This document shows positions 1 to 64,000 of a DNA stretch of 64,000 bases, one piece after another (within the stretch, counting starts at the first letter, position 1; every line of letters starts with the position of its first letter). A program made the translations under genes and the position numbers. Origin of the DNA: Deltaproteobacteria bacterium. GTDB lineage: Bacteria; Myxococcota_A; Polyangia; HGW-17; JAJRWW01. The notes under the pieces are model-generated. The model saw nothing but the letters and a program-made list of their open reading frames with translations. It did no database searches and was not told where the DNA came from. The stretch spans positions 6,462 to 70,461 of the forward strand of contig JAOZUO010000013.1 in NCBI GenBank assembly GCA_029938605.1. The letters are read 5' to 3'.

Positions 1-1689
1 CTTAATTGAGAGGTCAGCCAGCAGACCGTAGGTGGAGGCCTGATGGAGACCGGCGCGCAGCACCGCCTGATCCTTAGAGCCGGCGAGCACCTGGGCCACG
101 CGGGTCTGGCCGAATCTCCCCTCGAGGCGGGCCACGGCGCTGAGGGATTTCTGGATGCGGAGCCACTCGGATTCGGTGGGCGCCCGGCCGGTCACCCGGG
201 CGACGCCGCTTCGCCGCAGGCAATTGTCGCAGCGGTTGCCGCACACCCCCGTGGCGGTGGGATCGCCGAAGTACCGCAGGATGGTGGCGTGGCGGCACTC
301 CTTCGTATTGACGAAGCGCAGCAGACGCCGCAGCCGGGACTGATCCCGGTCGGCTTTCTCACGCAAAAAGTCCAGGTCCAGGTGGTCAATGTCCGCCGCG
401 GCCGGCCCCGGCGCCAGCAACGCGGGCCCTTGGTCTGCGTCGGGAACCCGACGTACTACGTCCAACCGGCCCAGCACGCCCAGGGCCGTCTCCATGGCCA
501 TCTGGTTGGCGCGACCACCCGTGGAAATCTCAGCGAAGACCGCCGCGGCGGACACCGGTTCGCGCCGGGGACCGGCCAAACGGGCCACCTCCCGCCCGAG
601 GCCACGGACAATGCCGGCGGGCGGATTGGACCCTTCATTGAAAAACTCCTGGGTGCGCACGTCCGCGTAGTTGTACAGCAGCTCGCAGTGGGACGGCGCA
701 CCGTCCCGCCCGGCCCGGCCGGCCTCCTGATAGTACGCCTCCAGGCTTCCGGGCACCTCCCAATGCACGATGAATCGCAGGTCAGCGCGATCGATGCCCA
801 TGCCAAAGGCGTTGGTGGCCACCACCACGTCCACCTCCCCGGAGACGAACTGATCCTGGGTATCACGCCGGATCTCGTCGCCCATGCCGGCGTGGTAGCC
901 CACACAGCGAACACCGTCTGCCCGCAGCCGCGCCGAGACCTTCTCGACGCTCTTGCGGGTGGCGCAGTAGACGATTCCCGTGCGGTGCTCCACCGCGAGG
1001 CCCAGGGTCCGACGGTACTTGTCGTCTTGTCCACGAACCTTGGTCACCGCCAGGGTCAAAGTCGGCCGGGCGAAGCCGCGGACCACCACCTCCGGAGCGT
1101 CCCTGGGCTCGACGCCCAACGCGAGCTGCCCGATGATGTCGTCGCGCACCTCGGGGGTGGCCGTGGCGGTGAGGCAGAGCACCTGGGGCTGGCCGAGCCG
1201 CGGCAGCACCTCGGCCAACTGGAGATAGTCCGGACGGAAGTCGTGGCCCCACATGGAGACGCAGTGGGCCTCATCCACGGCAAAGAGGTCCACCCCCGCG
1301 AGAATCATGGTCTCCACAAAGCGCGGGCTGCGGAACCTCTCCGGGGCCACGTACACGAGGTCGTAGCGTCGGTTGGCCAGGTCCCTCAGGCGTTGGTTGC
1401 GCTCGGGCGCCGAGAGGCTCGAGTTCACAAAGGTGGCCGCAATTCCGCTGGCGACCAGGCCGTCTACCTGATCCTTCATCAGAGCGATGAGCGGCGAGAT
1501 GACCAGGGTGAGTCCAGGCCGAAGGATCGCCGGCAACTGAAAGCACAGGGACTTGCCCCCGCCCGTGGGCATCACCGCCAGGCAGTCCCGGCCGGCCATG
1601 ACAGCCTCGATGACAGCCTCCTGCCCCTCTCGGAAGGTTGCGAAGCCAAAGTGACGCTGGAGCGCGTCCTGAGTTCTGGAACAAGTCAT
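1..1689 (-). CDS. recQ: ATP-dependent DNA helicase RecQ family, truncated at left window edge (absent from ORF track)
   Basis: Manual translation from ATG at 1689: MTCSRTQDALQRHFGFATFREGQE..MPTGGGKSLCFQLPA..LVISPLIALMKDQVD..VDEAHCVSMWGHDFRPDY. The frame is still open at position 1 (..STYGLLADLSIK, RQC-like). Confidence 0.95.
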   Translation of the reverse strand, partial: MTCSRTQDALQRHFGFATFREGQEAVIEAVMAGRDCLAVMPTGGGKSLCFQLPAILRPGLTLVISPLIALMKDQVDGLVASGIAATFVNSSLSAPERNQRLRDLANRRYDLVYVAPERFRSPRFVETMILAGVDLFAVDEAHCVSMWGHDFRPDYLQLAEVLPRLGQPQVLCLTATATPEVRDDIIGQLALGVEPRDAPEVVVRGFARPTLTLAVTKVRGQDDKYRRTLGLAVEHRTGIVYCATRKSVEKVSARLRADGVRCVGYHAGMGDEIRRDTQDQFVSGEVDVVVATNAFGMGIDRADLRFIVHWEVPGSLEAYYQEAGRAGRDGAPSHCELLYNYADVRTQEFFNEGSNPPAGIVRGLGREVARLAGPRREPVSAAAVFAEISTGGRANQMAMETALGVLGRLDVVRRVPDADQGPALLAPGPAAADIDHLDLDFLREKADRDQSRLRRLLRFVNTKECRHATILRYFGDPTATGVCGNRCDNCLRRSGVARVTGRAPTESEWLRIQKSLSAVARLEGRFGQTRVAQVLAGSKDQAVLRAGLHQASTYGLLADLSIK

Positions 1690-1751
1690 GTATCTGTGGT
1701 TATCGGCCCGTTGCCCAGTGTGGTTGCGAGAAAAATTCAGACACCTTCGCT

Positions 1752-2675
1752 CTATGCGAACAACCCAATCATGGGCCCGACCAGATACCGCGCGGCGATG
1801 AAAGTCAAAGCGACCCCGAGGATCACCTTCACCACGAACGCCGGCACCACGTTCTGCAGCCGGGCGCCCACGTAGACTCCGAACATACCGCCCAGCCCAA
1901 AGAGCAGCCCGAGCAGCCAGTCCGGCGACGTGTTGCCGCTGGCGCCGAGCGGCACGAAGGCGTAGAAAAACGCCCCCATCACCGAGGTCACCCAGGTGGA
2001 CAACAGCGACGCCCCCGCCACCACGAAGGGAGGCAACCGCATCACCGCGATGCAGAAAGGCGCCATGATGGCGCCGCCGCCGATGCCGTAGGCGCCCCCC
2101 ACCACACCCACAATCAACGACAGACCGAGCACCGGCACCGTGGGGCAGCGGTGGGTCTTTGCCCCCACGACGATGGTGATCTCCCGTAGGCTCACCCGCC
2201 CCCCGGTGATCCGTCCCGTGGGCAACTGCGGTGGCCCCCCGCCCGGCTCCTTCCGGTCCTTGTGATCCCGCCACACGCTTTGAAGCACGCGCACCGCCAG
2301 GTAGGCCAGCACCAGTCCCACGAAGGGCTTGAACCGCGCCGGCTCAGGCAGCAAGGTTACCCGCAGCCAGTAGCCCAAAAACACCCCGGGCAAGGTGCCC
2401 ACGGCGAGCACCGCGAATAGACTCCAGGCCAGATGCCCCTCTCGGATACGGCGCCACACACCCAAGGGGATGGCCACGATGTTGTACACAAAGTTGGTGG
2501 CGCTGACCCCGGGGGAGGTGTAGCCCAGCACGCTCATATTAAAGGGCAGTAAAATGAAAGCGCCGGTAACCCCGCCCATGGAGGTAGCCGACGCGATCAG
2601 GAACATGATCAGCGGCGGTAGCCAGAGATAGGTTTCGACGTCAGACGTCGGAAATCGGTAGAGCAGCGAATCCAT
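1752..2675 (-). CDS. Sulfite exporter TauE/SafE family membrane protein
   Basis: Multi-TM protein with TSMGGVTGAFILLP, GGAYGIGGGAIMAP and PDWLLGLLFGLGGMFGVYVGARLQ motifs. Confidence 0.85.
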   Translation of the reverse strand: MDSLLYRFPTSDVETYLWLPPLIMFLIASATSMGGVTGAFILLPFNMSVLGYTSPGVSATNFVYNIVAIPLGVWRRIREGHLAWSLFAVLAVGTLPGVFLGYWLRVTLLPEPARFKPFVGLVLAYLAVRVLQSVWRDHKDRKEPGGGPPQLPTGRITGGRVSLREITIVVGAKTHRCPTVPVLGLSLIVGVVGGAYGIGGGAIMAPFCIAVMRLPPFVVAGASLLSTWVTSVMGAFFYAFVPLGASGNTSPDWLLGLLFGLGGMFGVYVGARLQNVVPAFVVKVILGVALTFIAARYLVGPMIGLFA

Positions 2676-2810
2676 GGTGCAGGGCGCATGGTAGTCGAAA
2701 ATCCAGCTCTAAGGTCCCGAAAAAACGCGACTCCGTTGGGATGGTTGGATTTGACTCTCGAATGGGGGAGCCGCTTGACTGGCGAGCCCATCGGTCCGAC
2801 AATGCTGAGA

Positions 2811-5018
2811 ATGTTCCGACCGACACTGTTTGGAAAGTACCTGCTGACCCACCGTTTGGCCGTGGGGGGCATGGCCGAGATCTACAAAGCCAAGGTCTTT
2901 GGCGTGAGCGGGTTCGAAAAGGATCTGGTGGTCAAACAGATCCTGCCCCAGTACGCCAAGTACCGTGAGTTCATCAACATGTTTGTCGATGAGGCCAAGA
3001 TCACGGTCTCGCTCAGCCACGGCAACATCGTACCCGTCTACGAGCTGGGGCGAATCGAGGGCGTCTACTTCATCGCCATGGAGTACATCCATGGCCGCGA
3101 CCTGAGCCAGGCCATGCTCCGGGGCGCCGAGCTGGACCAGTTCTTCAGCCCGGAGCAGACCGTGGCGATGATGATCGACACACTCAAGGGGCTCGACTAC
3201 GCCCACCGTCGCAAGGACCGACAGGGCGAGTCCATGGGCATTGTGCACCGGGACGTGAGCCCCCAGAACGTGATGGTCTCCTTCGACGGCGAGGTGAAGA
3301 TCCTCGACTTCGGTATCGCCAAGGCCACCCAACGCCTGGTGGCCACGCACCCCGGAGCCGTACGGGGTAAATTCGGCTACTTGTCGCCGGAGCAGGCCGC
3401 CGGGGAGAACGTGGACCGCCGGGCGGACATCTTCGCCGCCGGCACGGTACTGTGGGAGCTGCTCACCATGCGGCGACTCTTCGGCACGGGCACCGAGGCC
3501 CAGGCCCTGGAAAACATCCGCAAAGCAGTGGTGGAGCCCCCCTCCAGCATCAACCCGGACGTGCCCGAGGCCCTGGACGACCTCGTGCTCCAAGCCCTCC
3601 AGAAATCGCCCGACGCGCGGTACAAGGACGCCGGCGCCTTCCAGTTGGCCCTGTCCAAATTCCTATACTCTTCCGGTGGCGCGGTGACCTCCGAGTCCAT
3701 CGGCAACTACATGAAGCGGATCTTCGCCGAACACCTGGATGCTGAAGAGGCGGCCGATCAGGATCCCCGGCGCCAGGAGGAGGTGGAGCGCCTCTACGAA
3801 GAGCTGGCCGAGAAGCTCCAGGGACAAAACACCGACCCGGGCCCCCGCCGACCCCGCCGACCCCGCCAGAGGACTCGTCAGGGTCGCCCCCCAGAGCGGA
3901 CGCGGCCGGGTCTGGGGGCGATCCAGCAGCCGCGCACACCAACCCGGCCGCGCCACACGCGGCCGGCCACGGGAGGAACCCCGCTGCCCCCGCGGCCTTT
4001 GACCCGCCCGCCGTCGATCCCGACGGGCTCAGTGCGCGGCCAACTGAACCACGAGGGAAAAACGCAGCCCGTGGAAGGGAGCAGCACGGCCGACAGCGCC
4101 GCCGACAGGGCATCGGCCAGCGAAGCCCTGGCTAAGGCCGCGGATCCCAACTACGATCTGGACGCCTTCCTGACCGAGCTGGCGCCCGAGCCCAGCGACG
4201 AGCCCGACGACATCCACATCGAATCCAAGTCCGCCCTGCAGTACGAGGTCTTCGCCTCACGGGAGGCGGATCTCGAGGAGTCCATCTTCGCCCACAGCGG
4301 CAAGTCCGCGCCGGTGGGCTGGCTCCTGGCCGTGGTTGTGGCCGTGCTCTTCTCAGGCTGGCTTTTGGCCACCCAGACCAATGTTTTCAAAGGAAAGGGA
4401 CCATCCAAAAAGGCAGGCGCCAAACCGCAGGTCACCGGGCAGGTAGTGGTGCGGGTGACACCCCAGTTTGATTCTTCCCAGACCGTGCCCGTCCGGTATC
4501 GGATCTACTGGCACCAGGGTGCCGGTCCAGCCACTCTCTCGGACCTGCCCATGGGCCAGAATCACCTGTTGCTGGTGGAGCTCGCCGGCTACAACGCGCA
4601 GTGGGTTAAGGTCCCCAAAAACGCCTGGAGTCCCCGACCCAACCACCCGGGATCCTCCAACGCCTGGCAGCGCAAGCTTCAGATCCGTCTCAGTGCGGGT
4701 TCCGGTAAACCTCCCAAGCCGATCATCGTCAAGCCGCCCCTCGACACCGTGATCCCGCCGCCAGGGCACACCGGGCAGCTCCTGATCGAGACCGAGCCCT
4801 CGGGCGCCCAGATCTGGTTGCTGGCCGGCGACGAGTTCAAGGCCGAACACTTAGACCCCAAGAAGTACCACCGGTTCATGGGACTGTCCCGGTTGGGTCG
4901 GGGCCGAATCATCCTCACCATCCAACCGTACAAGACCGAGGACAATCCGGGCGACTGGAAGATCCCCAAGGAGGGCGGGACCACCCTGCAGTACGAGGGT
5001 GTTCTGAAGATGAAGTAG
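2811..5018 (+). CDS. Membrane-anchored Hanks-type Ser/Thr protein kinase (myxobacterial Pkn type)
   Basis: FGKYLL..LAVGGMAEIYKA, VVKQIL, HRDVSPQNVM, DFGIAKA, GKFGYLSPEQ; Pro-rich linker, one TM helix, PEGA-like extracellular part. Start probably 2802 or 2811, not 2688. Confidence 0.92.
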   Translation: MFRPTLFGKYLLTHRLAVGGMAEIYKAKVFGVSGFEKDLVVKQILPQYAKYREFINMFVDEAKITVSLSHGNIVPVYELGRIEGVYFIAMEYIHGRDLSQAMLRGAELDQFFSPEQTVAMMIDTLKGLDYAHRRKDRQGESMGIVHRDVSPQNVMVSFDGEVKILDFGIAKATQRLVATHPGAVRGKFGYLSPEQAAGENVDRRADIFAAGTVLWELLTMRRLFGTGTEAQALENIRKAVVEPPSSINPDVPEALDDLVLQALQKSPDARYKDAGAFQLALSKFLYSSGGAVTSESIGNYMKRIFAEHLDAEEAADQDPRRQEEVERLYEELAEKLQGQNTDPGPRRPRRPRQRTRQGRPPERTRPGLGAIQQPRTPTRPRHTRPATGGTPLPPRPLTRPPSIPTGSVRGQLNHEGKTQPVEGSSTADSAADRASASEALAKAADPNYDLDAFLTELAPEPSDEPDDIHIESKSALQYEVFASREADLEESIFAHSGKSAPVGWLLAVVVAVLFSGWLLATQTNVFKGKGPSKKAGAKPQVTGQVVVRVTPQFDSSQTVPVRYRIYWHQGAGPATLSDLPMGQNHLLLVELAGYNAQWVKVPKNAWSPRPNHPGSSNAWQRKLQIRLSAGSGKPPKPIIVKPPLDTVIPPPGHTGQLLIETEPSGAQIWLLAGDEFKAEHLDPKKYHRFMGLSRLGRGRIILTIQPYKTEDNPGDWKIPKEGGTTLQYEGVLKMK

Positions 5019-5030
5019 GGCCCGCGGAGG

Positions 5031-6650
5031 TCAGCGAGGGGGCGGCGACACGGCGGGGGTCATTGCGCGTCGCGGGGTTCGCCGTGTCCGCCGTGTCTGA
5101 TGGGGACGCTGCTTCACCGAGCGCAGGTCTCCCGAAGCCGCGAGCAGGTAGTCCACCACCAAGTTCGACAGCAGATTCACGCCCACCGCCAGGCAGCCCT
5201 CGTCCGCCACGAAACCCGGCGTTCGAATGCGGCTGGGCTTTTGCCCCCGGGTGGACGACCCAAGCTGGATCAGCACCGAAGGCACGCGCCTGCGGAACTG
5301 GTCAAACCCAGAGTCAGTCACCGGCGGCACCGCCGAGATGCGGATGCCCCGACGCCGCAAGACCCGCACCGCCGTCCCCAGGGTCCACTGGGCCAACCGT
5401 GGGTTGTTGCCGATGAGAATGCCACCGTGCTTAAAGGTCGCCCGGGCCCGGCCCCCCGACAGCGCCGCCGCGGCGGCCGCTGCCCGCCGCACCAGATGCA
5501 TGGCGATGTTCCGATCCAGGATCCGTCGCCATCGGATGGTGCCCTTAATGGCCAGCTTCGTGGGCAACATATCCCCCGACCGCCCACCGTGGATGGCCCC
5601 TACGGTGATGAGCAACCGGCCGGCCGCGTTCATGCGGGAGTGAGGGATGTTCCGCAGGTTGAGCACGAGCTGAGCCGCGGCGGCGATGAGGTCCGGACAC
5701 CGCGGCCCCGGCCGCCGGCAGGCCCCGCGACTGGGCGAGGTCAACACGATCTCGAACCGCGCCACGCCGCCGCCGCCGGTGGAGGTATCGATGGCGATCT
5801 CCGTCACCCGTAGCTGAGGCTGGAGCTGCACCGCGAACAGCGCGTTCACCGACGGCGCCGCGAGCACTCCGTCGGCGATCATGGCCCGGGCGCCGCCGCG
5901 CTCTCCAGGAGGCGGCCCCTCCGATGCGGGCTGAAAGATCAGCTTCACGGTGCCCGGCAGTTTGCTCCTGAGGTCCGAGACAATCTCCGCTACCCCCAGC
6001 AACATCGCCACCTCGAACTCGTTCCCCGCCGCGTGGCTCACGGGCACCATGCGCCGCATGAACCGCGCCTTCTCCGTGGAGGCGTACTCCAAACCGGACT
6101 TCTCCTCCACCGCCACTCCGTCCATGGCCGCCCGAAGGGCCACCACCGGCCCGGGGCGACCGCCTTTGATGAGCGCCACCACGCCCGTACCCGCCAGCCC
6201 CTTCGACTCCAGACCGAGCTCCTTGAGGGCCGATCGGATCATGGCCGCGGTGCGCACCTCCCGGTTGGCCAGCTCGGGCAGCTTGTGCAGCTTGCGGCGC
6301 AGGATCTGTAGGTCCGCCTCCATGGCCTGGACCCGCCCCCAGATGGGCCGGGAGAAGCGGGACTCTCGCCGGCGAACCCGGCTAATGGCTCCGCTTCGGG
6401 ACAGCAGGGGCATGTCCTCAAGGCCCAGCAGCAGTGACTCATCCTTGGGCTTGGATTTCTTCGCGGCCCGCTCGCTCCGAACCTGGATGCCGCGGTCCTG
6501 ACCCTCCTCCAGATTTCGACCACAGATCACCAGCAGCGTGACCGCCGACACGATCATACCCACCAGAAACACGATGCGCCAACTCTCGCGTCCACCGCGA
6601 CGGCGCCTGAGGAACCGATCATCGTACATAGCAACGAGATCCAATAGCAC
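5031..6650 (-). CDS. M20D amidohydrolase homolog with N-terminal TM helix; metal ligands substituted (probable pseudoenzyme)
   Basis: Scaffold motifs LHKLPELANRE..T, TGVVALIKGGRPGPVVALRA, GTVKLIFQPA are intact. RADMD reads RAAMD, HACGHD reads HAAGNE, PAEEG reads PASEG. Confidence 0.8.
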   Translation of the reverse strand: MLLDLVAMYDDRFLRRRRGGRESWRIVFLVGMIVSAVTLLVICGRNLEEGQDRGIQVRSERAAKKSKPKDESLLLGLEDMPLLSRSGAISRVRRRESRFSRPIWGRVQAMEADLQILRRKLHKLPELANREVRTAAMIRSALKELGLESKGLAGTGVVALIKGGRPGPVVALRAAMDGVAVEEKSGLEYASTEKARFMRRMVPVSHAAGNEFEVAMLLGVAEIVSDLRSKLPGTVKLIFQPASEGPPPGERGGARAMIADGVLAAPSVNALFAVQLQPQLRVTEIAIDTSTGGGGVARFEIVLTSPSRGACRRPGPRCPDLIAAAAQLVLNLRNIPHSRMNAAGRLLITVGAIHGGRSGDMLPTKLAIKGTIRWRRILDRNIAMHLVRRAAAAAAALSGGRARATFKHGGILIGNNPRLAQWTLGTAVRVLRRRGIRISAVPPVTDSGFDQFRRRVPSVLIQLGSSTRGQKPSRIRTPGFVADEGCLAVGVNLLSNLVVDYLLAASGDLRSVKQRPHQTRRTRRTPRRAMTPAVSPPPR

Positions 6651-6700
6651 GGGTGACCCCTAACGGTCCAGACCCGGCCACAATCATTGTACCAGTGGAG

Positions 6701-7843
6701 TCAACGTCCGATCTTCCCAGAAAGATGCCGGCGAAGGATCTCCTGTACGAACCAGCGGGTCATGGCGCTGTGGGCGTCCAGGTCGTCGTCGCCAGGTGGG
6801 TTCCCAGACCCCGACTGGGCCTCTTGGGCCAACGGGCGGTGTCGCGCCTTGAAGAGCCACCACCCCCGATCATTGCCCAGGCAGGACTCGTAACGCGTGC
6901 GATCACACCGCACCACATCGCTGACCCCAAGGCCGCGGGCGAAGCCATCGAGGTCCCGATCGAGGGTCGCGTACCACGTCTGGGGCTCCACCCACATGGC
7001 GGCGACCCGGGTGGACGTTCCGGCGAGGGCATCCCGAAGGAAACGGCCCCCGCCGTAGCCGTGAAAGCAGATGTCCATGAGCCCCAGGGTGGTAACATGA
7101 ACCCCTTGGGTCCGAAGAGCTCTCACCCGCTCAGCCACATGGAACAGGCCGTTTCGCTTCCGGGACGTCACCACACAGCCGGCGCCGCTGTGGCCAAATA
7201 CGCTCACCTGCCGACGGTCCACACGCGCTGATCCCAGCACTGAAAGCTCCGCCTCCAGAACGGTCACGAAGTCTGCGAGATTGAAGCCGGCCGGGGTCCA
7301 CAGGGAGGGGCTCGCGTGCGCATCTCGAGTCTGACTGGGCGCGGCCACGATCACCGGCACGGCGACTCCCCGCTCCAGCGCGCTCTTGAACTCCAGGCTC
7401 AGATTCAGCGGCGGGGCAAGGAGCCGGTGGACCCCACCCGGCTTCGGCATAGAGTCGGTGCCGTGCAACAACACCACCAAGGGGTAGGGCCCACCCCGTT
7501 GTCGGGCGATCGCCGGGATCCACACCCGCCCGCCACCGGTTTGCGTCTCCAGCAGCAACTTCTCATCCCGGTATGAGAAGTCGACCACGCAGTCCCCCCG
7601 GACCGGACATCCCCGATCCAGCTTCGCTTCGGACCCCACCGGGTCACGGCCCAAGAGCCCATCGCCCACACCCGGTGCACGGGCTAGACGGGGCGACTCA
7701 AGGCGCACCCCCACATCCGGGACCGACGCCGCCGAAAACCACAGGAGCGCAACCATGCTGGCAGCCAACAGCACCAAACCAGTACCCAGCCAGTAACGGC
7801 CCGTCCAGAAATAAGTCCTCGTTTCCCGGAGGGGATCACGCAT
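6701..7843 (-). CDS. Membrane-anchored or secreted alpha/beta-hydrolase-like protein
   Basis: N-terminal hydrophobic helix, VVLLHG, nucleophile elbow VFGHSGAG, later Asp (LMD) and C-terminal His (DAHSAM). Confidence 0.6.
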   Translation of the reverse strand: MRDPLRETRTYFWTGRYWLGTGLVLLAASMVALLWFSAASVPDVGVRLESPRLARAPGVGDGLLGRDPVGSEAKLDRGCPVRGDCVVDFSYRDEKLLLETQTGGGRVWIPAIARQRGGPYPLVVLLHGTDSMPKPGGVHRLLAPPLNLSLEFKSALERGVAVPVIVAAPSQTRDAHASPSLWTPAGFNLADFVTVLEAELSVLGSARVDRRQVSVFGHSGAGCVVTSRKRNGLFHVAERVRALRTQGVHVTTLGLMDICFHGYGGGRFLRDALAGTSTRVAAMWVEPQTWYATLDRDLDGFARGLGVSDVVRCDRTRYESCLGNDRGWWLFKARHRPLAQEAQSGSGNPPGDDDLDAHSAMTRWFVQEILRRHLSGKIGR

Positions 7844-8097
7844 TCACCACTCTTATCACGCGGCAGAGCAAACCGCGGATTTCTCCACGGGCCCCGATAG
7901 CCCCGTGCTACACTGCAAAAGATGTCGTGGACCGGTGGCCTTCCCCACGAATCCCCATGAACACCATGCGACACTTGACCTTTCAGGGCCCGTCTCAAAA
8001 CAAGTCCTCGAATCAGGGCGTCGATGCGCCCGGCTCGCGAGGCGCGCCGAGGCGCATACTTATTGATATGCAACGAGAAGCAACGAAACGAGCCGGG

Positions 8098-8745
8098 ATG
8101 CAGCGGCGTCATGAGCGATCGAGTTGTTTTGAGACGGGCCCTCAACATCGCCCTACGGCACCACGCTCCGGGCTCCACCACTTCGGCCCGGCCGTGCTGC
8201 TCACCATGGCCGGGCTCGCCCTGCTAACCACGGGCTGCCCTGTGAGCAAGTTCAATAAAATGAACGCACGCCCCTGGCAGCCCAAGCTTGCGGTGCTCTT
8301 CGACAATGCCACGGACGTCTGCTCCCCTTGGGTCGCCTCGTCCGAGCCCTGGGCGCGTCGGGAGCACGAGCTCACGGCGAGACGCTGCCTGGACACCGAC
8401 CTGGTGGCAGTGGGAGAAATCCAAGAGGTGGTCGACACCCTCTCCGGGGCGGCGGTGAAGCAGGTGGTGCTGCAGTTCCACGTCAAAAAAATGTTGCGGG
8501 GAAACATCGAAGATCTGCCGGACGGAAAGCGGCGCGTCACCCTGGTGGTCTCGAAGTCCGAGGAAGCCAGCATCCCCAAGAGGATGCTCCGACGTACCGC
8601 GGTCCTGTCGCTTCGCTGGCTTCAGGGCACTGATCCCCCCTTCCGCTGGCATCTCACCTGCGCCACCAAGGGCGTGGTTCCCCTGGTCAAAAAGCACACC
8701 CAGGCCCGGAACCGAAAAGAGGCCGGCGAGACGCCTCAGCTGTAA
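8098..8745 (+). CDS. Hypothetical lipoprotein
   Basis: Lipobox-like LALLTTGC; globular C-terminal part. Start 8098 or 8206; the upstream part of ORF 7573 looks non-coding. Confidence 0.55.
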   Translation: MQRRHERSSCFETGPQHRPTAPRSGLHHFGPAVLLTMAGLALLTTGCPVSKFNKMNARPWQPKLAVLFDNATDVCSPWVASSEPWARREHELTARRCLDTDLVAVGEIQEVVDTLSGAAVKQVVLQFHVKKMLRGNIEDLPDGKRRVTLVVSKSEEASIPKRMLRRTAVLSLRWLQGTDPPFRWHLTCATKGVVPLVKKHTQARNRKEAGETPQL

Positions 8746-8787
8746 GGACCCTAAGGGCCCTAAGGGCCCGAAAGATCCTAAGGACCC
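8743..8787. repeat. Degenerate 9-nt tandem repeat (TAAGGRCCC, 5 units) at convergent junction
   Basis: taaggaccc taagggccc taagggccc gaaagatcc taaggaccc, starting at the stop codon of the upstream gene. Confidence 0.85.
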
Positions 8788-8823
8788 TGGTTCCCCAACG
8801 ACAGCTCGGCACACTGAGAAAAC

Positions 8824-10524
<1,701 letters not shown>

Positions 10525-10702
10525 GGTGTATTCCTCACTGATTCTGGTGCCGATTCAGACCCCCCCTGTATACCACTAATTCAATCGGGTGCCCCCCTTA
10601 GGATTGGGCCCCTCGACGAAGCAGTTGATCCCCGACCCCCTCTTTGGGCATACTAAGATCTAGAGACTATTGTGCTTTGACTAGCCCATAGGAGAAACCC
10701 CC

Positions 10703-12274
10703 ATGAGACGCTTTCTATTGTGCGGGATGATCATCGTCGTCGCGGCCGGGGCGGGGGCCTGCGACGCCGACAGCTCCACTGCCCTTGGTGACACCGAGAA
10801 CTGTACCAACGGCGCCGACGATGACGGGGATGGTGCCGTCGACTGCGGGGACGCCGATTGCCACGGCCACGCCTACTGTCTGGCCTACTCCGAGTACAAC
10901 TGCGACAACGGCGCGGACGACGACGGCGACGGCCTCTACGACTGCGACGATCCGGACTGCCAGCAGACGTCCGCGTGCGACCCCACCCGGGAGTGGCATT
11001 GCCACGACGGCGTGGACAACGACAGCGACGGCCGCACCGACTGCGACGACCCGGACTGCCTCGAAGCCTGCACGGAGCTCTGCGACGACGACGTGGACAA
11101 CGACAACGACGGCCAGATCGACTGCGCCGACTCCGACTGCTTCAGCGAGGAAGGCTGCCACGCCGGAGATGAGATCTGCCGCAACGGCGAAGACGACGAC
11201 GGCGACGATCTGACCGACTGCGACGACCCGGACTGCGCGGACCTGCCTACCTGCACTCCCGTGGAGATCTGCAACAACGATGGCGTGGACGACGACGACG
11301 ACGGCCTCGCCGACTGCGCCGACCCCGACTGCTTGGACAATCCCTACTGCCAAGAGCTGCTGTGCGACGACGGCGTGGACAACGACGCAAACGGCCTGGT
11401 GGACTGTGACGACGCCGTGTGCGTCGGCATGGCCGGCTGCATCCCCAGCCCCAACTGCGTCCCCTCAGAGCCGCTGACGTGCGGGGACATCATCGACGGC
11501 AGCACCGTCGGCCGCCTTAGCAACTTCGACACCTACCAATGCCTACCGGGCAGCTTCGTCGGCGGTGAGCGCTACTACCTCATTACGCCGGACCCCGGCC
11601 AGGCCGTCACCGTCGCGCTCAACGACTACTCATGGAACGAAGATCTGCGGCTCATCGTGTCGTCCACTAACGACTCGGCGGGCGGCTGCGACCCCTCCAA
11701 CCCCTGTACCATCTCGAGCGATACCATCGCCGCGGATCAGGAGGTGACAACCGACGTGGACTCCACCACCAACCTGTGGGTTATCGTCGACAGCGACACC
11801 GCGGGCGGCGGACTCTTCGATCTCGAGGTAGTCTGCTTGCCGTTGCACGAGTTGGACTGCGACGATGGATGGGATGACGACGGCGACGAGCTGATCGACT
11901 GCATGGATCCAGACTGCGCCAACACCGCAACCTGCTCATACACCTGGGCCGACGCCGGCGTCGAATGCCAGGACCCCACCGATTGTATCCCCTCGCCCAG
12001 TCACTTCTGTCGACAACCGCCGGGCAACCCCGGCGCCGAGGGCTTCTGCTCCCGGGAGTGCAGCACCCTCGGCGAACTGGATGGTCAGTGTGCCCCCGGC
12101 GACCCTGGTCTGCATGGCTACTGCTTCGGGGAAAACGGCGGTGGCGGCTTCTGCGGCTACCCCTGCGGCCCCGGCTTCGCCGGCATGTACCAGTGCCCCT
12201 CCGACTGGCACTGCATCAACCCCGTCGACGGCTCCATCACCAACATTGACTACGGCGTCTGCACGCCGAACTAG
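10703..12274 (+). CDS. Cys/Asp-rich repeat lipoprotein (CxNGxDDDxDGxxDCxDxDC repeats plus PPC-like domain)
   Basis: Lipobox AGAGAC; about 8 CxD/NGxDxDxDGxxDCxDxDC units; AGGAG RBS upstream. Confidence 0.85.
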   Translation: MRRFLLCGMIIVVAAGAGACDADSSTALGDTENCTNGADDDGDGAVDCGDADCHGHAYCLAYSEYNCDNGADDDGDGLYDCDDPDCQQTSACDPTREWHCHDGVDNDSDGRTDCDDPDCLEACTELCDDDVDNDNDGQIDCADSDCFSEEGCHAGDEICRNGEDDDGDDLTDCDDPDCADLPTCTPVEICNNDGVDDDDDGLADCADPDCLDNPYCQELLCDDGVDNDANGLVDCDDAVCVGMAGCIPSPNCVPSEPLTCGDIIDGSTVGRLSNFDTYQCLPGSFVGGERYYLITPDPGQAVTVALNDYSWNEDLRLIVSSTNDSAGGCDPSNPCTISSDTIAADQEVTTDVDSTTNLWVIVDSDTAGGGLFDLEVVCLPLHELDCDDGWDDDGDELIDCMDPDCANTATCSYTWADAGVECQDPTDCIPSPSHFCRQPPGNPGAEGFCSRECSTLGELDGQCAPGDPGLHGYCFGENGGGGFCGYPCGPGFAGMYQCPSDWHCINPVDGSITNIDYGVCTPN

Positions 12275-12288
12275 AAACACACCAAACC

Positions 12289-14358
12289 ATGCACCCGAAA
12301 ACGATCATCATGTTGACCATGGTCTGCCTGATCGGTTGGGCCGGTTGCAAAGAAGAGAAGCAGACCTGCCGAAGCGCGGCGAACCACTTCCTGCAGGTGC
12401 GTCCGGGGCTCGAGGTCGAGGGCGCGTCCATGCAGACCCCCGAGGCGCTCGCGGCCTACTGCGAAGAGACGCAAGCGTCGGCGGCTGTTATTGGCTGTAC
12501 TTTGCAACACGCAGCGTTCCAAACTTGTTTGGAGGGCGTGGAGCCCGCCATCGCCCCGGCATGGATCGACTTTTGCCAGTACGAGGTGGCGGCGCTGCAG
12601 GCCTGTCTGAGCGACACCCCATTCGAGTCCCTCTGTCACGACGGCCATAGTGACGACGATGACTCCCTCGTCGACTGCGCCGACGAGGACTGTGACGACT
12701 TCGAGACCTGCCAGCAGAGGTGGTCGCCCTGGAATTGGTATTTCCCGAACTCGTCCCGCAACGTGGACCTGCTGTTCGTCATCGACAACTCCGGATCCAT
12801 GGCCGGCGAGCAGGCCAACCTACGCGCGAGCTTCCCCGCGCTCATGGCGGAACTGAGAAACACGAACTCGGGCCTGCCCAACCTGCACATCGGCGTCACC
12901 ACCACCGATCTGGGCACGGGCATGTTCCAGATCACCTACTGCGAACAGGTGGGCGGCGAAGCCGGCAATCTGGTGACCGGAAGCTGCACCAACCCCTCCG
13001 GAGCACCGTACATTATCGACGTGGAGCCCGAGCCCTGCGAGATCACCAGGGAGCCGGACAACACCTGTACGTCCCACACCTGCACGCAGTCTGACTGCAT
13101 GCACGAGCTCGCCACGACCATCGTGGAAGACGCCACCACGGGCTGCCCGCGCTGCCGAAACTTCTCGGGCGAGACCCTGGAGGAGGTATTCTCCTGTATC
13201 GCCAGCCTGGGCACCATGGGCTGCACCTTCGAGCAGCCCCTGGAGGCCATGTACAAAGCTCTGGACTCCAGCAATTCGGCCAATACCGGGTTTGTGCGCG
13301 ATGCAGCAAACCTGGCAGTGATTCTGATCACCGACGAGGACGATTGCTCGGCCTCCGATCCCCAGCTTTTTGACAGCTCCCAGACTGACCTCGACTCCAC
13401 CCTGGGTCCGCTCTCGTCCTATCGCTGCTTCGAGTTTGGCGTCACCTGTGACATCAACTCCCGGACCCAACCGGGCGACCGACAAGACTGCGTGCCCCGG
13501 GAGGACGCCGAGGCTCTGCTGCATCCCATCAGCCGCTACTCCCAGTTCCTGAGATCCCTGAAATACCCCGAGCAACTTCTCCTCGCGGCCATCGCGGGCC
13601 CGGTCACCCCCAGTGACAGCGGCATCGGCCACAACGTGGTGGTGGATGAGGACCCCGAGAGCAACCCGCAGGTGCAATACAGCTGCTCCACGACGTCAGA
13701 CAGCGCGGTTCCCGCCATCCGGATCTTCAACCTCATCGCCGAACTCAACAGCGAGACCGACCTGGACGCCTGGGCCTACACCTCCATCTGCGCCGATGAC
13801 TACACGCCTTTTTTGGCGGGCGTCGGCGACAGGATCAGAAGCGGCCTCGACCAAAGTTGTCTCACCGTGCCGTTGGAGGGATGCGCCGATGTGGGCGTGG
13901 AGTTTGGCACCCCCCAGGCGTCTGTGACCTGCGCCATCAATGAGCGCTGTCTGGCCAATTGCCAGGTCGAGGACTTCTTCTGGCGTGGCACCGATGACGA
14001 AACACGGCAGGAAGTTCCCCCTTGTCTCGAGGTGATGTCCGATGGCTCCTTTGCCGCGGGCAACGTCGACCGGACCCTTGCCTACGCCTCCGGCCACCCC
14101 GCGCTCCGAGACACCGACCTACCGGTCTCCGCCTGCTGGCACATCATCTACAACGCCTACTGCTCCCGATCGAACTACGCGGAGCTGGTCATCTCCCGCC
14201 AGGAGAATCCGCCGCCCCGCTCCTTTGCCACCGTGGCCTGCTCCCTGATCTACCCTGACGAGCTCACCTGCGGCGACGGTCTGGACAATGACCAGGACTG
14301 CCTGGTGGACAGCGACGACCCCTGCTGCCAAGACGTCTCCACCTGCCACTGGAATTGA
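12289..14358 (+). CDS. VWA-domain lipoprotein, myxobacterial type
   Basis: Lipobox IGWAGC; MIDAS VDLLFVIDNSGSMAGEQANL; LHIGVTTTDLG; GCTFEQPLEA; LAVILITDEDDCS. Confidence 0.85.
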   Translation: MHPKTIIMLTMVCLIGWAGCKEEKQTCRSAANHFLQVRPGLEVEGASMQTPEALAAYCEETQASAAVIGCTLQHAAFQTCLEGVEPAIAPAWIDFCQYEVAALQACLSDTPFESLCHDGHSDDDDSLVDCADEDCDDFETCQQRWSPWNWYFPNSSRNVDLLFVIDNSGSMAGEQANLRASFPALMAELRNTNSGLPNLHIGVTTTDLGTGMFQITYCEQVGGEAGNLVTGSCTNPSGAPYIIDVEPEPCEITREPDNTCTSHTCTQSDCMHELATTIVEDATTGCPRCRNFSGETLEEVFSCIASLGTMGCTFEQPLEAMYKALDSSNSANTGFVRDAANLAVILITDEDDCSASDPQLFDSSQTDLDSTLGPLSSYRCFEFGVTCDINSRTQPGDRQDCVPREDAEALLHPISRYSQFLRSLKYPEQLLLAAIAGPVTPSDSGIGHNVVVDEDPESNPQVQYSCSTTSDSAVPAIRIFNLIAELNSETDLDAWAYTSICADDYTPFLAGVGDRIRSGLDQSCLTVPLEGCADVGVEFGTPQASVTCAINERCLANCQVEDFFWRGTDDETRQEVPPCLEVMSDGSFAAGNVDRTLAYASGHPALRDTDLPVSACWHIIYNAYCSRSNYAELVISRQENPPPRSFATVACSLIYPDELTCGDGLDNDQDCLVDSDDPCCQDVSTCHWN

Positions 14359-14436
14359 TCTCGCACGCTAGCGCTGGACATACTATGATGTGGTGGTGAG
14401 CGTAGTCTTAGACATTCTATAGCTTAGGAGCTGGAC

Positions 14437-15990
14437 ATGAGGCGCATATCTTTGGTGTTGGGGGTGGTTCTGGGGGTCGGCCTGGCGGGGTGTGGCGGGA
14501 TGGATTCCACCGCGCTGGGGGACTTGGAGAACTGCGTCAACGGGTCGGACGACAACGGGGATGGGCTGGCCGACTGCGAGGATCCGCAGTGCGTGGCTCA
14601 CGCGGCTTGTATCCCCATGCGGGAGATGAACTGCGCCAACGGGGTAGACGACGACGATGACGGCTTCATCGACTGCAGCGACCCCGACTGCCAGCAAAGC
14701 ATTGAATGTGGCGCGACCCGGGAGCTGAGCTGTCACGACGGTGTAGACAATGACTCAGACGGCTTCACCGACTGTGAGGACGACGACTGCGCCGAGGCCT
14801 GCACCGAAGTATGTAACGACGAAATCGACAACGACGGCGACCTCCTGGTGGACTGCTCCGACCCCGACTGTGCGGGGAAGGCGGGGTGTCCGGGGACCAC
14901 CGAAGTGTGCAGCAATGGAGTGGATGACGATGATGATGGCGACGTGGACTGCGAGGACTCCGACTGCGCCGGGCGGCCCATGTGTACGTCGGTGGAGCTC
15001 TGCAACACCGAGGCCGACGACGACAACGACGGGTTGGTCAACTGCGCCGATCCCGACTGCCTCCTGAGCCCCTACTGCAGGGAGGTCAACTGCTTGGACG
15101 GTCAAGACAACGACGGCGACCTCCAGGTGGACTGCGACGATCCGGACTGCCAGAACGCGCCGGAGTGTCAAGGGGGCACGCAGTGTCGACCGGCCACGCC
15201 CCTGCCCTGCGGCCAGTGGGTGGAGTCCACCACCGTGGGACGTCTGAACAACTTCAATGACTATGAGTGCCATCCCGACACCCTGAACGGCCCCGAGCGG
15301 TACTTCCAGTTTACCGCCGAGCGAGATCTATTCCTGGACCTGTATTTGGACGACTGGAACCTCAATGGACAGACCATGATCGCCAACAGCGGCGATCCCG
15401 TCACCGGTTGTGACCTCAACGGCGACTGCTACGCCGAAGACTACCCGGGGGATAACTTCCTCCTCCTGGAGATTAGCGAAGGCGAGACACTCTTTCTCAT
15501 TGTGGACGGCCCCGCGTCCACGCCCGGACCCTTTGACCTGGGGATGGAGTGCGTGCCCATGGACGAGGTGGGCCTGTGCGACGACGGCCAGAACAACGAC
15601 GAGTACTCGGACGGCCTCACGGACTGCTGGGACGACGACTGTCTGGGCGACCCGGTGTGTAACTACTGGGTGAGCGCCGGGATCTCCTGCACCGAGGCTT
15701 CAGAGTGCGCCCCGGGCGAGTTCTGTAGTGATGTATCTTTCCAGATGGCTGGGACCGAAGTCTCCTTCTGCACCCGCCACTGCTCTTCGGCGGGAGCGGT
15801 GGGCGGTGAGTGCCACACCGAATCCCTCGGCGACGGCGTCTGCAACGCCATCCAATCCAACGCTGGGCTCCGATGTGTGCTCCCCTGCTCCTCCGCCTTG
15901 GACCCATGCCCCTGGGGATCGGTCTGTACGGACATCATCTCAGGCAGCGAATCGACTCTGAACAGCGGCTACTGCCTACCGTACCAGTAG
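14437..15990 (+). CDS. Cys/Asp-rich repeat lipoprotein, paralog of 10703..12274
   Basis: Same layout and shared segments (DSTALGDxENCxNG, CHDGVDNDSDGxTDC, STVGRLxNF); lipobox GLAGC. Confidence 0.85.
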   Translation: MRRISLVLGVVLGVGLAGCGGMDSTALGDLENCVNGSDDNGDGLADCEDPQCVAHAACIPMREMNCANGVDDDDDGFIDCSDPDCQQSIECGATRELSCHDGVDNDSDGFTDCEDDDCAEACTEVCNDEIDNDGDLLVDCSDPDCAGKAGCPGTTEVCSNGVDDDDDGDVDCEDSDCAGRPMCTSVELCNTEADDDNDGLVNCADPDCLLSPYCREVNCLDGQDNDGDLQVDCDDPDCQNAPECQGGTQCRPATPLPCGQWVESTTVGRLNNFNDYECHPDTLNGPERYFQFTAERDLFLDLYLDDWNLNGQTMIANSGDPVTGCDLNGDCYAEDYPGDNFLLLEISEGETLFLIVDGPASTPGPFDLGMECVPMDEVGLCDDGQNNDEYSDGLTDCWDDDCLGDPVCNYWVSAGISCTEASECAPGEFCSDVSFQMAGTEVSFCTRHCSSAGAVGGECHTESLGDGVCNAIQSNAGLRCVLPCSSALDPCPWGSVCTDIISGSESTLNSGYCLPYQ

Positions 15991-16047
15991 CCGAGGTCCT
16001 GGCAACCGGGGCTTCGCGCCGTCCCGAAATTCACACCTTCAGGAGCG

Positions 16048-16075
16048 TTGACCTGCCCCGGCCCGCGACTATAAT
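16048..16075 (+). promoter_or_regulatory. Sigma70-type promoter of fusA paralog
   Basis: TTGACC-16 nt-TATAAT, 51 nt upstream of the ATG at 16127. Confidence 0.75.
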
Positions 16076-16126
16076 GCCGCAGAACTCAACCGCGCCCACG
16101 GGGGCCACGCTGCAGGGCCAATCGCC

Positions 16127-18160
16127 ATGGCGAAGATCGACCAGGTAAGAAATATCGGAATTGTGGCGCACATCGACGCCGGCAAGACCACAGTCACCGA
16201 ACGGTTTCTGTACTACTCCGGTCGCAGCCACAAGATCGGCGAGGTCCACGACGGCGAGGCCCAGATGGACTGGATGCCCCAGGAGCAGGAGCGCGGCATC
16301 ACCATCACCGCCGCCGCTACGACCCTGAGCTGGAAAAAACACGACCTGCACCTCATCGACACGCCCGGCCACGTGGACTTCACCATCGAGGTGGAGCGCT
16401 CCTTGCGGGTGCTCGACGGCGCTGTAGTGGTCTTTTGCGGCCGGGGCGGAGTAGAGCCCCAGTCCGAGACCGTGTGGGCCCAGGCTGACAAGTTCCAGGT
16501 GCCGCGCATCGCCTTTGTGAATAAGCTCGACCGGGTGGGCGCCCAGTTCGACACCGTGGTGGCGGAGATCCGCGAGAGGCTCGGCGCGAACCCGATCCCC
16601 GTGCAGCTGCCCATTGGCGAGGAGGGCGACTTCGCTGGGGTAGTGGACCTCATCGAGCGCAAGGCCTACCAGTGGACCGGCAAAGAAGAGGACATCCAGA
16701 CCGAGGTGGACATCCCCGCCGACCTGGTCGAGGCCGTGGACGCCGGCCGGGAGCAGCTGCTCGAAGCCGCGGCCGACTTCGACGACGACCTCGCTGAGCG
16801 GTACCTCGAGGGCGAGGAGATCACCCCCAAGGAGCTCCGCGCCGCCCTGCGGGCAGGCACCCTGGCCAACCGATGCGTGCCGGTGCTCTGCGGAGCGGCC
16901 CTGCGCAACCGCGGTATCCAACCCCTGCTCGACGCCGTGGTGCATTTTTTGCCGTCGCCCGCGGAGGTTGCCGAGGTGGAGGCCTTCATCCCGGGCACCG
17001 ACGAACGGGTCCTACAACAGCCCAAGGACAACAATCCACTGTGCGCCCTGGCCTTCAAGGTGGCCATGGAGCAGGGCCGCAAGATGGTGTTCTTCCGGGT
17101 GTACGCCGGGCGCATCAAACCCGGGGATGTGCTGTTCAACCCGCGGGCGGGCACCAGGGACAAGATCTCCCGGGTGCTCAAGATGCACGCCAACAAGCGC
17201 GAGCGGATCCAGGCCGCCGTGGCCGGGGACATCGCCGTAGGCATGGGCCTCAAGTCCGTGGGCACCGGCGACACCCTCTGCCAGTTCGATCATCCGTTGC
17301 AGCTAGAAGCCATCGACAGCCACGAGACGGTCATCTCTGTGGCAGTGGAGCCCAAGAACCTGCCCGAGAAGGACAAGATGGACTTCGGCCTGGCCAAGAT
17401 GGTGGAGGAGGATCCCACCTTCAGCGTACGGGAAGACGCCGAGACCGGCCAGACCCTCATCTCGGGAATGGGTGAGCTGCACCTGGAGATCATGACCGAC
17501 CGCCTCAACCGGGAGTACGGCATCTCCGTGCGTGTGGGCAAGCCCCAGGTGGTCTACCGCGAGACCGTCAAGGAGACGGCCACCGAGGAGTACCGCTTCG
17601 AGCGCAAGCAGGAGGAGGAGCGGGTCTTTGGTCACGCGCGCATCACCGTGTCGCCCCAGCCCCGGGGGTCGGACAACGTGGCCTTGGCGGAAATCAAAGC
17701 CGATCCACCGCCGCCCTCCGCACTGGTGGAGGCGGCCCTGGAGGGCATCCGGGAGGCGTTCCGAAGCGGGCCCCAAGGTGGTTATCCCATCCGGGACGTC
17801 AAGGCGGTGGTGACGGGCCTGGAGGTGGTGGAGGGATCCTCGGCGGTGGTGCCCTACAAGATCGCCGCGCAGGAGGCCTTCCGCAAGGCCATGCGCGGCG
17901 CCACGGTGCAGCTGCTCGAGCCGGTCATGGAAGTGGAGGTCACCACGCCCGAGGAGTCCATGGGTGAGGTCATCGGCGACCTGAACCAGCGCGGCGGCCG
18001 CATCGAGTCTTCGGAGTTCCGGGGCAACAAGCGCGTCATCCAGGCCAAGGTGCCCCTCAAGCAGATGTTCGGCTACTCCACGTCTCTGCGCTCACTCACC
18101 AAGGGCCGCGCGGTGTTCTCCATGCGGTTCTACGAGTTCGACACCGCCTCGGGCGATTGA
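16127..18160 (+). CDS. fusA: Elongation factor G paralog (standalone, outside the str operon)
   Basis: [67 protein letters not shown]. Confidence 0.95.
18075..18160 (+). repeat. Direct repeat copy 1: last 86 bp of fusA
   Basis: actccacgtctctgcgc...gacaccgcctcgggcgattga; the first 76 nt are identical to 21515..21590. Confidence 0.95.
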
Positions 18161-18276
18161 CGTACCGTCCCAGGGCCAGGGCCAGGCGTGGTCCGAGCCG
18201 ATATCACCCAGCCGAACCTCGAGGCGTTGTTGCATGAATCGAACAGACAACGGACCGAATCCATGGTTGTTCGCCC

Positions 18277-18374
18277 TCACGCAGCAACCTTCACCGATTC
18301 CGGCATCCCCAGCTCGGTCATACGATTGAGCACGTTGACCGTGATCATCGCCTCCCTCAACTGAGCCTCGAAGC
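18277..18374 (-). pseudogene. Remnant C-terminus of IS903-like transposase with a 1-nt frameshift
   Basis: RFEAQLREAMITVNVLNRMTELG/MPESVKVAA* aligns with the recalled IS903 end DYDGQVAEAMALVRALNKMTKAGMPESVRIA*; one G is missing at the LG/MP junction. Confidence 0.8.
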
Positions 18375-18432
18375 GGCCACACGCCGGGCTTTCCCGCTGG
18401 TCTTCGCCAAATGCCCTCGGAAAGCAAAAATG

Positions 18433-19044
18433 CTAGCTGCGAGCCCTTCCCCGGCGGAGGGCCATGGCGGTGAGCACCAGCGCCGCCGCGCCCAGGCCGA
18501 CGACCGGGATCCTCAGATCCCCCAGGAAGCGCGCGTCGAGGGTTCCCAGCCCGGCGCAGCCGCGGGCCACGCACTGTGCCACCACCGAGCCCCCGATGGT
18601 GGCGACCAGGGCGACGCCGAGCCAGGTAGCCAGCGCCAACACACCCCGTCGCGCCGCGACGAAGGTGGCGGACCAGATGCACAGGGTGAGCAGAGCCCCG
18701 GTGAGCGCCAACCAGACGTCAGTCGCGCCGTACACGAGTCGGCCGGTGCCCAGGCCGGCGCCCCAAAGGACCAGCCCGGCGGCCTGCGGCAGCAGCAGCG
18801 CACGGGTAACCGGGACCCCTGCTGGAGAGGCGCCGAGGGTGGAAGAGAACCGCTCGCGCCTCAGGGCGTCGGCCACGAGCACGGTCAGCAACGCCCAGAG
18901 CGGCGTGAGGGGAAGCCCGCGATTGGGGGCGTGGGCCATGTACCCCGCCGTACACAGCGCCAGGACAGGCACCGCCTGCACCAGGACACGCCAGCCCAGG
19001 CTGCTCACCGGGTGGCGGTCACTCTGTGCGTGTGTGCTCATCAC
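18433..19044 (-). CDS. Hypothetical multi-pass membrane protein (possible immunity protein)
   Basis: About 6 hydrophobic segments; the start overlaps the stop of the upstream lipoprotein (ATGA, 19041-19044). Confidence 0.6.
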   Translation of the reverse strand: MMSTHAQSDRHPVSSLGWRVLVQAVPVLALCTAGYMAHAPNRGLPLTPLWALLTVLVADALRRERFSSTLGASPAGVPVTRALLLPQAAGLVLWGAGLGTGRLVYGATDVWLALTGALLTLCIWSATFVAARRGVLALATWLGVALVATIGGSVVAQCVARGCAGLGTLDARFLGDLRIPVVGLGAAALVLTAMALRRGRARS

Positions 19045-21266
19045 GGGGGACAGTTGATGAAGCAGGTGATCCGGCAGGGATCACAGTACCAGTCCATGAA
19101 CCAGGCGATAAGCTTGACAATGAAATAGCCAAACATGATGGCCGCGCCAAAATAGACCGCCGTCACCAGTACCGCCACCACAAGCGGCGTTGTGGCGGAA
19201 AGCATGAGCATGGCGGCCAGCGCCCCGGCGAAGGTGATCCCCGCGCCAAGGTTGCCGATGAGGATGCCTTCGAGCTGATTCCAGTCCCCGTGCTTGACCA
19301 GCGCGCCGTCCAGCGAGGTGAGCTCCATCGACGGTGGGGGCTCCTCGCCGCGCAAGATGCGAGCCGCGCGGCCGGGGTTGTCCAGGATCCACGTCCGCAG
19401 CGGAGTCATGTCGGTGCCAGTGTCCACCTCGTATTGGTCCAGCCGGGCAACAATGGCCTGATCGCTGTAGTCCACGCTCAGGGTCTCGGTGGTCACCGAG
19501 CCCCCCACATCCGCGATGATCTCCACGGTCTGGGAATCCGTCGACCATACGAGGGTCGTAACGTCCCAATCCCCTGGGCCCTCCATCTGTACGGGGCGGT
19601 ACCGCTCGTCGAATGCGACACGGTAGACGTCGCCGTTGGCCAGAACGACGTGCATGCCGGACAGGCGGTCCTGATCTCGTTTCAGGGTCACCGAGTTGCC
19701 CGAGGCGGAGTCGTGAATGTAGGCGAGCTCGCTCTTGAACGGATCCGGCGAGGCGACCACGACGTCCACTGGAGGATCCGCCGCTTCCTGCATGGTGCCA
19801 AAGGGAACGAGCGAAAAAGAGTACTCGCCCTTCTCCCAGGTACCGTGTAGGTACCAGCTGTTGGCCAAGAGCTGTCCGCGCCAGGGGGAGGTCTGTCCCG
19901 GAGCCGCCTCGTCCCACCAGAAGCCCAAATACTGGTACCCGTTCCAGGTAGCCTCCACCCGATAGGTCGCGCCGTCGCTAGAGTGGTCGGTGATCTCCAA
20001 ACGACTTCCGTCTTGCACAATGACCGCGGACCCCAGGATGGGCTCCGGAATCCCGGATGGAGCATCGAACCAGTCCGCCGACAGGCTCGAGGCGTCACCC
20101 GTGAGCCACCCGGCGGGGGGCTCCACGGTGCGTTGCAGGGAGTGGTAGTATTCCTCCCAGCCATCGTAGCGACCCACGATGCGGGTATTGGACGAAGCCA
20201 TGTAGCCATGCCAGTTCGAAGAAACAGAGCCCCCCTGGCTCGTGTCGATGAAGCTCGTGCCATCCACTGTCTCGGGGCGAATGGAGCGGGTCAGCAGGCT
20301 GTCCAGGAAGGCCTCGTCCCGATGGTGCACGTACAGCACTTGCTCGTGTTGCACCACCACAGCGGCGTACCACTGCGGCAGATCCTGCTGATAGGTCTGA
20401 AAGCGTTCCAGCCACAGGCCGTTGAGCGGCGATGGCTGGGGCGCCGCCTCAAGGACCTCACACTGCTCGATATCCAGGGCCCATTCGTACCGGCAGACAT
20501 ACATGCGCTGCCCCTGCTGGAAGGATAAGGCGGTGAGCCCCGTACCCTGAATTCTCGGATCATCCGCCGAGTCCACGGTGCCGCTGTATCGACCGTCCTC
20601 GGGCCAGCCCCCGTCCGGGTCCAGGATGCTCAACAACGCCTGATTGCCGCTCCAACCGAAGTCCAGGGCAAGCAGGGCCGTGAGATCGCCATCGGCGGTG
20701 TGCCAGACACCAACCTGCTGTTGTCCGAAATGAACCACGCGGTGCAGCTGCAACATTTGACCATCGGCGAAGGTACCAGAGAGCAGAGCGACCGAGGTAT
20801 CCGCCTGCGCGAAGGTCACTGTCTGTGTTGAGCTCGCTCCCACGCTGTCACGCCACTGACCCACCAGCGCTCCATCTGCCCCCCTAGCCAACGTGAGCGA
20901 CGGCTGCCGGCCGTCGGCCAGCGTCACCGCCAACTGCGCCTCGTCCCCTGCGACGTCGGTGACCATCTCCCCAGAGCCCCAGCGGAGGTCCTGGGCCAGA
21001 TCCGCCCGCGCCACGACCCACCAGCCATCTAGCGGCACTAAGGCCACGAGCGGGTGGTCGGGATCACACACGTCGCCGATCCCGTCGCCATCCACATCCG
21101 CCTGATCGCCGTTAGACCGCGCCGGACAGTTGTCCTCACTGTCCGGAACGCCGTCGCCGTCCCCATCCGTTACGCTCCCATGGGTTCCCGACGGACACCC
21201 GGCAGCTGCCATCGAAAAGCCCAGCAGCATCCCCAGCGCCTTGCGCTTCGTATAGCTGTAACTCAT
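19041..21266 (-). CDS. Lipoprotein with thrombospondin type-3 Ca-binding repeat, Trp-rich beta modules and hydrophobic C-terminal helices
   Basis: ATG at 21266 with GAGGGAG RBS; lipobox AAAGC; DGDGDGVPDSEDNCP..NGDQADVDGDGIGDVCD; long hydrophobic C-terminal stretch, then Cys-rich end. Confidence 0.8.
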   Translation of the reverse strand: MSYSYTKRKALGMLLGFSMAAAGCPSGTHGSVTDGDGDGVPDSEDNCPARSNGDQADVDGDGIGDVCDPDHPLVALVPLDGWWVVARADLAQDLRWGSGEMVTDVAGDEAQLAVTLADGRQPSLTLARGADGALVGQWRDSVGASSTQTVTFAQADTSVALLSGTFADGQMLQLHRVVHFGQQQVGVWHTADGDLTALLALDFGWSGNQALLSILDPDGGWPEDGRYSGTVDSADDPRIQGTGLTALSFQQGQRMYVCRYEWALDIEQCEVLEAAPQPSPLNGLWLERFQTYQQDLPQWYAAVVVQHEQVLYVHHRDEAFLDSLLTRSIRPETVDGTSFIDTSQGGSVSSNWHGYMASSNTRIVGRYDGWEEYYHSLQRTVEPPAGWLTGDASSLSADWFDAPSGIPEPILGSAVIVQDGSRLEITDHSSDGATYRVEATWNGYQYLGFWWDEAAPGQTSPWRGQLLANSWYLHGTWEKGEYSFSLVPFGTMQEAADPPVDVVVASPDPFKSELAYIHDSASGNSVTLKRDQDRLSGMHVVLANGDVYRVAFDERYRPVQMEGPGDWDVTTLVWSTDSQTVEIIADVGGSVTTETLSVDYSDQAIVARLDQYEVDTGTDMTPLRTWILDNPGRAARILRGEEPPPSMELTSLDGALVKHGDWNQLEGILIGNLGAGITFAGALAAMLMLSATTPLVVAVLVTAVYFGAAIMFGYFIVKLIAWFMDWYCDPCRITCFINCPP

Positions 21267-21351
21267 GACGTCGCACTCCCTCGTGTGAGCAAACCAATGT
21301 CTGCGATTCCAATACTTTGTGTAAATGAACCCAGCACCCAAAGCCACCGCA

Positions 21352-21379
21352 ATCTTACCCAGCCGTGCGAGGGGGTCAA
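21352..21379 (-). promoter_or_regulatory. Sigma70-type promoter inside the cassette driving the lipoprotein gene
   Basis: On the minus strand TTGACC-16 nt-TAAGAT. Confidence 0.6.
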
Positions 21380-21514
21380 GCCGTTGGGTGCCCCATACCA
21401 GGCAGGCCCATCAGGCGGATCACCGATGCTCATCGGTCATCGGTCAACGAAATGCAGGATCGCCGGGATACGGCGACGACTTCAAACTGAACGAGGTCGC
21501 CGTGCACCAACGCC

Positions 21515-21600
21515 ACTCCACGTCTCTGCGCTCACTCACCAAGGGCCGCGCGGTGTTCTCCATGCGGTTCTACGAGTTCGACACCGCCTCCGGCGATTAG
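21515..21600 (+). repeat. Direct repeat copy 2 of fusA 3-prime end (TAG stop)
   Basis: Differs from copy 1 only at 21591 (C vs G) and the stop codon (TAG vs TGA); offset 3440 bp. Confidence 0.95.
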
Positions 21601-22945
21601 CCAGCAGCAAGATCAGCACCAGGATCAGCACCAGCGCCCGCCCGGACGCGCTCGACGGCCCAGACGTGCCACATGCGCAGCCCCGTGGATCGGCGCCGTT
21701 CTCCGGACCCCCATCCGGGCCCAGACCCCCGTCCTCATCTACGCCCGCATCACTCGAGACGCCGGTAACCACCACGGTCCAAGAGCGCTCCGAGGCGAGA
21801 GCGTGGTCGGGATCGTTGCGCACCCAGGTCCCGTCGTCGGTGACCTCACAGCGCAGGTCGTGGGTCCCGTTTTCCGGGCCGACCATGGCCAAATCCAGCG
21901 TCAGCGCCGTTCCGGAGCCCACCTCCTGGTCCCCCAGCCACCAGGTCACCGTCTGGCCCGCGTCGCCCCCAAGCGCCACCGTGGCCACTTCGAATGGCAC
22001 CGGATACGTGGCCGGAGCTCCCCGGTCCAGGGTCACCGGAGACTCGGGCGGCGAGACAGTGTCGATGGGATCCACCCGGTCGTACACCGACAGCACCAGC
22101 GCTTCGGCGCACACGGCGCAGTAGTCGTATTCCAAGCTGCCCATCATGCAGTGGGGCGCCGGGCGATAGATTCCGGTCTCCAGGTACCGTGCGCCCTCAT
22201 AAGCCCCTACGGGCAGATAGTCAGTCACCGCGTCCGACAGCAGGGTGGGCAGCGGCGTGGTGGGCTCCACCCAGGCGTTCCACTTGAGCTGGTCGAAGGC
22301 AAAATCGAAGTCCACATTGGGCTCGTTGTCCCCCGGCGTAAATCCCGGCAAGGGGTCGGTGTACTCGTCGGCCAGGCCGGCGAAGCTGTGGCCGAGCTCA
22401 TGGATAAGGATCCCCACCGCCACATCCGTTGCGCTCACCGTGGCCACGGATCCGCCGCTGCCACCGTAGAGCGTGTCATTGACAAGGACCACCACCAGGT
22501 CCACCTCCGGCAGCAGATCCGCCGCGACGCTGATGGCGAGAGCTTCGTTGACCACCAGCAGCCGCTCCACGCCCAGGTAGTCGTAGGTGGCGTCTAAGTA
22601 GGTGTCCACGTACAGCCCCGCCGAAGGGTGGTCAGCCCCCGACTCCACCGACTCGGTGACGATGCGGTAGAGGTTGAAGGCCCCCCGATAGGAGGCCCAG
22701 GGCTCGGTCGCCAATAGCCCGCCCAGCAGGTTGTCCACGTGGTTCCGAAACGCTTCCCCTTCCGCGGCCCGGTACCCCTCACCGATGACGACCAGATCGA
22801 TACGATTGTCCGCCGGGCCGGTGTTCTCCACCGTCTCAAGGGTGTTGACGGCCCGGGCGGAGGCGGGGTCCACCCACTCCCACACCCCGAACACGCCCAG
22901 AACGACGACCACACCGACGACCAACACAGTGCCCAGCCGGGTCAC
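21536..22945 (-). CDS. Peptidase M64 (IgA peptidase-like) zinc metalloprotease with MYXO-CTERM-like tail
   Basis: RIDLVVIGEGY, YGGSGG, HELGHSFAGLADEY, GAYEGA, IYRP..CMM; tail GCACG..ALVLILVLILLLANRRRR. GTG start at 22945 overlaps the upstream TGA. Confidence 0.88.
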   Translation of the reverse strand: MTRLGTVLVVGVVVVLGVFGVWEWVDPASARAVNTLETVENTGPADNRIDLVVIGEGYRAAEGEAFRNHVDNLLGGLLATEPWASYRGAFNLYRIVTESVESGADHPSAGLYVDTYLDATYDYLGVERLLVVNEALAISVAADLLPEVDLVVVLVNDTLYGGSGGSVATVSATDVAVGILIHELGHSFAGLADEYTDPLPGFTPGDNEPNVDFDFAFDQLKWNAWVEPTTPLPTLLSDAVTDYLPVGAYEGARYLETGIYRPAPHCMMGSLEYDYCAVCAEALVLSVYDRVDPIDTVSPPESPVTLDRGAPATYPVPFEVATVALGGDAGQTVTWWLGDQEVGSGTALTLDLAMVGPENGTHDLRCEVTDDGTWVRNDPDHALASERSWTVVVTGVSSDAGVDEDGGLGPDGGPENGADPRGCACGTSGPSSASGRALVLILVLILLLANRRRRCRTRRTAWRTPRGPW

Positions 22946-23463
22946 AGCGCCACCTCCCCCAACACCACCTCCCCCAGTCGGCGACGCCCGAAATCGTCGT
23001 ACAGGACCACGGTCCGCGCCCCCGGGGCCACAGCGATGCGCAGCCACACCACCGGTCGCTCCAGCTCCACGTCCACCGCCCGGGCCGGACCGCCCACTTC
23101 AGCGAACAGCGCGTGACGGCGCCTGGGAATTCGAAAACGCCCCTCGCCCAGCACCCAGCCATCGGGGCTTCGCACCTGCCAGCGCCCCCTCCAATGCCGA
23201 GGGGCGCGACGCAGCTCGCGGACCGCGCGGGGCGAGCGAGGCAACGCACGACTGAGTAAGACCTCAACGCCGTCTCCCAGACGAACCACGAGCAACCGCC
23301 CGGCCACCCGCTCCGGAGCCGTCGCCCGAGCGCGCACCTCCCGAATCGGGTCGTCAGACGGATCATCGCAGCCAGTACAGGCAGCGACCAGCACCAGCAC
23401 CAGCACCAGCACCAGCACCAGAAAAGTGGAGCCAACAAGACCCCACGGCAAATCGCGTCTCAT
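22942..23463 (-). CDS. Hypothetical lipoprotein translationally coupled to the M64 peptidase
   Basis: MRRDLPWGLVGSTF(LV)nAACTGC signal peptide; GTGA overlap with the M64 start. Confidence 0.6.
   Translation of the reverse strand: MRRDLPWGLVGSTFLVLVLVLVLVLVAACTGCDDPSDDPIREVRARATAPERVAGRLLVVRLGDGVEVLLSRALPRSPRAVRELRRAPRHWRGRWQVRSPDGWVLGEGRFRIPRRRHALFAEVGGPARAVDVELERPVVWLRIAVAPGARTVVLYDDFGRRRLGEVVLGEVAL
23387..23421. repeat. (ACCAGC)n hexamer repeat encoding a Leu-Val run in a signal peptide
   Basis: About 6 in-frame units. Confidence 0.8.
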
Positions 23464-23470
23464 GAAGACA

Positions 23471-23752
23471 CTACGGTTTGCAGACCTTACAGGGCACATA
23501 GCCGGCCTTGATCGCATCAGCCCTCGTTCTGAAAATGGCTGTGCACTTCTTGCAGTTGTAGTACCGGCACGACGGCTCGTGGAACTTCTTGGATTTGACG
23601 TTGCCGCGGTAGATCGTGCTGCTGGCTGTCGTACCGATTCCCATCCACAGGATGACCGCAAGGGCCATGATCGCGGTTACCAGGAGAGGCCGTTTGGGTC
23701 TGTCCAAAATGATGAAATTCTCCGTCTCAGTTGTGTCCGTAGGAAACACCAT
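23471..23752 (-). CDS. Small protein with TM/signal helix and Ada-type Zn-binding domain
   Basis: YRGNVKSKKFHEPSC..C..C..F.T.ADAIKAGYVPCKVCKP. Confidence 0.8.
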   Translation of the reverse strand: MVFPTDTTETENFIILDRPKRPLLVTAIMALAVILWMGIGTTASSTIYRGNVKSKKFHEPSCRYYNCKKCTAIFRTRADAIKAGYVPCKVCKP

Positions 23753-23775
23753 GCTGAATTTCGGACATTTGGCTA

Positions 23776-23804
23776 ATTATGGTGGAGGGCGATTAGGGGG
23801 TCAA
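23776..23804 (-). promoter_or_regulatory. Sigma70-type promoter for the Ada-Zn gene
   Basis: Minus strand TTGACC-17 nt-CATAAT. Confidence 0.65.
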
Positions 23805-23882
23805 GCGTGGACGCAGAAGTGCCGTCGTCGGAGTCGCGACGGGAGTCGTTTAGGATGCGCGCTAGGGGGTTGGTCGCCGAGG

Positions 23883-25664
23883 CTACTGGCAGGTGAAGCG
23901 GAGGGTCCAGTAGGTGAACGTTCCCACGTCATAGGCGGCGTGGTCCGAGACGTTTATGGACCAGGTGCCGTTGGGGCCGTCGGCGAGCAGGGCGGCGTCC
24001 ACGGGGACGTTCAGCAGGTCGAGGTTGTCAGCGCTGGCCCCCTCGCGGTCGTGCAGGGTCTGGGTGTCGCCGCTGGGGCTGGTGAGGATCACCACCAGGT
24101 CACCGCGGTAGGTGTGATCCACGTGCAGGTCCACGGTCACCGCCAGGGTACAGGAGGGGATGGAAGAGGCGGTGATATCGCTCTGGATGCCCGTGAGGTC
24201 GTCGTCGGGGATGTCGTACTTCTGGAGGTTGGTGAGCTCGGTGGGGAACTGCGTCGTCTGCCAGGCACACATGTTGCTGTCGCAGGCCCACTGGCCGGGC
24301 ACGGCGATGTGGATCAAGTCGGCGCAGTCCGCCGCCACCGTGGCGGGCGAGCACCAGAACTCGTCCTGACAGGTGCCCTCTCCAATGGGGGAGAGCTCCT
24401 TACAAAAGAGGCCCGCGTCGCAAAGTCGGGAGGCGCCATCACAGACATCGCCCACGTCTCCGCCGTCGCCGACGTCGGTGGCCTCGCAGTGGCCGTAGCA
24501 CGACGCAAAGGGGCTGAAGCAGCGGTGCGGGAGACAGTACTGCTCGGCCCCACAGTCCGCGTCTGTATTACAGGCGCCCACGGGGAGCTGCTCGTAGAAG
24601 CTCACCTTGGCGACCTGCCAGCCCCAATCCGTGATGGAGTAGTCGCTGCGGAAGTTGATGTGGATGGTGTTACCCTCAAAGATCGGGCTCCATTCGTTGA
24701 CGTGGTGGCCGTCGAGCATCACCGCGTTCTCCTGGACGTCTCCTGAGAGCACCAGTGGGTCGTAGCCGGCCTCGGTGTCGATGCGGCTGAACAGCACCTT
24801 GATCTGCGTGGCGCCGGCGCCGCCCACCACGTCCACGGTCTCATCGGTGTTGTTCAGGTAGGGGTGCACGCTGCCGACATCAAGAACCAGGAGTGTGGTC
24901 CAGGACCAGACCCCCTGGCCCTGGGGCTCGGTCACACAGGTGCCCGGCGTGGTGGAGGTCGGACCCTGACAGATCAACCCGTCGTAGCAAATCAACGCGG
25001 TACCGCCATCGCAGGGCTCCCCGTACAGGGCGATGCCTTCGAGCAAGTGGCAGGCGCTGTCCCAGGTAATGAGCGGATCGGGGGCACTGGTGTACCAGCC
25101 CTCGCTGCGAGAGCTGATGGCGCCACAGACGGGCGTGTCTTTTGAGTCGCAGCGCTCGAGCTTGATGAGCTGCTCTGTGTCGCCCCAGTACCAGCCCTCC
25201 TGGGGCGTACCAACGAAGCCGCAGTAGGGGCGATGGTCCATGGGGTGCCCGGGGTCGGTGGTCTCGATGCGGTACTCCGAGATCCGGAAGCCCCAGTCCC
25301 GGATGGAGTAGTCGGACACGAACTCGATGCGCATGTACCTGCCGTGTACCTCGAAGAGCTCGCCCGTGTGGTTGCCCGATAGGTGGTGAACCAGGGTGCC
25401 GTCGATGTCGTAGATGTTCACGAAGTCGAAGTCCTCTTCGGTCTCGAACCGATCAAAGACCACGCCTATGCTCAGCGCCCGCACGGGCGAATCGATCTCC
25501 CACTGCTGATTGGTGTGGTTCGCATAGGGATGCGCCGTCTGGATGTCCACCGCCGTGGTCACCACCACTTCCTTCATGATAGGTTTGGTCTCCGAGCCGA
25601 TCGCACACCCAGCCCCGATCCCGATCAACACCGTAAAAAACGCCATCGTCGTACGCATGCTCAT
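23883..25664 (-). CDS. Lipoprotein with two CUB-like domains, Cys-rich linkers and C-terminal proprotein-convertase P domain
   Basis: Lipobox GAGC; HPYANHT..FDRFETE..FDFV..FVSDYSI and a second similar unit; HTYRGDLVVILTSPSG..NGTWSINVSD..YDVGTFTYWTLRF. Confidence 0.8.
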   Translation of the reverse strand: MSMRTTMAFFTVLIGIGAGCAIGSETKPIMKEVVVTTAVDIQTAHPYANHTNQQWEIDSPVRALSIGVVFDRFETEEDFDFVNIYDIDGTLVHHLSGNHTGELFEVHGRYMRIEFVSDYSIRDWGFRISEYRIETTDPGHPMDHRPYCGFVGTPQEGWYWGDTEQLIKLERCDSKDTPVCGAISSRSEGWYTSAPDPLITWDSACHLLEGIALYGEPCDGGTALICYDGLICQGPTSTTPGTCVTEPQGQGVWSWTTLLVLDVGSVHPYLNNTDETVDVVGGAGATQIKVLFSRIDTEAGYDPLVLSGDVQENAVMLDGHHVNEWSPIFEGNTIHINFRSDYSITDWGWQVAKVSFYEQLPVGACNTDADCGAEQYCLPHRCFSPFASCYGHCEATDVGDGGDVGDVCDGASRLCDAGLFCKELSPIGEGTCQDEFWCSPATVAADCADLIHIAVPGQWACDSNMCAWQTTQFPTELTNLQKYDIPDDDLTGIQSDITASSIPSCTLAVTVDLHVDHTYRGDLVVILTSPSGDTQTLHDREGASADNLDLLNVPVDAALLADGPNGTWSINVSDHAAYDVGTFTYWTLRFTCQ

Positions 25665-25877
25665 CTCCCATTTCTCCTAACCATCTGGCACATCTGAAAC
25701 AGTGGACCTTCAAGGTCGTCAATTGTGGTTGCGTGTCTTACCTTGTGCGCCATGTAGGTTTTCTGGTTATGGACCGCGTAGATCCGAAAGTCAACAGGTA
25801 AGCGCACCGGTGCATCTTTTCCGAGCAGACGCGCGAATTGACCATTTATTTTAGGATGTTAACCGAGAGATGCAGCG

Positions 25878-27089
25878 CTACAGCGCCGCGCGATAATCGC
25901 GGATGGCGGCGGCGAACCGCTTGATGCCCTCTTCGATCTGCTCCACGGTGGGGAAGCTAAATGTAAGACGCAGGGTGTTGGTGCCACTGCCGTCGAAGTG
26001 GAAGGCCTGGCCGATGACGTAGGCGACCTCACGGGGAATTGCATACTTCTCCAGCATCACCATGGAATCCATACCCTCGGGGAGGATGACCCAGAGGAAG
26101 AGGCCCCCCTCGGGCTTGGTCCACTCCACGTCCTTGGGCATGTGCTCGTCCATCATGCGCAACATCACCTCACATTTTCTGCGGTAGAGCTGCTTGATGG
26201 AGCTGACCTGGGGCGCCAAACGTTCCTGGATCATGTACTCCGCCATGACGGCCTGATTGAAGGCCGCCGAGCACAGGTCGGTGGACTGCTTGGCCATGAC
26301 CATCTTATCGAAAATGGCGGGCGGTGCGATGGCCCAGGCCAGGCGGAACCCTGGACAAAAGAGCTTGGAGAAAGTGGAGAGGTTCACCACCCGGCCTTCT
26401 TTGTCGAGGGAGAAGAGCGTGGGCTGGTCCTCGCCGGAGAAGCGGAGCTGGCGGTAGGGAGTGTCCTCCACGATGAGCGTATCGTATTCAGCCGCGAGCT
26501 CCAGCAACCGCAATCGACGCCCCAAATCCATGGTGGTGCCCGAAGGGTTCTGGAAATCGGGCACTACGTAGATGAACTTGGGCTTGATGGACTTTTGCCG
26601 AAGGGCCTGAAGCTGCTCGGCGAGGCGGTCCATCTTCATGCCCTCGTGGTCCTGCTCCACACCCACCATCTTCGCCTGGTAGGATCGGAAGGCCTGGAGC
26701 CCCCCCAGATAGGAGGGCAGCTCCACCACCACCGTGTCGCCGGGATCCAGCAGCACGCGACTCACCAGGTCCAATCCCTGCTGGCTTCCGTTGGTCACCA
26801 GGATCTGGTCCGCGCTTACATCAATGCCGTCGGTGGCCACCCACTGCTTGATCTGCGAACGCAAACGCACGTCGCCTTCGGTGGTGCCATACTGCAAGGC
26901 GGTGCGCCCGCGATCCTTGAGCACCTTGCTCATGATGTCGTCGAGCAGCTCCACCGGGAAGGTGTCGGGCGCGGGGAGCCCACCGGCGAAGGAGATCACC
27001 TCCGGGCGCTGGGTCAGCTTGAGGATTTCCCGGATCACCGACCGGGAAGAGCCTTGGGCTGAAATCGAAAAAAACGACGCGTAGTCCAT
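25878..27089 (-). CDS. PLP-dependent class I/II aminotransferase (LysN/2-aminoadipate transaminase-like)
   Basis: ISFAGGLPAP, LQYGTTEG, GSQQGLDL, PDFQNPSG, EDTPY, STFSKLFCPGFRLAW, KPEGGLFLW. Confidence 0.92.
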   Translation of the reverse strand: MDYASFFSISAQGSSRSVIREILKLTQRPEVISFAGGLPAPDTFPVELLDDIMSKVLKDRGRTALQYGTTEGDVRLRSQIKQWVATDGIDVSADQILVTNGSQQGLDLVSRVLLDPGDTVVVELPSYLGGLQAFRSYQAKMVGVEQDHEGMKMDRLAEQLQALRQKSIKPKFIYVVPDFQNPSGTTMDLGRRLRLLELAAEYDTLIVEDTPYRQLRFSGEDQPTLFSLDKEGRVVNLSTFSKLFCPGFRLAWAIAPPAIFDKMVMAKQSTDLCSAAFNQAVMAEYMIQERLAPQVSSIKQLYRRKCEVMLRMMDEHMPKDVEWTKPEGGLFLWVILPEGMDSMVMLEKYAIPREVAYVIGQAFHFDGSGTNTLRLTFSFPTVEQIEEGIKRFAAAIRDYRAAL

Positions 27090-27295
27090 ACTCCACCTTC
27101 GAAGGGTTCGTCAGCAGTTGCGGTTTCAATTTCCGCCACCGTAAGCCGTAGGCAAGCCCCTGTAAAGCCACATCGTCGCACTGAACCCCATGGCCCACCG
27201 AGACCGTCCACGTCCGACTACGGCGGGTCTGATTCGAGAACGCGATTCGGGCGGCCGCGACGGTTCCGAGGGAACGTTGCACAGTCCGCCACACG

Positions 27296-27321
27296 TGTTG
27301 CAATACCAGACAAATGCAACA
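27296..27321. promoter_or_regulatory. Inverted repeat TGTTGCA-N12-TGCAACA, candidate activator site
   Basis: Perfect 7-bp arms in an AT-rich divergent intergenic region. Confidence 0.45.
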
Positions 27322-27373
27322 GCGACAATGAAAGCACCTCATACAACCGAGTGAAAACATTGAAAATCACACC

Positions 27374-27389
27374 TGGCATTGATCTTGAA
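27374..27389 (+). promoter_or_regulatory. Near-consensus sigma54 promoter upstream of rhodanese
   Basis: TGGCAT-TGATC-TTGAA; the -12 element reads GA instead of GC. Confidence 0.4.
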
Positions 27390-27422
27390 TCACCAGTGCG
27401 TTAATAGCCTATCCACGGAGAG

Positions 27423-27851
27423 ATGCACATGAAGCCACAGGCCCAACAGAGCAAGCGCAGGTTCATCGCCATAGCCGGGGTCATCCTGGCCGTGGGGGCG
27501 GGGCTGTGGCTCTTTGACACCCAGTTCGCCCAGGGAAAAGAGGTGCCGGCTCACGCCCTGGTGGTGGACGTGAGGACCCCCGGTGAGTACGCCGGTGGCC
27601 ACTACGACGGGGCCATCAACATCCCGGTGTCTCGGATCGGCGCCGAGCAGGCGAAGCTCGGGGCCAAGGATTGTAAGATCATCGTATATTGCCACAGCGG
27701 CAGCCGCAGCCACGTGGCAAAGAGAGTCCTGGAGCGGGCGGGCTTCACAAATGTGGAGGACGGGGGCAGCTTCAGCTCCATGCGCCGCCGCAAGCGGGCC
27801 AAGAACACCACACCGCCCCAGCCCCAGCCCCAGCCCCAGCCTCAGCCCTGA
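27423..27851 (+). CDS. Single-domain rhodanese (PspE-like) with N-terminal anchor and PQ tail
   Basis: VVDVRTPGEYAGGH..GAINIP, active loop YCHSGSRS. Confidence 0.9.
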   Translation: MHMKPQAQQSKRRFIAIAGVILAVGAGLWLFDTQFAQGKEVPAHALVVDVRTPGEYAGGHYDGAINIPVSRIGAEQAKLGAKDCKIIVYCHSGSRSHVAKRVLERAGFTNVEDGGSFSSMRRRKRAKNTTPPQPQPQPQPQP

Positions 27852-27890
27852 GCTCAGCCCCAGCCTTGAGCTCAGCCCCAGCCCTGAGCT
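27815..27890. repeat. (CAGCCC/CTCAGCCC)-type tandem repeat spanning the rhodanese stop codon
   Basis: Encodes PQPQPQPQP and continues past the TGA as gagctcagccccagcc units. Confidence 0.8.
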
Positions 27891-27955
27891 TGGCCCGACC
27901 CGATATTGATCTGGACTAACAAACCTGGTTATATGGGCCACCAAGGAGACACACC

Positions 27956-30289
27956 ATGAATAGGACCAGGACCTGGCTCGCAGGCGCGATCTGCTTGAGC
28001 TTCGCGCTCGGGCTCACCGCATGCCCTTCGACGCAGCCGCCCCGAAAGACGGCCACACCCGAACGGACCAAACCCCAACCAGACGCACCGGAAAATACAG
28101 TCTGGGACGACGTCAAAAACAGTGACGCCAAGATCCGCCGGCAGGCAGTGACCGAGCTGACGAACCTCGGCTCCGAGCGCGCCCTCAAGATTCTGGTATC
28201 GCTGGTGTCCGACCCCGACGCCACCGTGCGCAAGGCGGCGGAGGCGGGGTTGGTGCGCCGGGGCGCCTCGGCGGCGGAGGTGCTGGTGGAGGCCCTCACG
28301 GCCGCTCCAGCGAACAAGGTTGCAATCGCTCAGGCGCTGCTCATTCGTATCGGCAAGCCCGCCGTGGGGCCGCTGATGCACGCCCTGGGGGGAGCAACCC
28401 AGGGCGCCAAACGCGCCGCGATAGTCATCGGCAAGATGAAGGAGGGGCGCGTGCCCATCTTCGCCAGGGTGCTGCGACGGGGTGGCAAGACCGCCCGACT
28501 TGTCGCGGCCCGGCAGCTCGCCGCCATCCCCACCGACGCCGCCCGCCTCGCTCTGGTACCCGGCCTGGCCAACTGGAACCAGAAGGTCCGCATCATCGCC
28601 CGTACGGCGCTCAAGCCGCAGTTCGGAAACAAGGGGATCACCGCCGCCATTCTGCAGATCTTCAAGACGGCCGATTTCTGGCAGGCCTATGCCCTGTCAC
28701 TCAGTGTGTACGACCACCCGGACGCCCGGGTACACAAGGAGATCGTCTACGGCTTCCACACGGCGCGTACGACCTTTGACCGGCACGCCCTGTTCTCGTC
28801 GCTGGTAGTGCGCGGCGACATCTGGTACGGACGCATCGTGGGCGGCATCACCCATCCCAAGCCCCGGGTCCGGGACCACATCCTCAAAGCCCTGTGGTTC
28901 GAAGTGACCTCCCTACGACGGATCCAGACGGCGGCCAAAGCCCACCGGGACACAGCCCAGCTCAAGTGGTCCACCGGCGAGCTGAAGCAGCTCAAAAAGG
29001 CCCTCCGGAACAAGGCCATCCGCAAGGTGCTCAAGAATCTCACCGGAAAGCTCGATCCCTACCCGGCCTGGCGGTCTGCCTACCTGCTCAAGTTTGCGGG
29101 CGGACGGGTCAACCTGAAAAAGCTGCGCAAAAAATACATCGCCGGGCTGAACAAGATCCTGGAGCAGTCCCCCGAGAAGGTCGGCGTGGATTCCATCCTG
29201 GCGGCCTACGTGCGGCTGGGTGATGACGCCTGGAAGCGCTCGTGCCCGGTGGACGAGGTCAACGGGATCTGCGTGAAGATCAAGAACAAGAAGACCCGGG
29301 CGGGCTGGCGACACACCGTACGCTACCGCAAACGCAACACCAAGCTGGTCAAACAGGCCCAGGCTCACCTGGCCAAGGCCTGGAGCTTCTGGGCAGACGG
29401 AGCCATGCTCGACCGGATCCCGAAAAAGGACCCACGCCACAAGGCCCGCCGCATGCGCGCACGCCACTACGCCGCCTGGGCCAAGTTCATGAAAGCGGAG
29501 CTCGGGCTCGAACGATTCCTCCAGGCCCGGCCCCCGGCCAAGCTCAACTTCGATCCGAAGAAACCAGCCGTCGCGACGGCGTCTACCAAACGCCTCAACG
29601 ACTGGGTCCGACAGAGGATGAAGAATGGCGCCGCCCTCGTGAAAAGCTATCTCTCGGTGATCACCAAGGTGAAGGCAGCAAAGACCCGGCGGTCCTACTC
29701 TCGCGCCTCCACCTATTGGGCCCTGGGTGCGGTGTCCCGAGCGGGCACAGTCATGGAGAACCTGGGTAAATCCCTGCAAACCATCCCCATGCCCAAACGC
29801 CTGAAGACCGCTGCTGCCAGAGACGCCTTCCGAGCGCGCATGAACAAACCCGCCGCCCCGATGCTACGCAGCGCCGCCAACATCTACGGAACCTGCCTGC
29901 GCATGGCCCGCAAGGCCAGGTTGCACTGGGAGTGGGCCCAGATCTGTGAGAGCGGCCTGTCGAGGACCGACCTCCGCTCCTTCCGAATCCACGCCAAGCG
30001 ACACCGCTACACCCGAGCCCCCATGCCCGGCACGGGGTACCCGCACCTGCAAATGCTCGAGCTCATGGTAAACGGCAAGCTCATCCAGCTCCGCAAGTGC
30101 GGCGCCATCAAAAAAGGCACCAAGTACAAGGTGACACTGACTCCCCAGGGCCGGGTCACCAAGGCCGCGCCGAAGGGGCGCAAAAAGCCCAAGGGCAAGG
30201 TGGACAACTGCATCCGGACCCTGCTCCAATCCCTGGTCGTGCCCCCCTTCCGCGGCAAGGCCGCGCCCCTCACCCTCACCCTTCCCTGA
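27956..30289 (+). CDS. Basic HEAT-repeat lipoprotein with helical C-terminal region and TonB-C/AgmX-like end domain
   Basis: Lipobox LTAC; HEAT repeats (RRQAVTEL, DPDATVRKAA); W..GAVSRAG..L..IPMP..A..YGTCL..A..W..ICESGL; terminal VDNCI..L..PPF.G..TLP. Confidence 0.7.
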   Translation: MNRTRTWLAGAICLSFALGLTACPSTQPPRKTATPERTKPQPDAPENTVWDDVKNSDAKIRRQAVTELTNLGSERALKILVSLVSDPDATVRKAAEAGLVRRGASAAEVLVEALTAAPANKVAIAQALLIRIGKPAVGPLMHALGGATQGAKRAAIVIGKMKEGRVPIFARVLRRGGKTARLVAARQLAAIPTDAARLALVPGLANWNQKVRIIARTALKPQFGNKGITAAILQIFKTADFWQAYALSLSVYDHPDARVHKEIVYGFHTARTTFDRHALFSSLVVRGDIWYGRIVGGITHPKPRVRDHILKALWFEVTSLRRIQTAAKAHRDTAQLKWSTGELKQLKKALRNKAIRKVLKNLTGKLDPYPAWRSAYLLKFAGGRVNLKKLRKKYIAGLNKILEQSPEKVGVDSILAAYVRLGDDAWKRSCPVDEVNGICVKIKNKKTRAGWRHTVRYRKRNTKLVKQAQAHLAKAWSFWADGAMLDRIPKKDPRHKARRMRARHYAAWAKFMKAELGLERFLQARPPAKLNFDPKKPAVATASTKRLNDWVRQRMKNGAALVKSYLSVITKVKAAKTRRSYSRASTYWALGAVSRAGTVMENLGKSLQTIPMPKRLKTAAARDAFRARMNKPAAPMLRSAANIYGTCLRMARKARLHWEWAQICESGLSRTDLRSFRIHAKRHRYTRAPMPGTGYPHLQMLELMVNGKLIQLRKCGAIKKGTKYKVTLTPQGRVTKAAPKGRKKPKGKVDNCIRTLLQSLVVPPFRGKAAPLTLTLP

Positions 30290-30290
30290 C

Positions 30291-30336
30291 AGTTCTTTTG
30301 GGTTCTTTTGGGTTCTTTGGGGTTCTTTGGGGTTCT
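30291..30336. repeat. 10-nt tandem repeat (GGTTCTTTKG, about 5 units) filling a convergent junction
   Basis: agttcttttg ggttcttttg ggttctttgg ggttctttgg ggttct, between the two stop codons. Confidence 0.9.
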
Positions 30337-32343
30337 CTACACCAGCAGATCGATGACGCGCTTTCCAAAGGCCGCGGGGTCCGGGAGCGGTGAGCCCTCG
30401 GCGAGGAGGGCCTGACCGAAGAGGAGGTGGGCGTAGTCGGCCAGGCGATCGTCCTTGGCGTCGGCGTCGGCGTCGAAGATGGACTGCAGCTTCTCGAGCA
30501 CCGGATGGTTGGCGTTGAGCTCGAGGATCCGCTTGGGCACGGGGACCTCCTGGCCGGCCTGCTTGAGGAGCTGAGCCATGTGAGCGCTCATGTCGTTCTC
30601 CTCCCCCACCAGGCAGGTCGCCGACTCGGTGAGGCGCGTGGAGAGGCGCACCTCCTTGATGTGCTCGTCAAGGGTGGACTGCAGAGCCTCGAAGAGCGAT
30701 GCGTGGGTCTTTTGCGCCTCCTCGCGCTCGGCCTCCGCCGCCTTCTTCTCCTCGTCGCTGCCCAGATCCACGGCGCCCTTGCCCACAGACTGCAGCTTCT
30801 TGCCCTCGAACTCGTGCAGCACGTTGACCAGGATCTCGTCCACGGGATCGGTGAGCAGCAGGACCTCAATTTCCTTGTCGCCGAATGCCTCCATGTGCGG
30901 CGACCGCTCCACTGCTTCCCGGCTGTCGCCGGTGATATAGTAGATAACCTCCTGATCCTCACCCATGCGCGACACGTAGTCGGCCAGGGAGGTGAGGTCC
31001 GAGGCGTGGTGCGACGACCCGAAGAGCAGCAGGGGCTTGAGCCGGTCCGCGTTGTCGTTGTCGGTGCTGATGCCCTCCTTGAGGGCCTTTCCAAAGACGG
31101 TCCAGAATTTGAGATACTTCTCAGCGTCTTCGGACTGCAGCTGGGCGAGCTCGTCGAGCACCTTGCGCACGATGCGTTTTTTGATGAGGCTCACATGACG
31201 GTCCTGCTGCAAAAGCTCCCTCGAGACGTTCAGCGACAGGTCCGGCGAGTCCACCACGCCCTTGACGAACCGCAGGTACTGCGGCAGCAGTTCCTCCGCT
31301 TGATCCTTGATGAGCACCCGATTCACATAGAGCTGCAGCCCAAAGGGGGTGTCGTACTGGAATAGGTCGAAGGGCGCCCGCTCCGGAAAAAACAGCAGCG
31401 CCGTATACTCGAAGGTCCCCTCGGCCTTGAGGGTGACCACGTGCAACGGGTCCGTCCAGTCGTGGGAGATGTGCTTGTAGAACTCGTTGTACTCCGCAGC
31501 CAGGACCTCGGACTGGGGCCGGGTCCAGATGGCCTTCATGGAGTTCAGGGTCTCCCAGGTCTTCACTTCCCGGGTCTCGGGCTCCGCGTCGTCCTTCGCG
31601 TCGTCCTTTGCGTCGTCCTTCGCGTCGTCCTTTGCGTCGTCGTCTGTGGATGCCTCACCGGAGACCGTCTCGGTACGCGTGGTCTGCAGCTTGATGGGGT
31701 AGGTGACGAAGTCGGAGTACTTCTTGACGATGGAGCGCAGGGAGTGCTCGGCGACGAAGTCGTTCATTCCGTCTTCGGCGTCGGCGGACTTGAGGCGTAG
31801 GGTCACCGTGGTGCCGGCCTCGTCGCGGGTTCCGTCAGACACCTCGAAGGATCCGTCTCCGGTAGACGTCCACCGCGTCGCGCCATCTTCCCCGGCCTTG
31901 CGCGTCACGACGGTCACCTCGTCGGCCACCATGAACGACGCATAAAAGCCTACGCCGAACTGCCCGATGAGGGTATCGAGGGTGGACTGGCTCTCGCCCT
32001 GCTCCTTGGCCTCGGCGAGTTGATCTTCGAATTCCCGTGTGCCTGACCGGGCGATGGTGCCCAGATCTTCGATGGCCTCGTCCCGGGACATGCCGACGCC
32101 ATTGTCCCAGACGGTCAGGGTGCGGGACTCGTCGTCGGCCTCCAGACGGATCTCGTACTCCCCCGACGGTGCGAGGTCCGTATCGGTGAGCGCGGCGAAC
32201 CGGCGCTTATCGATGGCGTCGGAGCTGTTGGAGACCAGCTCTCGCAGGAAGATCTCCTTGTTCGAGTACAGGGAGTGGATCACGATGTCCAAGACCCGGC
32301 GGGCCTCGGACTTGAAGGTATGTGTCTCGGCGTTTTTGCCCAT
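30337..32343 (-). CDS. htpG: Chaperone HtpG (Hsp90)
   Basis: HSLYSNKEIFLRELVSNSSDA, DNGVGM, LGTIARSGT, IGQFGVGFY, FVKGVVDSPDLSLNVSRE, ILELNANHP. Confidence 0.97.
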   Translation of the reverse strand: MGKNAETHTFKSEARRVLDIVIHSLYSNKEIFLRELVSNSSDAIDKRRFAALTDTDLAPSGEYEIRLEADDESRTLTVWDNGVGMSRDEAIEDLGTIARSGTREFEDQLAEAKEQGESQSTLDTLIGQFGVGFYASFMVADEVTVVTRKAGEDGATRWTSTGDGSFEVSDGTRDEAGTTVTLRLKSADAEDGMNDFVAEHSLRSIVKKYSDFVTYPIKLQTTRTETVSGEASTDDDAKDDAKDDAKDDAKDDAEPETREVKTWETLNSMKAIWTRPQSEVLAAEYNEFYKHISHDWTDPLHVVTLKAEGTFEYTALLFFPERAPFDLFQYDTPFGLQLYVNRVLIKDQAEELLPQYLRFVKGVVDSPDLSLNVSRELLQQDRHVSLIKKRIVRKVLDELAQLQSEDAEKYLKFWTVFGKALKEGISTDNDNADRLKPLLLFGSSHHASDLTSLADYVSRMGEDQEVIYYITGDSREAVERSPHMEAFGDKEIEVLLLTDPVDEILVNVLHEFEGKKLQSVGKGAVDLGSDEEKKAAEAEREEAQKTHASLFEALQSTLDEHIKEVRLSTRLTESATCLVGEENDMSAHMAQLLKQAGQEVPVPKRILELNANHPVLEKLQSIFDADADAKDDRLADYAHLLFGQALLAEGSPLPDPAAFGKRVIDLLV
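31586..31640 (-). repeat. 12-nt in-frame repeat encoding (DDAK)x4 in the HtpG charged linker
   Basis: gcgtcgtcctty units. Confidence 0.85.
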
Positions 32344-32380
32344 AGGGGGACCCTCTTCTTAGCAGGTTTGTCTGGGCTCC

Positions 32381-32408
32381 AAGATAGTCCTGATCTAGGC
32401 GGGATCAA
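32381..32408 (-). promoter_or_regulatory. Possible sigma70-type promoter of htpG
   Basis: Minus strand TTGATC-16 nt-TATCTT; no CIRCE element seen. Confidence 0.35.
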
Positions 32409-32427
32409 GAGGGGAACGGTGCTTTTT

Positions 32428-33342
32428 TCAGCCTACGGATCCCCGCCGGTCCACCTGGATGCGGAACTCGTCGCCCCCAAACCCCGCTTTCTTCAACTCC
32501 GCGGTCAGGTGGTGCAGGAACTGGCGACGGCTCCACTGATGTCGGGCAAAGGTGATCCGTGCGCGCTCGTACACCAGCATCTCAGGCATCTTCGAGACCC
32601 GTTGGCCTGCCAGCACCCGGCGGGCCAGGGTTGCCGAGACCCGGTAGCCGATGATGGCGTCGGGCACCGCGACCTTGGAGATCACCCCCACTCCCCGGGG
32701 GGCGAAGGTGTTCTGGAGCCAGACGTGCAAATGGAAATCGCTGGCCGAGGGCAGGTGGATCATGCGCACCATACGGTCGGAGCCACCGAAGCGCTTCAGC
32801 CGCTCAGGTCCCAGGTCCCGCAGGGCCCGAACCGCGAGCTTGCGCGGGTGGTAGTGGTAGCTGACGATGGTCCTGGGCGCGGGGATCTTCTCCACCCGGC
32901 CGGAGAAGAGGTCCACCAGGGACCGCATGGGCAGGAGCCGAACACCGTGGACCCCGTCTGGGTTGCCCCCCCGCTCCGTCAGGGCGCCCACTTCGGTCCA
33001 GACGCCATCGGGCAGGGTCAGAAAGAAGGCGTCCTCGTGGGCAGCGGTCCACGCCAGGGAGATGAGCTGGGCCTCACGGGCGGCTACCGTGTCCACCGTG
33101 GCGCTTCCTTTGTAGCGACGCAAGAAGGTGGTTTGATTGAGCGTCAGAGGTCCGGTGCGGAGCTTGGCGTCCACGTGGAACTGGTAGACCTGCCCACGAA
33201 GTCGCGCCCGCAGCTCGTACCGCCCGTCTCGCAGACAGATGGGCCCGCGGCAGCAACCGCTAAGCGCCGAACCCGCCAGCCCGACGCCCACCGTCACCAA
33301 AAATCCCCGGCGATTTGAGCCCGGATCACCCGCTCCACTCAT
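32428..33342 (-). CDS. Hypothetical Tat-signal lipoprotein, possible JAB/MPN-like motif
   Basis: MSGAGDPGSNRRGFLVTVGVGLAGSALSGC; E..60 aa..IVSYHYHP-x6-A-x2-D. Confidence 0.6.
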   Translation of the reverse strand: MSGAGDPGSNRRGFLVTVGVGLAGSALSGCCRGPICLRDGRYELRARLRGQVYQFHVDAKLRTGPLTLNQTTFLRRYKGSATVDTVAAREAQLISLAWTAAHEDAFFLTLPDGVWTEVGALTERGGNPDGVHGVRLLPMRSLVDLFSGRVEKIPAPRTIVSYHYHPRKLAVRALRDLGPERLKRFGGSDRMVRMIHLPSASDFHLHVWLQNTFAPRGVGVISKVAVPDAIIGYRVSATLARRVLAGQRVSKMPEMLVYERARITFARHQWSRRQFLHHLTAELKKAGFGGDEFRIQVDRRGSVG

Positions 33343-33385
33343 GCGCCACCTCACTGGTCCAGCCTCCACATCTAAACCTGTCCGG

Positions 33386-33421
33386 ACCACCGTTGAAATC
33401 GTAAACACCACCGTTGAAATC
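33386..33421. promoter_or_regulatory. Tandem 15-bp direct repeat ACCACCGTTGAAATC (21-bp period), candidate upstream activator sequence
   Basis: Exact copies at 33386-33400 and 33407-33421, about 215 nt upstream of a sigma54 promoter. Confidence 0.6.
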
Positions 33422-33635
33422 CGCAACTCCGTCTCAACACCATGAAAAAACGTTTGTTTTCCCAACACACTGCATCGGATCTCCCAAGGACCGTTGAGGA
33501 TCCTTACGGTGAACACACCGGGGCGGTTTCCACTGAATCGGCGGCCATTGAGTCCATAGGCTACCGCATAACACGGCGAATCGCATGGCGTTATCCCCGG
33601 AATGCAGATCCGCTCCACCGGCGGTTTTCCAGACC

Positions 33636-33651
33636 TGGCACTGCAATTGCT
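33636..33651 (+). promoter_or_regulatory. Consensus sigma54 (-24/-12) promoter
   Basis: TGGCAC-TGCAA-TTGCT (GG-N10-GC); GGAGG RBS and ATG at 33699 follow. Confidence 0.85.
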
Positions 33652-33698
33652 TTGATCACCGGCAAACGCACGAACAACTCGCAATGGAGGCGCAAGCG

Positions 33699-34619
33699 AT
33701 GCTCAACAACAAATCCAAAACCCGGACCGTGGATGATGCCTGTATCTGGATGAAAGCAGGCGTAGTGGACATGAAGATCTGCAACGAGCACTTCGACTGC
33801 ATGCGCTGCAAGTACGATCAGACGCTCAGCCGGTTCGCTCGCCAAAACGCAGCCATGCGCGTCCAGGGTGAGGTGCCCACGGGTAAAAAAGCCGACATCA
33901 TCTCCTGGCAGGACGCCATGCGCGCCAAGCCGCCCCAGCTCCGCCTCTGCCGCCACACCTTGAACGGACGCGTGGAGAACCGCCACTGCGCGCACAACTA
34001 CGCGTGTCACGACTGCGACTTCGATCAGATGTTCGAGGACGCCTGGGAGCTCCGCATGCCCATGCGCCTGGAGGAGGTGCCCGAGATCCGCGGCTACAAG
34101 GTGCCCCAGGGCTTTTACTACCACGACGGCCATGCCTGGGCGAAGCTCCAGCCCGCGGGTCGCATCCGCATCGGGCTCGACGACTTCGGCGGCAAGCTGG
34201 TGGGGCCCATGGACAAGCTCGACCTGCCCAAGCCGGGCTACGAGGTGAACAAGAACCAGGCCTCCTGGTCCCTGCACCGCGACGGCAACATGGCCGACAT
34301 TCTCTCGCCGGTGGACGGTGTGGTTCTGGAAGTGAACCCCAAGATCCGCAAGCACCCGGGCCTCACCAATGATGAGCCCTTCGAGGGCGGGTGGGTGATG
34401 GTCATCCAGGCGGCCAATCTCAAAAAGGACATCAAGCGCCTGCATTTCGGCGACGAGGCCAATCAGTTCATCACCGCCGAAAGCGACCGGCTCTTCGGTC
34501 TCGTGGAGGAGGTGGCCGGCCCCCTGACCGCCGACGGCGGCCAGCTCGTGTCCGACATCTACGGCAACCTCCCCGACCTGGGCTGGAACCGGCTCACCAA
34601 GGCCTTCTTCCGAGGCTAA
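33699..34619 (+). CDS. GcvH-like protein lacking the lipoyl Lys, with two N-terminal Cys-rich modules
   Basis: HAWA..RIGLDDF..DLP..DILSPVDGVVLEVN..N.EPFEGGW; HRDG occupies the ESVK position; CIWM..C..C..C..D and CRH..C..C..C..DQ modules. Confidence 0.85.
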   Translation: MLNNKSKTRTVDDACIWMKAGVVDMKICNEHFDCMRCKYDQTLSRFARQNAAMRVQGEVPTGKKADIISWQDAMRAKPPQLRLCRHTLNGRVENRHCAHNYACHDCDFDQMFEDAWELRMPMRLEEVPEIRGYKVPQGFYYHDGHAWAKLQPAGRIRIGLDDFGGKLVGPMDKLDLPKPGYEVNKNQASWSLHRDGNMADILSPVDGVVLEVNPKIRKHPGLTNDEPFEGGWVMVIQAANLKKDIKRLHFGDEANQFITAESDRLFGLVEEVAGPLTADGGQLVSDIYGNLPDLGWNRLTKAFFRG

Positions 34620-35020
34620 CGCCTCGACCCAGATACTCGGCCCCGGAGGGAAATCGATCGCTCCTGGCTACGCCGATCCCTGTTAGGGGGATCGGAGGAC
34701 TCACCACTGCAACCTGAGGCTCAAGCCGCCGCCGCCCCGCGTGATCATCGGCGCCACCGACGCGCGTACCCGTCGCCGCCGGGCCTTGCGTATATATCGG
34801 AGCCGGGAACATGGGAACATGGGGACGGTCCAACGATCTTCTTGATCCGAGGGACACTCCTACGATTTTGTGTTTGGCTCCTCAACATGGAAAAGGACCA
34901 GAACGTTCATTTTGAGCGCTACGACGCAGGTCGTACGCTCCCGAGGTCCGCTTCCAACTGTCACGGAACCGAAGCATGCGGTACACTCTCCCTAACGCGA
35001 CGGACGCGATGGAGGGGCCC

Positions 35021-36448
35021 ATGTCGAAGCTGCTGCGCCGCACCCGCCAAATCGTCAGAGGGCTCGGGCTGGTCGTCGGGCTGGTCGTCGGGCTGGTCAT
35101 CGGGCTGCTTTGGCTGGCGACGCCGCCGACCGCCGTGGCGCGACCGGCCCCGGCCGGGTTGGCGAAGGTCCAGGACCTTCGCAGAAAGCTGCGGAGCCGC
35201 CATAAGCGCGTGCGACGCAAGACGCTCAGAAAGCTCCAGCACAGCTTTGACGCCAAGCCAGAGGTGGTCCGGGCCCTCGCCCCGCTGGTGCGCCGGTTGG
35301 CGAAAAGAGATCCGGACTGCCAGGTGCGCACCGAGGCGCTCCAGACTCTGGTCTGGCGACGCCGGGACCTGGGTGGGAAGCCCCACGGACTACTCCTGCG
35401 CGCCCTGGCCGACAACTGCCCCCTGGCCAACGCGCGGGGCGCGGACTGGTTGGACACAGCGGCCCCGACATATCGACGGCGCGTGGTGGCCCGTCTGATG
35501 GCCCTGGCGCGAAGGTCCTCCTTCTACCACGTCCAGTGCAGCGCCCTGATCGCCCTGGGCAAGCTGCGCGTGAAGAAGGCCACCAAGCTCATGGCGCGGG
35601 CCCTGGCCGTGGGAGCGAAAACCGGGCTCGGCGGCTACGGCACCGGCTACACGGTCCCCGGTCGATCTATGCCCCATTGCGCGGTCCAGGCGCTACAGGA
35701 TCTGCACGGACAGGGCAGCAAGAAATGGCTCGCGGCCCTCACAAAGAAACGCGACGCCGTGGTCCAGAAGCTGAAAAACAAATCGCTGTCCAAAGACCAG
35801 CGCAGGTTGCTCTACGTTGAGTACTGGCGACTCCACGCGCTGGTCCTAAGCCGCACCATCAGGCTCCGCCCACTGCCCACCACAAAGCAGGTGCGGCAGT
35901 GGCGCAACCGCATGAGCAAGCGCGGTTACGTGACTGCGAGCCCTGCCTCCCTGTGCCTCAGCTCGAAGACCTGCCCGGCGGGCACGAGCTGCCTGCACAT
36001 GGCGTGCGTGACCCAGGCTCGCGCCCTCAAGGTCTACCAGACCTATCGCAAAAGCCGCCGCCGGGGACGCCGCCGGCCGAAACGAGGCTGGCGCAACTAC
36101 GATAACTCCCTCGCCGTACGCCTGGGCCTGGGCATGGGCGGTGCCGGCCACCTCGCCAATCTCCTTCGCCGTCGCAACCAGCCCCCCCCGGGGCCACCCA
36201 AACGCTGGCTCGTGCTGCGTAAACGCGCCCGGACTGCTTGGATGGCGGGCCAGTGCAACAAGGCCATCGGGCTGGCGCGCCGGTCCTATAAGCTCCACCC
36301 CTCCAACCTCAGCGCCTCGGTCATCGGGTACTGCGCCTGTAGCATCAAAAACGCCTCCCTGGCGCGATGGGCGTACCGCCGACTGAGGTCCATCTCCAGA
36401 AAAGGGATCGTCCGGGCCTGCCGCCGCAAGGGAATCAAGCTCCCCTGA
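35021..36448 (+). CDS. Arg/Lys-rich membrane-anchored HEAT-repeat protein with C-terminal Cys-containing TPR-like domain
   Basis: TM helix GLVVGLVVGLVIG; VRTEALQTL, VQCSALIALGKL; end GYCACSIKNASLARWAYRRL..IVRACRRKGIKLP; GGAGG RBS before 35021. Confidence 0.7.
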   Translation: MSKLLRRTRQIVRGLGLVVGLVVGLVIGLLWLATPPTAVARPAPAGLAKVQDLRRKLRSRHKRVRRKTLRKLQHSFDAKPEVVRALAPLVRRLAKRDPDCQVRTEALQTLVWRRRDLGGKPHGLLLRALADNCPLANARGADWLDTAAPTYRRRVVARLMALARRSSFYHVQCSALIALGKLRVKKATKLMARALAVGAKTGLGGYGTGYTVPGRSMPHCAVQALQDLHGQGSKKWLAALTKKRDAVVQKLKNKSLSKDQRRLLYVEYWRLHALVLSRTIRLRPLPTTKQVRQWRNRMSKRGYVTASPASLCLSSKTCPAGTSCLHMACVTQARALKVYQTYRKSRRRGRRRPKRGWRNYDNSLAVRLGLGMGGAGHLANLLRRRNQPPPGPPKRWLVLRKRARTAWMAGQCNKAIGLARRSYKLHPSNLSASVIGYCACSIKNASLARWAYRRLRSISRKGIVRACRRKGIKLP

Positions 36449-36493
36449 GGGATCGCCAGAGGGATCGCAAAGGGATCGCAGATCGCGGATCGC
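36448..36493. repeat. Degenerate GGGATCGC/GATCGC repeat (5 cores) at convergent junction
   Basis: GATCGC at 36451, 36463, 36474, 36481 and 36488. Confidence 0.8.
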
Positions 36494-36521
36494 CCACTAA
36501 GCCCCTCTGCAGTGTCGGTTG

Positions 36522-38276
36522 TCAGATTTTGCGGCGCACGTAGATGACCGCGGGGCGGGTGCGGCGCACGTCCCAGTAATAGCCGCGTCCGTAGCGGCGC
36601 CGGCGGAAGGTGCGGCGTTGGCGCCAGGAGCCTGTGTACTTGCCGCCGCGCACGGTGTCATAGTAGTTGTTCCAGTTCTTGGGCATGGCACGACGCAGGG
36701 CGTTGTTGCGCCTGACCTTGCGGCAGGAGACGTCCCGGCTGCGGCCCACGCCGCCCAGGGAGAGCTTGGACCAGCTCCCACGACCGTGACGGACCCGCCG
36801 CATGGTGACCTCGAAGGCCACGCACTTGTACTTCTTGGCGCGCCGGGCGTGTTTGCTGAGCTGCCTGATGAGGGGTGCGCCGGTGGCGCCGGCTTTCTTG
36901 GCGATGGACAGGGCCAACTCCGTCTCCAGGGCGGTAAGCTGCGCCAGGGGCTTGGCGGCGTAGGTCTGGGCGAAGTACGGGTGCCGCGGCAGGAACTTGT
37001 CCGTCAGGGCGACGCCGCGGTATCGGGAGTGCCGAGCCGGACGGCGCCTACCATGCCTACCACGATAGTTGGCCCAATTTCCGCTGCACTTCGATCCAAC
37101 GCCCGGCCGAATCTTCATGGGGTTCCAGGCGGTCCAACACACCCGCGTGCGCTTGGCGCCCACCTGCCGGGCGATCGTCAGGGCAGCCTGGGCGATGGTG
37201 TCTGCGGGGGTTGCGGTTTGCTGGGCCAGGATCTCGATGAGCGCCAAGCGGAGTCGGTCATCCCGCAGCACCGTGCGGGCACTGATGGCCGTGCGTTTGG
37301 GGCTACAGTTGCCTTTGCCCTTGGCCAGGGCCGCTGTCACAGCCTGGGGACGGAAGTCCCGGCGACCCTGCATCAGATTGCGCGAGCACTGGATGGCGCG
37401 GAACTTTTCGACGTTGGCCTGCAAAGCCGGCAGGTAGACCCGCTCCAGCAGATACAGAACGTCCAGGTAGGTCAGCCCGAGCTTGGGCTGGCCACCATCC
37501 ACGGAGTGCAGCCCGCCGAGCAGCTCCTTGATGGCGAGCTGGTAGAGCTGCTTCTTGGGCATGACGGCCAGGCGGCCCGTGTACTGCTTGGCCACACGGT
37601 ACCTGGCGGCCACCGCGGCGGAGACGCCGTAGTAGGCGGCGAAGGTCTGGTCAAAGCCAGCCATCGCGCGGGCGTTTGAGGGTTGATGGTGCAGGACCAG
37701 GGCGTAGTATCCCAGGGACTTGCGGCCCCCCCGAGAAGATCGGGCCCAGCTGAGCCAGCCATTGATCTTACGACGGGCCTGGTCCGGAGTCATGGAGGCG
37801 AGCAGGCCGCTGCCCCCGGAGGTCTTGGCCTTGCGGTAGGCTTGCCGACGCGCCTCCCAGGCCCGACACAGAGTCAAGGCACGCTGCAGCTCCTTTTGGT
37901 AGTACCGCACGTGGGGCTTCTGACAGTAGGCCTGAGCGCGCAGGGTAACGGCTTGGTTGCACTGCATCGTGGGGAACTGCTTAGGCTGGCTCCATCCCTT
38001 GGCAGCACGATAGAAACGCCCGGAGCGGTTTGTGAGAGCGGAGGGGCGCTCGTTGGAACGATACTCGGCGCGGCCGCAATCCACGAGCTGGCCTCCGGGG
38101 CCCGGTGCATACCCCGGCGCGGGGGCGGCGCCCGGCTGGCCGGCCTGGTCCGGCGGGGGAGCTGCCGTCGGATTGCCGCCTTGGGAGGGAGGTGCGGATC
38201 GCGGTCCGGGGAGCCCTAGGAGCTCACAGCCCGAGAGTAGGAGTATGGCCGAGGCCAAGATGGTCGTAGTTCTCAT
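36522..38276 (-). CDS. Hypothetical Arg/Lys-rich lipoprotein
   Basis: MRTTTILASAILLLSGC lipobox, Pro/Gly linker, very basic C-terminus; GGAGG RBS. Confidence 0.7.
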   Translation of the reverse strand: MRTTTILASAILLLSGCELLGLPGPRSAPPSQGGNPTAAPPPDQAGQPGAAPAPGYAPGPGGQLVDCGRAEYRSNERPSALTNRSGRFYRAAKGWSQPKQFPTMQCNQAVTLRAQAYCQKPHVRYYQKELQRALTLCRAWEARRQAYRKAKTSGGSGLLASMTPDQARRKINGWLSWARSSRGGRKSLGYYALVLHHQPSNARAMAGFDQTFAAYYGVSAAVAARYRVAKQYTGRLAVMPKKQLYQLAIKELLGGLHSVDGGQPKLGLTYLDVLYLLERVYLPALQANVEKFRAIQCSRNLMQGRRDFRPQAVTAALAKGKGNCSPKRTAISARTVLRDDRLRLALIEILAQQTATPADTIAQAALTIARQVGAKRTRVCWTAWNPMKIRPGVGSKCSGNWANYRGRHGRRRPARHSRYRGVALTDKFLPRHPYFAQTYAAKPLAQLTALETELALSIAKKAGATGAPLIRQLSKHARRAKKYKCVAFEVTMRRVRHGRGSWSKLSLGGVGRSRDVSCRKVRRNNALRRAMPKNWNNYYDTVRGGKYTGSWRQRRTFRRRRYGRGYYWDVRRTRPAVIYVRRKI

Positions 38277-38580
38277 GATTCGCCTCCGTGCGACGGTTCC
38301 GGGGTTGGAGCAACCAACAGTTCACTCAATAGGCACTACCCGCTCTTCAAGGGCTGTGCCAACTGTTCACGATAAGTTTGCCTATCACAAACCGTCGATG
38401 ATTGCTCAGCTTTGCTCAGCTGATCCAGAAGGAGAGCGGGCCGTCCGGTACGCGCGTTGGGCACTTCAGCCCCCAGGAGGTGGGCGCTTCAGCACCCATC
38501 GAGGTATTTCAACGTGATTGTTATTGGGTGGTGCTTTGGGATATGGTTGGGTTGGATCTAGGAGTTCTGGAGAGAACGTC

Positions 38581-40860
38581 ATGAATGCTCGTCTGTCGCT
38601 TGTTTCGCTGCTTGCGGTATTCTGCCTGACCACAGGGGTGGCTCTTCTGTCGGGGTCCTGCCTGAAGGAAGTGGTGGCTGTACCCTGTGGTGACGGCACC
38701 TTCTGTCCGGGCGGATACAAGTGTGTGGGGGACCTGATCGGCGGGTTCCGCTGCGCCGTGGACACCTGCGGCAACGGCCAGCCCGATCCTCTCGAGGATT
38801 GCGACGACGGCGAGGCCAACTCGGACACCCAGCCCGACGCATGCCGCCTGAGCTGCCGCTTCCCATCCTGCGGGGACAACGTGGTGGATTCGGACGAGAG
38901 CTGCGACGACGGCAACGAACAGCTCCAGGACTCCTGCCCCTCCGGCCCCATGGGGAGCTGCGAGAACGCCGTCTGCGGAGACGGGTACATCTGGACCCCG
39001 GAGTTTGGCGGTAGCGAGGAGTGCGATGACAATAACGACAACCCGCAGGATGCCTGCGTTAGCGGCCCTTTAGAGGCCTGCCAGGTCGCGACCTGTGGCG
39101 ACGGCGTGGTACAGTTGGGCTCTGAGTTCTGCGACTGTGGCACAGATCCGTCGAACTTGCCGGCGGGCTGCATCACTGTGAACTCGGACGACATCAGCGG
39201 CGCTTGCCGGACCGACTGCCTCATGGCGTACTGCGGTGACAACGTGCAGGACGACAATGAAGAGTGCGACGATGGCGATCAAAACTCCGACACCCTGCCC
39301 AACGCCTGCCGGGAGAACTGCCTGAACGCCTTCTGCGGCGACGGCGTGCAGGACGCCGGTGAGATCTGCGACTGCGGCTTGGACGAAAGCGCTCTGCCCA
39401 TCGGCTGTAACGACGTCAACAACAACGTCACGCCGGGCTCCTGCCGCATCACCTGCGTGAATTCCAGCTGTGGCGATGGCGTGCTTAACCCGTCCGAGGG
39501 CGAACAGTGCGACGATGGCAACACCGTGAACGAGGATGATTGCCCAAACAACTGCATGCTCCCTATCTGCGGAGACGGCATCGTTTACAACCAGGGAAAC
39601 GGCGCTGAGCAGTGTGACGACGGCGCCCAGAACAACGACTCCGCGCCGGACGCCTGTCGCACCACCTGCCTGGCACCCAGCTGCGGTGATGGCGTAGCAG
39701 ACTCTGGCGAGCAGTGTGACGACGGCAACGGCAGCAATAACGATTCCTGCCTGACGACTTGCCAGACCAATACCTGCGGCGATGGCTACCAGAACCCGGC
39801 TATAGAGGCTTGCGATTGCAACACCGCCGGTCCGTTGCCTCCGGGCTGCACTGGCTACAACAGTGACACGACCCCACAGCCCTGCCGCCTCAACTGCTCC
39901 GCTGTCTTTTGTAGCGACGGCGTACAGGACCCAGGCGAGGCTTGCGACGATGGGAACACCGACAACACCGACGACTGCCTGGCCACCTGCGTGGTGGCTT
40001 TCTGCGGCGACGGCCACCTCCATGCCATTGGCACCCCGCCTTTCGAGGTCTGTGACGATGGAACCACCGACGACTGCTCGGGCACCTGCAACGCGGCCTG
40101 CGACGGTCCAGCAAACTTCTGCGGCGACGGTATCCAGCGCTGCTCGGAGCAGTGCGACGACGGGGCAGCCAACTCCAACACCACGCCCGACGCCTGCCGA
40201 ACCAGCTGCCAGAGTCCCTTCTGCGGCGACAGCGTGCAGGACTCCAGTGAGTTCTGCGACGACGGGGGCAACGACGACTGCGCGGGCTCCTGTAACGCGG
40301 CCTGCGATGGGGCAGTAAACTTCTGCGGCGACTCCATCCAGCGCTGTGGGGAACAGTGCGACGACGGAGCGGCCAACTCCGACACCATCCCCGACGCCTG
40401 CCGGACCAACTGTCAGAACACCATCTGCGGCGACAACGTGCAGGACTCCGGGGAGTTCTGCGACGACGGGGGCAACGACGACTGCTCGGGCACCTGCAAC
40501 GCGGCCTGCGACGGTCCAGCGAACTTCTGCGGCGACGGCATGCAAGCCTGTGGGGAGCAGTGCGACGACGGGGCGGCCAACTCCGACACCACGCCCGACG
40601 CCTGCCGAAACAACTGCCAGGATCCTTTCTGCGGCGATGACGTGGTGGACTCCGGTGAGTTCTGCGACGACGGGGGCAACAACGACTGCCAGCACACCTG
40701 TAACGCGAGCTGCGACGGACCGGCCAACTTCTGCGGCGACGGCATTGAACGCTGCGGGGAGCAGTGCGACTGCGGCGATTCCGGACCGATTCCCATTGGC
40801 TGCGCTGGCCACAACGACGACGCGAGCCCGATGCCTTGCGATACCCACTGCCACACGTGA
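38581..40860 (+). CDS. Myxococcus cysteine-rich repeat (DUF4215-type) lipoprotein
   Basis: Lipobox LLSGSC; about 20 CGDG/N..ExCDDG repeats; about three 59-aa super-repeats near the C-terminus. Confidence 0.88.
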   Translation: MNARLSLVSLLAVFCLTTGVALLSGSCLKEVVAVPCGDGTFCPGGYKCVGDLIGGFRCAVDTCGNGQPDPLEDCDDGEANSDTQPDACRLSCRFPSCGDNVVDSDESCDDGNEQLQDSCPSGPMGSCENAVCGDGYIWTPEFGGSEECDDNNDNPQDACVSGPLEACQVATCGDGVVQLGSEFCDCGTDPSNLPAGCITVNSDDISGACRTDCLMAYCGDNVQDDNEECDDGDQNSDTLPNACRENCLNAFCGDGVQDAGEICDCGLDESALPIGCNDVNNNVTPGSCRITCVNSSCGDGVLNPSEGEQCDDGNTVNEDDCPNNCMLPICGDGIVYNQGNGAEQCDDGAQNNDSAPDACRTTCLAPSCGDGVADSGEQCDDGNGSNNDSCLTTCQTNTCGDGYQNPAIEACDCNTAGPLPPGCTGYNSDTTPQPCRLNCSAVFCSDGVQDPGEACDDGNTDNTDDCLATCVVAFCGDGHLHAIGTPPFEVCDDGTTDDCSGTCNAACDGPANFCGDGIQRCSEQCDDGAANSNTTPDACRTSCQSPFCGDSVQDSSEFCDDGGNDDCAGSCNAACDGAVNFCGDSIQRCGEQCDDGAANSDTIPDACRTNCQNTICGDNVQDSGEFCDDGGNDDCSGTCNAACDGPANFCGDGMQACGEQCDDGAANSDTTPDACRNNCQDPFCGDDVVDSGEFCDDGGNNDCQHTCNASCDGPANFCGDGIERCGEQCDCGDSGPIPIGCAGHNDDASPMPCDTHCHT

Positions 40861-40897
40861 TTAGGCTTTCGGGGCTCGAACCCGTGGAGACGACGTA

Positions 40898-42766
40898 ATG
40901 ATGACTTGCAAGTCGCTTTCGTCCTGGACCGCAACCGTCTGCATGACCGCGGGGTTGGCCCTGGTGTCGGGATCCTGCATTATTGAGGTGGCAGCCGTAC
41001 CCTGTGGCGACGGCACTTTCTGCCCGGTGGAGTACCAGTGCGTGGGGACCTTGGCCGACGGGTTCCGGTGCGTTGTGGACACCTGCGGCGACAGTCATAT
41101 CGATCCCCTGGAGGAGTGTGACAACGGCGAGGCCAACTCCGACATCGCGCCCGACGCCTGCCGTCTGGACTGCGTGCTGCCCATCTGTGGAGACGGCGTG
41201 TTGGACAGCGGCGAGACCTGTGACGACGGCAACGATGAGCAGGCCGATGCATGTCCATCCGGCTCCGAAGGGAGCTGCCAGAACGCGAGCTGTGGTGACG
41301 GCTTCATCTGGACCCCGGAGTTCGGTGGTACCGAGGAGTGCGACGACGGCAACCAGGAGCTGAATGACGGCTGCCCGACCGGCCCCGAAGGGAGCTGCCA
41401 ATCCTCCGTCTGTGGTGACGGGGTGATACAGCTGGGCGTTGAGATCTGCGACTGCGGCACGGATCCGTCGAGCTTGCCGGCGGGGTGCAACTCCGTAAAC
41501 TCGGACGACATCGATGGCGCTTGTCGAACCAACTGCGCCATGGCGTTCTGCGGTGACGGAATACTGGACTCCGACGAGGACTGCGACATGGGCGCCCAGA
41601 ACTCCGACATCGTGCCAAACGCCTGCCGCCTGAGCTGCATACTGCCCAGCTGCGGCGACGGCGTGGTGGACATCGGTGAGACCTGCGACTGCGGCCTGGA
41701 CGCGAGCGACCTGCCCGTGGGCTGTGACGAAATCAACAACGACGTAACGCCGGGCTCCTGCCGCACCACCTGCGTGTTAGCCAGCTGCGGTGACGGCGTG
41801 GTAGACCTGTCGGTGGGTGAGCAGTGCGACGACGCCAACACCGTGAACGAGGACGACTGCCTGAACAACTGCCGGACCCCCGTCTGCGGAGACGGCGTTG
41901 TTCACAACCTGGGCAGCGGTACCGAGCAGTGCGACGACGGTGTCCTCAACAGCGACGTCAAGCCGGACGCCTGCCGCACCACCTGCCTAACCCCCATCTG
42001 CGGTGATGGCGTACATGACGCCGGCGAGGAGTGCGACGACGCCAACGCCAACGACAACGATTTCTGCCTGACGGCCTGCCAAGTCAACCTCTGCGGCGAC
42101 GGCCACCATAACCCCGCCGCGGAGGCCTGCGACTGCGGCACCGCGGGTGCGTTGCCCACGGGCTGTACCGACTACAACAGCGATACGAATCCACTACCCT
42201 GCCGCCTCAACTGCACCGCGATCACCTGCGGCGATGGTTTGCATGACTCAAACGAGGCTTGCGACGATGGTAACACCAGCAACACCGACGACTGCCTGAA
42301 TACCTGCATGGTGGCCTTCTGCGGCGATGGTTATCCCCAGACCACGGGCACCGCGCCCCACGAGCAGTGCGACAACGGGGCGGCCAACTCCGACACCACG
42401 CCCAACGCCTGTCGGGTTAACTGCGTCAACCCGCGCTGCGGCGACAACGTCATTGACTCGGGCGAGCAGTGCGACAACGGAACTGCCAACTCTAATACTA
42501 CGGCCAACGCCTGCCGGACCAACTGCGTAAACCATTTCTGCGGCGACAACGTCATCGACTCGGGCGAGCAGTGCGACAACGGGGCGGCCAACTCCAACAC
42601 CGTGGCCAACGCCTGCCGGACCAACTGCGTGAACCATTTCTGCGGGGATGGTGTCATCGACTCGGGCGAGATCTGTGACTGCGGCTTGAGTGGTACGTTG
42701 CCCGCGGGCTGCACCGGCTACAACAGCAACACCCTCCCGGCACCCTGCCATCTCACCTGTTGGTAG
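40898..42766 (+). CDS. Cysteine-rich repeat lipoprotein, tandem paralog of 38581..40860
   Basis: Collinear N-terminal part (EVxAVPCGDGTFCP, IWTPEFGGxEECDD, GCNxVNSDDIxGACRT); three 34-aa repeats near the end. Confidence 0.88.
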   Translation: MMTCKSLSSWTATVCMTAGLALVSGSCIIEVAAVPCGDGTFCPVEYQCVGTLADGFRCVVDTCGDSHIDPLEECDNGEANSDIAPDACRLDCVLPICGDGVLDSGETCDDGNDEQADACPSGSEGSCQNASCGDGFIWTPEFGGTEECDDGNQELNDGCPTGPEGSCQSSVCGDGVIQLGVEICDCGTDPSSLPAGCNSVNSDDIDGACRTNCAMAFCGDGILDSDEDCDMGAQNSDIVPNACRLSCILPSCGDGVVDIGETCDCGLDASDLPVGCDEINNDVTPGSCRTTCVLASCGDGVVDLSVGEQCDDANTVNEDDCLNNCRTPVCGDGVVHNLGSGTEQCDDGVLNSDVKPDACRTTCLTPICGDGVHDAGEECDDANANDNDFCLTACQVNLCGDGHHNPAAEACDCGTAGALPTGCTDYNSDTNPLPCRLNCTAITCGDGLHDSNEACDDGNTSNTDDCLNTCMVAFCGDGYPQTTGTAPHEQCDNGAANSDTTPNACRVNCVNPRCGDNVIDSGEQCDNGTANSNTTANACRTNCVNHFCGDNVIDSGEQCDNGAANSNTVANACRTNCVNHFCGDGVIDSGEICDCGLSGTLPAGCTGYNSNTLPAPCHLTCW

Positions 42767-43094
42767 ACTCAGGGCCCGTCACGGACTCGGCCTCCTGCCT
42801 AGAATCAGACTAGGGCAGTGGAGGATATGTGTTCGGTGCCGCGCTGCTGCTCCGCTCGAACTCGAAGCACCGAATGTACTGCTGGCTGGGACCGGCTCAC
42901 CACTGCCTTCTTCCGAGGCTGATTCCAACGCCCTGAAAAACGCTTCGGCCCGTCCGGATCAGGACTTTGAAACCCCTCAAAATCACACAGCTTCGATTAG
43001 TCGACCCACTTTCCTTCTGGTAATCGGGCAAAAAATCATGGTACGCGTGACGCTGCTCACCGAAAAACAGCGCCCGCGCGTAGAGGAACAAACG

Positions 43095-45125
43095 ATGACA
43101 TCCCGACTCTCTTGGCACCCGCTGGCACTTCTGCTGTTGCCGCTGGCCCTGGCGGCCTGCGGAGATCGGGCCGGAAACAATCACAACCCCACTGACGCAG
43201 CGGTGGACGCGGACAGCGGGCCCGTCGTTGTGCAGATCCTCGACCCGGCCCTGGAGCAGTGTGTCCGCACTCAGCTGGACGCACTCAACGGTGATCTGCT
43301 GTCGTCCTACATGGAGGTCCTGACGTTCCTGGAGTGTCGGGATCTCGGGATCACGCGGCTCGACGGACTGGGCTACGCGACCAACCTGGTCTACCTATCG
43401 CTGTTCGAAAACCAGATCAACGACCTGACCCCCTTGAGCCCTCTGGTGCAACTACAGGAGCTGCAGCTCGGCAGCAATCAGATCCAGGACGTCAGCCCCC
43501 TCGAGGGGATGACCGCGCTCCTGCGACTCGGTCTGGCGCAAAACGGAATAGAGGACGTCAGCCCCCTGGCCTCCCTGAGTCAGCTTCAGTGGCTGAACCT
43601 GGACCACAACGTCATCGAGAGCGCTGCGCCCCTGGACGGGCTCACCGAGCTCACCTGGTTGACCATCGAATACAACGCTCTGGTAAGCACTACGCCCATC
43701 AATACGCTCCGGGGAATCGGCGTCGAGGTCTATTCCCGGATCGCGACGCCCACGCCCCAGGCGCTCATCGCTCGGGCACCGATCCCCATGGACAGGTCGG
43801 TCCGCCCCATGAAAGGCCACCTGACCATAGAGACGCGAGCCGACGGTCGGACCGCGCTCCGATGGTCCACCGCTCTGGGGCAGCTTCCGGTACGTCCGGA
43901 ATTTGCCGGCGCCCTGCGCGTACAGGACGGGCAGATCCACTGGAAGACCCTTGGCCGAAGCCTCGTGGTGGGCTGGACAGACGCCACGGGCGCGCACCTA
44001 TGCCGGGATCGGTACGCCGCCCTCTGTGACCTGGCGGTGGGCAAAAAGGGCGGTGGGGACGGGAACGACCGGGCGCCCGCGGTCAGCGACCGCGCCGCAC
44101 CCACGCCTGTGATCTCTGCCGCGCTTCACCTGACCGCGGCCGGCCGTCAGAAGCTCAGCATAGCGTTGGCGCCGCCCCCGGATCCGACCTACGATCCGCA
44201 GGATCCGACCGACTTTCTGGCCGTTGACGCCATCGCCAATCTTGCGCTGGCCTCCCCGAATCAATTCGACGGCGCGAGCTGCATCTTCATGGCCCACGCC
44301 GGTGCCATGGAGATGCTCATGAACCAGCATGCGGAGGGAACCATCCTGGAGTACCTCGGAGCCAGGGATCTGTCCGAGCGGTTCCTCATGAACGCCTACG
44401 ACCACGCGTCCGGGGGCAGCGTACCGTACTTTCTCACCGACCTGGTGTACGTCTATAACGCCTTCGGCGGGTCCCTGCTGTCGAGCGAATACCCCTTCAC
44501 CGCGGGCTACGTACTAGAGGACGCCAACGGCAACAAAACCCCGTCCGACTCCAGCAACCCCGACGCCTACTTCAGCTGCTACTACAACTGGTTCGACGAC
44601 CTGCCGACGGACTGGCAACAGAACCTGACGCCGACCCCCGAAGCCGAACGCACCCTGCTGTTCGTGGATCCGGAACGCGACGAAAACAGCTTCTGGAACG
44701 TGGGAATCGTCGGCCCGGACGTGGTGGACCGCATCAAGTACGAGCTGCGGACCAAAAACGCCCCGGTGGTGGTGGTCTACAACCACTGGCTCTACTGGCA
44801 CTCCGACGTCATCGTCGGCTACGACGACCGGGTGGACAACTCGGCGGACCCCTGCCCCATGGTGGACGACACGCTGGAGTACTTCGCCGAGCAGGGCGCC
44901 GCCTCCTACGTAACCAAGGTCGAAAATCACATGGCCGATCTGGGGGGCTGCACGCCCCAGGGAATCTTCTATGTGCGGGACTCCATCTACGACGGCGACT
45001 CCGAAGAGCCCATGTACACCTACACGTCGGGCTTTGTCGAGCGATACTCCAAGCGCATTATCTCCCGTACCTACAACTGGGTGACCTACCTGGCCAACCA
45101 CGTCTACACGATCCAACGGAAGTAG
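43095..45125 (+). CDS. Lipoprotein with internalin-like LRRs and C-terminal papain-like (C1) protease domain
   Basis: Lipobox LAAC; LxxLxLxxNQIxDxSPL repeats; NQFDGASCIFMA, LSERFL, HSDVIVGYDD, FYVRDS. Confidence 0.8.
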   Translation: MTSRLSWHPLALLLLPLALAACGDRAGNNHNPTDAAVDADSGPVVVQILDPALEQCVRTQLDALNGDLLSSYMEVLTFLECRDLGITRLDGLGYATNLVYLSLFENQINDLTPLSPLVQLQELQLGSNQIQDVSPLEGMTALLRLGLAQNGIEDVSPLASLSQLQWLNLDHNVIESAAPLDGLTELTWLTIEYNALVSTTPINTLRGIGVEVYSRIATPTPQALIARAPIPMDRSVRPMKGHLTIETRADGRTALRWSTALGQLPVRPEFAGALRVQDGQIHWKTLGRSLVVGWTDATGAHLCRDRYAALCDLAVGKKGGGDGNDRAPAVSDRAAPTPVISAALHLTAAGRQKLSIALAPPPDPTYDPQDPTDFLAVDAIANLALASPNQFDGASCIFMAHAGAMEMLMNQHAEGTILEYLGARDLSERFLMNAYDHASGGSVPYFLTDLVYVYNAFGGSLLSSEYPFTAGYVLEDANGNKTPSDSSNPDAYFSCYYNWFDDLPTDWQQNLTPTPEAERTLLFVDPERDENSFWNVGIVGPDVVDRIKYELRTKNAPVVVVYNHWLYWHSDVIVGYDDRVDNSADPCPMVDDTLEYFAEQGAASYVTKVENHMADLGGCTPQGIFYVRDSIYDGDSEEPMYTYTSGFVERYSKRIISRTYNWVTYLANHVYTIQRK

Positions 45126-45156
45126 CCGGCGGTTGCCCCCCCATACCGCCGCTGAT

Positions 45157-45187
45157 CGCTAGACGCTGGACGCTAGACGCTCGCTAG
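45157..45187. repeat. 7-nt repeat (CGCTRGA) at convergent junction
   Basis: cgctaga cgctgga cgctaga cgct cgctag, overlapping the methyltransferase stop codon. Confidence 0.75.
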
Positions 45188-45877
45188 GGGCGGAGTCACC
45201 GGCTTCTGGGCGGTGAGCAAGCGCGCCAGGCCCCAGACGTAGGGATGCTGCTCGGTCACGACGAAACCCGCGCCCTCGAGATTCTCAGTCCAGCTCCGGC
45301 GTACGTAGTCGGTGGCGTAGGGGCACTCCACGTGCCGAAAGAACCACCTGACGGGAAGGGCTCGGTGATCCGGGTCGAACTCCCCAAAGTCCAAGATATG
45401 GAAGGTGCCGCCCGGACGAAGAGCGTGGTAGACGTTGTCGAGCACCTTCAGACGACTCGGATGCGGAAGACCGTGTAGCACGAAGGAAATGAGCGCCTTA
45501 TCAAAGGGTGCGTCCGGGGGAAAATCCTCGTCGATGGGCTGGCGGGCAACCTGGACGTTGCCATGGCGGGCGCATCGCGTGCGAAAACGGGCCATCATCT
45601 CATCGCCGATGTCATAGCCCTGGATCTCTCCATCCTCTCCAGAATAGTGCCGCATGAGGCAGGCGTTCCGTCCGCTGCCCGAGCCAAGGTCCAGGATGCG
45701 GTCCCCCGGTTGAATATCCATGTCGCCGATGGCGCCTTCAATGAACCCCTTGTACCGGCCAAGGGAGGCCACATCCATCAGGAGATCGTAGTAGCGCGCC
45801 TCCAGACCACGCACCTCCACCTGGGAGTCTGGGTATCGCTTCGCCGTGTTCGCGTGCGTGCTGGAATTCATACTCAT
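45173..45877 (-). CDS. Class I SAM-dependent methyltransferase (UbiE-like)
   Basis: RILDLGSGSGRNA, GYDIG, FDKALISFVLHG, LRPGGTFHILDF; ATG at 45877 with GGAG RBS. Confidence 0.88.
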   Translation of the reverse strand: MSMNSSTHANTAKRYPDSQVEVRGLEARYYDLLMDVASLGRYKGFIEGAIGDMDIQPGDRILDLGSGSGRNACLMRHYSGEDGEIQGYDIGDEMMARFRTRCARHGNVQVARQPIDEDFPPDAPFDKALISFVLHGLPHPSRLKVLDNVYHALRPGGTFHILDFGEFDPDHRALPVRWFFRHVECPYATDYVRRSWTENLEGAGFVVTEQHPYVWGLARLLTAQKPVTPPLASV

Positions 45878-46046
45878 GTCGGTTTCTCCGTAGTGTTCGT
45901 GACCGGCCACCGTCCATCTCGAGGCCAGGGGAGCGCGGCCAAGGCACGGGCCAAGGCCAGGGCCAAGGCCAAGGCGTAACAAAAGATGAGCACGAATCAC
46001 TCTTGGTCAACGGGTGCACTTCTTTGGGCTACGGCCCGTCCGCCCG

Positions 46047-46598
46047 TCACAGCGGCAACCGCAACCCATCGGTGAGCAGCACCGTGCAGTAGCGGCAGAA
46101 AGACGCCTGCTTGTGATCGAGCTGCTCGAGGGAGTGGGCGAAGCTCATGGCGCACTGCTTGTCGTCACAGTGGGTGAGCCCAAAAGTGTGACCGAGCTCG
46201 TGGACGGCCTCCTTGAGGACCCGATCCCGCAAGACGCGGTACGCCACGATTCCGCCCGCGGAATCGGCCGACAGACGATGGATGGAGACGACGGCGGCCT
46301 TCCCCGGTAGCATGGCCTCGCCGTAGACGTAGGTGAGGATGGGAATGAACAGATCCAAACCGGTCAACCCCAGGATGCGCACACACCCGGGCGGGGCGTG
46401 GTCGGCGAGGTGGTGGAGCAGCTCCGTCGACAGGTGCTGACCCCGGTTGGGCTTGAAGGCTTCGGGAGGCACCTCTGAGGCTGCAAGGATCTGCGCGGGC
46501 AACGGAAAGATCAGACGCAGGGGCCCGGCCAGCCCCTCCACGAGATCGGGATCCATCGCGCCGAAGGGCTTGAGGCCCAGGAAGGGTGCCTGGACCAT
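46047..46598 (-). CDS. Archaemetzincin (M54) zinc metalloprotease
   Basis: YVYGEA, EAVHELGHTFGLTHC..CAMSF..LDHK..FCRYC. Confidence 0.9.
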   Translation of the reverse strand: MVQAPFLGLKPFGAMDPDLVEGLAGPLRLIFPLPAQILAASEVPPEAFKPNRGQHLSTELLHHLADHAPPGCVRILGLTGLDLFIPILTYVYGEAMLPGKAAVVSIHRLSADSAGGIVAYRVLRDRVLKEAVHELGHTFGLTHCDDKQCAMSFAHSLEQLDHKQASFCRYCTVLLTDGLRLPL

Positions 46599-46599
46599 G

Positions 46600-47952
46600 C
46601 TATTGGTCTGACGGCTTCTTCAGCCCGTACTTTTTAATGCGGTTGTACAGGGTTACCCGATCGATACCCAGCAGCGCCGCCGATCGGGTGATATTCCACG
46701 AAAGGTCCTCGAGCACCTCGATGATGTGCGCCTTCTCCATCTCCTGGATGGACCGGTCCTGGGGCACGTAGGCCTGCTCCTGTTGGTAAAAGGGCAGAGA
46801 GGTCGCCCCGATCTCCCTCCCCTGTCCGATGACCACGGACCGCTCGATGGCGTTCTCCAGCTCCCGCACGTTGCCCGGCCAGTCGTGGAGCATCATCTCG
46901 TCAAAGGCCTCCCGGGAGATCTTGTCCACGGGTTTGTTCAGCTCCCTGGCAAACCGCTTCAGGAAGTGCTTGGCCAGGATCGGGATGTCCTCCTTCCGCT
47001 CCCGCAGGGGCGGCACGTGGATGGCGATGACGTTCAACCGATAGAACAGGTCCTGGCGGAAGCTGCCCTCGGAGATGGCCTGGGCGAGGTTGCGGTTGGT
47101 CGCGGCGATCACCCGAAAGTCCAGGTCGATGCGCTGGCTCCCCCCGACGCGGTAGAAGTGCTTTTCGTCTAGCACCTTGAGCAGGTCGATCTGCATCTTC
47201 ATGCCGACCTCGCCCACCTCATCGAGAAACAGCGTCCCGCCCTGGGCCAGCTCAAAGCGGCCCTTGCGCAGGTGCACGGCGCCGGTGAAGGCGCCCTTTT
47301 CGTGACCAAAGAGCTCGCTCTCGAGCAGATGCTCGGTGAAGGCGCCGCAGTTGACGGCGATGAAGGGACAAGCCGCCCGGGGAGATTGGGCGTGGATGGC
47401 CTTGGCAACCAGACCCTTGCCCGTGCCCGTTTCGCCGGTAATGAGCACGCTGGTGTCGGTCTCGGCCACGCTGAGAATCAGCTCAAAGACCTTCTCCATG
47501 GCGGCCGAGCCGCTGACCAGGCTCTCGAGGCGCTGGCGACTTTGGACCTGCTCTTTGAGGATCTCGTTCTCTTCGGCCAGCTTTTGGTGTCCGATGATCC
47601 GCTCGATGAGCACACTGATCTCGGCGGGATCGAAGGGCTTGAGCAGGTAGTCGTGGGCGCCCCTCTTCATGGCCAAAACGGCCGTATCGATGGAGCCAAA
47701 AGCGGTAATCATCACCACGGCGAGCTCAGGATCGTCCTGCTGAAGGTGGCCTAACAGCTCGATGCCATCCATGCCGGGCATCTTGATATCGAGGAAGATG
47801 ATGTTGTAGCGGCGCGCCTTGAGCAGCTCCAGGGCCGCCTCGGCGCTGGAGGCCTGATCCACCTCGTAGCCGTCCATCTGCAGCCAGCCGGCGAGGGACT
47901 CGCGCACGATCTCTTCGTCGTCGACTATAGCGATCCGCGCCTTCTTCTTCAT
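46600..47952 (-). CDS. Sigma54-dependent response regulator (NtrC/AtoC type: REC-AAA-HTH)
   Basis: [79 protein letters not shown]. Confidence 0.96.
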
Positions 47953-47970
47953 AGGAGTCCCTCTTGCTTC

Positions 47971-49515
47971 TTAGGAAACTTCGCTTCGATACACCGGCAA
48001 TGTCACCAGGAAGGTGGTTCCCTCGGGGCCGGTCTGCTCCACCTCCACCTGGCCGTTGTGCTCCTTGACGATACCGTAGACCACGCTCAACCCCAACCCC
48101 ACCCCCTTGCCCTCGGACTTGGTGGTAAAAAACGGCTCGAAGATGTGCGGTAGGCTCTCGGGCCCAATCCCCGGACCGGTATCGGTGATGCGGGTGAGAA
48201 GCAGGTCCGATTCTTCATCGTATTGGGTCGACAGCAGGAGCCGTCCATCGGTCTCGGGGCCCATCTCATCTACGGCGTTGAGCAGGATGTTCATGAAGAC
48301 CTGCTCGAGCCGGCTGACATCTCCAAGCACGGGTGGCAGATCCCCCTGAAAATCCCGGACGAGCTGGATCTTGTTGAGTGCCAGGTGGTGCGCGTTGAGC
48401 TCTGTGATCAGGTCCAGGATCTCGTTGAGCTGCGCCTCGGCGGGCTCGAGCTTGGACTGCCGGGCAAAGGCCAGCAGGTTGGAGACGATCTTGGAGCAAC
48501 GCGCCGTCTCGTTCTCCATGAGACCGAGCTGGCCGAGGATCGTCTTACACATGTCCTGGGAGGGCTCGAGCTCGGTGAGCATGCGTCGCTGCAGCCGGAT
48601 GAAGTTCAGCACCCCGGTGAGCGGATTGTTCAGCTCGTGCACCACCGACGCCGAGAGCTTGCCCAAAGAGCTCATCTTGTCCTGCTGCAGGAGCTTGCAG
48701 TGGGCCTCCTCGATCTGCCGGGTCCGCTCTTCAACGGCGCGTTCCAGCTCCTGGGTCATTCGCTCCTGGGAGCGATGTCTCTCGGTGATGTCCCGACAGA
48801 TCTCGATGAACCGCGTCACCTTGCCCTCCATGTTCCGTAGCGGATAGAGGGTCAGATCCACGATGCGCTCCTCGCCATCGAGGTTGTAGTGGGTGTGCAT
48901 CTCGTGGTGGGGCTCTCCGGTCTTCAAGATCTCGTCAATGGGGCACGGATGATCCGGAGGCTGACAGGGCTGCTCGGAGTGATGGAACACCTCGTAGCAC
49001 TTGCGCCCCACCACCTCCTGGGCAAGGAGCCCGGACTGATCGAGGTACGGGGTGTTGACCTGCACGACGTTGTGCTCCCGGTCGATGACCACGATCCCCT
49101 CGAGGATTCCATTGATGATGGTCTCGAGCTGATCCCGCTGGGCCTTGTAGCGATTCTCCTCGACCTGGTAGGTGTCACGGATGAGCGCCGCGGTGTTGTA
49201 GGCCATCACGCGGGTGCTGGCGGGCCGCCTGGCGAGCACCTCCTCCAGGACCGCCTCGTCAGGTGTGAAGATGAAGATCTGGTTCACCTCCACTTTGTCG
49301 GCATCGAAGTAGTCGTGAAAGTCGGCAGTGGTGTACAGCCCCTTGTCCCGGGCATAGACCATGCCCACGGCGTCTGCGTCGGGGTCGGCCACAGCCACGT
49401 ACTCGCCGTGCACAAGCCGCGACTTGTAGTGCCGAAAGGCCCGGGTCAGCATGTCGCGACACATCTCACCGCCACCGATGATACCGATGCGCAGCCAGAG
49501 CCTGCCCGGCTCCAT
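47971..49515 (-). CDS. Cytoplasmic sensor histidine kinase: Rossmann-like N-domain, PAS, HisKA, HATPase
   Basis: IGIIGGG..VAVADPD; PAS with GRKCYEVFH..PC..CP; VVHELNNPL; NILLNA; DTGPGI; FEPFFTTK..GVGLGLS. No TM segment. Confidence 0.92.
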   Translation of the reverse strand: MEPGRLWLRIGIIGGGEMCRDMLTRAFRHYKSRLVHGEYVAVADPDADAVGMVYARDKGLYTTADFHDYFDADKVEVNQIFIFTPDEAVLEEVLARRPASTRVMAYNTAALIRDTYQVEENRYKAQRDQLETIINGILEGIVVIDREHNVVQVNTPYLDQSGLLAQEVVGRKCYEVFHHSEQPCQPPDHPCPIDEILKTGEPHHEMHTHYNLDGEERIVDLTLYPLRNMEGKVTRFIEICRDITERHRSQERMTQELERAVEERTRQIEEAHCKLLQQDKMSSLGKLSASVVHELNNPLTGVLNFIRLQRRMLTELEPSQDMCKTILGQLGLMENETARCSKIVSNLLAFARQSKLEPAEAQLNEILDLITELNAHHLALNKIQLVRDFQGDLPPVLGDVSRLEQVFMNILLNAVDEMGPETDGRLLLSTQYDEESDLLLTRITDTGPGIGPESLPHIFEPFFTTKSEGKGVGLGLSVVYGIVKEHNGQVEVEQTGPEGTTFLVTLPVYRSEVS

Positions 49516-49605
49516 CGCCTTCTCCTTCACCTTGGACTCTTGCTTGGATCCCAAGTCAGCCCTCCCCACCTGCCCGCCAACTGCGGCCGCGTTCGGGACT
49601 CGCCC

Positions 49606-50547
49606 CTACACCTCGGGTCGCGGCAACACCTTGGCCAGCTCTGCGATCTCGGGCACCTTGTGCTCCCACTCGATGGCCATGAGGTGCACTCCGGCGACGC
49701 CCTCCATCTCCTTGAACTCCTCGATCTGCTCGCAAGCCATCTTGATGCCTTCGGCGGCCTTCTTGCCCTTGGGGGCGGCCTTGAGCCGATCAATGACCGA
49801 ATTGGGCACGTCCATACCCGGCACCTTCGACTTCATATAGCGCGCCATACCGACGCTCTTCATGGGGGTGACCCCGGCGAGGAGGTAGCACTTCTCGGTG
49901 AGGCCCATGTCCACAGCCTGTTTCACGAACTCCCGGAAGCGCTCCATGTTGTAGATGCACTGGGTCTGAACGAAGTCCACGCCGGCCGCCACTTTTTTGG
50001 CCAGCCGGTGCGGCCGCCACTTGTGGGGCTCGGCGAAGGGGTTACACGCCGCTCCGATGAACATCTTCGGCGGCTCCTCGATGTCGTCCCCTCCCAGAAA
50101 TTTGCCCTCATCCCGCATGGTCTTGACCATGTTAATGAGCTGCATGGAGTCGATGTCGAAGACCCCCTTGGCCTGGGGATGATCCCCGAACTTCTGGTGA
50201 TCCCCCGACAGACACAGCAGGTTCCGGATGCCCAGGGCCGAGGCGCCCAGGATGTCGGCCTGCATGGCCAACCGGTTGCGGTCCCGACACACCATCTGGT
50301 AGTTGGGCTCGAGGCCCTCTTGGATGGCGATGAGCCCCGCGGCCCAACTCGACATACGCACCATGGCCGTCTGGTTGTCGGTGATGTTCACCGAGTCCAC
50401 CATGCCGATGAGATGCTTGGCCTTGTCCCGCACCTCTTGGGCGCTGCTGCCCCGGGGCGGGCCGAGCTCACCGGTAAACGCAAAATGCCCTGCCCTAAGC
50501 ACCTTCTCCAGGTTGCTTCCCGACTTGAAGTTATTGTCAGAACCCAT
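49606..50547 (-). CDS. metF: Methylenetetrahydrofolate reductase
   Basis: FTGELGPP, NITDNQTA, CRDRNRLAMQADILGA, LCLSGDH, AGVDFVQTQ, GVHLM. Confidence 0.93.
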   Translation of the reverse strand: MGSDNNFKSGSNLEKVLRAGHFAFTGELGPPRGSSAQEVRDKAKHLIGMVDSVNITDNQTAMVRMSSWAAGLIAIQEGLEPNYQMVCRDRNRLAMQADILGASALGIRNLLCLSGDHQKFGDHPQAKGVFDIDSMQLINMVKTMRDEGKFLGGDDIEEPPKMFIGAACNPFAEPHKWRPHRLAKKVAAGVDFVQTQCIYNMERFREFVKQAVDMGLTEKCYLLAGVTPMKSVGMARYMKSKVPGMDVPNSVIDRLKAAPKGKKAAEGIKMACEQIEEFKEMEGVAGVHLMAIEWEHKVPEIAELAKVLPRPEV

Positions 50548-50559
50548 GTCTGAACTCCT

Positions 50560-51234
50560 TTATTGCTCGGACTCGGGCTTCTTGTAGCCGGGTTGGATAG
50601 TGGTTCTCGGTACCTGGTTCTCGTGCTCCCGGGCCGGCGTGAAGGCGATGATGCCGTCGAGACGCCCTTGCTTCTCGAGCCGCTCGTAGATCATGTGCCA
50701 GGCGCAGTCCTGGTCGTCCGAGATCTCGCACTTGCCGTGGTTCGTTCCACCGCAGGGACCGTTGTACAGGGACTTGGCGCACATGGTCACCGGGCAGACG
50801 CCGCCGGTGACACCGAGCACACAGCTCGAACAGGAGCGGCACCGCTCCTCGTACCAGCCCACGCCCTGGTTCACACCGATGAAGGTGGTGTCCACCATCG
50901 GAAGCACGGGCGTCTCGGGAAAGCGCTCAGCGAGGAACTGCACCCCCGCCCCACAGGCCATGGTGAGCAACGCGTCGTACCCCTCCACCTTGTCGTCGAG
51001 CACCTCGAGGTACTCCCGATCACACTGCCGCTCCACGGTGATGCTGTCGATGTCGATGGGCTCTTTGCTCAGGCGACGAGCCATGTCGATCTCGGCGGAC
51101 AGGACGTCCACCTCTTTCTCGCCACCGACCAGGCACACCGCCACACAGGTGCCACAGCCGACATTGAGCACCTTCTTATAAGGGCCGATGAGGTCCTTGA
51201 TCTCCTCGAAAGGCTTTCGCTTGCCAACGATCAT
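50560..51234 (-). CDS. metV: MetV-type small MTHFR subunit (Zn/Fe-S)
   Basis: GCGTCVAVC, RQCD, ACGAGVQ, C..C..C.LG.TGG.CP.T.CAKSLYNGPCGG, DCAW. Confidence 0.9.
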   Translation of the reverse strand: MIVGKRKPFEEIKDLIGPYKKVLNVGCGTCVAVCLVGGEKEVDVLSAEIDMARRLSKEPIDIDSITVERQCDREYLEVLDDKVEGYDALLTMACGAGVQFLAERFPETPVLPMVDTTFIGVNQGVGWYEERCRSCSSCVLGVTGGVCPVTMCAKSLYNGPCGGTNHGKCEISDDQDCAWHMIYERLEKQGRLDGIIAFTPAREHENQVPRTTIQPGYKKPESEQ

Positions 51235-51261
51235 TTTTTTACCTCTCGCACGGGGGCGCTC

Positions 51262-52593
51262 TTAGACTTCAAACACTTCTATCTCGTCGTGGAACACATT
51301 GACCTTCTTGAGGTCGGGCCCCAGGTACGCCCGCTCCTTGGGAGACAGGATACCCAGGGCGAGGCACAAAATAGTCCAGAAGTGCACCACATGGTAGCCA
51401 CCTCCAAAGTGCTCACTCAGATCGTGGATTTGGGCGTGGCAGTTGTGGCAGCCGGCGATGACGTAGGTGGCGCCGGTCTCCTTGATCTGATCGTCCTTGA
51501 TCTTGCCGTAGCCCCGCCGCTCCTCGGGGAATCCCGACTGCAGGAACCCACCACCCCCGCCGCAGCAGTAGTTGTTGGACTTATTGGGCTGCATGTCGAT
51601 GAAGTTCTCCTCACCGATGCAGGCCTTGAGAGCGTAGCGCAGATCGTCGGCGATGGCGTCACCGAAGCTCTTGCGCACGATCTGGCAGGGATCCTGAAGC
51701 GTAAACTTGATCTTCAGATCCTTGTTCCAGTCAGAGTTGGGCTTGAGCTTTCCTTCGCGAATCCACTTCGCGTAGTACTCATAGATGTTCTTAACTTCAA
51801 AGTTGTGCGGAATGTTGAACTTGTTCAGTCCGGCCCGGACTGCAAATGTTACGTGGCCTCACTCCGTGTTTAAGAATATCTTGCAGCCTAACTTGTCAGT
51901 CACCTCCGCGGCCTTGCGGGTGATGTGCTCCCACCCCTCATCGTCGGCCATGAACAGACAATAGTTTTCCGCGGCCCAGGCGGTCTTCGGATAGGTCCAG
52001 GACGCGCCCACCTGGTGCAGGATCTTCCACAGAGGCACCATCTCGTCGGGCTCGGTCATGGGCTCCCGAGAGTTCTGGTTCACCAGGAAGTGGGCCCCCT
52101 CCTTATCTAAGGGAGCCTCCAGGTCCTTGAACTCGGGCTGGTCGGTCTGCGTCTCCTCGAGCACGTCATTGACGATCCACTCAAAGTCCTCGGGGCTCGT
52201 ACCCATGGCGCTCAAGGATTCATTCGCCAGCGCCGCGTCGCAGGAGTGCAAGATGCCCTTGGGGCGCTCGGACCGTGGGACCTTCTGCCGCAGCTTGTAG
52301 ATCATCTGCGGGATGTCGATCTGCATGGGACACACCCGGCTACAGCGCTGACACATGCTGCAGAACCACGGCCACCTGGAGGCGAGGATCTCCTCGTCCA
52401 TGCCCAGGCTGAGCATCCGTAGGAACTTGCGCGGATCCATGTCGTCAAACGATGACGAGGGACACCCCGATGAGCAGAGCCCACAGGTGAGGCACAGGTT
52501 CAGGTTGCCCTGGGGCAACATTTCGCGCAGCTCGTCCAAAAGGTTCGGTTTGCGCTTTCCACCTAGCTTGATCGCCGTCTCAGCCATTTTCAT
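51262..52593 (-). CDS. HdrD-like Fe-S oxidoreductase (two 4Fe-4S motifs plus CCG domains), selenoprotein, 443 aa
   Basis: CLTCGLCSSGCP and CSMCQRCSRVCP; TGA 51859-51861 reads NTE-U-GH (the ECGH position) and the frame continues to QDPC, YCCGGGGG and GCHNC. Confidence 0.9.
51826..51842 (-). promoter_or_regulatory. Bacterial SECIS hairpin for the HdrD-like gene
   Basis: CAGUCCG-GGC-CGGACUG, 7 bp Watson-Crick stem, 16 nt after UGA. Confidence 0.8.
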
Positions 52594-52607
52594 CCCCTTT
52601 GCGGGAG

Positions 52608-53036
52608 TTATTCATCTTTGTTCTGGGCGGTGCCGAGCGGGCTCGGGCCCACCTCTTTGATGTACGCCGTCATCTCCTTGGCGTAGGCCGCGAATGTCGG
52701 CCCCTCACCCGAGGAGAGGTTGTACATGCGCACCCGCTCTTTTTCCATGCCCATCTCGTCGAGCATGGACTGCACGTGCTCCACCCGCTCGCGGCACCGG
52801 AGATTCCCGGCGTTGTAGTGACAGGTACCCTCCAGGCAGCCGACGCAATAGACCCCGTCGGCGCCTTTCTGAAAGGCCCGCAGCATCAACATCACGTCCA
52901 CCTTGCCCGTGCAGGGCACGCGCACGATCCGCACGTTCGCCGGATACTCCAACCTCATCGAACCTGCCAGGTCCGCGGCTGAGTAACCTCAGAACTCGCA
53001 GCAAAATGCAATGATCGTCGGTTCGAACTCGCTCAT
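52608..53036 (-). CDS. mvhD: MvhD/FlpD [2Fe-2S] subunit, selenoprotein, 142 aa
   Basis: MSEFEPTIIAFCCEF-U-GYSAADLAG..RVPCTGKVD..GCLEGTCHY; TGA 52989-52991; ATG overlaps the hdrA stop. Confidence 0.9.
52960..52974 (-). promoter_or_regulatory. Bacterial SECIS hairpin for short mvhD
   Basis: GGACCU-GGC-AGGUUC, 6 bp stem, 14 nt after UGA. Confidence 0.75.
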
Positions 53037-56000
53037 CCCGTTTTCTCCGCCAAAAGTCCATCTACCTTACTGATCAGTTGGTCGTCTTCATAGAAGCCGA
53101 GCTGGATCGTCTGGCGGGGGCACACACAGGCGCACACCCCGCAGCCGTGGCACATGGCCTCGTCGATCTTGATCAGCTTTTCGTTGTTGTCGAACACCGG
53201 CACGTCGAAGGGGCAATTTCGCACGCAGGTCAAACACTTCACGCAGTGGTCGGTGTCCACCTTGGCCGTAATGGCCGAGAGCTTGATCTCGGGCTTGGCC
53301 AGGAACGTAGTGGCCCGGGAGGCCGCCGCCTGGGCCTGGGCAAGCGTCTCGGTGATCAGCTTGGGCCCGTGGGCCGTGCCACACAAAAAGATGCCCGCGC
53401 CCGGCATGTCCACCGGACGCAGCTTCACGTGGGCCTCCATGAAGTAGTTCTCTAGATTCGTGTTGAGCTTCATGGTCCGACACAGCGTCTCGGTGTCGGC
53501 TGCACGCAGCCCGGCGCTCAGGGTCACCAGATCCGCCTCAATGGCCACCTGCTGCCCCAGGATGTGGTCCTTGACCCGAACCACCAGCCCATCACCGCTC
53601 TTCTCCACGATCGGCGGCTCCTCCTCCTTGAACCGGATGAAGATAACGTCCTTTTCCCGAGCCTCCCGATAGTAGTCCTCCATCTGACCGTAGGTGCGGA
53701 TGTCCCGGTACAGCACGAACACCTGGGTGTCCGGGCTCTGCTCCTTGATGGCCAACGCGTTCTTCACCGCGTTCTGGCAGCAGATGCGCGAGCACTCCTG
53801 CATCTCGTCGTTGCGGGAGCCCACGCACTGGATCATCACCACCGTGTCAACATCCGCCACGCCCTTTTCGGCGATCCGATCGGAGAGATCGAGCTGGGTG
53901 ATCACCCGCTCGTCGTCACCAAAAAGATACTCGGTGGGCTCGTACTCCACCGCTCCGGTGGCCACCACGATGGCGCCGTGGTCGATGGACCGCTTGTCCC
54001 CGCCCACTGCCACCTCCGTGGTGAAGTTGCCCTGGTACCCGCCAAAGCCCACCACCTCGGCGCCTAGGAGCACCTCGATCTTCTCGGCCCCCGACACGTC
54101 CGCCACGAGCTTGGCCACAAAGGCCTGCACGTCGGCGCCCTCGATGGTGTGGTGCAGTCGGCGCGCCAGACCACCGAGGCTGTCTGTCTTTTCGAGCAGC
54201 ACCACCGGGAAGCCCTGTCGCTCCAGGTTCAGCGCCGCGGTCATGCCCGCCACGCCCCCACCCACCACCAGGGCCTTCTGGTTCACCGGGATGCGCTTCT
54301 CCTCCATGGCCTTGAGCGTCCGAGCCCGCGCCACCGCCGCCCGGACGAGGTCCTTCGCCTTTTCGGTGGCGGTGTCCGGGGTCTTGGAGTGGATCCAGGA
54401 GTTCTGGTTCCGGATGTTGGCCATCTCGAACAGATAGCGGTTCAGGCCGCAGGCCTCCAGGGTCTCCATGAACATGCCCTCATGGGTCTTGGGGCTACAA
54501 GAAGCCACAACGACCCGATTGAGCCCCTGTTCGATGATCATCTCCTTGATCTTCTCCTGCGTATCCTGGCTGCAGGTGAAGAGGTTGGAGTCAGTGAACA
54601 CCACGTTGTCGAGGGTCCCGGCGTACTCCTGCACGGCGGGCACGTCCACCACGCCGCCAATATTGATGCCGCAGTTGCAGACAAACACCCCGATGCGGGG
54701 CTCCTGGTGGGCGACCTCCTTTTGTTCGGGCAGGACGATGGTCTCCACGTCCGTTCCCCGAGCCGCCGACAGGTCGGCCCCCGCCAGGCAGGCCGCCGCG
54801 CTGGCCTCGGTGACGCTCTCCGGAATGTCCTTGGGCCCCTGGAACACGCCACACACGTAGATGCCGGGCTGGTTGGTCTCCACCGGCGCCAGGGGATCGA
54901 TCTTGGCGTACTTGTACTTGTTGAGTTCCACCCCCAGGCGATCCGCCAACCGCGTGGCGTCCTCGGGAATGGTGAGGCCCACCGACAGGACCACCATGGA
55001 GAACTCGTCCACACAGACCTTGCCCTCCTCGTCCACATAGCGGACAGACAGGTCCCCGGTCTCGTGGTTCTCGTCGATGGTATGCACCCGGGCCTTGACG
55101 TACCGCACCCCCTCTTTGTCCCGGGCGCGCATGAAATACTTCTCGTAGTCCTTGCCGTAGGTGCGCATGTCCATGTTGAACACCACCGCGTCCAGATCGC
55201 CGTGGATATGCTCCTTGGCGATCATGGCCTCCTTGGTGGCGTACATGCAGCAAACCGACGAGCAGTAGCCGTTCCCGCACTGGTTCGTGTCGCGGGAGCC
55301 GATGCACTGCAGCCAGGCGATGGACTTGGGCTCGGCGCGATCCAGGGGGCGCATGATGTGGCCGTAATACGGCCCGCCCGCCGACAGGATCCGCTCGAAG
55401 CCGTCAGAGGTGACGACGTTGGCGAACTTCCCGTAGCCCAGGTGATCGAGGCCCGCCGGGTCGAAGGGCTTGGTGCCCGGAGCCAGGATGATGGAGCCCA
55501 CCTGCACGTCCGTCTGGCGCACCTTGTCGTCGTAGGCCACCGCGCCGGCGAGACACATGTTCTCGCACAGGCCGCAGCCCACGCAAGCGTCCATGTCGAT
55601 GGCGTAGGCGAGGGGCACCGCCTGGGCGTACTCGATGTACGTGGCGGCGCGGTCGTTCATGCCCTTGTTGATCGTGTTGATCGCCGCGATGGGGCAGTGG
55701 CGCGCGCAGTCGCCACAACCGGTGCACTTGTCCGCATCGATGTAGCGTGGGTTGTTCTGCAGCGATACCTGGAAGTTGCCCGGATCTCCGGACAGACCAG
55801 CGACCTCGCTGTTGGTAATCAGCTCAATGTTCTCGTGCCGGCCGACCTCGACCAGTTTAGGTGAGATTACTCACATCGTACAGTCGTTGGTCGGGAACGT
55901 CTTGTCCAGGCGGGCCATGAGCCCACCGATGGTCGGTCCTTTCTCCACCAAGTACACTTTGTAATCAGAATTTGCGAGATCGAGGGCGGCCTGCATGCCG

Positions 56001-56056
56001 GCGATACCAGCTCCCACCACCATTACCGATCCGCTCAAATTGTCCTGATTAGCCAT
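53033..56056 (-). CDS. hdrA: Heterodisulfide reductase subunit A-like flavoprotein, selenoprotein, 1007 aa
   Basis: [27 protein letters not shown] (TGA 55871-55873); the frame stays open through 70 more codons into ORF 53033..55660; WLQCIGSRD..CSSVCC; VVGGGVAG; C-terminal ferredoxin motifs. Confidence 0.93.
55838..55855 (-). promoter_or_regulatory. Bacterial SECIS hairpin for hdrA
   Basis: CUGGUCG-AGGU-CGGCCGG, 7 bp including two GU pairs, 15 nt after UGA. Confidence 0.75.
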
Positions 56057-56065
56057 GGTCTCTCC

Positions 56066-56815
56066 TCAAAGCGCTGCGAACACCGGGATGGACTCCTCCA
56101 TGCCTGTAAACTCGACCAGCTTCTTCTGCTCGAGATCGGCCAGGAGGTAGGACACCCGTAAGACTTCAATTTCGGTTTGCTCAGCCACCTGCCGCACCGA
56201 GGTGGTGCCGGACTTGATGGCCAGATAAATGAGGCTCTTCTGATACTCCCGCAAAAGCGCGTCGTCGAGCACCTGCTGGAGCTTCTCTTCCTTCCAGGGG
56301 CGCCCGTAGACGTCGCCCGCCGAGGTGATCTTGTGCTGCTTGCCCACCAACCACCGCATCACCTCGCCCTTGACCACCATCTCGGCGGCCCGAAGTTGCA
56401 AGTCGTACTTCGACACATCCAGGGGGCCGCGCTTCCGCACGGCCTCGGTGGCCTCGGTGACGATCTCGGTGAAGCGCTTGGCCTCGGCCGACGAAACCCA
56501 GTCCACATGGAGCCGGTCTCCGCCGATGCCCGTGAGCTCCAGCAACTGCTGGGTCATCGCCATCTTCTTTTCGGCCTGAACATTACCTTCCAGGTAATGG
56601 CAATCGCCGATCAGTCACCCGGCGACAAGGGCGCCGTCCACCCCGTCTCGGAAGGCCTGAACAATGAACGCGGGGTCCACCCGGCCCGAGCACATGACCC
56701 GCACAGACCGCACGTTGGCCGGGTACTGCATACGCGATACCCCGGCCAGGTCGGCGCCGGCGTATGCACACCAGTTACAAAGGAAGGCGACGATTTTGGG
56801 TTCGAATTCGTCCAT
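56066..56815 (-). CDS. mvhD: MvhD/FlpD with C-terminal helical/wHTH-like extension, selenoprotein, 249 aa
   Basis: [40 protein letters not shown] (TGA 56615-56617), joining ORF 56066..56563 in frame. Confidence 0.9.
56581..56599 (-). promoter_or_regulatory. Bacterial SECIS hairpin for long mvhD
   Basis: CAUUACCU-GGA-AGGUAAUG, 8 bp Watson-Crick stem, 15 nt after UGA. Confidence 0.8.
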
Positions 56816-56827
56816 CGGTAAAACCCT

Positions 56828-59800
56828 CTACACCACGGCCCGCACCGCCGCCTCGATCTGATGGAAGCGGAAGTGCAGCATGTCGATGGCCTCCTGGGGG
56901 CAAGAGGCGGCACAGAGACCGCACCCCTTGCAGGAAGCCTGAATATTCTTGGCTCGCTTGATCCCGTCGACCTCTTCGAGGTGGATGGCGCCAAAGGCAC
57001 AGACCTCCTCGCACAGACCGCACCCGATACACTTGTCGGGATCCACCTCAGATACGTAGGGCGAGATCTGGATCTGGTCCTTGGACAGGACCGTCACCGC
57101 CCGGCTCGCCGCCGCCATGGCCTGGGCGATGGACTCATCCATGGCCTTGGGGTAGTGCGCGAGGCCGGCCATGAAGAGGCCGTCCGAGGCGAAGTCCACC
57201 GGACGCAGCTTGGCGTGCGCCTCCATGAAGAACCGGTCCTCGGTGAGCGGGAGCTTATAGAAGGACGCGATATCCTCCGCCCGATTCGGCTCAATGGCCG
57301 TGGCCAGGTTGAGCAGATCCGTCTCGATCTCCACGGGCGCCCCGAGGATGGGATCGAAGACCTTGACGATCAAGCCATCGCCCGCGGCCACCACCTCCGG
57401 CTTACGATCGAGCGCGTACCGGATGAAAATCACCCCCAGCTCGCGCGCCTGTTTATAGAGGGCCTCGCGCTCGCCGAAAGTCCGGATGTCCCGGTACAGC
57501 ACGAACACGTTGGTGTCCGGCTTGTTCTGCTTGATATCGATGGCCATGGCCACAGTGGTGGAGCAACAGATCCGCGAGCAGTAGGGACGCGGATCGTTGC
57601 GGGACCCCACGCACTGAATGAAGGTCACCGTGTCGGCCTTTGCCAGCTTCTGTGGATCCTGCTCCAGATCGTGCCACCGGGTCACGGCCGGGTGCTGCCC
57701 GTAGAGGTACTCCTCGGTGTCGGTGGGCGCCCCTCCCGTGGCCACCACCACAGCACCGTGGCTGATGGTCTGGGGTCCTTTGCCGTTTTTCACCTCGGTC
57801 TCGAAGTTGCCCACGTAGCCCGAGGCGCCCAGCACCTCGGCGTCGGTCATCACGGTCAGGTTCTTGTGGCCCCCGACCCGCTCGATGAGACTGGTGAGAA
57901 ACGACTGAACATCCCGACCGTCGTGGGTGCGCTTCACATCGAGCGCCCGCCCACCGAGCTGGGAGGACTTCTCCACCAGCGTGGTGGGGAACCCCTGGTC
58001 GGCCAGGCCCAGGGCGGCGAACATGCCCGCCACGCCGCCGCCGATGACCAACGCCGCCTTGTCCACATTGACGGAGATGGGCTGGATGGACTCCAGCTCC
58101 CGGGCCCGAGCCACGCCCATCCTCACCAGGTCCTTGGACTTAGACGTGGCGAGATCCTTGTTCTCGGAGTGAACCCAGGTGCACTGGTTGCGGATGTTGG
58201 CCATCTCGAACAGGTGCGGGTTCAGGCCGGCGTTCTGCAGGGTAAACTGGAACAGCGGCTCGTGGGTCCGCGGCGTACAGGCCGCCACGACCACGCGGTT
58301 GAGCTTCTGCTCCTTGATGGTCTGGGTGATCTTCTCCTGGGTGTCCTGGCTGCAGGAGAACATGTTCTCCTCGGCGTACACCACACCGTCGAGCTCCTTG
58401 GCGTAGTCCACGATGGCCGGCACATCCGCGATGCCGCCGATGTTCAGGCCGCAGTTGCACACGAACACGCCTACCCGGGGCTCGTCGTCGGCCACGTCGA
58501 TCTCGGCGGGCAGCTCCAGGGTCCTGGTGAGCGTAGAGCGAGCCGGTGCCAACCCCGCGCCGGCGATGCAAGCCGCCGCGCTGGACTCAGCCACGGAGTC
58601 CGGGATATCCTTGGGACCGTTGAAGGCGCCACAGGCGAAGACGCCCGGTCGCGACGTGGACAGCGGAGTCAGGGAGTCGTGCTTCACGAAGCGGTTCTCG
58701 TTGAGCTCCACCCCGAGCCTCTCAGCCAGGGCCACGGCCTCGTCGGAGACCCGGAGCCCCACCGAGAGCACGACCATGTCGAACTGTTCGTCGACCACCT
58801 TGCCGTCCTCGGTGAAGTAGCGCAACCGGAGGTCCCCCGTGTCGCGCACCTCATCGATGGTATGCACCCGCGCCTTGACGAAGCGGACGCCGCTTTGGTC
58901 CTCCCCCCGGGTCAGGTACTTCTCGTACTCCTTGCCGAAGGTGCGCATGTCCATGTTGAAGATGGCGCAGTCGAGCTCGCCGTCAGCGTGCTCCTTGGCC
59001 ATCATGGCGTCCTTGACGGCGTACATGCAGCACACCGAGGAGCAGTAGCCGTTGCCGCAGCGGTTGGTGTCCCGCGAGCCCACGCACTGGAGCCAGGCGA
59101 TCTTCTTGGGCACCTGGTGGTCCGATGGGCGCGACAGGTGGCCCTCCGTGGGACCCGAGGCGCTGAGGATCCGCTCGAACTCCAGGCTGGTCATCACGTT
59201 GGGGTTGGACCGGTGGTGGTAGGTGTCCTCCATGCCCGATGGGTCGAAGGGCTCGATGCCCGCCGACAGGACCACCGCGCCCACCCGGATCTCCCGCTCC
59301 ACCTCCACCATGGAGTGGTCGATGGCGCCGGGAGCGCAAACGGTGACGCACTCCATGCAGTCGCTGCAGTACGAGCAGTTCAGGCAGCGGTCGGCCTCGG
59401 CCTGGCCCGCCTCGGGCTCGAACCCGAGCTCCACCTCGTCGAAGGTCGCGCGCCGGGACGCCGGCTCGAGCTCGGGCATAGAGGCCCGGGCAGCCTTGGG
59501 CATGTCGGTGGGCACCGGACGATAGATCGGATCGTCCTTGGTGATGGGAACGCGCCCATCGGCCATGTCCTTGCCGTCGATGAACCGGGAAATGGAGACG
59601 GCCGCCTCGCGCCCCGCGGCCACGGCGCCAATGGCGTTCCAGGGGCCCGTGTGGGCGTCACCGCCGGCGAAGACACCCTCCCGCGGTGTGGCGTAGGTGA
59701 CACCGTCGGCCTCGAGAGTCCCCCGGCGAGTGTACTCTACCTCTTTGTCGCCCTCGAAGGCGCTGAAGTCGGGCTGCTGTCCGATGGCCGCCACCACCTG

Positions 59801-61246
59801 GTCCGCCTCGAGATCAAACTCACTTCCCGGTACGGGTACAGGCCGCCGCCGGCCCGAGGAGTCAGGCTCGCCCAGCTCCATGCGGATGCAGCGCATGCCC
59901 TTGACCTTGCCGCCCTCCACCAGGATCTCCTGGGGCGCGGCCAGGTACTCGATCTGGACGTCTTCGGCCTCCGCCGCCTCGATCTCTTCCTCCCAGGCGG
60001 GCATCTCCGTACGGGTCCGCCGGTAGACGATCTGCACGGACTGGGCCCCGAGGCGAACCGCCGCCCGGGACACGTCGATGGCCACATTTCCGCCACCGAT
60101 AATGAGGACCTTCTTGCCCACCTGGGTCTTGCCCGTGAGGTTCACCTCACGCAGGAAATCCACACCCTGCCGCACGCCGTCAGCGTCGTCGCCCTCCACG
60201 GCGAGGTCGTAGCCCTTGTGGGCACCCACGGCCAGATACACGGCCTTATAGTCCTTGAGCAGGTCGTCCACCGTGAGATCCGGACCGAGGGGGGTGGAGG
60301 TCTTGATCTCCACGCCGAGGTTCGTGATGACCTCGATCTCCTGGTCGAGAATCGCCTCGGGCAGGCGGTGGTTCGGGATGCCCACCCGGAGCATTCCGCC
60401 CGCCTTGGGAAGGGCCTCATAGATGGTGGACTTGATGCCCTGGCGTGCCAGGTGGTAGGCCGCCGACAGGCCGGCCGGGCCGGACCCCACGATGGCCACC
60501 TTCTCGGGACGCTCCTCCATGCAGTCGATCTTCACCTGGCGGGGATCGAACTGATCCGCGGCCAGCCGCTTGAGCCGACAGATGGAGACGGGCTCGTCCA
60601 CGTCACAGCGCCGGCAGGCGTCCTCACACTCGTGGGGACAGATGCGCCCCAGGACGCCGGGGAGGGGCAGATCGTCCATGATGATCTCGAGGGCGCGCTC
60701 GTACTTGCCCTCCTTGACCATCTGCACGTAGCCCTGGACGTTGAGACCCGCCGGACAGGAGAGCCGGCAGGGCGCGCGATCCGTCTTCTGGATGGCGAAG
60801 ACGCCCGGGATGGCCTGGGCATACTTCTTATAAGCAGCCTTGCGGGTGCCGAGCCCTTCGTCGAACTCGTCTGGGAGCACAACGGGACAGACCTTCTCGC
60901 ACTCACCGCAGGAAGTACACTTGTCGAGATCCACGAAGCGAGGCTGGGTCCGCACCCGCGCGGAAAAGTTCCCCGGATCGCCCTCCAGGGCTTCCAGCTC
61001 GGTTCCCGTGAGCAACTCGATGTTCAGATGCCGGCCGACCTCGACCAGTTTAGGTGAAATAATTCACATGGTGCAGTCATTGGTGGGGAAGGTCTTGTCC
61101 AGCTTGGACATCACCCCACCAATGGCTGTGGACTTCTCCACCAGGTACACGTAGTAGCCAGATTCAGCCAGATCCAGCGCCGATTGCATGCCAGCAATGC
61201 CGCCGCCGACTACCATCACGGAGCCTGCAAGGTCCTGTTTGCTCAT
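56828..61246 (-). CDS. hdrA: HdrL-type large HdrA with inserted GltD/NfnB-like NAD(P)H module, selenoprotein, 1472 aa
   Basis: [19 protein letters not shown] (TGA 61064-61066); [21 protein letters not shown]; [11 protein letters not shown]; [13 protein letters not shown]; Hdr[16 protein letters not shown]; terminal ferredoxin motifs. Confidence 0.93.
61031..61048 (-). promoter_or_regulatory. Bacterial SECIS hairpin for hdrL
   Basis: Identical 18-mer to the hdrA SECIS, 15 nt after UGA. Confidence 0.75.
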
Positions 61247-61576
61247 CGTGTCGATCCTGCCTCTCGTCGTGATCCCAAACCGTCGGATTGCGCCAAATGA
61301 ACAGAATACAAACCACCCTGCCCCCTACAGCCGGGAACCAGGCGCCCCGAGCCGGTACCGCGCTGGTGAGTGCGGAAACGCTAACGTCGGGATATCCCTA
61401 TTCTAAAACCTATTTGTCAGCACAAACCGAATACAACTAACCACCTGAAATGAATAAACAAAATCCAGACGGTGGCCAGTGACAATATCCATAGCATGGT
61501 GGTAGTGAAGATCGCAAGGGGAAAAGGCCGGATCTTCCGGATTATTCAACTCCAATAGGAAAACAATGGTTTCTCT

Positions 61577-61600
61577 ATGTACTAGAAAACATTAGTACAT
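61577..61600. promoter_or_regulatory. Palindrome ATGTACTA-N8-TAGTACAT in AT-rich leader of the hdr operon
   Basis: Perfect 8-bp arms, about 330 nt upstream of the hdrL start. Confidence 0.5.
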
Positions 61601-61656
61601 TAAAAAGCCCCCTAAGTAGGTTTATATTCTCTGTTTTCCGTCGGGGATCTGGGAGC

Positions 61657-63171
61657 TTAACGCGCCACGGTCTCCGTTTGGGAGGTGTCCATCTTCTGAC
61701 GGGCCTTCTCGATCATCGCGAGCACTTTTTCGGCCATCATGGGAGGAGTCTCTCGACGGAGTCGTTCCTCATCGATGGAGCTCCAGGCGCGCAGGGCATG
61801 CACCTTCTGTCCCGTGGGCCATAGCCGCAAGGACGCCCCCACCAGGGCCAGGGTCCGACGCGGCTCCTGGAGGGTCTTCGCCGTGTCCAGCAGCTCGTCC
61901 ACGTAGGGCACCAGGTCATCGGAGCCGCGACTGGGCGGCCAGCAGGCCAGCAGCTTCTGCAGGGCAACCAGCCGGGCCACGGGCTCCTCGTCCACGGCCC
62001 CGGCCAGGGCGCGCTCAAGCAGCTCGGTGGCGCGCTCGGAGCGCCGCTTCGCCTGGAGGGCGTCAGCCCGCATGGTCGCCACATTGAGTCGATCCAGGGG
62101 CGTGAGCCGGGCGTCATCTATCTCCCGCAGCAGCGTCCGCGCTCGCTCCGAGCGGCCGAGGCCCAACCAGGCCCGGGCCACGGAGGTCTTGAGGGCGATA
62201 AGGACCTCGGAGTCCAGGTCCTCCTCCATGAGACGGGAGCCCGCCGCCACCACCGCCTGACCAAGCTCCTTGGTCAGGCCCTGGTTCCCGATGACCACAC
62301 CCAAGGCGGTAAGACAGGCCGCAACGGGGGTGGTGCGGTGGCCGTTTTCCACCAACGCCTCCAACGCGGTGGCGCAGCGTCTCACCGCCTCCGCGGAGAT
62401 CTGGAATCGCTCGGCGAGCTGCAAAATGCGCTCAAGGGCCTCAATGTCGTCGTCGGGCTCGGGCGACTCCATGGCCAGGTTCAGCGCGCGCACGAGCAGC
62501 TCTTCGGCACGATCCGGGTCGGTCTCTCCCTCCGTTGCCATGGCCTCCTCCATGACGTGGCCGTACTCCGCTCGGATCTCATCGAGGTGGCGGCTGTCCA
62601 TGGGGGTGTGCTTCCCTGAAGGCTCCCCGGCGGTGATCCCCCGCAACCGGTACAGCTCCCTCCGGGGAAGCGCTGCCGCCGCGGCCAACCGTACGGTCTG
62701 CGCCAACAGCGGGTACTTGCGCGGGTCGATTCCCGGCAGGAAGGTCTGGTACATCCCGGGCAGGCACGCCAGCAGCCCGACATCGGCGCTCACCAGGCGA
62801 ATGGCGCCCGCCAGGTGCACCCGCCCCCGGAGGATGTCCAGGGCGTATCGCCGGAGCCCGTCGCTGGCAGGCAAATCTCCGCGATGCTCCACGATGGTCT
62901 CCAGCACCCGGTGAAACCCGATGGTGTTCTGCGCCTCCACGTAGAAGGCCCAGTCCAGCCCCTGGGTACCAAACAGCGAGGCGGTATCGGTGGACTCGAG
63001 CTCCTGCTCCGCCGAGCCGGCCCACCCCGCGCTGATGAGCAGCACCTCGTCATCCACCTCCCCCCAGCGCAGTCGCATGTCCAGAATTCCGGCCGCCTGA
63101 TCCTGGCGGTAGGAAGCGAACAGATCGCTGGCCAACTGCAGCTTGTCCTCGTGTCCTTCTTCACTCGTCAT
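61657..63171 (-). CDS. Hypothetical helical-repeat (TPR-like) protein
   Basis: Long open frame, Ala/Leu/Glu-rich helices; probable ATG at 63171 (MTSEEGHEDK). Confidence 0.6.
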   Translation of the reverse strand: MTSEEGHEDKLQLASDLFASYRQDQAAGILDMRLRWGEVDDEVLLISAGWAGSAEQELESTDTASLFGTQGLDWAFYVEAQNTIGFHRVLETIVEHRGDLPASDGLRRYALDILRGRVHLAGAIRLVSADVGLLACLPGMYQTFLPGIDPRKYPLLAQTVRLAAAAALPRRELYRLRGITAGEPSGKHTPMDSRHLDEIRAEYGHVMEEAMATEGETDPDRAEELLVRALNLAMESPEPDDDIEALERILQLAERFQISAEAVRRCATALEALVENGHRTTPVAACLTALGVVIGNQGLTKELGQAVVAAGSRLMEEDLDSEVLIALKTSVARAWLGLGRSERARTLLREIDDARLTPLDRLNVATMRADALQAKRRSERATELLERALAGAVDEEPVARLVALQKLLACWPPSRGSDDLVPYVDELLDTAKTLQEPRRTLALVGASLRLWPTGQKVHALRAWSSIDEERLRRETPPMMAEKVLAMIEKARQKMDTSQTETVAR

Positions 63172-63245
63172 GGTCGTAGTCCCCTGTCTTCCCAACTGGT
63201 TCCCAAGGTACCCACTCAGTATCCCGACCCCCCCCCGCCCGGTCA

Positions 63246-63295
63246 ATACGGAAATACCACATACGGAAATACCACCTGACATACGGAAAACCATC
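63246..63295. repeat. Three direct repeats of ATACGGAAATACCAC in a divergent intergenic region
   Basis: 63246-63260 and 63261-63275 exact; 63281-63295 degenerate. Confidence 0.85.
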
Positions 63296-63351
63296 GGGGC
63301 TGGTCGAATAACTTGCATACCCCAGGGTGTCGAGGCAGATCCTTTACCTCC

Positions 63352-64000
63352 ATGCGACGGTTTCATGACATGGCCCTCTGGGCGCTCGTGGTGCTCGCGA
63401 TGTCCATGGCTGCCTGTGACAACGACCCGAGCGCCAGCGACGCTCCGGACCCTGTCCATGGCGGAACCGACACCGCGCCGCCGCCGACTTTCAGAGCCGA
63501 CGCCTGGCCCGAGGCCGACGCGCTCTTCGAGGGAGACCCGCGCTGGATCGGTGGCGACGCGGCCTACTCGGTAGACCTGGGCAACGACCGGGTGCTCTGG
63601 CTCTTCGGCGACAGCTTCATCGCCACCGGGGCCAACCGGTTGCGCAGCGAGTCGGCGATGGTTCGCAACTCCATCGCCATCCAGACCGGCCGGGATCCGT
63701 CCACGGCGACGGCGGCCTTCCATTGGCGAGAGCCCAACTCCCCCGCCGCGCCGGAGGCCTACTTCTCCGAGCCGCTGTCCATGGAGACCTGGCTCTGGCC
63801 CCTGGGCGGTGCGCCCGTAGGCAACGGGGTGCTGCTGTTTTTTACCCGGGTGACGCCTACAAGCACGGGCCTGGGATTCGACGGCGTGGACTGGCAGGCC
63901 CGCTGGGTCGAAAACCCCGACGACGACCCGGACCTGTGGCGGATATCCACGCCCGAGGCGCCGGCCAATCCCTGGCGCATTTTCCTCGGCACCGCGGTGA
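63352..64000 (+). CDS. Lipoprotein of DUF4185/DUF5005-like beta-propeller type, truncated at right edge (absent from ORF track)
   Basis: MRRFHDMALWALVVLAMSMAAC; WIGGDAAYSVDLGNDRVLWLFGDSFI; no stop before 64000. Confidence 0.7.
   Translation, partial: MRRFHDMALWALVVLAMSMAACDNDPSASDAPDPVHGGTDTAPPPTFRADAWPEADALFEGDPRWIGGDAAYSVDLGNDRVLWLFGDSFIATGANRLRSESAMVRNSIAIQTGRDPSTATAAFHWREPNSPAAPEAYFSEPLSMETWLWPLGGAPVGNGVLLFFTRVTPTSTGLGFDGVDWQARWVENPDDDPDLWRISTPEAPANPWRIFLGTAV

Follow-up and report, generated by a model that had tools for sequence, protein, structure and literature searches.

A transposase-less IS5-family cassette between duplicated EF-G 3' ends in an uncultured marine Myxococcota, with allele evidence for recombination within the duplicated tail

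The EF-G/M64 joint and its duplicated tail

The window, by which we mean the whole 64-kb stretch of DNA analysed here, contains an intact gene for elongation factor EF-G (called fusA in a preliminary description of this DNA) that converges on a gene for an M64 peptidase, and 3,440 nt now part the one from the other (Table 1). EF-G scores 846.5 bits against NCBIfam TIGR00484, above the equivalog cut-off of 659.4, has all five expected domains, and is of the same length in relatives at 74-92% identity. It does not lie in a str operon (rpsL-rpsG-fusA-tuf), with neither rpsG nor tuf beside it, and for this reason may be a paralogue; here and in every relative it is flanked by acidic-disulfide-repeat secreted proteins and M64. 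An exact look-up with the window's EF-G returned no match. The M64 gene begins at a GTG codon at 22945, preceded by a Shine-Dalgarno sequence, and its final 21 codons are antisense to the downstream copy of the EF-G tail, giving a convergent overlap of 65 nt. The same overlap is found in L001, L002, L005 and L023, and is ancestral.

Table 1. Features at the EF-G/M64 joint, with positions in the window
Feature	Position	Strand	Description
EF-G gene	16127-18160	+	677 aa; Pfam GTP_EFTU, D2, EFG_III, EFG_IV, EFG_C
Tail copy 1	18075-18160	+	final 28 codons of EF-G plus TGA stop
M64 MYXO-CTERM anchor 3'-end remnant	18161-18187	-	27 nt, X2-type allele; antisense ..ALALGRYV
Y35	18188-18222		35-nt fragment of conserved sequence, uninterrupted in Y-like contigs of X1, X3, X5, X7 and X8
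Mobile-insertion-cassette-like element	18223-21514		3,292 nt between canonical IS5-family (IS903-group) termini
IS5-family (IS903-group) 3'-terminal 150 nt	18223-18372	-	terminal inverted repeat GGCGTTGTTGCATGAATCG at 18223-18241 and transposase end
Passenger gene 2	18433-19044	-	203-aa multi-pass membrane protein, 73% GC
Passenger gene 1	19041-21266	-	741-aa lipoprotein; lipobox (..AAGC), thrombospondin type-3 repeats
Predicted sigma-70-like promoter	21352-21379	-	TTGACC, 16 nt, TAAGAT; in the cassette, ahead of the passenger operon
Other IS terminus	21499-21514	+	inside-out GCCGTGCACCAACGCC; directly abuts tail copy 2
Tail copy 2	21515-21600	+	orphan 86-nt EF-G 3' end, TAG stop
M64 peptidase gene with MYXO-CTERM anchor	21536-22945	-	Pfam Peptidase_M64; TIGR03901 MYXO-CTERM

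An empty site is present in six relatives (L001, L002/L003, L005/L006, L023/L024, L025 and L071), where EF-G and M64 are convergent and overlap by 4-65 nt. By blastn, the homology of relatives to the window ends at 18156-18161 and restarts at 21512-21515, and from tail copy 2 into M64 they align without a break. The preliminary description had proposed a genuine insertion that spared the gene it entered, and both the intact EF-G and these relatives, with fusA joined directly to the M64 gene, bear this out. A related-locus search of genome contigs with M64 alone as query detected no relative, and a search with an M64 alignment recovered only distant M64 genes from other phyla (38-46% identity), none with EF-G beside it.

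Repeat search reports a single direct repeat, 18072-18158 against 21512-21598 (87 nt, 2 mismatches, spacing 3440), while reading of the sequence places the homologous duplication at 18075-18160 against 21515-21600, that is, 86 nt including the stop codons; the two agree with the original observation of an 86-bp fusA tail recurring 3440 bp downstream. The extra 'GC' at 18072-73 and 21512-13 is a chance match, formed in copy 2 by the final bases of an IS terminus (...CAACGCC). The copies are identical for 76 nt (18075-18150) and differ only at G18151/C21591, synonymous within a Ser codon, and in TGA versus TAG. There is no EF-G sequence upstream of tail copy 2, whose upstream edge is the IS terminus, to the base. 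Pfam and NCBIfam scans of the open reading frames between or beside the repeats detected no integrase or recombinase, in keeping with the earlier statement that none lies between the copies. An Rfam scan of 17900-21800 gave no match, with no tRNA or other RNA gene at the site.

The cassette, its IS5-family termini and its passengers

The insert consists of three parts: a 27-nt scrap of M64 anchor, a 35-nt scrap (Y35) and the 3,292-nt cassette. A 549-nt contig from X2 reads, in order, EF-G tail, TGA, the same 27 nt (1 difference), 53 more nt, and M64 from 21669, and on translation encodes an intact M64 anchor. In the source allele the duplicated segment thus reached 27 nt beyond the EF-G stop, into M64 anchor sequence on the opposite strand, an extension missed in the preliminary description. 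The joint at 18187/18188 is illegitimate, with 2-nt GC microhomology. Beyond it, the Y-like contigs, which come from five runs including that of the source sample (X1), match 18186/9-18222 and diverge past 18222, one X8 contig being identical at 34/34 positions, and Y35 is probably a scrap of a foreign gene that was carried along with the IS end. For Y35 there was no match in an exact scan of JGI metagenomes, plasmid blastn matches were only at chance level, and Rfam returned nothing for the region.

Most of the insert is, judging from its sequence, a transposase-less IS cassette of the mobile-insertion-cassette type and not an integrase island. At the 18223 end the final 31 codons and stop of a transposase remain (18277-18372, ending in FEAQLREAMITVNVLNRMTELGMPESVKVAA and the stop); a 48-aa transposase fragment left unplaced by Pfam and NCBIfam was placed by tblastn, which aligns 18280-18372 with residues 293-323 of the IS903B transposase at 58% identity and finds no other transposase sequence in the 64-kb window. 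Related IS copies in X5, X6 and X8 match exactly 18223-18372 and nothing further, and 45 metagenome loci of the IS family end in TGCAACAACGCC. The opposite terminus (21499-21514) is identical at 15/16 positions to the family's consensus right end, GCCGTGCAACAACGCC, and full-length copies have left ends, such as GGCGTTGGTGCATGG in L049 and GGCGTTGGTGCATAA in L062, that match it in reverse complement (GGCGTTGGTGCACGG). On this left-end side (21440-21514) no other IS copy was found in the runs at a threshold of at least 80%, except in one X7 contig, and so the terminus was confirmed via the family loci instead. The cassette begins with GGCGTTGTTGCATG at 18223 and, as the reverse complement from 21514, with GGCGTTGGTGCACG, both ends matching the termini of the 45 family loci and of the full-length copies L049, L062, L069 and L070. 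Full-length family copies measure 1.1-1.2 kb.

IS903 typically makes a 9-bp target duplication, and we assume this length for the present family. No such 9-bp duplication flanks the cassette (GAACCTCGA at 18214-18222 versus ACTCCACGT at 21515-23), and its left flank belongs to the foreign 35-nt scrap; simple two-ended transposition therefore does not account for its present position. For five full-length members of the family on metagenome contigs, no target duplication could be made out. One flank, 'GCTACTCCGCGT' beside the IS in L062, resembles the EF-G tail; it does not lie within an EF-G gene, and we accordingly make no claim of target specificity. An intact cognate IS was seen neither in the 64-kb window nor at matching depth in the source run, where one more IS remnant, of 71 nt, appears at that depth. 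At present the cassette looks immobile.

The two passenger genes appear to form a lipoprotein and membrane-protein operon that has replaced all of the transposase except its final 31 codons. Passenger 1 consists of TSP3 repeats (Pfam TSP_3; NCBIfam matches are confined to these repeats), a large body without family assignment, and a hydrophobic, Cys-rich C-terminus. Its full-length homologues are few (31-62% identity) and lie at other sites in relatives, and every one of them is followed by a small membrane protein (L008, L009), the position that passenger 2, for which there was no family match, has in the cassette. The putative promoter was called on consensus match alone, as one site against 0.3 expected in the scan. 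PADLOC gave no match to the passenger proteins.

Alleles of the tail and the origin of the insert

After 76 identical nucleotides the two tail copies switch to two different alleles. The final 10 nt of copy 1 (G18151, TGA) are of the type found in X2, a cold-seep strain whose contigs carry G at 18151 and TGA, while all other relatives have CCTCCGGCGA at the end of EF-G. The end of copy 2 (C21591, TAG) and everything downstream of it are of the allele type of L004, L001 and L005; copy 2 and its anchor match the remnant and anchor of L004. X2 has the same joint of cassette to tail (AACTAAACGAGGTCGCCGTGCACCAACGCC, followed directly by the tail), as well as a second branch after the tail (CTAATGACCGG..., depth 3.6). 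It differs from the window at 22 of 3,044 nt in the cassette (99.3% identity, 0.7% diverged) and at 85 of 2,499 nt in the flanks (96.6% identity, ~3.4% diverged; Fisher p = 4e-13), a comparison drawn from k=31 contigs of a ~5x metagenome that possibly holds more than one strain and whose coverage excludes the left junction (17955-18074 and 18188-18286). Campbell-type entry by homologous recombination had been one of the options raised earlier, and an exchange within the tail accords with the hybrid alleles seen in the two copies. The cassette and a segment of the EF-G tail probably passed together from strain to strain through homologous recombination in which a crossover fell within the tail.

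The two joints differ in kind: the right joint is the exact IS terminus, within EF-G codon 650, and the left joint is illegitimate, 27 nt beyond the EF-G stop. The first event would have duplicated 113 nt (the 86-nt tail plus 27 nt) in a genome of X2 type, leaving EF-G whole at the left and the end of M64 whole at the right. In the most economical route, foreign DNA would bring in the cassette, a transposase would locally join one of the IS ends to the EF-G tail, and the structure would be completed by unequal exchange or by end joining. RecA-type homologous recombination may then have brought the unit of 'tail end + cassette' into the window's lineage, one crossover lying in the 76-nt identical stretch; the incoming DNA would have been either a looped-out circle of 3,440 nt, in a Campbell integration, or linear, in a double crossover. 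Given entry by a crossover within the tail, the duplicated tail would therefore be a recombination scar and homology arm and not a recombinase site.

Four other readings deserve mention, the first being that the contig was mis-threaded through the shared 76-nt repeat and that there is in reality an empty site and a separate replicon or circle. The window is indeed a metagenome-assembled contig, the source-run contigs (k=31) break within the repeat, and depth ranges from 15.4 to 27.4 over the four arms. However, two further samples of the same study each yielded a contig that crosses one of the junctions with 0 differences, the first (17936-18276) running from the body of EF-G through the tail with G18151 and TGA to the IS end and the second (21283-21596) from the cassette into the tail with the copy-2-specific C21591. 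The shared 76-nt unitig has a depth of 46 against 22-27 in its neighbours (~2x), the cassette's depth of 21.9 equals that of the chromosome, and the pairing of the diagnostic SNPs is that expected of the integrated form, such that an assembly artefact is hardly credible. The preliminary description likened the repeats to attL/attR, and a decayed island of the integrase type at the 3' end of EF-G, its integrase lost or acting in trans, would explain direct repeats at the end of a conserved gene that is restored, and also a different insert in L004 at the same joint, again with a short repeat across the EF-G stop. This analogy did not hold up, and we regard such an island as very unlikely: the upstream limit of the repeat matches an IS terminus to the nucleotide, the downstream limit is an allele switch beyond which X2-type identity extends 27 nt more, neither insert has an integrase, the L004 repeat (22 nt, 3 mismatches) has other limits, and neither a tRNA nor another RNA gene was found at the site.

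It is also conceivable, if unlikely, that the tail is the remnant of a far longer duplication, in which a partial or whole second EF-G once stood by M64 (through integration of a large homologous fragment, for example, or through tandem duplication, its joint containing foreign DNA) and was cut to 86 nt by an IS-mediated adjacent deletion. Adjacent deletions of the IS903 type leave an edge exactly at the IS terminus, as is seen at the left of copy 2, and the missing target-site duplication and the foreign Y35 at the other joint are also in line with this. On the other hand, no relative or read set contains a longer second copy, X2 shares the identical IS-tail joint, so that trimming would have to predate the split or a transfer, and deletion alone leaves the allele switch within the tail unexplained. 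The last reading goes further than transfer by a crossover in the tail. L004 carries at this EF-G/M64 joint another insert, of 5.5 kb, whose accompanying duplication (~22 nt, 3 mismatches) spans the EF-G stop and has limits unlike those in the window; no integrase was found in the insert, and its 521-aa gene proved on comparison not to be paralogous to the gene that precedes EF-G. This second, unrelated insert hints at a process linked to the site. It is tempting to speculate that in this clade of Polyangia the EF-G/M64 overlap is a hotspot of repeated insertion, with only duplicative insertions surviving and the tail serving as a portable, integrase-free 'att' site, although we hold this to be doubtful. 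If it were true, a dead cassette with 76-113 nt from the end of a highly conserved gene could form a circle by looping out and re-enter the same site by RecA alone, in strains several per cent diverged and without a mobility gene of its own.

Comparison with known systems

If transfer did occur by a crossover within the tail, an IS-derived cassette that is itself immobile can nevertheless be passed from one strain to another, the end of a conserved gene serving as its homology arm. The insert also shows accessory genes wedged between two overlapping, essential-looking gene ends that are both left undamaged. For annotation, it suggests that orphan 3' gene fragments beside IS termini may be recombination scars, and not att sites or pseudogenes of a second gene copy.

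The closest structural analogs are mobile insertion cassettes (MICs), whose prototype, MIC231, derives from IS231 in Bacillus cereus and which are among the IS-related objects of ISfinder/ISsaga (PMC3129680). Like MICs, the window's cassette has IS-family terminal inverted repeats at both ends and passenger genes between them, lacks a transposase of its own, and could in principle be mobilised in trans. Unlike MIC231, it is of IS5-family, IS903-group origin and resides in a Myxococcota MAG; it also departs from MICs in keeping a 31-codon transposase remnant, in missing a target-site duplication, in having dragged 35 nt of former flank along, and in that a cognate intact IS was not found in the sample. 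The termini share with those of IS903/IS903B the initial GGC and resemble GGCTTTGTTGAATAAATCG (in the window, GGCGTTGTTGCATGAATCG), and IS903B shares with the window's remnant the transposase C-terminus ..LNRMT..GMPESV..A, at 58% identity over 31 residues. However, the IS in the window belongs to a distant environmental clade, is a mere shell around cargo, and lacks the 9-bp duplication typical of IS903.

Some integrative elements, ICESt1 and ICESt3 at fda among them, enter a protein gene at its 3' end and restore it. The insert resembles them in its target-gene end, duplicated as direct repeats, and in the intact gene, but it has no integrase, its repeat limits are an IS terminus and an allele switch and not an att core, and its probable mechanism is a combination of homologous and illegitimate recombination. 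In the literature searched for islands at fusA, the gene came up only for its uses in MLST. Campbell-type single-crossover integration of a circle duplicates the segment of homology. Nearest in mechanism is homology-facilitated illegitimate recombination, reportedly treated by de Vries and Wackernagel in 2002, in which foreign DNA likewise enters through a single homologous anchor, a role taken here by the EF-G tail, and is joined illegitimately on one side. The present case differs in that it is read from natural sequence variation only, in its very short anchor (76-86 nt), and in that one of its joints would be transposase-made. Taken with these systems, the insert is a clear but fairly ordinary instance of genome plasticity, neat in detail and known in principle, whose value is that of a well-documented natural example from an uncultured marine Myxococcota.

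The duplicated fusA end and the empty site

A repeat search found one strong direct repeat between 15 and 24 kb of the window, pairing 18072-18158 with 21512-21598 over 87 nt (2 mismatches, spacing 3,440), and reading of the sequence set the homologous duplication at the two tail copies listed in the table. The duplication of the fusA 3' end that the preliminary description had claimed, with one substitution and a TGA/TAG swap, is thereby confirmed: the initial 76 nt of the copies are without a difference, and the sole differences are G18151 versus C21591, within a Ser codon in both, and the stop, TGA in copy 1 and TAG in copy 2. No EF-G sequence lies on the upstream side of copy 2, whose antisense supplies the final 21 codons of the M64 peptidase gene. 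The last ~15 residues of M64 are conserved across relatives (alignment A1) only because they are antisense of the conserved EF-G tail, and two relatives, L004 and L025, show them to be dispensable.

Features at the interrupted EF-G/M64 locus (window positions)
Feature	Position	Strand	Remarks
Two genes upstream of EF-G	12289-15990		secreted proteins rich in 'acidic double-disulfide repeats'; one, 517 aa, with 7 NF033662 repeats; faint MIDAS-adhesin match in one of the two
EF-G	16127-18160		677 aa, intact; all EF-G domains; TIGR00484, 846 bits; ends in tail copy 1
Tail copy 1	18075-18160		EF-G 3' end
27-nt scrap	18161-18187		
35-nt scrap	18188-18222		
Cassette	18223-21514		3,292 nt
Transposase remnant	18277-18372	minus	C-terminus
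Membrane protein	18433-19044	minus	203 aa; ORF between tail copies
Lipoprotein	19041-21266	minus	741 aa; thrombospondin type-3 repeats; ORF between tail copies
Promoter-like site	21352-21379		inside cassette
Right cassette end	21499-21514		
Tail copy 2	21515-21600		orphan repeat
M64 peptidase gene	21536-22945	minus	right of tail copy 2; MYXO-CTERM anchor

The integrated form is real, since the same study's other samples supply two contigs that cross the repeat, each with 0 differences: in one, covering 17936-18276, the EF-G body is followed by the tail with G18151, by TGA and by the adjoining sequence; the other, covering 21283-21596, joins cassette and tail with C21591. The window itself comes from a hydrothermal-vent metagenome, and 99% of its sampled words are present in run X1 of the source sample. 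Metagenome runs were compared as k=31 contigs only; those of X1 break within the repeat, as expected, and depth in X1 is 46 on the shared 76-nt unitig and 22-27 on the arms.

The survey for an uninterrupted locus, which the preliminary description had named as a check, covered the contigs of EF-G homologues at 77-92% identity and of their cluster members. EF-G directly beside M64 was found in six relatives (L001, L002/L003, L005/L006, L023/L024, L025 and L071), where the genes are convergent with a 4-65 nt overlap; by blastn, homology of these relatives to the window ends at 18156-18161 and restarts at 21512-21515. The 3.4-kb segment between EF-G and M64 is an insertion.

An IS-derived cassette

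Most of the insert is an IS shell of the IS5 family, IS903 group, in which a pair of passenger genes and a promoter-like site have taken the place of the interior, as judged from IS-family ends on both sides, a C-terminal transposase remnant and the partial alignment of IS copies. The end at 18223 reads GGCGTTGTTGCATGAATCGAAC, to be compared with the IS903 terminus GGCTTTGTTGAATAAATCGAAC. The remnant encodes ..FEAQLREAMITVNVLNRMTELGMPESVKVAA followed by a stop, 58% identical to the C-terminus (residues 293-323) of IS903B-type 'IS5 family transposases', a C-terminus matched in >5,000 plasmid records; no further transposase sequence was found elsewhere in the 64-kb window. In JGI metagenomes, 45 loci of the same IS clade were recovered through the motif NRMTELGMPE; their right ends read ...GCCGTGCAACAACGCC and border on unrelated flanks, and the full-length copies measure 1.1-1.2 kb and have left ends GGCGTTG(G/T)TGCAT. 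The other cassette end, GCCGTGCACCAACGCC, has 15/16 identity to the clade consensus, and in runs X5, X6 and X8 there are related IS copies whose alignment covers exactly 18223-18372, past which they continue in transposase sequence absent from the window. At four clade loci (L027, L048, L059, L061) the right end carries 1-2 extra tandem 13-mers, ATGCA[A/C]CAACGCC, just outside.

The family of the passenger lipoprotein is very small, with ~8 full-length homologues (31-62% identity), and in each case (e.g. at loci L008 and L009) a gene for a small multi-pass membrane protein comes after it; the homologues occur elsewhere in their genomes and have neither IS ends nor EF-G tails. The cassette flanks lack a 9-bp target duplication (GAACCTCGA versus ACTCCACGT), so ordinary transposition did not bring the cassette to where it now lies. 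Only short remnants of the cassette's IS are seen in X1 at matching depth, and the cassette is therefore probably stranded. X1 contigs of 2,899 and 840 nt carry a second 71-nt IS remnant (= 18264-18334) with other flanks at the depth of the window genome, which suggests further decayed copies elsewhere in that genome.

Joints, hybrid tails and probable exchange with a cold-seep lineage

Two scraps make up the 62 nt (18161-18222) that separate the cassette from the EF-G stop. The cold-seep metagenome X2 contains a strain whose EF-G and M64 are ~96.6% identical to those of the window, and a 549-nt X2 contig runs from the tail (from 18097) through TGA, 18161-18187 (one difference) and 53 other letters into M64 from 21669. 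Its minus-strand translation is an intact M64 anchor encoded through these 27 nt, which are thus an M64 3'-end remnant of an 'X2-type' allele. The 35-nt scrap matches contigs in X1, X3, X5, X7 and X8 that continue independently on both sides and leave the window exactly at 18222/18223; identity to one X8 contig is 34/34, and an X1 contig, at a genome-like depth of 24, differs at 3/37 positions. The scrap is a piece of conserved sequence where the IS formerly sat, and two of its reading frames are open (..HSRRVVRADITQPNLDPILDL.. and ..EIQNWIEVRLGDIGSDH..). The two joints thus differ in kind: 18187/18188 is illegitimate, with GC microhomology, and 21514/21515, lying exactly at the IS terminus, is transposase-made.

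Tail copy 1 ends ..CTCGGGCGATTGA + CGTACC.., the same as X2, where all other relatives have ..CCTCCGGCGA..; copy 2 ends ..CTCCGGCGATTAG + CCAGCAGCAAGATCAGC.., near-identical to L004's remnant and anchor next to M64. The two copies together are thus a hybrid of two alleles, and, as they are identical left of 18151/21591, a recombination breakpoint lies inside the 76-nt stretch. X2 also has the joint of cassette end and tail (AACTAAACGAGGTCGCCGTGCACCAACGCC, then ACTCC...), which in its contig graph leads to the tail, TGA, X2-type anchor and M64 at an equal depth of 6.3; the insert's left junction falls outside the coverage of X2 contigs. Between X2 and the window the cassette has 22 differences in 3,044 nt and the flanks 85 in 2,499 nt (Fisher p = 4e-13). 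Being less diverged than its flanks, the cassette was probably exchanged between the two lineages after their split.

Route of entry and related arrangements

Given the insert's composition, its two joints, the lack of both a recombinase and a target-site duplication, the tail allele switch and the low cassette divergence, we infer three steps. Foreign DNA (35-nt scrap plus cassette) would have become fixed in an X2-type genome, its left end coming to lie 27 nt beyond the EF-G stop and its IS end being joined inside EF-G codon 650; this would have duplicated 113 nt, leaving both EF-G and the M64 end whole; and the unit would afterwards have entered the window lineage, with its L004-type M64 anchor, through homologous recombination, one crossover falling in the tail. 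Known reactions, a local cassette hop and then unequal exchange of sister copies, would yield precisely the product of the first two steps; one-ended transposition plus end joining, or template switching, would fit the same data. The Campbell-type entry of the preliminary description fits the allele switch at 18151/21591; a looped-out 3,440-nt circle and linear DNA in a double crossover would give the same product and fit the data equally. The attL/attR-like reading offered there falls, since the limits of the repeat are set by the IS terminus and the allele switch, and an integrase island is rejected on the same limits and because, as that description had it, no integrase or recombinase gene occurs among the ORFs between the copies. 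We found no published account in which the 3' end of EF-G serves as an island target, and the present case does not establish one.

Other sequences occupy this joint in relatives. L004, whose EF-G falls in the same 90% cluster, has 5.5 kb between EF-G and M64 (L004:12035-17546), comprising a TPP riboswitch, thiS-thiG-thiH-thiE, a PD-(D/E)XK nuclease (180 aa) and a protein of 521 aa that faintly matches PPR/TPR and Toprim, at a GC of 58.7% versus 66-69% in the flanks. This insert has neither an integrase nor IS termini of the cassette's family. A ~22-nt imperfect duplication, GCCTCYGGCGAYTARCCAGC, flanks it and takes in the EF-G stop as well as the M64 anchor's Asn-Arg-Arg-Arg end. Yet another sequence follows the EF-G stop in L007 and X5, and the joint is thus variable in the clade. 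In place of the M64 anchor, L007:2068-2350 (EF-G 90.7% nt identity) has a long low-complexity stretch of GCCTCC type, and the contig ends 283 nt later. A site-linked mechanism may act at the joint; the simplest reading of its variability is a survival filter, in which only insertions that duplicate the overlap keep both overlapping genes intact.

The cassette is a mobile insertion cassette in the ISfinder sense (PMC3129680), as defined by IS-family termini, the lack of a transposase and passenger genes inside, but it has no flanking target duplication. Both kinds of arrangement seen here are already known: cargo cassettes derived from IS elements, and duplications of gene ends that recombination has produced.

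Follow-up and report, generated by a model that had tools for sequence, protein, structure and literature searches.

Positions 18223-21514 of the window, as we call the whole 64,000-nt stretch of DNA that was analysed, descend from one insertion sequence of the IS903 group (IS5 family) in an uncultured myxobacterium and are non-autonomous. Their structure is that of a mobile insertion cassette (MIC), whose mobility as a unit is putative. Elements of this kind are known already; irregular recombination has placed this one, and no new mobility system is involved. The insert of about 3.3 kb lies between two convergent genes, EF-G and M64, with a duplicated 84-113-bp piece of the EF-G/M64 overlap on either side, and owing to this duplication both genes remain complete. 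Both IS termini are kept in the correct relative orientation, and both IS remnants read on the minus strand. About 100 nt of IS DNA are left at the right and 150-210 nt at the left, and the central transposase gene is replaced by a 2963-bp module. We observed directly this anatomy, the authenticity of both termini, a foreign flank, two tail alleles and the empty site in a relative (Table 1).

Table 1. Features of the cassette and its host locus (positions in the window).
Feature	Position	Strand	Basis or remark
EF-G (fusA), complete, 677 aa, outside str operon context	16127..18160	+	Pfam GTP_EFTU, EFG_III, EFG_IV, EFG_C
T1, first copy of the 84-nt EF-G 3' end	18075..18158	+	repeat finder gives 18072-18158
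29-nt remnant of the "A-type" M64 MYXO-CTERM tail	18159..18187	-	X2 contig; supplies the EF-G TGA stop
Z, 35-37-nt fragment of an unrelated gene, the former IS insertion site	18186..18222	+	contigs in X1, X3, X4, X7
IS903-group right end: IRR GGCGTTGTTGCATGAATCG and the last ~33-44 transposase codons	18223..18372	-	alignment to intact relatives
Cargo module, 2963 bp, two genes and upstream region	18433..21395	-	same module in run X3
Cargo gene 2, 203-aa polytopic membrane protein	18433..19044	-	no family match
Cargo gene 1, 741-aa predicted lipoprotein	19041..21266	-	Pfam, NCBIfam, AlphaFold model
Sigma-70-like promoter match, TTGACC-16-TAAGAT	21379-21352	-	consensus match only; 1 found vs 0.4 expected
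IS903-group left end: IRL GGCGTTGGTGCACGGC and 5' leader up to the destroyed transposase start codon	21414..21514	-	alignment to intact relatives
T2, second copy of the EF-G 3' end, with native TAG stop and downstream junction	21515..21598	+	repeat comparison
M64 (IgA-peptidase-like) metalloprotease with "B-type" MYXO-CTERM tail (21599-21668)	21536..23047	-	Pfam PF09471, 2e-48

On the minus strand, 21499-21514 reads GGCGTTGGTGCACGGC, and these 16 bases are all identical to the left inverted repeat of four intact elements (L127, L133, L145 and L148). The match ending at 21514 is thus a valid IS end in related elements, the very point that a preliminary description of this DNA had set beforehand as able to overturn its reading. 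That description had seen here a 12-nt inverted repeat bordering the second fusA copy. The terminus stood, with EF-G beginning at 21515; the extent did not, as the IS DNA covers 21414-21514 and aligns to IS nt 1-100 of element L088. In addition, 21398-21429 may be a further scrap from inside the IS (IS nt 353-386). A contig of an IS relative in run X3 matches 21448-21514 and ends exactly at 21514; EF-G homology follows, so that IRL is joined flush to EF-G codon 650. Over both strands of the window (128,000 positions) the terminal 16-mer occurs once. By itself a 12-mer inverted-repeat match would prove little; the window has five more 11/12 matches, and these are not IS ends. The two termini differ from one another by a single G/T mismatch, as is typical of the family: 11 of the 16 intact relatives of the same subgroup share the window's G at IRL position 8 and T at IRR position 8.

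At the left, the terminus GGCGTTGTTGCATGAATCGAAC at 18223 agrees in 19 of 22 positions with the IS903-type repeat GGCTTTGTTGAATAAATCGAAC of a Raoultella plasmid copy. The minus-strand reading next to it, which ends in EAQLREAMITVNVLNRMTELGMPESVKVAA and a stop, has 58% identity to the C-terminal 31 residues of annotated IS5-family transposases and 44% identity over 61 residues to an intact metagenomic relative. The IS903-like repeat and transposase C-terminus described earlier for this end were thereby confirmed. The frameshift attributed to the remnant was not, since the last ~44 codons are in frame and the in-frame stop sits further upstream. At the nucleotide level the remnant aligns to IS nt 967-1117 of L088 at 79% and to L085 at 89%; protein-level likeness beyond 18372 is weaker and reaches about 18430. 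Contigs with an uninterrupted Z lose their match exactly at 18222|18223, which confirms the left terminus from outside. A pseudo-repeat at 18185 (GGCGTGGTCC) was considered as a surrogate end of a larger transposition unit and rejected: it matches the inverted repeat in 8 of 12 positions and has no fitting 9-bp duplication. A search of viral contigs with the transposase remnant and the inverted repeat gave nothing.

IS5-family elements of the IS903 group have IS903-like terminal inverted repeats of about 16-18 bp with GGC at the start, as are present here, and a single DDE transposase of about 300-350 aa. Of the transposase gene, the last ~44-60 codons and a leader with a destroyed start are left. 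The element is therefore a derivative and not an IS. It has the inverted termini of a known IS with passenger genes between them and no transposase gene, which makes it a MIC in form; the earlier view of a transposase-less, IS903-group-ended cassette with two foreign genes and its own promoter-like site was borne out. Using tblastn with an intact relative as query, we found no further IS903-type transposase in the 64 kb. The insert holds the two cargo ORFs only, neither with a recombinase domain, and no recombinase or integrase gene or fragment. Its base composition (62-73% GC) is not distinct from the flanks, which are alike. Intact IS relatives are 1.07-1.13 kb long, and two of them (L115 and L135) carry 9/9 target duplications; among the 27 metagenomic IS copies spanning both ends, a target duplication was absent in 25. 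A 9-bp target duplication was not found at the flanks of the cassette (GAACCTCGA and ACTCCACGT), in agreement with the preliminary description, and every cassette-holding sample (X1, X2 and X5) has the same IRL|EF-G junction. As a single insertion site has been seen, it is unproven that the cassette moves as a unit.

The cargo is a discrete unit, judging from its occurrence elsewhere. In run X3 the same module is present at about 97% identity, without IS ends and with other flanks. The flanks diverge from the window exactly at 18433 and 21395, and IS homology begins directly outside these positions. A 62%-identical homologue in locus L081 is followed by a homologous downstream gene in an unrelated context, and the homologue in L082 also has a gene following. 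The two cargo genes are co-oriented, and the start of gene 2 overlaps the stop of gene 1 (ATGA). The product of gene 1 combines thrombospondin type-3 repeats with a large beta-rich body; it also has two TM helices at the C-terminus and a tail of the form CDPCxxxCFxNC. Searches of the cargo against Pfam and NCBIfam returned the thrombospondin type-3 repeats and nothing else. The AlphaFold model of this protein (pLDDT 71) has no meaningful PDB neighbour, with TM values up to 0.15 and generic beta-rich matches (Rhs, teneurin, propellers). The domain searches and the structure comparison thus give no support to a toxin/immunity reading. In an exact-protein look-up of a cargo protein the sole match was the unitig of the source sample itself, and look-ups of EF-G and M64 gave no record.

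EF-G scores 846 bits against NCBIfam TIGR00484 (cut-off 659), and M64 reaches 21 bits against the MYXO-CTERM model TIGR03901 (cut-off 20). The last 21 codons of M64 run antisense through T2. In the nearest relative (L003, EF-G 86% identical) EF-G and M64 abut, so that the site is empty with synteny conserved, and the cargo is not native to the site, as supposed before. The native junction, in which the EF-G stop abuts the end of M64, occurs in both L003 and L002, and a second copy of the EF-G tail was found in none of the 80 related EF-G loci. The direct repeat in the window comprises 18072-18158 and 21512-21598 (87 nt, 85/87 identical). Its EF-G-derived part is 84 nt (83/84 identical), and the second copy of this part starts at 21515, with 21512-21514 belonging to the IS terminus. 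The sole difference between T1 and T2 is G at 18151 versus C at 21591; the A-type contig of X2 has G. In run X1 the T sequence forms a 76-nt unitig of doubled depth (46 versus about 22). An extension of the EF-G homology upstream of T2 was considered and rejected; the frame is open there, and its residues are unrelated to EF-G.

The two copies of the repeat are followed by different sequences. T1 is followed by the A-type tail of M64, and T2 by the B-type. A 549-nt X2 contig contains T, then the A-type sequence (28/29), then 53 bases, then the M64 body at 21669, and its A-type tail translates into an in-frame GCxCG, a TM segment and an Arg-rich tail. The linker that joins the IS ends in the preliminary description, given there as about 148 bp of fusA tail plus downstream DNA, is no dedicated module of that kind. 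It is pieced together from 84-87 nt of the EF-G tail, 29 nt of an A-type M64 tail and 35 nt from an unrelated gene. The last fragment, Z, overlaps the A-tail remnant by a 2-nt GC. Contigs in X1, X3, X4 and X7 match 18186/18190-18222 alone, with 3-4 mismatches, and have other DNA on both sides (...CTCGTC, then Z, then TCCAATTCTGGATCTCGG...). One frame of Z, ...ILDLGSGA, may recall a methyltransferase motif. Because the linker carries Z, from a gene once interrupted by the IS, the IS ends are not the ends of the incoming DNA on the left side. Because its two copies are linked to different M64 tail alleles, the fusA-tail repeat has been touched by homologous recombination.

Neither ordinary two-ended transposition nor an integrase placed the cassette. 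Three routes fit, namely a one-ended IS joint, a circle and one-sided homologous recombination, and the unitig data cannot separate them. We infer the order and nature of the events as follows. The cassette, derived from an IS903-group element, would have arrived by an aberrant one-ended IS event, with host repair and a later tail swap, and we give this account about an even chance of being correct. IRL alone is flush with the target, in EF-G codon 650, and this is the signature of an IS-end-specific joint of transposase type. The IRR side entered with 35 nt of its previous flank and is joined to the 29th base of the M64 tail, where the 2-nt microhomology at the M64 tail/Z joint is the signature of host illegitimate joining. 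Completion by host repair would have duplicated 113 bp of the target. A simple target duplication does not account for the different tail alleles of the two copies unless an allelic exchange came after it: inter-strain homologous recombination may then have changed the hypervariable M64 tail of the right copy from A-type to B-type. We know of no one-ended joining for IS903-group elements specifically. IS copies without target duplications, and an IS between two copies of a new duplication, are documented (PMC11708052), as are insertions with long target duplications (PMC2853133).

A 113-bp target duplication in an A-type strain predicts that the cassette-IRL-T sequence of X2 leads into a complete A tail and M64. 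In X2 the cassette-IRL-T unitig (depth 6.26) does feed a unitig with T, the complete A tail and M64 (depth 6.3). This linkage, a k=31 unitig adjacency with matching depth in a run of patchy coverage and not reads across the 84-nt repeat, suggests that an A/A form of the repeat exists. The same X2 node also has a second exit, into a C-type tail. The X2 strain shows mosaic divergence from the window, 0.6 to 4%, which makes the A/B allele exchange plausible. In detail it is about 6% in M64 at 21669-22073, 1.4% at 22248-22603 and 2.4-4.3% in EF-G, a noisy profile that is among the 8 pieces listed too coarse to place a recombination tract. The MAG assembly is the basis for phasing the two repeat copies in the window; the Logan unitigs alone also allow an empty site plus a 3.44-kb circle. 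Runs X5-X9 added neither empty-site nor circle evidence.

Such a circle is the basis of a rival account. It would contain the cassette, the 84-nt EF-G tail, the 29-nt A-type tail and the 35-nt Z, and would come from an A-type strain whose EF-G tail already adjoined the IS end. A single RecA crossover of Campbell type in the 84-nt EF-G tail would have inserted it into a B-type chromosome, regenerating both genes. This would directly explain the A-type tail after T1, the B-type tail after T2 and the single G/C difference between them. The precursor it requires, cassette-IRL-T-complete A tail-M64, is the linkage suggested in X2, and the 2-nt microhomology between the 29-nt A tail and Z is as expected of an illegitimate loop-out. 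However, at least three prior events are needed (joining of the IS to EF-G, replacement of the other flank by Z, the loop-out), followed by transfer of a non-replicating circle and a crossover in just 84 bp. Unitigs cannot give circle-specific evidence, the linker is an accidental patchwork and no conserved module, and a second instance is absent among the 80 related EF-G loci. We regard the circle as rather improbable. Of the integration through fusA homology proposed in the preliminary description, the part played by homologous recombination at the repeat stands, and the circle becomes one of three fitting routes. A stronger version, which we think unlikely, is that the 3.44-kb unit of cassette and 151-bp linker is a homology-armed element free of recombinase, which would loop out as a circle and enter related chromosomes again by RecA crossover in its portable 84-nt copy of the EF-G tail, a highly conserved sequence. 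Each landing would then be at one and the same site, with the two convergent genes rebuilt, and a dead IS would have gained a second, non-disruptive way of spreading between strains. More generally, the circle route would mean recombinase-free, homology-guided spread of cassettes.

It is unlikely that the cassette came by homology-facilitated illegitimate recombination from a linear donor, Z-cassette-T-B tail-M64(B), with homology on the M64 side and an illegitimate joint at 18187|18188. The donor strain would have had its EF-G truncated by the IS, the recipient would have been A-type, and the repeat would be an incidental leftover of the broken donor EF-G. One joint with 2-nt microhomology and one homologous side are the described pattern (PMC3240628; PMC5361080), and both alleles would be explained in one step. 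The divergence of about 6% at 21669-22073 against 1.4% at 22248-22603 is compatible with an imported tract ending inside M64, but EF-G itself varies within the same noisy profile. This process is known mainly from species with natural transformation; it also requires a donor without most of this EF-G gene and a further exchange for the X2 linkage to the complete A tail. Mis-phasing of the MAG contig across the 84-nt repeat or across strains, so that the integrated arrangement is not one molecule, we consider very unlikely. There are indeed two ways through the repeat node in the k=31 unitigs (adjacent depths 26.6, 27.4, 21.9 and 15.4), and the many both-end-spanning IS copies without target duplication indicate that such contigs are often unreliable or rearranged. 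But the alternative path needs a 3.44-kb circle that has no replication gene and yet is at chromosomal depth, the depth of EF-G (26.6) matches the A29-Z unitig (27.4) and not the M64 unitig, all four junctions are present as unitigs in independent samples (X1, X2, X4 and X5), and the repeat is shorter than an ordinary read. A decayed genomic island of integrase type, with an attP mimicking the EF-G 3' end and an integrase later lost by IS-mediated deletion, is hardly credible. Direct repeats of a gene 3' end do flank foreign DNA, the gene is restored, and an IS remnant sits at the position expected of the integrase; against this, neither a recombinase gene nor a fragment of one is present, the right boundary of the repeat coincides exactly with an IS terminus, T1 leads into another allele of the chromosomal M64 tail and not into element DNA, and none of the 80 loci has a second tail copy.

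Returning to the derivation from an IS, this is a well-documented natural case of an IS that has become a carrier of genes. It comes from Myxococcota, where descriptions of mobile elements are scarce. It is unusual in that its termini are authenticated from outside, on one side by the uninterrupted old target and on the other by intact relatives. IS-end chemistry and host recombination together can set foreign genes between overlapping convergent genes with neither broken, and such events can leave, as a by-product, a repeat that looks "att-like". It is a single instance, and several ordinary routes can explain the placement of the cassette. Nobusato et al. reportedly described an insertion with long target duplication in 2000. 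Like the long-target-duplication insertions of Furuta et al. 2010 (PMC2853133), our cassette lacks a recombinase and lies between direct repeats of about 100 bp, of which the empty site of a relative (L003) has one copy; in contrast to them, one boundary is an exact IS terminus and the repeats are non-identical beyond their EF-G part. In the cases of Ngan et al. 2024 (PMC11708052), too, IS-bearing DNA separates duplicated target copies without a short target duplication, and host break repair was proposed for such cases. Here, however, the duplication is just 84-113 bp, the IS is defective and carries cargo, and the downstream alleles differ. With homology-facilitated illegitimate recombination (PMC3240628) the locus would share a single homologous contact to a resident gene plus one joint by microhomology, and with Campbell-type integration it would share the addition of foreign DNA through one crossover of a circle; the difference from both is that here the end product alone is known, neither donor fragment nor circle having been observed.

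Among MICs, MIC231 of Bacillus cereus (Chen et al. 1999) is cited in PMC6542083, and Tn3-derived MICs are known in Xanthomonas (PMC4337579). They resemble our element in having IS or transposon ends, passenger genes between and no transposase, with mobility presumed via a transposase in trans. Our cassette differs in its IS903-group origin, its myxococcal host, the scraps of transposase gene at both ends and the lack of a target duplication or of a second copy found. It shares with IS903 and the IS5 family the 19/22 terminal repeat and a transposase C-terminus with the ...NRMTxxGMPESV... motif, but lacks the catalytic part of the transposase, and its flanks come from two different genes. In the composite transposon Tn903 the cargo lies between two IS copies, whereas here it lies inside one IS. 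The cassette may still be mobilisable in trans. The source sample has IS-related unitigs of similar depth, namely contigs of 2899 nt (depth 19.3) and 840 nt (depth 21.6).

The window is part of the genome of an uncultured member of Myxococcota. Its EF-G and M64 genes are separated by a 3.35-kb insert. In L003, the closest relative, nothing separates these genes, their stop codons overlap, and synteny is kept on both sides. Therefore, the insert is a gain in the lineage of the window. Over 63 nt, the reading frame of M64 passes antisense through the EF-G gene end, and therefore the two convergent genes overlap. Two more gains relative to L003 lie near the locus, which is a variable region. The nearest EF-G among the public-genome relatives shares 86% amino-acid identity, and all those retrieved are Myxococcota or Polyangia MAGs. 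The source sample (run X1, Logan record SRR21545381) is a hydrothermal-vent metagenome; DNA near-identical to the window is also held in cold-seep and marine runs.

Features of the EF-G/M64 locus (window positions)
Feature	Position	Strand	Description
Gain upstream of EF-G	12289-15990		two large ORFs without family matches
EF-G gene, complete	16127-18160	+	faces M64 gene
Direct repeat, first copy	18072-18158
A-type M64 tail remnant	18159-18187		first 29 nt of another tail allele
Z fragment	18186/8-18222		piece of an unrelated gene
Cassette	18223-21514	-	IRR end at 18223, IRL end at 21514
IS remnant	18372-18223	-	aligns to L088 IS nt 967-1117
Cargo module	18433-21395		discrete, between IS remnants
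Cargo product 1			741-aa predicted lipoprotein: lipobox, thrombospondin type-3 repeats, large beta-rich body, two C-terminal membrane helices, conserved Cys-rich tail
Cargo product 2			203-aa polytopic membrane protein; start overlaps stop of first gene
IS remnant	21514-21414	-	aligns to L088 IS nt 1-100
Direct repeat, second copy	21512-21598
M64 metalloprotease gene	21536-23047	-	MYXO-CTERM sorting tail; convergent with EF-G
Gain downstream of M64	about 23200-25870
CUB and proprotein-convertase-P-domain protein	23883-25664	-	in the downstream gain

The left end of the cassette, GGCGTTGTTGCATGAATCGAAC, shares 19 of 22 positions with the repeat of an IS903-type element from a Raoultella plasmid. 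Beside it, the minus strand encodes a peptide ending in EAQLREAMITVNVLNRMTELGMPESVKVAA and a stop codon; annotated IS5-family transposases have a matching C-terminus, and so do intact metagenomic relatives. These matches bear out the preliminary description, which had seen here an IS903-like repeat and a transposase C-terminus. A search of metagenomes in which the transposase remnant was the query gave 69 loci, 27 of them with an element of 1.05-1.14 kb and both repeats. The 11/12 match by which the right end had been proposed is weak alone, because the window has five further 11/12 matches, none of them an IS end. It turned out that the left repeat of L127, L133, L145 and L148 is GGCGTTGGTGCACGGC, identical in 16 of 16 bases to window 21514-21499, where this 16-mer has its single occurrence in the window. 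The right end is thus a valid IS end in relatives, namely the left inverted repeat (IRL) of a parent IS whose right inverted repeat (IRR) is GGCGTTGTTGCATG. The mismatch that the preliminary description had between the two ends recurs in relatives: position 8 is G in the left repeat and T in the right one in 11 of the 16 that belong to this subgroup. A set of IS903-like elements (L086, L087, L092, L094, L098, L119, L129, L139, L145, L148 and L153) has a fixed end asymmetry, IRL GGCGTTGGTGCA versus IRR GGCGTTGTTGCA, which could be a mark of functionally distinct ends.

In the best intact relative, L088, the alignment from the IRL reaches the transposase start codon, which is destroyed in the window. 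The minus strand carries both IS remnants, arranged as they would be in one element. In contigs with an uninterrupted left flank the match ends at 18222; in an IS relative from run X3 it ends at 21514, with EF-G homology from 21515. Both termini are thereby fixed to the base from outside. With up to one mismatch, the 12-mer GGCGTTGTTGCA occurs six times in the window against 0.36 expected from shuffles. This excess is probably codon or oligonucleotide bias, since the sites at 7464, 36254, 36699 and 39817, among others, show no further similarity to the IS end.

The cassette is a mobile insertion cassette (MIC) in form, with IS ends, passenger genes and no transposase, and we file it under this already known kind of element. 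Having lost the catalytic gene, it no longer counts as an IS. Known MICs include MIC231, cited in PMC6542083, and the Tn3-derived MICs (PMC4337579). The cassette shares their structure but not the marks of mobility: neither a target duplication nor a second site was found for it.

The DNA between the first repeat copy and the IS end is not simple downstream DNA, as had been supposed, but an M64 tail allele followed by an unrelated gene fragment. A 549-nt contig of the cold-seep run X2 carries the EF-G tail, then the sequence of the tail remnant (28/29), 53 further bases and the M64 body; its A-type tail translates in frame as GCxCG-TM-Arg. The window's own M64 tail (B-type) differs from it. 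Further tail types occur in runs X2/X3 and X7, therefore the M64 membrane anchor is hypervariable. Closely related strains show no fewer than four tail types at this anchor (21536-21668; X2, X3 and X7 contigs), each behind a near-identical EF-G tail. Uninterrupted copies of the gene from which the Z fragment derives are found in X1, X3, X4 and X7, and the fragment marks where the IS was formerly inserted. Its junction with the tail remnant has only "GC" in common. The flanks of the cassette differ: IRR adjoins this former target, and IRL adjoins EF-G codon 650. A 9-bp target duplication was sought at these flanks and not found, as the preliminary description had stated. Among the 27 IS903-group copies with both repeats on one contig (L085-L153), only two (L115 and L135) have the expected duplication; either assembly over a multi-copy IS often yields chimeras, or these communities contain many rearranged IS copies.

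The direct repeat proved real, with 85 of 87 positions identical and a source-run unitig at twice the depth of its neighbours; mis-assembly keeps a small weight. Each repeat copy is joined to a different allele, and therefore recombination between diverged strains acted at the repeat. The incoming DNA reached 35 nt past IRR, so IRR was not an active end in this event, and the flush IRL joint points to IS-end-specific chemistry or breakage there. Three routes fit these facts. We tentatively favour a one-ended IS joint, at rather less than an even chance, within a general statement that we hold to be evenly balanced. Here host repair would finish the event and duplicate 113 bp of target (the 84-nt EF-G end plus the tail remnant), and the M64 tail would later be swapped for another allele. 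This route is the most economical in events, provided that the X2 linkage (cassette, IRL and EF-G end, then a complete A-type tail) is right. Its precedents are IS-associated duplications in which no target duplication was made (PMC11708052), and insertions that duplicated a long piece of target (PMC2853133).

The circle proposed earlier, integrating by a crossover within the 84 bp of EF-G homology, is unlikely, and a linear fragment entering by one-sided homologous recombination (PMC3240628) is less likely still. The probabilities stay split among these routes, because k=31 unitigs are too short to phase an 84-nt repeat. As a class, an integrase island was rejected, since a search of the insert showed no encoded recombinase gene; a decayed one carries little weight. 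The observation in the preliminary description stands. The pairing that it proposed, IS-end mobilisation together with homology-guided insertion, may be right but is unproven. The "homology module" looks accidental, not designed.

Run X3 holds the same cargo module at about 97% identity, and its flanks diverge exactly at the two module boundaries, directly outside which IS-derived sequence starts in the window. The edges are sharp: one is the stop codon of the second cargo gene, and the other lies 16 nt upstream of a single sigma-70-like site, which is a consensus match only. In X3 the module stands in a context without IS ends, and its identity is 96-100% across vent, seep and marine samples; the two-gene module may itself be a relocating unit. 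The gene pair is also kept in an unrelated context at 62% identity. Domain searches of the cargo recognised only calcium-binding repeats, and a structural model of fair confidence gave no meaningful neighbour. Members of the cargo lipoprotein family have two membrane helices and then, at the very C-terminus, a conserved CDPCxLxCFxNC motif (window 19041-19130), an unusual Cys-rich tail predicted to be cytoplasmic or periplasmic.

Follow-up and report, generated by a model that had tools for sequence, protein, structure and literature searches.

A seven-gene hdr-mvh-metVF operon as a candidate Hdr-linked methylene-THF reductase related to the type IV enzymes

Introduction

An operon in which Hdr and Mvh genes are followed by metV and metF raises the question of which enzyme its products form and which electron carriers this enzyme would connect. 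Such an operon lies in the window, by which we mean the whole stretch of 64,000 nucleotides analysed here, and the genome appears to belong to an uncultured lineage of Myxococcota living in hydrothermal sediment. In the Hdr-linked methylene-THF reductase (MTHFR) of Moorella, methylene-THF is handled by MetF and NADH by HdrA, which holds two FAD (PMC5861303); bifurcation has been proposed for this enzyme (PMC8760232, PMC5861303), however, its reduction of ferredoxin has not been shown experimentally and its second acceptor has yet to be identified (PMC8760232).

Results

Gene content and layout

The operon, hdrL-mvhD-hdrA-mvhD-hdrD-metV-metF, occupies 61246..49606 on the minus strand and consists of the following genes.

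61246..56828, minus strand: hdrL, 1472 aa (mvhD1 starts 12 nt downstream)
56815..56066, minus strand: mvhD1, 249 aa
56056..53033, minus strand: hdrA2, 1007 aa
53036..52608, minus strand: mvhD2, 142 aa, its start overlapping the hdrA2 stop (ATGA)
52593..51262, minus strand: hdrD-like gene, 443 aa
51234..50560, minus strand: metV, 224 aa (metF 12 nt away)
50547..49606, minus strand: metF, 313 aa

The genes are separated by gaps of 9-27 nt apart from the single ATGA overlap, and no credible terminator was seen inside the operon. Pfam and NCBIfam profile matches support the families of all seven products. Compared with one close relative, six of the genes show dN/dS values of 0.09-0.24, and the operon genes are under purifying selection. 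A sequence-only reading of this DNA had listed the same seven genes at these positions, with two distinct HdrA proteins each followed by its own MvhD, and gene order and domains agree with it. The same reading had noted the absence of hydrogenase and Flx genes; neither flx nor hydrogenase genes were found in the operon or its flanks, so that it does not represent an FlxABCD-HdrABC cluster.

Selenocysteine codons

Under plain translation table 11 the five Hdr/Mvh genes look like broken reading frames, and each requires read-through of one in-frame TGA. The codons and the hairpins that follow them are given below.

61064-61066, minus strand: in-frame, conserved TGA, read as Sec61 of HdrL
61033..61046, minus strand: SECIS-like hairpin GGUCGAGGUCGGCC, 20 nt past the hdrL UGA
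56615-56617, minus strand: in-frame TGA, read as Sec67 of MvhD1
56581..56599, minus strand: SECIS hairpin CAUUACCUGGAAGGUAAUG after the mvhD1 UGA, stem near-invariant in 40 distinct orthologous sequences
55871-55873, minus strand: TGA, read as Sec62 of HdrA2, opposite the second Cys of DCSMC in the alignment to HdrA of known structure
55840..55853, minus strand: SECIS-like hairpin after the hdrA2 UGA, identical in sequence to that of hdrL
52989-52991, minus strand: in-frame TGA, read as Sec16 of MvhD2
52960..52974, minus strand: SECIS hairpin GGACCUGGCAGGUUC after the mvhD2 UGA, near-invariant among the distinct orthologous sequences listed
51859-51861, minus strand: TGA, read as Sec245 of the HdrD-like protein, Cys in 120/120 Cys-type homologs
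51826..51842, minus strand: SECIS hairpin CAGUCCGGGCCGGACUG after the hdrD UGA

We assign these five TGA codons, one per Hdr/Mvh gene, to selenocysteine on the strength of the sequence comparison, because relatives hold either TGA or cysteine codons at the same positions and the codons are followed by nucleotide-invariant hairpins. Each of the five positions is TGA in 44-66 relatives, nearly all exceptions being TGC or TGT, and residue 245 of HdrD is encoded by TGA in 55 of the 55 metVF-linked copies. The hairpins lie 17-20 nt past each UGA, with nucleotides near-invariant even at wobble positions. The hdrL hairpin GGUCGAGGUCGGCC forms part of AAACTGGTCGAGGTCGGCCGGCA, a stretch with at least 98% invariance across 126 HdrA-type TGA sites. 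In relatives, a G:C pair of the hdrD stem is replaced by U:A, a compensatory change; a search for Rfam families returned no match for the hairpins. As a sequence feature, the five putative selenocysteine codons are the most striking of the operon, and they had been absent from the sequence-only reading.

HdrA-type proteins and the NADPH-type module

Both large proteins carry HdrA-type FAD and Fe-S domains (Pfam/NCBIfam), with two HdrA-type FAD domains each, and they match solved HdrA with 622 bits to 5odc_A and 622 bits to 8rvu_a. A GltD/NfnB-type module (Fer4_20, PF14691, and Pyr_redox_2, PF07992; residues ~157-620) is found in HdrL only; HdrA2, likewise a large HdrA with a pair of FAD domains, lacks this insert. 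The module enters at exactly HdrA position 290/291, within the ferredoxin-reducing inserted domain and between its cluster motifs (C110 and C627 of HdrL). Behind it follows a second HdrA-like half consisting of an N-domain, a second FAD domain and a C-terminal 2x[4Fe-4S] region. HdrL thus unites HdrA domains and a GltD-type NAD(P)H/FAD module in a single polypeptide, with mvhD as the next gene, in agreement with the HdrL fusion of PMC2702500.

The module is of the NADPH-FAD-2x[4Fe-4S] type seen in NfnB, GltD and StnA, with GxGxxG/A motifs at 254 and 384. The YRR motif of NADPH type that had been claimed for one of the HdrA proteins is real (Y408-R409-R410) and aligns with YRRT in 9bov_A and 8oh5_C, which share a YRRT..EMPA motif with HdrL. 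In modules of this type, the arginines of a YRR that ends the second Rossmann fold bind the 2'-phosphate. The best solved relatives of the module are 9bov_A, 8oh5_C (which we take to be StnA of Sporomusa StnABC), 9n5u_A ('NfnA') and NfnB (4ylf_B, 5jca_L), which are NADP(H)-binding modules. The HdrL insert aligns end to end with NfnB of NfnAB and with 8oh5_C (E 1e-80 to 1e-128), and has in common with them the two-cluster Fer4_20 domain as well as the folds for FAD and NADPH; in contrast to these, it is no free subunit but interrupts the inserted-ferredoxin domain of an HdrA. HdrL therefore carries what appears to be an NADPH-type site, and specificity for NADPH is probable from the motif.

MvhD, HdrD-like, MetV and MetF subunits

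An FlpD domain is present in both MvhD proteins (Pfam). MvhD2 is a plain MvhD, whereas MvhD1 extends its MvhD/FlpD core (8-128) by about 115 C-terminal residues, predicted to form two helices and a winged-helix-like domain. In place of separate HdrC and HdrB, the latter with two CCG domains, the operon encodes a single fused HdrD-like protein, as had been proposed before. Its domains (Fer4_8 and one CCG match in Pfam) agree with this: the N-terminal half is HdrC-like with 2x[4Fe-4S], matching HdrC of solved structures over residues 15-117 only, and there is one canonical CCG motif (C303, C343-C344, C382, C385), while the HdrB profile TIGR03288 is matched only at E 3e-5. The nearest curated families are TmcB, HmcF and DsrK. 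Its scores nevertheless lie far under the cut-offs of these families, with 173.8 against a cut-off of 735 for TmcB, 170.4 against 750 for HmcF and 108.7 against 400 for DsrK.

MetV is a Cys-rich Fe-S/Zn subunit (PF12225/DUF5981, 'MTHFR C-terminal', E 1e-33), and MetF contains the MTHFR domain PF02219 (E 8e-36). MetF scores 80 bits against TIGR00676, the E. coli-type NAD(P)H equivalog (cut-off 293.7), its best solved relatives reach only E 1e-10, and it is paired with MetV throughout the related loci.

Distribution of the layout and origin of the operon

The same seven-gene layout is found in 18 of the 160 related loci and, with hdrD alone missing, in 3 more; one of these identical or near-identical loci comes from a MAG that bears the label Desulfosudis oleivorans. 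Further layouts that recur are without the NADPH module, without HdrD or with one HdrA. Two-HdrA loci without the GltD module (25) are about as frequent as those with it (21), and HdrD is missing from 15 of the 62 loci with a fully classifiable layout. Large HdrA, MvhD and MetVF, on the other hand, stand together in practically all related loci whose length suffices to reveal linkage (well over 100 loci). These three form the constant core, whereas the presence of HdrD, of a second HdrA and of the GltD module varies.

The seven-gene layout is common in sulfate-reducing Desulfobacterales. The sequence-only reading, borne out in its gene content, NADPH-type module, fused HdrD and lack of hydrogenase or Flx genes, had also suggested that this version is unusual; that part is not supported, the identical layout being common in Desulfobacterales and comparable arrangements having been published (PMC5736913, PMC10553843). 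For its inference of an Hdr-linked methylene-THF reductase, by contrast, the synteny conserved across well over a hundred loci gives strong backing.

MetVF branches deep inside Desulfobacterales sequences, and because the host looks like a member of the Myxococcota, this placement suggests that the operon was gained by an old horizontal transfer. Three further genes follow metF.

49569..47971, minus strand: PAS histidine kinase, 36 nt past metF
47952..46600, minus strand: sigma-54-type response regulator, 18 nt after the kinase
46598..46047, minus strand: M54 peptidase, 1 nt after the regulator

In two loci of Desulfobacterales the same trio lies upstream of hdrL in divergent orientation, and it is a possible regulatory cassette for the operon.

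Discussion

Comparison with known systems

The type IV MTHFR MetFV-HdrABC-MvhD, described from Moorella thermoacetica by Mock et al. (2014) and summarised in PMC8760232 and PMC5861303, likewise combines MetF and MetV with HdrA, MvhD and an HdrB/C-type CCG protein, and hydrogenase is absent as it is here. As in that type, MetF adjoins MetV, and HdrA and MvhD belong to the same cluster. The present operon differs in having two large HdrA and two MvhD, one HdrA with an NfnB/StnA-like NADPH module, HdrB and HdrC fused as an HdrD-like protein with one canonical CCG motif, five predicted selenoproteins, and an order with the hdr genes first and metVF last.

The HRM2 paper (PMC2702500), in its account of these genes, describes for Desulfobacterium autotrophicum a similar HdrA/glutamate-synthase-type fusion with an NAD(P)H site, a tandem hdrL/hdrA locus with mvhD after each, and selenocysteine forms among HdrL, HdrA, MvhD and HdrD. 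That account deems HdrL unique to HRM2 and makes no link to metVF, whereas here the link is a conserved feature and the layout is widespread. Marine Chloroflexi have been described with a fused HdrB-HdrC beside mvhD-metVF (PMC5736913), and sulfate reducers of seeps with HdrA/HdrABC genes that neighbour metF (PMC10553843). These clusters of uncultured marine-sediment anaerobes share the fused HdrB-HdrC, mvhD and metVF and were read as bifurcating MTHFR, however, they have a single HdrA, and neither a GltD module nor selenocysteine is reported there (PMC5736913, PMC10553843).

With methanogen HdrABC-MvhAGD (5odc, 8rvu, 9sfi) the present proteins share the HdrA domains, the MvhD fold and HdrC-like clusters. 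The assigned selenocysteines also correspond: HdrA2 Sec62 matches the DCSMC cysteine, and U16 of MvhD2 and U67 of MvhD1 align with two X residues of 9sfi_K, presumably selenocysteines. Unlike the methanogen complex, the operon is without hydrogenase and separate HdrB, each large HdrA amounts to ~1.6 HdrA equivalents fused in one chain, and the high-potential acceptor would presumably be methylene-THF rather than CoM-S-S-CoB. The operon is best read as a further example of the known Hdr-linked kind of MTHFR, apparently a relative of type IV.

Proposed function and alternatives

We consider it probable that the products form one soluble, multi-flavin, Fe-S-rich complex of ~3850 residues per protomer, related to type IV MTHFR and bifurcating or confurcating. 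We infer the single complex from the operon structure, and its cofactor content, NADPH specificity, ferredoxin coupling and direction are likewise proposals; the bifurcation or confurcation mechanism is proposed purely by homology. The MetF flavin would interconvert methylene-THF and methyl-THF, MetV would relay electrons through its Fe-S clusters, and MvhD2, with the HdrD-like protein where present, would join MetV to the HdrA-type flavoproteins. The NfnB/StnA-like insert of HdrL would be the dedicated NADPH site, and the inserted-ferredoxin domains of HdrA likely the ferredoxin site. Running reductively, the complex would use 2 NADPH for the joint reduction of methylene-THF (E0' -200 mV) and ferredoxin by flavin-based bifurcation; in the oxidative direction, in complete-oxidising sulfate reducers, methyl-THF and reduced ferredoxin would together reduce NADP+ by confurcation. 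NADPH cannot be the universal partner, because among two-HdrA loci the GltD module is lacking about as often as it is present.

The variable layouts might instead point to two enzymes linked only by soluble ferredoxin, with HdrL-MvhD1 as an Nfn/Stn-like NADPH:ferredoxin (or NADPH:X) oxidoreductase and HdrA2-MvhD2-HdrD-MetVF as a ferredoxin-linked MTHFR. The modules are indeed separable in evolution, as single-HdrA, GltD-less and HdrD-less layouts show, and in L083, a close relative, hdrL and mvhD1 are set apart by an insert of 4 kb while the downstream genes are still under purifying selection. We nevertheless hold this division to be unlikely: wherever two large HdrA genes are present they are always adjacent and in unchanged order, and single-HdrL layouts join HdrL directly to MvhD2 and MetVF. 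A bridging role of MvhD1 between both HdrA is moreover suggested, because MvhD1 with its extra C-terminal domain is found only in two-HdrA layouts. A plain, non-bifurcating NADPH:methylene-THF oxidoreductase, with Hdr/Mvh as a mere wire like RnfC2 in the type III enzyme of Acetobacterium woodii, would agree with the recruitment of a pyridine-nucleotide site by site-less MetVF in other lineages (PMC8760232), and HdrL brings exactly such a site. It is very improbable to us, since a wire would hardly need two MvhD, a pair of inserted-ferredoxin domains and as many as four FAD domains of HdrA type, and layouts without any NADPH module still hold HdrA and MvhD. Oxidation of methyl-THF by NADP+ alone is also endergonic (-200 vs -320 mV; PMC8760232) and therefore a problem for complete oxidisers with the operon.

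The HdrD-like protein raises a separate point, as its invariant Cys/Sec hints at thiol chemistry that the bifurcating-MTHFR model leaves unused. It might handle a third or fourth substrate of thiol/disulfide type (e.g. DsrC, or another protein or small-molecule disulfide/persulfide), with oxidation of methyl-THF or NADPH coupled to this acceptor and to ferredoxin, like heterodisulfide in methanogen HdrABC. Strict exchange of Cys and Sec at one position, as at residue 245, suggests a redox-active catalytic residue; the CCG motif is complete, the nearest curated families are TmcB, HmcF and DsrK, and the missing second acceptor of the Moorella enzyme (PMC8760232) leaves a place for such a substrate. 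Yet this reading is quite doubtful: HdrD is not essential to the core, being missing from 15 of the 62 classified loci, its scores fall far under the cut-offs of those families, and putative Sec at probable cluster-proximal positions in HdrA and MvhD indicates that Sec need not mean catalysis.

Beyond the preferred bifurcating or confurcating MTHFR complex, we offer, as a speculation of very low probability, that a catalytic HdrD with Cys/Sec245 and intact CCG lets the complex act on a further substrate of thiol or sulfur type, for example DsrC or a different carrier of disulfide or persulfide, and that the two HdrA in series run two linked bifurcations joining methyl-THF, NADPH, ferredoxin and the sulfur acceptor. 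[quoted passage not shown]

Gene content of the operon

The minus strand of the window codes for protein across 49606-61246 (GC3 0.78-0.88), and the Hdr/Mvh part of this stretch appears as a series of broken ORFs when translated with table 11. On three-frame translation with the type of stop marked, each break was found to be one in-frame TGA, and with TGA read as selenocysteine (Sec, U) the stretch comprises seven genes:

hdrL, 61246..56828, minus strand, 1472 aa, Sec U61
mvhD1, 56815..56066, minus strand, 249 aa, Sec U67
hdrA2, 56056..53033, minus strand, 1007 aa, Sec U62
mvhD2, 53036..52608, minus strand, 142 aa, Sec U16
hdrD-like, 52593..51262, minus strand, 443 aa, Sec U245
metV, 51234..50560, minus strand, 224 aa, no Sec
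metF, 50547..49606, minus strand, 313 aa, no Sec

The intergenic gaps from hdrL to metF are 12, 9, -4 (an ATGA overlap), 14, 27 and 12 nt, and scans for sigma-70 promoters and terminators on the minus strand between the operon genes yielded nothing informative. Pfam and NCBIfam recovered all gene families proposed in the sequence-only reading, which had also described the operon as free of hydrogenase and flx genes; none was found among its genes or neighbours. Standard gene calling breaks all five selenoprotein genes of the operon.

Selenocysteine codons and their hairpins

The five in-frame TGA codons encode selenocysteine. For comparison, 80 genome and 80 metagenome loci were gathered with MetV as the probe, which replaced HdrD as the synteny anchor because the closest full-length (Cys) HdrD homologs occur in other contexts. 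Within the 80 genome loci, TGA is present at the HdrL position in 58 of 64, at the HdrA2 position in 58/61, at the MvhD2 position in 66/69 and at the HdrD position in all 55 of 55, and 44 orthologs carry it at the MvhD1 position; nearly all non-TGA codons at the five positions are TGC or TGT. A hairpin lies 17-20 nt 3' of every UGA in the operon, and these hairpins are almost invariant in nucleotides, wobble positions included, while adjacent wobble positions vary. The HdrD hairpin shows a compensatory change from CCGGGCCGG to CCTGGCAGG. A search against the Rfam SECIS families gave no match at E up to 1.

As judged from alignments, the Sec positions of HdrA2, MvhD1 and MvhD2 match known ones. 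U62 of HdrA2 aligned with the second Cys of the DCSMC motif in solved HdrA (residue 205 in 8rvu_a and, by offset, residue 197 in 5odc_A), and U16 of MvhD2 and U67 of MvhD1 aligned with two 'X' residues of the hydrogenase delta subunit in PDB chain 9sfi_K, which we take to be selenocysteines. U245 of HdrD stands in for a Cys that is invariant in 120/120 full-length homologs. From mvhD1 to metF, all six genes align collinearly and gap-free with those of a close relative of the window, metagenome contig L083, with the TGAs kept and dN/dS values of 0.09-0.24 (0.04-0.16 for the parts 5' of the TGAs); therefore, these genes are real and functional.

At another locus (L001:10001-13400), an apparent second HdrD paralog, called solely as a 243-aa N-terminal half, comes after the best full-length (Cys-type) HdrD homolog. 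This paralog is probably another unrecognised selenocysteine gene.

Architecture of the Hdr and Mvh proteins

HdrL aligned with solved HdrA in four pieces, and its residues 157-634 aligned end to end with modules of the NfnB type (9bov_A, 8oh5_C, 9n5u_A, 4ylf_B and 5jca_L).

Table. Pieces of HdrL aligned with solved HdrA (5odc_A)
HdrL 11-154: HdrA 147-290
HdrL 625-846: HdrA 291-510
HdrL 921-1100: HdrA 2-181
HdrL 1322-1464: HdrA 500-642

These pieces place the NADPH module between the cluster motifs C110 and C627, spliced into the inserted-ferredoxin domain, the HdrA domain through which methanogen Hdr reduces ferredoxin. The YRR NADPH-type motif, noticed earlier from the sequence, is borne out by two printed alignments, where it matches VLYRRTREEMPA in 9bov_A and IIYRRTIDEMPA in 8oh5_C. 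Further solved relatives of the module are deposited as NADP(H) enzymes, namely NfnI, NADPH glutamate synthase and NADP+ dihydropyrimidine dehydrogenase. The motif match and these labels therefore make NADPH the likely nucleotide for HdrL.

HdrA2 follows the plan of HdrL without the GltD (NfnB-like) insert. Each of the two large proteins contains two HdrA-type FAD folds (GxGxxG at 14 and 1069 in HdrL, at 15 and 599 in HdrA2) but just a single copy each of the N-domain, the inserted-ferredoxin domain and the C-terminal ferredoxin domain, so that each looks like a fused, asymmetric form of the HdrA homodimer. Compared with MvhD2, MvhD1 has an extra conserved C-terminal extension of ~115 residues (residues 135-249, window 56069-56413, minus strand) with 19 invariant columns among 29 sequences, which AlphaFold predicts as two long helices and a winged-helix-like domain (pLDDT 87). 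A functional reading of this fold was dropped, as the winged-helix matches were weak (E at least 6e-3).

Layouts among related loci

The seven operon proteins were mapped on the 160 loci by tblastn, and 93 of the 160 were too short for a layout to be assigned.

Table. Operon layouts among the 160 loci
Two large HdrA, first with GltD (window type): 18 with HdrD, 3 without HdrD
Two large HdrA, no GltD: 21 with HdrD, 4 without HdrD
Single HdrL (with GltD): 9 with HdrD, 5 without HdrD
Single HdrA, no GltD: 2 with HdrD, 0 without HdrD
No hdr genes directly 5' of metV: 5 loci

These counts therefore define an invariant core of a large HdrA, MvhD and MetVF, and three modules are optional: the NADPH (GltD) module, HdrD, and the second HdrA with the extended MvhD. 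The MvhD1 extension is confined to layouts with two HdrA, while single-HdrA layouts have the plain MvhD2 type. Dozens of loci with a Desulfobacterales or Desulfobacteraceae label share the gene order of the window, among them L015 (a MAG labelled Desulfosudis oleivorans) and Desulfobacterium sp. N47.

A second, divergent MetF-like gene (30-34% identity) was seen in loci labelled Desulfobacterales, Desulfobacteraceae or Deltaproteobacteria. In L021:7489-11222, L033:7643-11885 and L044:18202-20662, it directly adjoins a further HdrL-type gene at a distance of a few kb from the main operon; upstream of the operon in L040, L050, L052, L055 and L061, the MetF-like gene was seen alone. This arrangement hints at a second HdrL-coupled MTHFR-like enzyme in those loci.

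Possible regulatory genes next to the operon

Genes for a PAS histidine kinase, a sigma-54-type response regulator and an M54 peptidase follow metF (window 46047-49569, minus strand) with gaps of 36, 18 and 1 nt, co-oriented with the operon both here and in L083. The same trio is divergent and upstream of hdrL in loci L073 (11-3310) and L079 (1130-4568), and L143 (1-1844) has a similar kinase and regulator pair divergent upstream of hdrL. These placements suggest a travelling regulatory cassette. Neither window 61247-61656 nor the region 5' of hdrL in 15 relatives contained a sigma-54 -24/-12 promoter; four weak matches in this search were discounted, two of which fall at the hdrL coding start. 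The hdrL promoter therefore offers no tie to the neighbouring sigma-54 activator.

Host and history of the operon

The host is a probable Myxococcota lineage. The best named relatives of the HtpG encoded in the window (56-60%) are from Myxococcales, Myxococcota and Bradymonadia MAGs. Outside the operon, the window encodes Ser/Thr kinases of eukaryote-like type as well as HEAT, LRR and DUF4215 repeat proteins. A hydrothermal-vent metagenome is the source of the DNA, which was found again in runs from cold seeps and marine sediment; no RNA run containing the region turned up.

The operon proteins are 58-83% identical (67-83% without HdrL) to those of L003, the closest Desulfobacterales locus. 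In a MetV+MetF tree of 125 sequences (a four-gene tree was also built), the window formed a group with the high-GC metagenome contigs L083 (support 0.995) and L086 (1.0). These three lie 13 nodes deep among Desulfobacterales sequences, with L003, L015, L016 and L018 as neighbours (support 0.89). Related loci labelled Desulfobacterales have a GC content of 43-47%, and the operon has that of the host (60-67%). The nested position and the host-like GC point to an old transfer from Desulfobacterales, which would have been ameliorated since.

Rearrangements are seen within the lineage of the window. L083 is 87% identical to the window in DNA across 11 kb, with the same gene order through kinase, regulator and peptidase, and carries an insert of ~4.05 kb with three ORFs between hdrL and mvhD1 (L083:1-4455; window junction ~56815). 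The insert has no obvious recombinase. On either side of it lies one copy of a direct duplication (at least 202 nt, 95% identical) that spans the final ~45 codons of hdrL together with the first ~12 of mvhD1. On L086:1-4178 (GC 64%), an inverted mvhD-like gene and metVF (76% and 84% identity) lie beside the counterpart of the window's gene 63723..61657 and the hdr block is absent, which implies gain or loss of the five hdr/mvh genes inside the lineage. That gene, a 688-aa ORF 5' of hdrL (window 61657-63723, minus strand) with no assigned function, matched nothing in Pfam, and none of the loci labelled Desulfobacterales contains a homolog; its conservation in L086 (87%) makes it a host-lineage gene outside the transferred block.

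Proposed function and relation to known enzymes

In methanogen Hdr, the 5odc work reportedly has the donor enter via MvhD and the FAD of HdrA bifurcate, with HdrC/B forming the high-potential branch and the inserted-ferredoxin domain the low-potential one. In the Moorella thermoacetica enzyme, MetF provides the methylene-THF site and NADH is oxidised by HdrA (PMC8760232). By homology with these two models, the operon product is most likely an NADPH- and ferredoxin-linked methylene-THF reductase, which would bifurcate in the reductive direction and confurcate in the oxidative direction. The HdrD-MetV-MetF arm would take the place held by HdrBC in methanogen Hdr, and the GltD module that of the hydrogenase. 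Sequence searches gave no solved structure of MetV or of a MetFV-Hdr complex.

Other readings of the same genes appear less plausible to us. The operon might encode two separate enzymes, which we consider unlikely. The HdrD-like protein, with an HdrC-like N-terminal half, has one complete CCG motif and four more conserved Cys positions, three invariant and one being Sec; it scored well under the NCBIfam cut-offs for TmcB, HmcF and DsrK, and its family serves in other contexts too, such as next to etfAB in Desulfonema magnum. That HdrD handles a further sulfur or thiol substrate seems slightly more doubtful still, and the most improbable of these readings is a plain NADPH wire to methylene-THF reductase.

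Among hypothetical partners of MTHFR, an H-protein has come under discussion (PMC8760232). The window codes for a 355-aa protein (33552-34619, plus strand), 15 kb off the operon, whose residues 189-307 form a GCV_H (glycine-cleavage H protein) domain, and has a perfect TGGCAC-N5-TTGC at 33636-33650; no link between this protein and the operon is seen here.

An NADPH- and ferredoxin-linked methylene-THF reductase would be related to type IV MTHFR, a known kind (PMC8760232, PMC5861303). HdrL and tandem hdrL/hdrA loci are already described (PMC2702500), as are fused HdrBC with mvhD-metVF (PMC5736913) and, in seep sulfate reducers, HdrA genes adjacent to metF (PMC10553843). No MetF-Hdr statement appears in the proteogenomics paper on Desulfococcus multivorans. 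Neither a description nor biochemistry of the exact seven-gene, five-selenoprotein layout was found in the searchable literature, although this layout is widespread in public genomes. The Moorella complex has separate HdrB and HdrC, whereas the window operon lacks these, so its product may work like the Moorella complex without being an orthologous copy.

The operon bears on two questions: the coupling of the methylene-THF reductase step to energy conservation in acetogens, and the feasibility of methyl-THF oxidation in complete-oxidising sulfate reducers. The window alone does not settle the energy coupling or the second acceptor of the Moorella-type enzyme; the locus comparison provides a usable map of fixed core and optional modules, and Desulfosudis oleivorans, a cultured species with the full seven-gene layout (seen as a MAG), could serve for biochemistry. 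A probable Myxococcota lineage of hydrothermal and seep sediments carries, under purifying selection, a five-selenoprotein operon of apparent Desulfobacterales origin, which adds to the evidence for anaerobic C1 metabolism in Myxococcota.

Follow-up and report, generated by a model that had tools for sequence, protein, structure and literature searches.

Five consecutive genes of the window, the stretch of 64,000 nucleotides analysed here, each carry a single internal TGA. We consider it very probable (about 0.92) that these five in-frame UGAs are genuine selenocysteine (Sec) codons, recoded with the help of hairpins, in an HdrL/HdrA/MvhD/HdrD operon that would feed a putative MetVF complex. 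The host, represented by a MAG from a hydrothermal-vent metagenome, is uncultured and Myxococcota-like. On the minus strand, the genes are ordered hdrL, mvhD1, hdrA2, mvhD2 and hdrD/glpC-like, followed by metV and metF. Translation with table 11 splits each of the first five. When TGA is read as U, five complete genes are obtained. The identities of these five genes and of metV and metF are backed by Pfam.

All features described below lie on the minus strand. The first gene, hdrL (56828..61246), encodes a 1472-residue HdrA-type flavoprotein with a GltD/NfnB-like NAD(P)H module inserted at residues ~152-648 and a second HdrA half. Its name is taken from the HdrA/glutamate-synthase fusion described in PMC2702500. 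The UGA at 61064..61066 corresponds to U61, in the motif NDCTM-U-IISPK, and is equivalent to HdrA Cys197. The second gene, mvhD1 (56069..56815; true stop TGA at 56066-56068), encodes a 249-residue MvhD/FlpD [2Fe-2S] subunit with a C-terminal extension of ~115 residues; its UGA at 56615..56617 gives U67 in AG-U-LIGDCH. The third, hdrA2 (53036..56056; true stop TGA at 53033-53035), encodes a double HdrA of 1007 residues with U62 in NDCTM-U-VISPK (55871..55873). Its first half, which lacks the N-terminal domain, contains the thioredoxin-reductase domain with Sec62. An N-terminal FeS domain is found in the second half, together with a further flavin-type domain that has no equivalent of Cys197 and with a ferredoxin domain at the C-terminus. 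This architecture agrees with the description in PMC9012536. The start codon of mvhD2 (52611..53036) overlaps the hdrA2 stop (ATGA). The product is a canonical MvhD of 142 residues with U16 in CCEF-U-GY (52989..52991). The fifth gene (51265..52593; stop TAA at 51262-51264) encodes an hdrD/glpC-like Fe-S oxidoreductase of 443 residues, composed of an HdrC-like part with two [4Fe-4S] motifs and an HdrB-like CCG domain, with U245 in NTE-U-GH (51859..51861). An earlier note on this DNA had described one in-frame TGA per gene with these positions and motifs, all of which proved correct. It had also stated that each frame runs on to the expected C-terminus, in agreement with the full-length domain architectures found here.

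Downstream, metV (50560..51234; PF12225) encodes the small subunit of a MetVF methylene-THF reductase and metF (49606..50547; PF02219) the methylene-THF reductase itself; both are without Sec. The two genes adjoin hdrA, mvhD and an HdrB/C-type gene, the junctions being short or overlapping, and this order is conserved in many loci. They are followed by a trio (46047..49569) composed of a PAS histidine kinase (47971-49569), a sigma-54 response regulator (46600-47970) and an M54 peptidase (46047-46619). In Desulfobacterales-type contigs, too, these three genes accompany the operon (synteny in loci L024, L026 and L031). Searching 61247-61656, upstream of hdrL, revealed no sigma-54 promoter at up to 2 mismatches, and a search for RNA-seq runs carrying the operon stretch gave no match.

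Family assignments were examined with structures and profile models. All HdrA domains and the Cys197 equivalent align to 8rvu_a and 5odc_A. Scores against the NCBIfam HdrA2 model are 941-952 for a cut-off of 1100, placing the proteins in the HdrA family but outside the methanogen equivalog. Both MvhD proteins match PF02662 (168 and 163 bits, cut-off 22.3) and align one to one with 5odc_D, the cysteine pattern C12/C13/C16/C42/C67/C72 being conserved. Their scores against the VhuD exception model NF045873 are 139 and 166 (cut-off 215). The hdrD-like product matches PF02754 (41 bits, cut-off 20.6) and Fer4_8/17, as well as HdrC and the HdrB C-terminal domain. Identification of this product as TmcB, HmcF or DsrK was rejected, as the equivalog scores are far under the cut-offs.

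The internal TGAs are strictly conserved. We collected 33 orthologous loci (L001-L033) from at least 19 distinct assemblies, including Desulfopila sp. IMCC35006 and, with a complete genome, Desulfosediminicola flagellatus IMCC35005, a cultured strain that carries an hdrL-mvhD-hdrD-metVF version of the operon. Wherever the retrieved contig covers the codon, the orthologue has TGA at the same position, and none of those in this set has Cys at its own Sec site. The close relative L024 (88-92% amino acid identity, 92% for metV; GC 63%; same kinase-regulator-M54 synteny) keeps all five TGAs. Comparison of the window with this locus gave pN/pS values of 0.04-0.20 for the parts upstream of the TGAs and 0.09-0.37 for those downstream, to be compared with 0.11-0.16 for metV and metF. 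Purifying selection therefore acts on both sides of each TGA. These observations bear on the idea that the five genes are pseudogenes produced by independent nonsense mutations, or that the TGAs are sequencing or assembly errors. Such an idea could draw on the splitting of each gene under table 11 and on the origin of the sequence in a metagenome assembly. It is contradicted by the presence of the same TGAs in orthologues from cultured isolates as well as in the close relative, and by the constraint on the downstream parts. In addition, all five TGAs recur when the best-matching run, X1, in all probability the source sample, is assembled separately. In an independent cold-seep metagenome, X2, a 1.7-kb contig shows zero differences over 91 bases spanning 56615-56617, the mvhD1 site. 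The view of the earlier note that five independent nonsense mutations are implausible is borne out. Decay or error is refuted by the conservation data, and we regard it as next to impossible.

The positions of the TGAs are those of cysteines in homologous proteins, as the earlier note had proposed. First, the two MvhD paralogues complement each other: U67 of mvhD1 aligns with a TGT/TGC codon in mvhD2 and U16 of mvhD2 with a TGT/TGC codon in mvhD1. Second, the U of HdrA aligns with Cys197 of 5odc_A and with an X in 9sfi_A. Positions U16 and U67 of MvhD correspond to Cys16 and Cys67 of 5odc_D and align with the two X of 9sfi_K. These X residues of the 9SFI/9T1S structure are presumably Sec. Third, U245 of HdrD aligns with Cys in 120/120 full-length homologues. 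A profile search used to map Sec245 onto HdrB of a solved structure gave no match at the site, only the C-terminal CCG domain being aligned. The HdrA/HdrL/HdrD/MvhD families are all listed as selenoproteins in catalogues (PMC2702500, PMC13188914), and the statement of the earlier note that HdrA, MvhD and GlpC/HdrD-like selenoproteins are known individually finds its support in the first of these.

The presence of five sense-like TGAs within 10 kb raises the possibility that TGA has been reassigned throughout the genome and encodes one of the standard amino acids, in the manner of code 4 or code 25. TGA nevertheless serves as the stop codon of mvhD1 and hdrA2 within the operon and of 12/30 other genes of the window. 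At the aligned position, homologues invariably have Cys, and neither Trp nor Gly is seen. We also scanned the 64-kb window for TGAs having coding-like sequence on both flanks. The scan returned four of the five Sec sites, the mvhD1 stop and two antisense artefacts, and no further read-through candidate. The mvhD2 site was missed because its 15-codon upstream flank is too short for the filter. Reassignment, already judged unlikely in the earlier note, can be given virtually no credit. Recoding of the individual codons to Sec is the reading that we retain.

Such recoding would involve a small SelB-type SECIS hairpin located within the coding sequence, 17-19 nt downstream of each UGA. A hairpin of 7-8 bp is indeed observed after every Sec-UGA, starting 17-19 nt from its U, with GG in a loop of 3-4 nt (AGGU, GGA or GGC). 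The hairpin of hdrL (61031..61048) is CUGGUCG-AGGU-CGGCCGG and starts 19 nt from the U of UGA. That of hdrA2 (55838..55855) is identical over its 18 nt. The hairpin of mvhD1 (56581..56599) is CAUUACCU-GGA-AGGUAAUG, with 8 bp. Those of mvhD2 (52959..52975) and of the hdrD-like gene (51825..51843) are CGGACCU-GGC-AGGUUCG and CAGUCCG-GGC-CGGACUG, respectively. Criteria of the bSECISearch type, attributed to Zhang and Gladyshev (2005), reportedly place the apical loop 16-37 nt from the UGA. A downstream stem-loop whose apical loop contains a conserved G is found at all five sites. The two true TGA stops of the operon, those of mvhD1 and hdrA2, are without such a hairpin. As a separate observation, the depth of a metagenome contig rises ~50-fold over exactly the stretch of the mvhD1 hairpin (56581..56599).

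The hairpins are constrained at the RNA level. At conserved 4/6-fold codons, third-position entropy is 0.00-0.31 bit inside the hairpins and 1.12-1.57 bit outside. The values are 0.17 versus 1.43 bit for hdrL, 0.00 versus 1.15 for hdrA2 and 0.20 versus 1.57 for mvhD2. In HdrD, 13 sequences close the loop with G-C and 4 with U-A, a compensatory change, and none leaves these positions unpaired; register controls collapse. Rfam SECIS families gave no match at the gathering or E-value threshold. The folding energy of the 65 nt following the UGAs is not significantly below that of shuffled sequences, except for mvhD1 (z = -2.5). Because the hairpins are small, their support comes from conservation and not from thermodynamics.

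One may also consider that the UGAs are recoded via the hairpins but that the host mostly inserts Cys through a mis-acylated tRNA-Sec, or that read-through by a near-cognate tRNA takes place. Horizontal acquisition, of which the module has the appearance, could have brought it into a host where selenium or some of the machinery is limiting. ARAGORN found no tRNA in the 64-kb window and no tRNA-Sec in 14 related loci. The five TGAs and their hairpins are nevertheless kept between the window and L024, at a distance where synonymous sites differ by ~30-40%, and this retention points to a functional decoding system. If Sec conferred no benefit, replacement of TGA by TGC or TGT would be expected. 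We therefore view Cys insertion or near-cognate read-through as improbable, and interpret the UGAs as codons at which Sec would be inserted.

The gene neighbourhood and homology suggest how the products may work together. The five Sec genes would be co-transcribed with metV and metF. Two of the predicted components are of the HdrA type, namely HdrL, in which the flavoprotein is fused to a GltD/NfnB-like NAD(P)H module, and the double HdrA. The others are two MvhD subunits for [2Fe-2S]-based electron transfer and an HdrD of the HdrCB-fusion type with CCG domain. Together with MetV and MetF, they most likely form a flavin-based electron-bifurcating or confurcating methylene-/methyl-tetrahydrofolate oxidoreductase of the Wood-Ljungdahl methyl branch; complex formation, substrate and direction of electron flow are all deduced from sequence. 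In the HdrA-type proteins, Sec would take the place of the equivalent of Cys197, a residue that, in solved Hdr complexes, is a ligand to the N-terminal [4Fe-4S] cluster belonging to the partner half. In the MvhD paralogues, it would replace Cys16 (mvhD2) or Cys67 (mvhD1). In HdrD, it would replace an invariant Cys.

This assembly may be the Desulfobacterales counterpart of the MetVF-HdrABC-MvhD enzyme of Moorella and Sporomusa. In Moorella thermoacetica and Sporomusa ovata, metV and metF are also clustered with MvhD and an HdrB/C-type subunit, and the fused double HdrA has a complementary Cys197 and N-terminal domain. The role proposed for these complexes is electron-bifurcating or respiratory methylene-THF reduction (PMC5736913, PMC9430772, PMC9012536). 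Compared by description and not by sequence, their Hdr and MvhD subunits are reported without mention of Sec in these three papers. Moreover, their HdrB and HdrC are either separate proteins or fused in another way, and HdrL with its NAD(P)H module as well as the second MvhD are missing. A different comparison is offered by the Hdr/F420-non-reducing hydrogenase of 9SFI/9T1S, an archaeal enzyme that reduces CoM-S-S-CoB and shows X at the positions of U62 of HdrA2 and of U16 and U67 of the MvhD paralogues. There, a single subunit-delta chain has both X, whereas the bacterial paralogues have one U each. VhuD is catalogued with two Sec (PMC13188914); from the alignment, we take 9SFI/9T1S to be a methanococcal VhuD-type enzyme.

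Selenoproteins of the same types are documented in Desulfobacterales. Desulfobacterium autotrophicum HRM2 has hdrA1/2, hdrL1/3, hdrD4 and mvhD1/2/3/5 (PMC2702500). In this and other Desulfobacterales, the HdrL fusion is present and an mvhD follows each hdrA or hdrL; five Sec genes in a row beside metVF are not singled out in the available part of PMC2702500. L001 and L004, both Desulfobacterales-type MAGs, and the metagenome contig L025 share the identical order of genes and have all five TGAs at corresponding codons, with amino acid identities to the window of 50-81% depending on the gene. L025 is near-identical to L004 and probably represents the same organism. Contig ends interrupt L003, L012 and L026, which otherwise agree with the five-Sec arrangement. 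With these loci and L024 carrying all five TGAs, calling the operon "striking", as the earlier note did, was an overstatement. A four-selenoprotein-gene operon of Deltaproteobacteria, frhA-frhD-hdrA plus glpC, has also been described (PMC13188914). It resembles the present one in the clustering of HdrA, FrhD/MvhD-type and GlpC-like Sec genes, in the CxxU of HdrA and in the two MvhD/VhuD Sec positions. The window differs by the lack of frhA, by two HdrA-type and two MvhD genes, by a fifth Sec gene and by the coupling to metVF.

The host also sets this operon apart. Unlike the Desulfobacterales carriers, it has a high GC content (64%), is Myxococcota-like and is not a sulfate reducer. It has probably acquired the module from Desulfobacterales. 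More tentatively, and at somewhat less than even odds, an uncultured Myxococcota lineage of hydrothermal-vent, cold-seep and marine-sediment metagenomes may have taken up the five-Sec Hdr/MvhD-MetVF module and the trio as one block and ameliorated its codon usage, selection having kept the module. The protein families and multi-Sec operons were known already, and the same five-Sec order occurs in Desulfobacterales MAGs. What is new is the host, which makes the novelty modest, and neither a new mechanism nor a new selenoprotein family is revealed.

For annotation, each of the five genes should be entered as one full-length selenoprotein instead of the set being given as ten fragments or as pseudogenes. 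The earlier note had warned that standard pipelines would call pseudogenes here. This holds for L022, where a gene caller cut the Sec-type hdrD at the TGA. It does not hold generally: PGAP annotates known selenoproteins, and NCBIfam has "exception" models for HdrA2 and VhuD. The frozen hairpin sequences CUGGUCGAGGUCGGCCGG, GGACCUGGCAGGUUC, CAGUCCGGGCCGGACUG and CAUUACCUGGAAGGUAAUG provide nucleotide tags for finding such genes in metagenomes. The operon is a clear instance of several Sec genes in one unit, with a probable transfer between phyla in its history, and, if the reading is right, exceeds the operon of PMC13188914 by one gene. It adds a module of predicted function in anaerobic, selenium-dependent C1 metabolism and electron bifurcation to an uncultured Myxococcota-like lineage. 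If the acquisition scenario is true, it would mean a strictly anaerobic, selenium-dependent C1 metabolism of the Wood-Ljungdahl type in a phylum known mainly for aerobic predators.

With TGA read as selenocysteine (Sec), positions 49606-61246 of the minus strand hold seven closely packed genes in the same direction. The product of hdrL (56828-61246, 1472 aa) is a flavoprotein of the HdrA type, into which a GltD/NfnB-like NAD(P)-binding module is inserted at about residues 152-648. hdrL is followed by mvhD1 (56069-56815, 249 aa; an MvhD/FlpD domain extended at its C-terminus), hdrA2 (53036-56056, 1007 aa; a double HdrA), mvhD2 (52611-53036, 142 aa; a canonical MvhD) and an hdrD/glpC-like gene (51265-52593, 443 aa), whose product joins an HdrB-like CCG domain to an HdrC-like part that carries two [4Fe-4S] motifs. 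Then come metV (50560-51234) and metF (49606-50547); beyond metF, positions 46047-49569 contain genes for a PAS histidine kinase, a response regulator of the sigma-54 type and a peptidase of the M54 (archaemetzincin-like) family. The 410-nt intergenic stretch upstream of hdrL (61247-61656) is far richer in AT than is usual for a genome with 64% GC, and is partly kept in L024, the locus of a close relative (71% over 193 nt). It is probably the promoter or regulatory region. A motif search of this stretch identified none, nor any site resembling the sigma-54 consensus. Elsewhere in the window, an exact match to that consensus (TGGCACTGCAATTGC) is found at 33636-33650 (plus strand) inside a long open frame whose C-terminal part contains a GcvH-like domain (residues 189-307). 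The true start of that gene may thus lie downstream of the match.

As the earlier note had claimed, translation with TGA as Sec leaves one internal TGA in each of the five leading genes, at 61064, 56615, 55871, 52989 and 51859, in the motifs described there. TGA is also an ordinary stop codon: it ends mvhD1 (56066-56068) and hdrA2 (53033-53035) within the operon, and 12 of the 30 other genes of the window. A window scan for TGAs with coding-looking flanks returned four of the five Sec sites, the stop codon of mvhD1 and two artefacts on the antisense strand, with no additional candidate; the mvhD2 TGA was missed by the filter because its upstream flank is too short (15 codons). Genome-wide reassignment of TGA is therefore ruled out.

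Pseudogenes or assembly errors could also produce interrupted frames. A separate assembly of the best-matching run, a hydrothermal-vent metagenome containing 99% of the sampled words and probably the source sample, reproduced the five TGAs with zero differences. In a cold-seep metagenome from a different study, a 1.7-kb contig shows 0 differences over 91 bases at the mvhD1 site. Comparison loci were fetched from a species-representative genome collection (21), metagenomes (10, a few of them duplicates of genome loci) and exact-protein look-ups (2). For all five genes, every orthologous copy with the codon on the fetched contig has TGA, and no orthologue in these loci has Cys at its own Sec site. 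The window and L024 (GC 63%; 84-92% amino acid identity in operon genes; same downstream kinase, regulator and M54 peptidase) differ at 24-41% of synonymous sites in the operon genes. Their pN/pS is 0.04-0.20 upstream of the TGAs and 0.09-0.37 downstream, compared with 0.11 for metV and 0.16 for metF. These low values on either side indicate that both halves of each gene are translated in a single frame. Orthologues, purifying selection, the separate assembly and the cold-seep contig together exclude pseudogenes and assembly errors, and the sequence evidence argues that reading the five TGAs as Sec codons is correct.

The full five-gene order with all five TGAs was seen in L001 and L004 (Desulfobacterales-type MAGs), in L025, nearly identical to L004, and in L024. 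L003, L012 and L026, cut by contig ends, are consistent with it. Shorter hdrL-mvhD2-(hdrD)-metV-metF versions, invariably with TGA, occur in Desulfobulbales, including the cultured Desulfopila sp. IMCC35006 and Desulfosediminicola flagellatus IMCC35005. In L024, about 4.3 kb of unrelated genes (L024:4952-9242; one encodes an LRR protein and three are ORFs with no Pfam match) separate hdrL from mvhD1, so that hdrL is detached there from the rest of the operon. L001 carries a second Sec-type hdrD after metF (L001:11338-12660), making six Sec genes in that cluster; the UGA-proximal 66 nt of the two copies are identical. The 48%-GC locus L022 has tandem hdrD paralogues (L022:10001-13138), the first with Cys (TGC at 10730) and the second with Sec (TGA at 12551). 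This duo is a Cys/Sec back-up pair. In the deposited gene call the Sec copy stops at its TGA and is only 243 aa long, a direct case of a selenoprotein gene being mis-called by a pipeline.

The proposal that Sec stands at Cys positions of homologues was borne out by paralogue, structure and homologue alignments. The two MvhD paralogues serve as mutual controls: in all loci, U67 of mvhD1 lies opposite TGT/TGC in mvhD2, and U16 of mvhD2 opposite TGT/TGC in mvhD1. MvhD residues 16 and 67 correspond to Cys16 and Cys67 of 5odc_D, and to the two X residues of 9sfi_K, in solved Hdr complexes. U62 of hdrA2 corresponds to Cys197 of 5odc_A (NDCSIC) and to X in 9sfi_A (DDCAMX); U61 of hdrL lies in the same motif. 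Cys197 is a ligand of the N-terminal [4Fe-4S] cluster in the partner HdrA protomer, and fused double HdrAs, including that of the Moorella MetFV-Hdr complex, split the two features between their halves, one having Cys197 and the other the N-terminal domain (PMC9012536). The hdrA2 layout matches these fused proteins exactly; in relatives, its second half has Ala, Tyr or no residue at the Cys197-equivalent position. In the hdrD-like protein, U245 lies opposite an invariant Cys in 120/120 full-length homologues; sequence comparison did not assign it a position on HdrB.

Downstream of every Sec-UGA, 17-19 nt from its U, begins a hairpin of 7-8 bp whose 3-4 nt loop contains GG: CUGGUCG-AGGU-CGGCCGG in hdrL and hdrA2, CAUUACCU-GGA-AGGUAAUG in mvhD1, CGGACCU-GGC-AGGUUCG in mvhD2 and CAGUCCG-GGC-CGGACUG in hdrD. 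No comparable hairpin follows the genuine TGA stops of the operon. A search of Rfam gave no family match. Only mvhD1 folds better than shuffled sequences, so thermodynamics by itself is weak. The comparative signal is strong. At conserved four- or six-fold codons, in orthologues spanning GC 47%-64%, third-position entropy is 0.00-0.31 bit in the hairpins versus 1.12-1.57 bit outside. The loop-closing pair of the hdrD hairpin is G-C in 13 distinct sequences, U-A in 4 and unpaired in 0, the change entailing an Arg-to-Leu replacement. Sliding the register lowers paired cells from 87% to 12-49%. The hairpin-encoded peptide is AVRAGL in Sec-type hdrD, and Cys-type HdrD homologues have HSTYSVWMG there. 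In four sediment metagenomes, summed contig depth is 5- to 50-fold higher exactly over hairpin/UGA stretches of the HdrA-type genes and mvhD1 (55591-55923, 60919-61246 and 56580-56609), which shows that these stretches are common at the nucleotide level to many organisms of these sediments. The UGA/SECIS stretches are >=90% identical among many organisms, and also between hdrL and hdrA2. Logan contigs break at those of HdrA and MvhD.

The window (GC 64%) encodes a Ser/Thr kinase, DUF4215 repeat proteins, an M64 peptidase and LRR proteins. Among the relatives of its HtpG that carry a name, nearly all are Myxococcales, Myxococcota or Bradymonadia MAGs (57-60% identity); the closest matches (73-91%) carry no phylum label. 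In locus L023 the HtpG neighbourhood is the same and is connected to the pair of regulator and M54 genes. In the linker that follows its N-terminal ATPase domain, the HtpG of the window (30337-32343, minus strand) carries an acidic low-complexity insert (DDDAKDDAKDDAKDDAKDDAE). A tree of MetV+MetF places the window and L024 together in one clade, nested among those of Desulfobacterales. L001 is the sister of this clade with moderate support (89/87), and the Desulfobacterales/Desulfobulbales group that contains them is fully supported. Operon GC3 (0.78-0.88) equals that of adjoining genes. Two Desulfobacterales-type contigs, L026 (L026:1497-5242) and L031 (L031:1365-5235), likewise have the kinase, regulator and M54 genes linked to the operon. 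There the trio lies upstream in divergent orientation; in Myxococcota-like genomes it is downstream of the operon. Within this sampling, restricted to close relatives, the likeliest history would be horizontal gain from Desulfobacterales, then codon-usage adjustment to the host. L021 (JAFDIX010000104.1), labelled Myxococcota in the tree, has a three-Sec version (hdrL, mvhD2, metV, metF) in another, more distant MetVF clade; Myxococcota-labelled bins may have gained the module repeatedly, or this bin may be misclassified.

The Sec reading of the five genes stands; calling them striking goes too far, since the families are catalogued and the full order also occurs in L001 and L004. In D. autotrophicum HRM2, hdrA1/2, hdrL1/3, hdrD4 and mvhD1/2/3/5 are Sec-containing, among 31 selenoproteins, and HdrL was defined there as an HdrA/glutamate-synthase fusion (PMC2702500). 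HdrA (CxxU) and MvhD/VhuD, the latter with two Sec positions, are among the selenoproteins listed by a 2026 review, which also describes a deltaproteobacterial operon of four selenoprotein genes with a GlpC-like Fe-S oxidoreductase (PMC13188914). Our literature search found no paper joining Myxococcota, Wood-Ljungdahl and selenocysteine.

In make-up, the operon is similar to the MetVF-HdrABC-MvhD methylene-THF reductases known from Moorella and Sporomusa. Unlike these enzymes, it has an HdrCB fusion (HdrD) and adds HdrL, which binds NAD(P)H, and a further MvhD. By analogy, its product would most likely act in flavin-based bifurcation or confurcation. The methylene-/methyl-THF couple would be linked to NAD(P)H via HdrL and to ferredoxin, possibly with a further link to thiol/disulfide at the CCG site.
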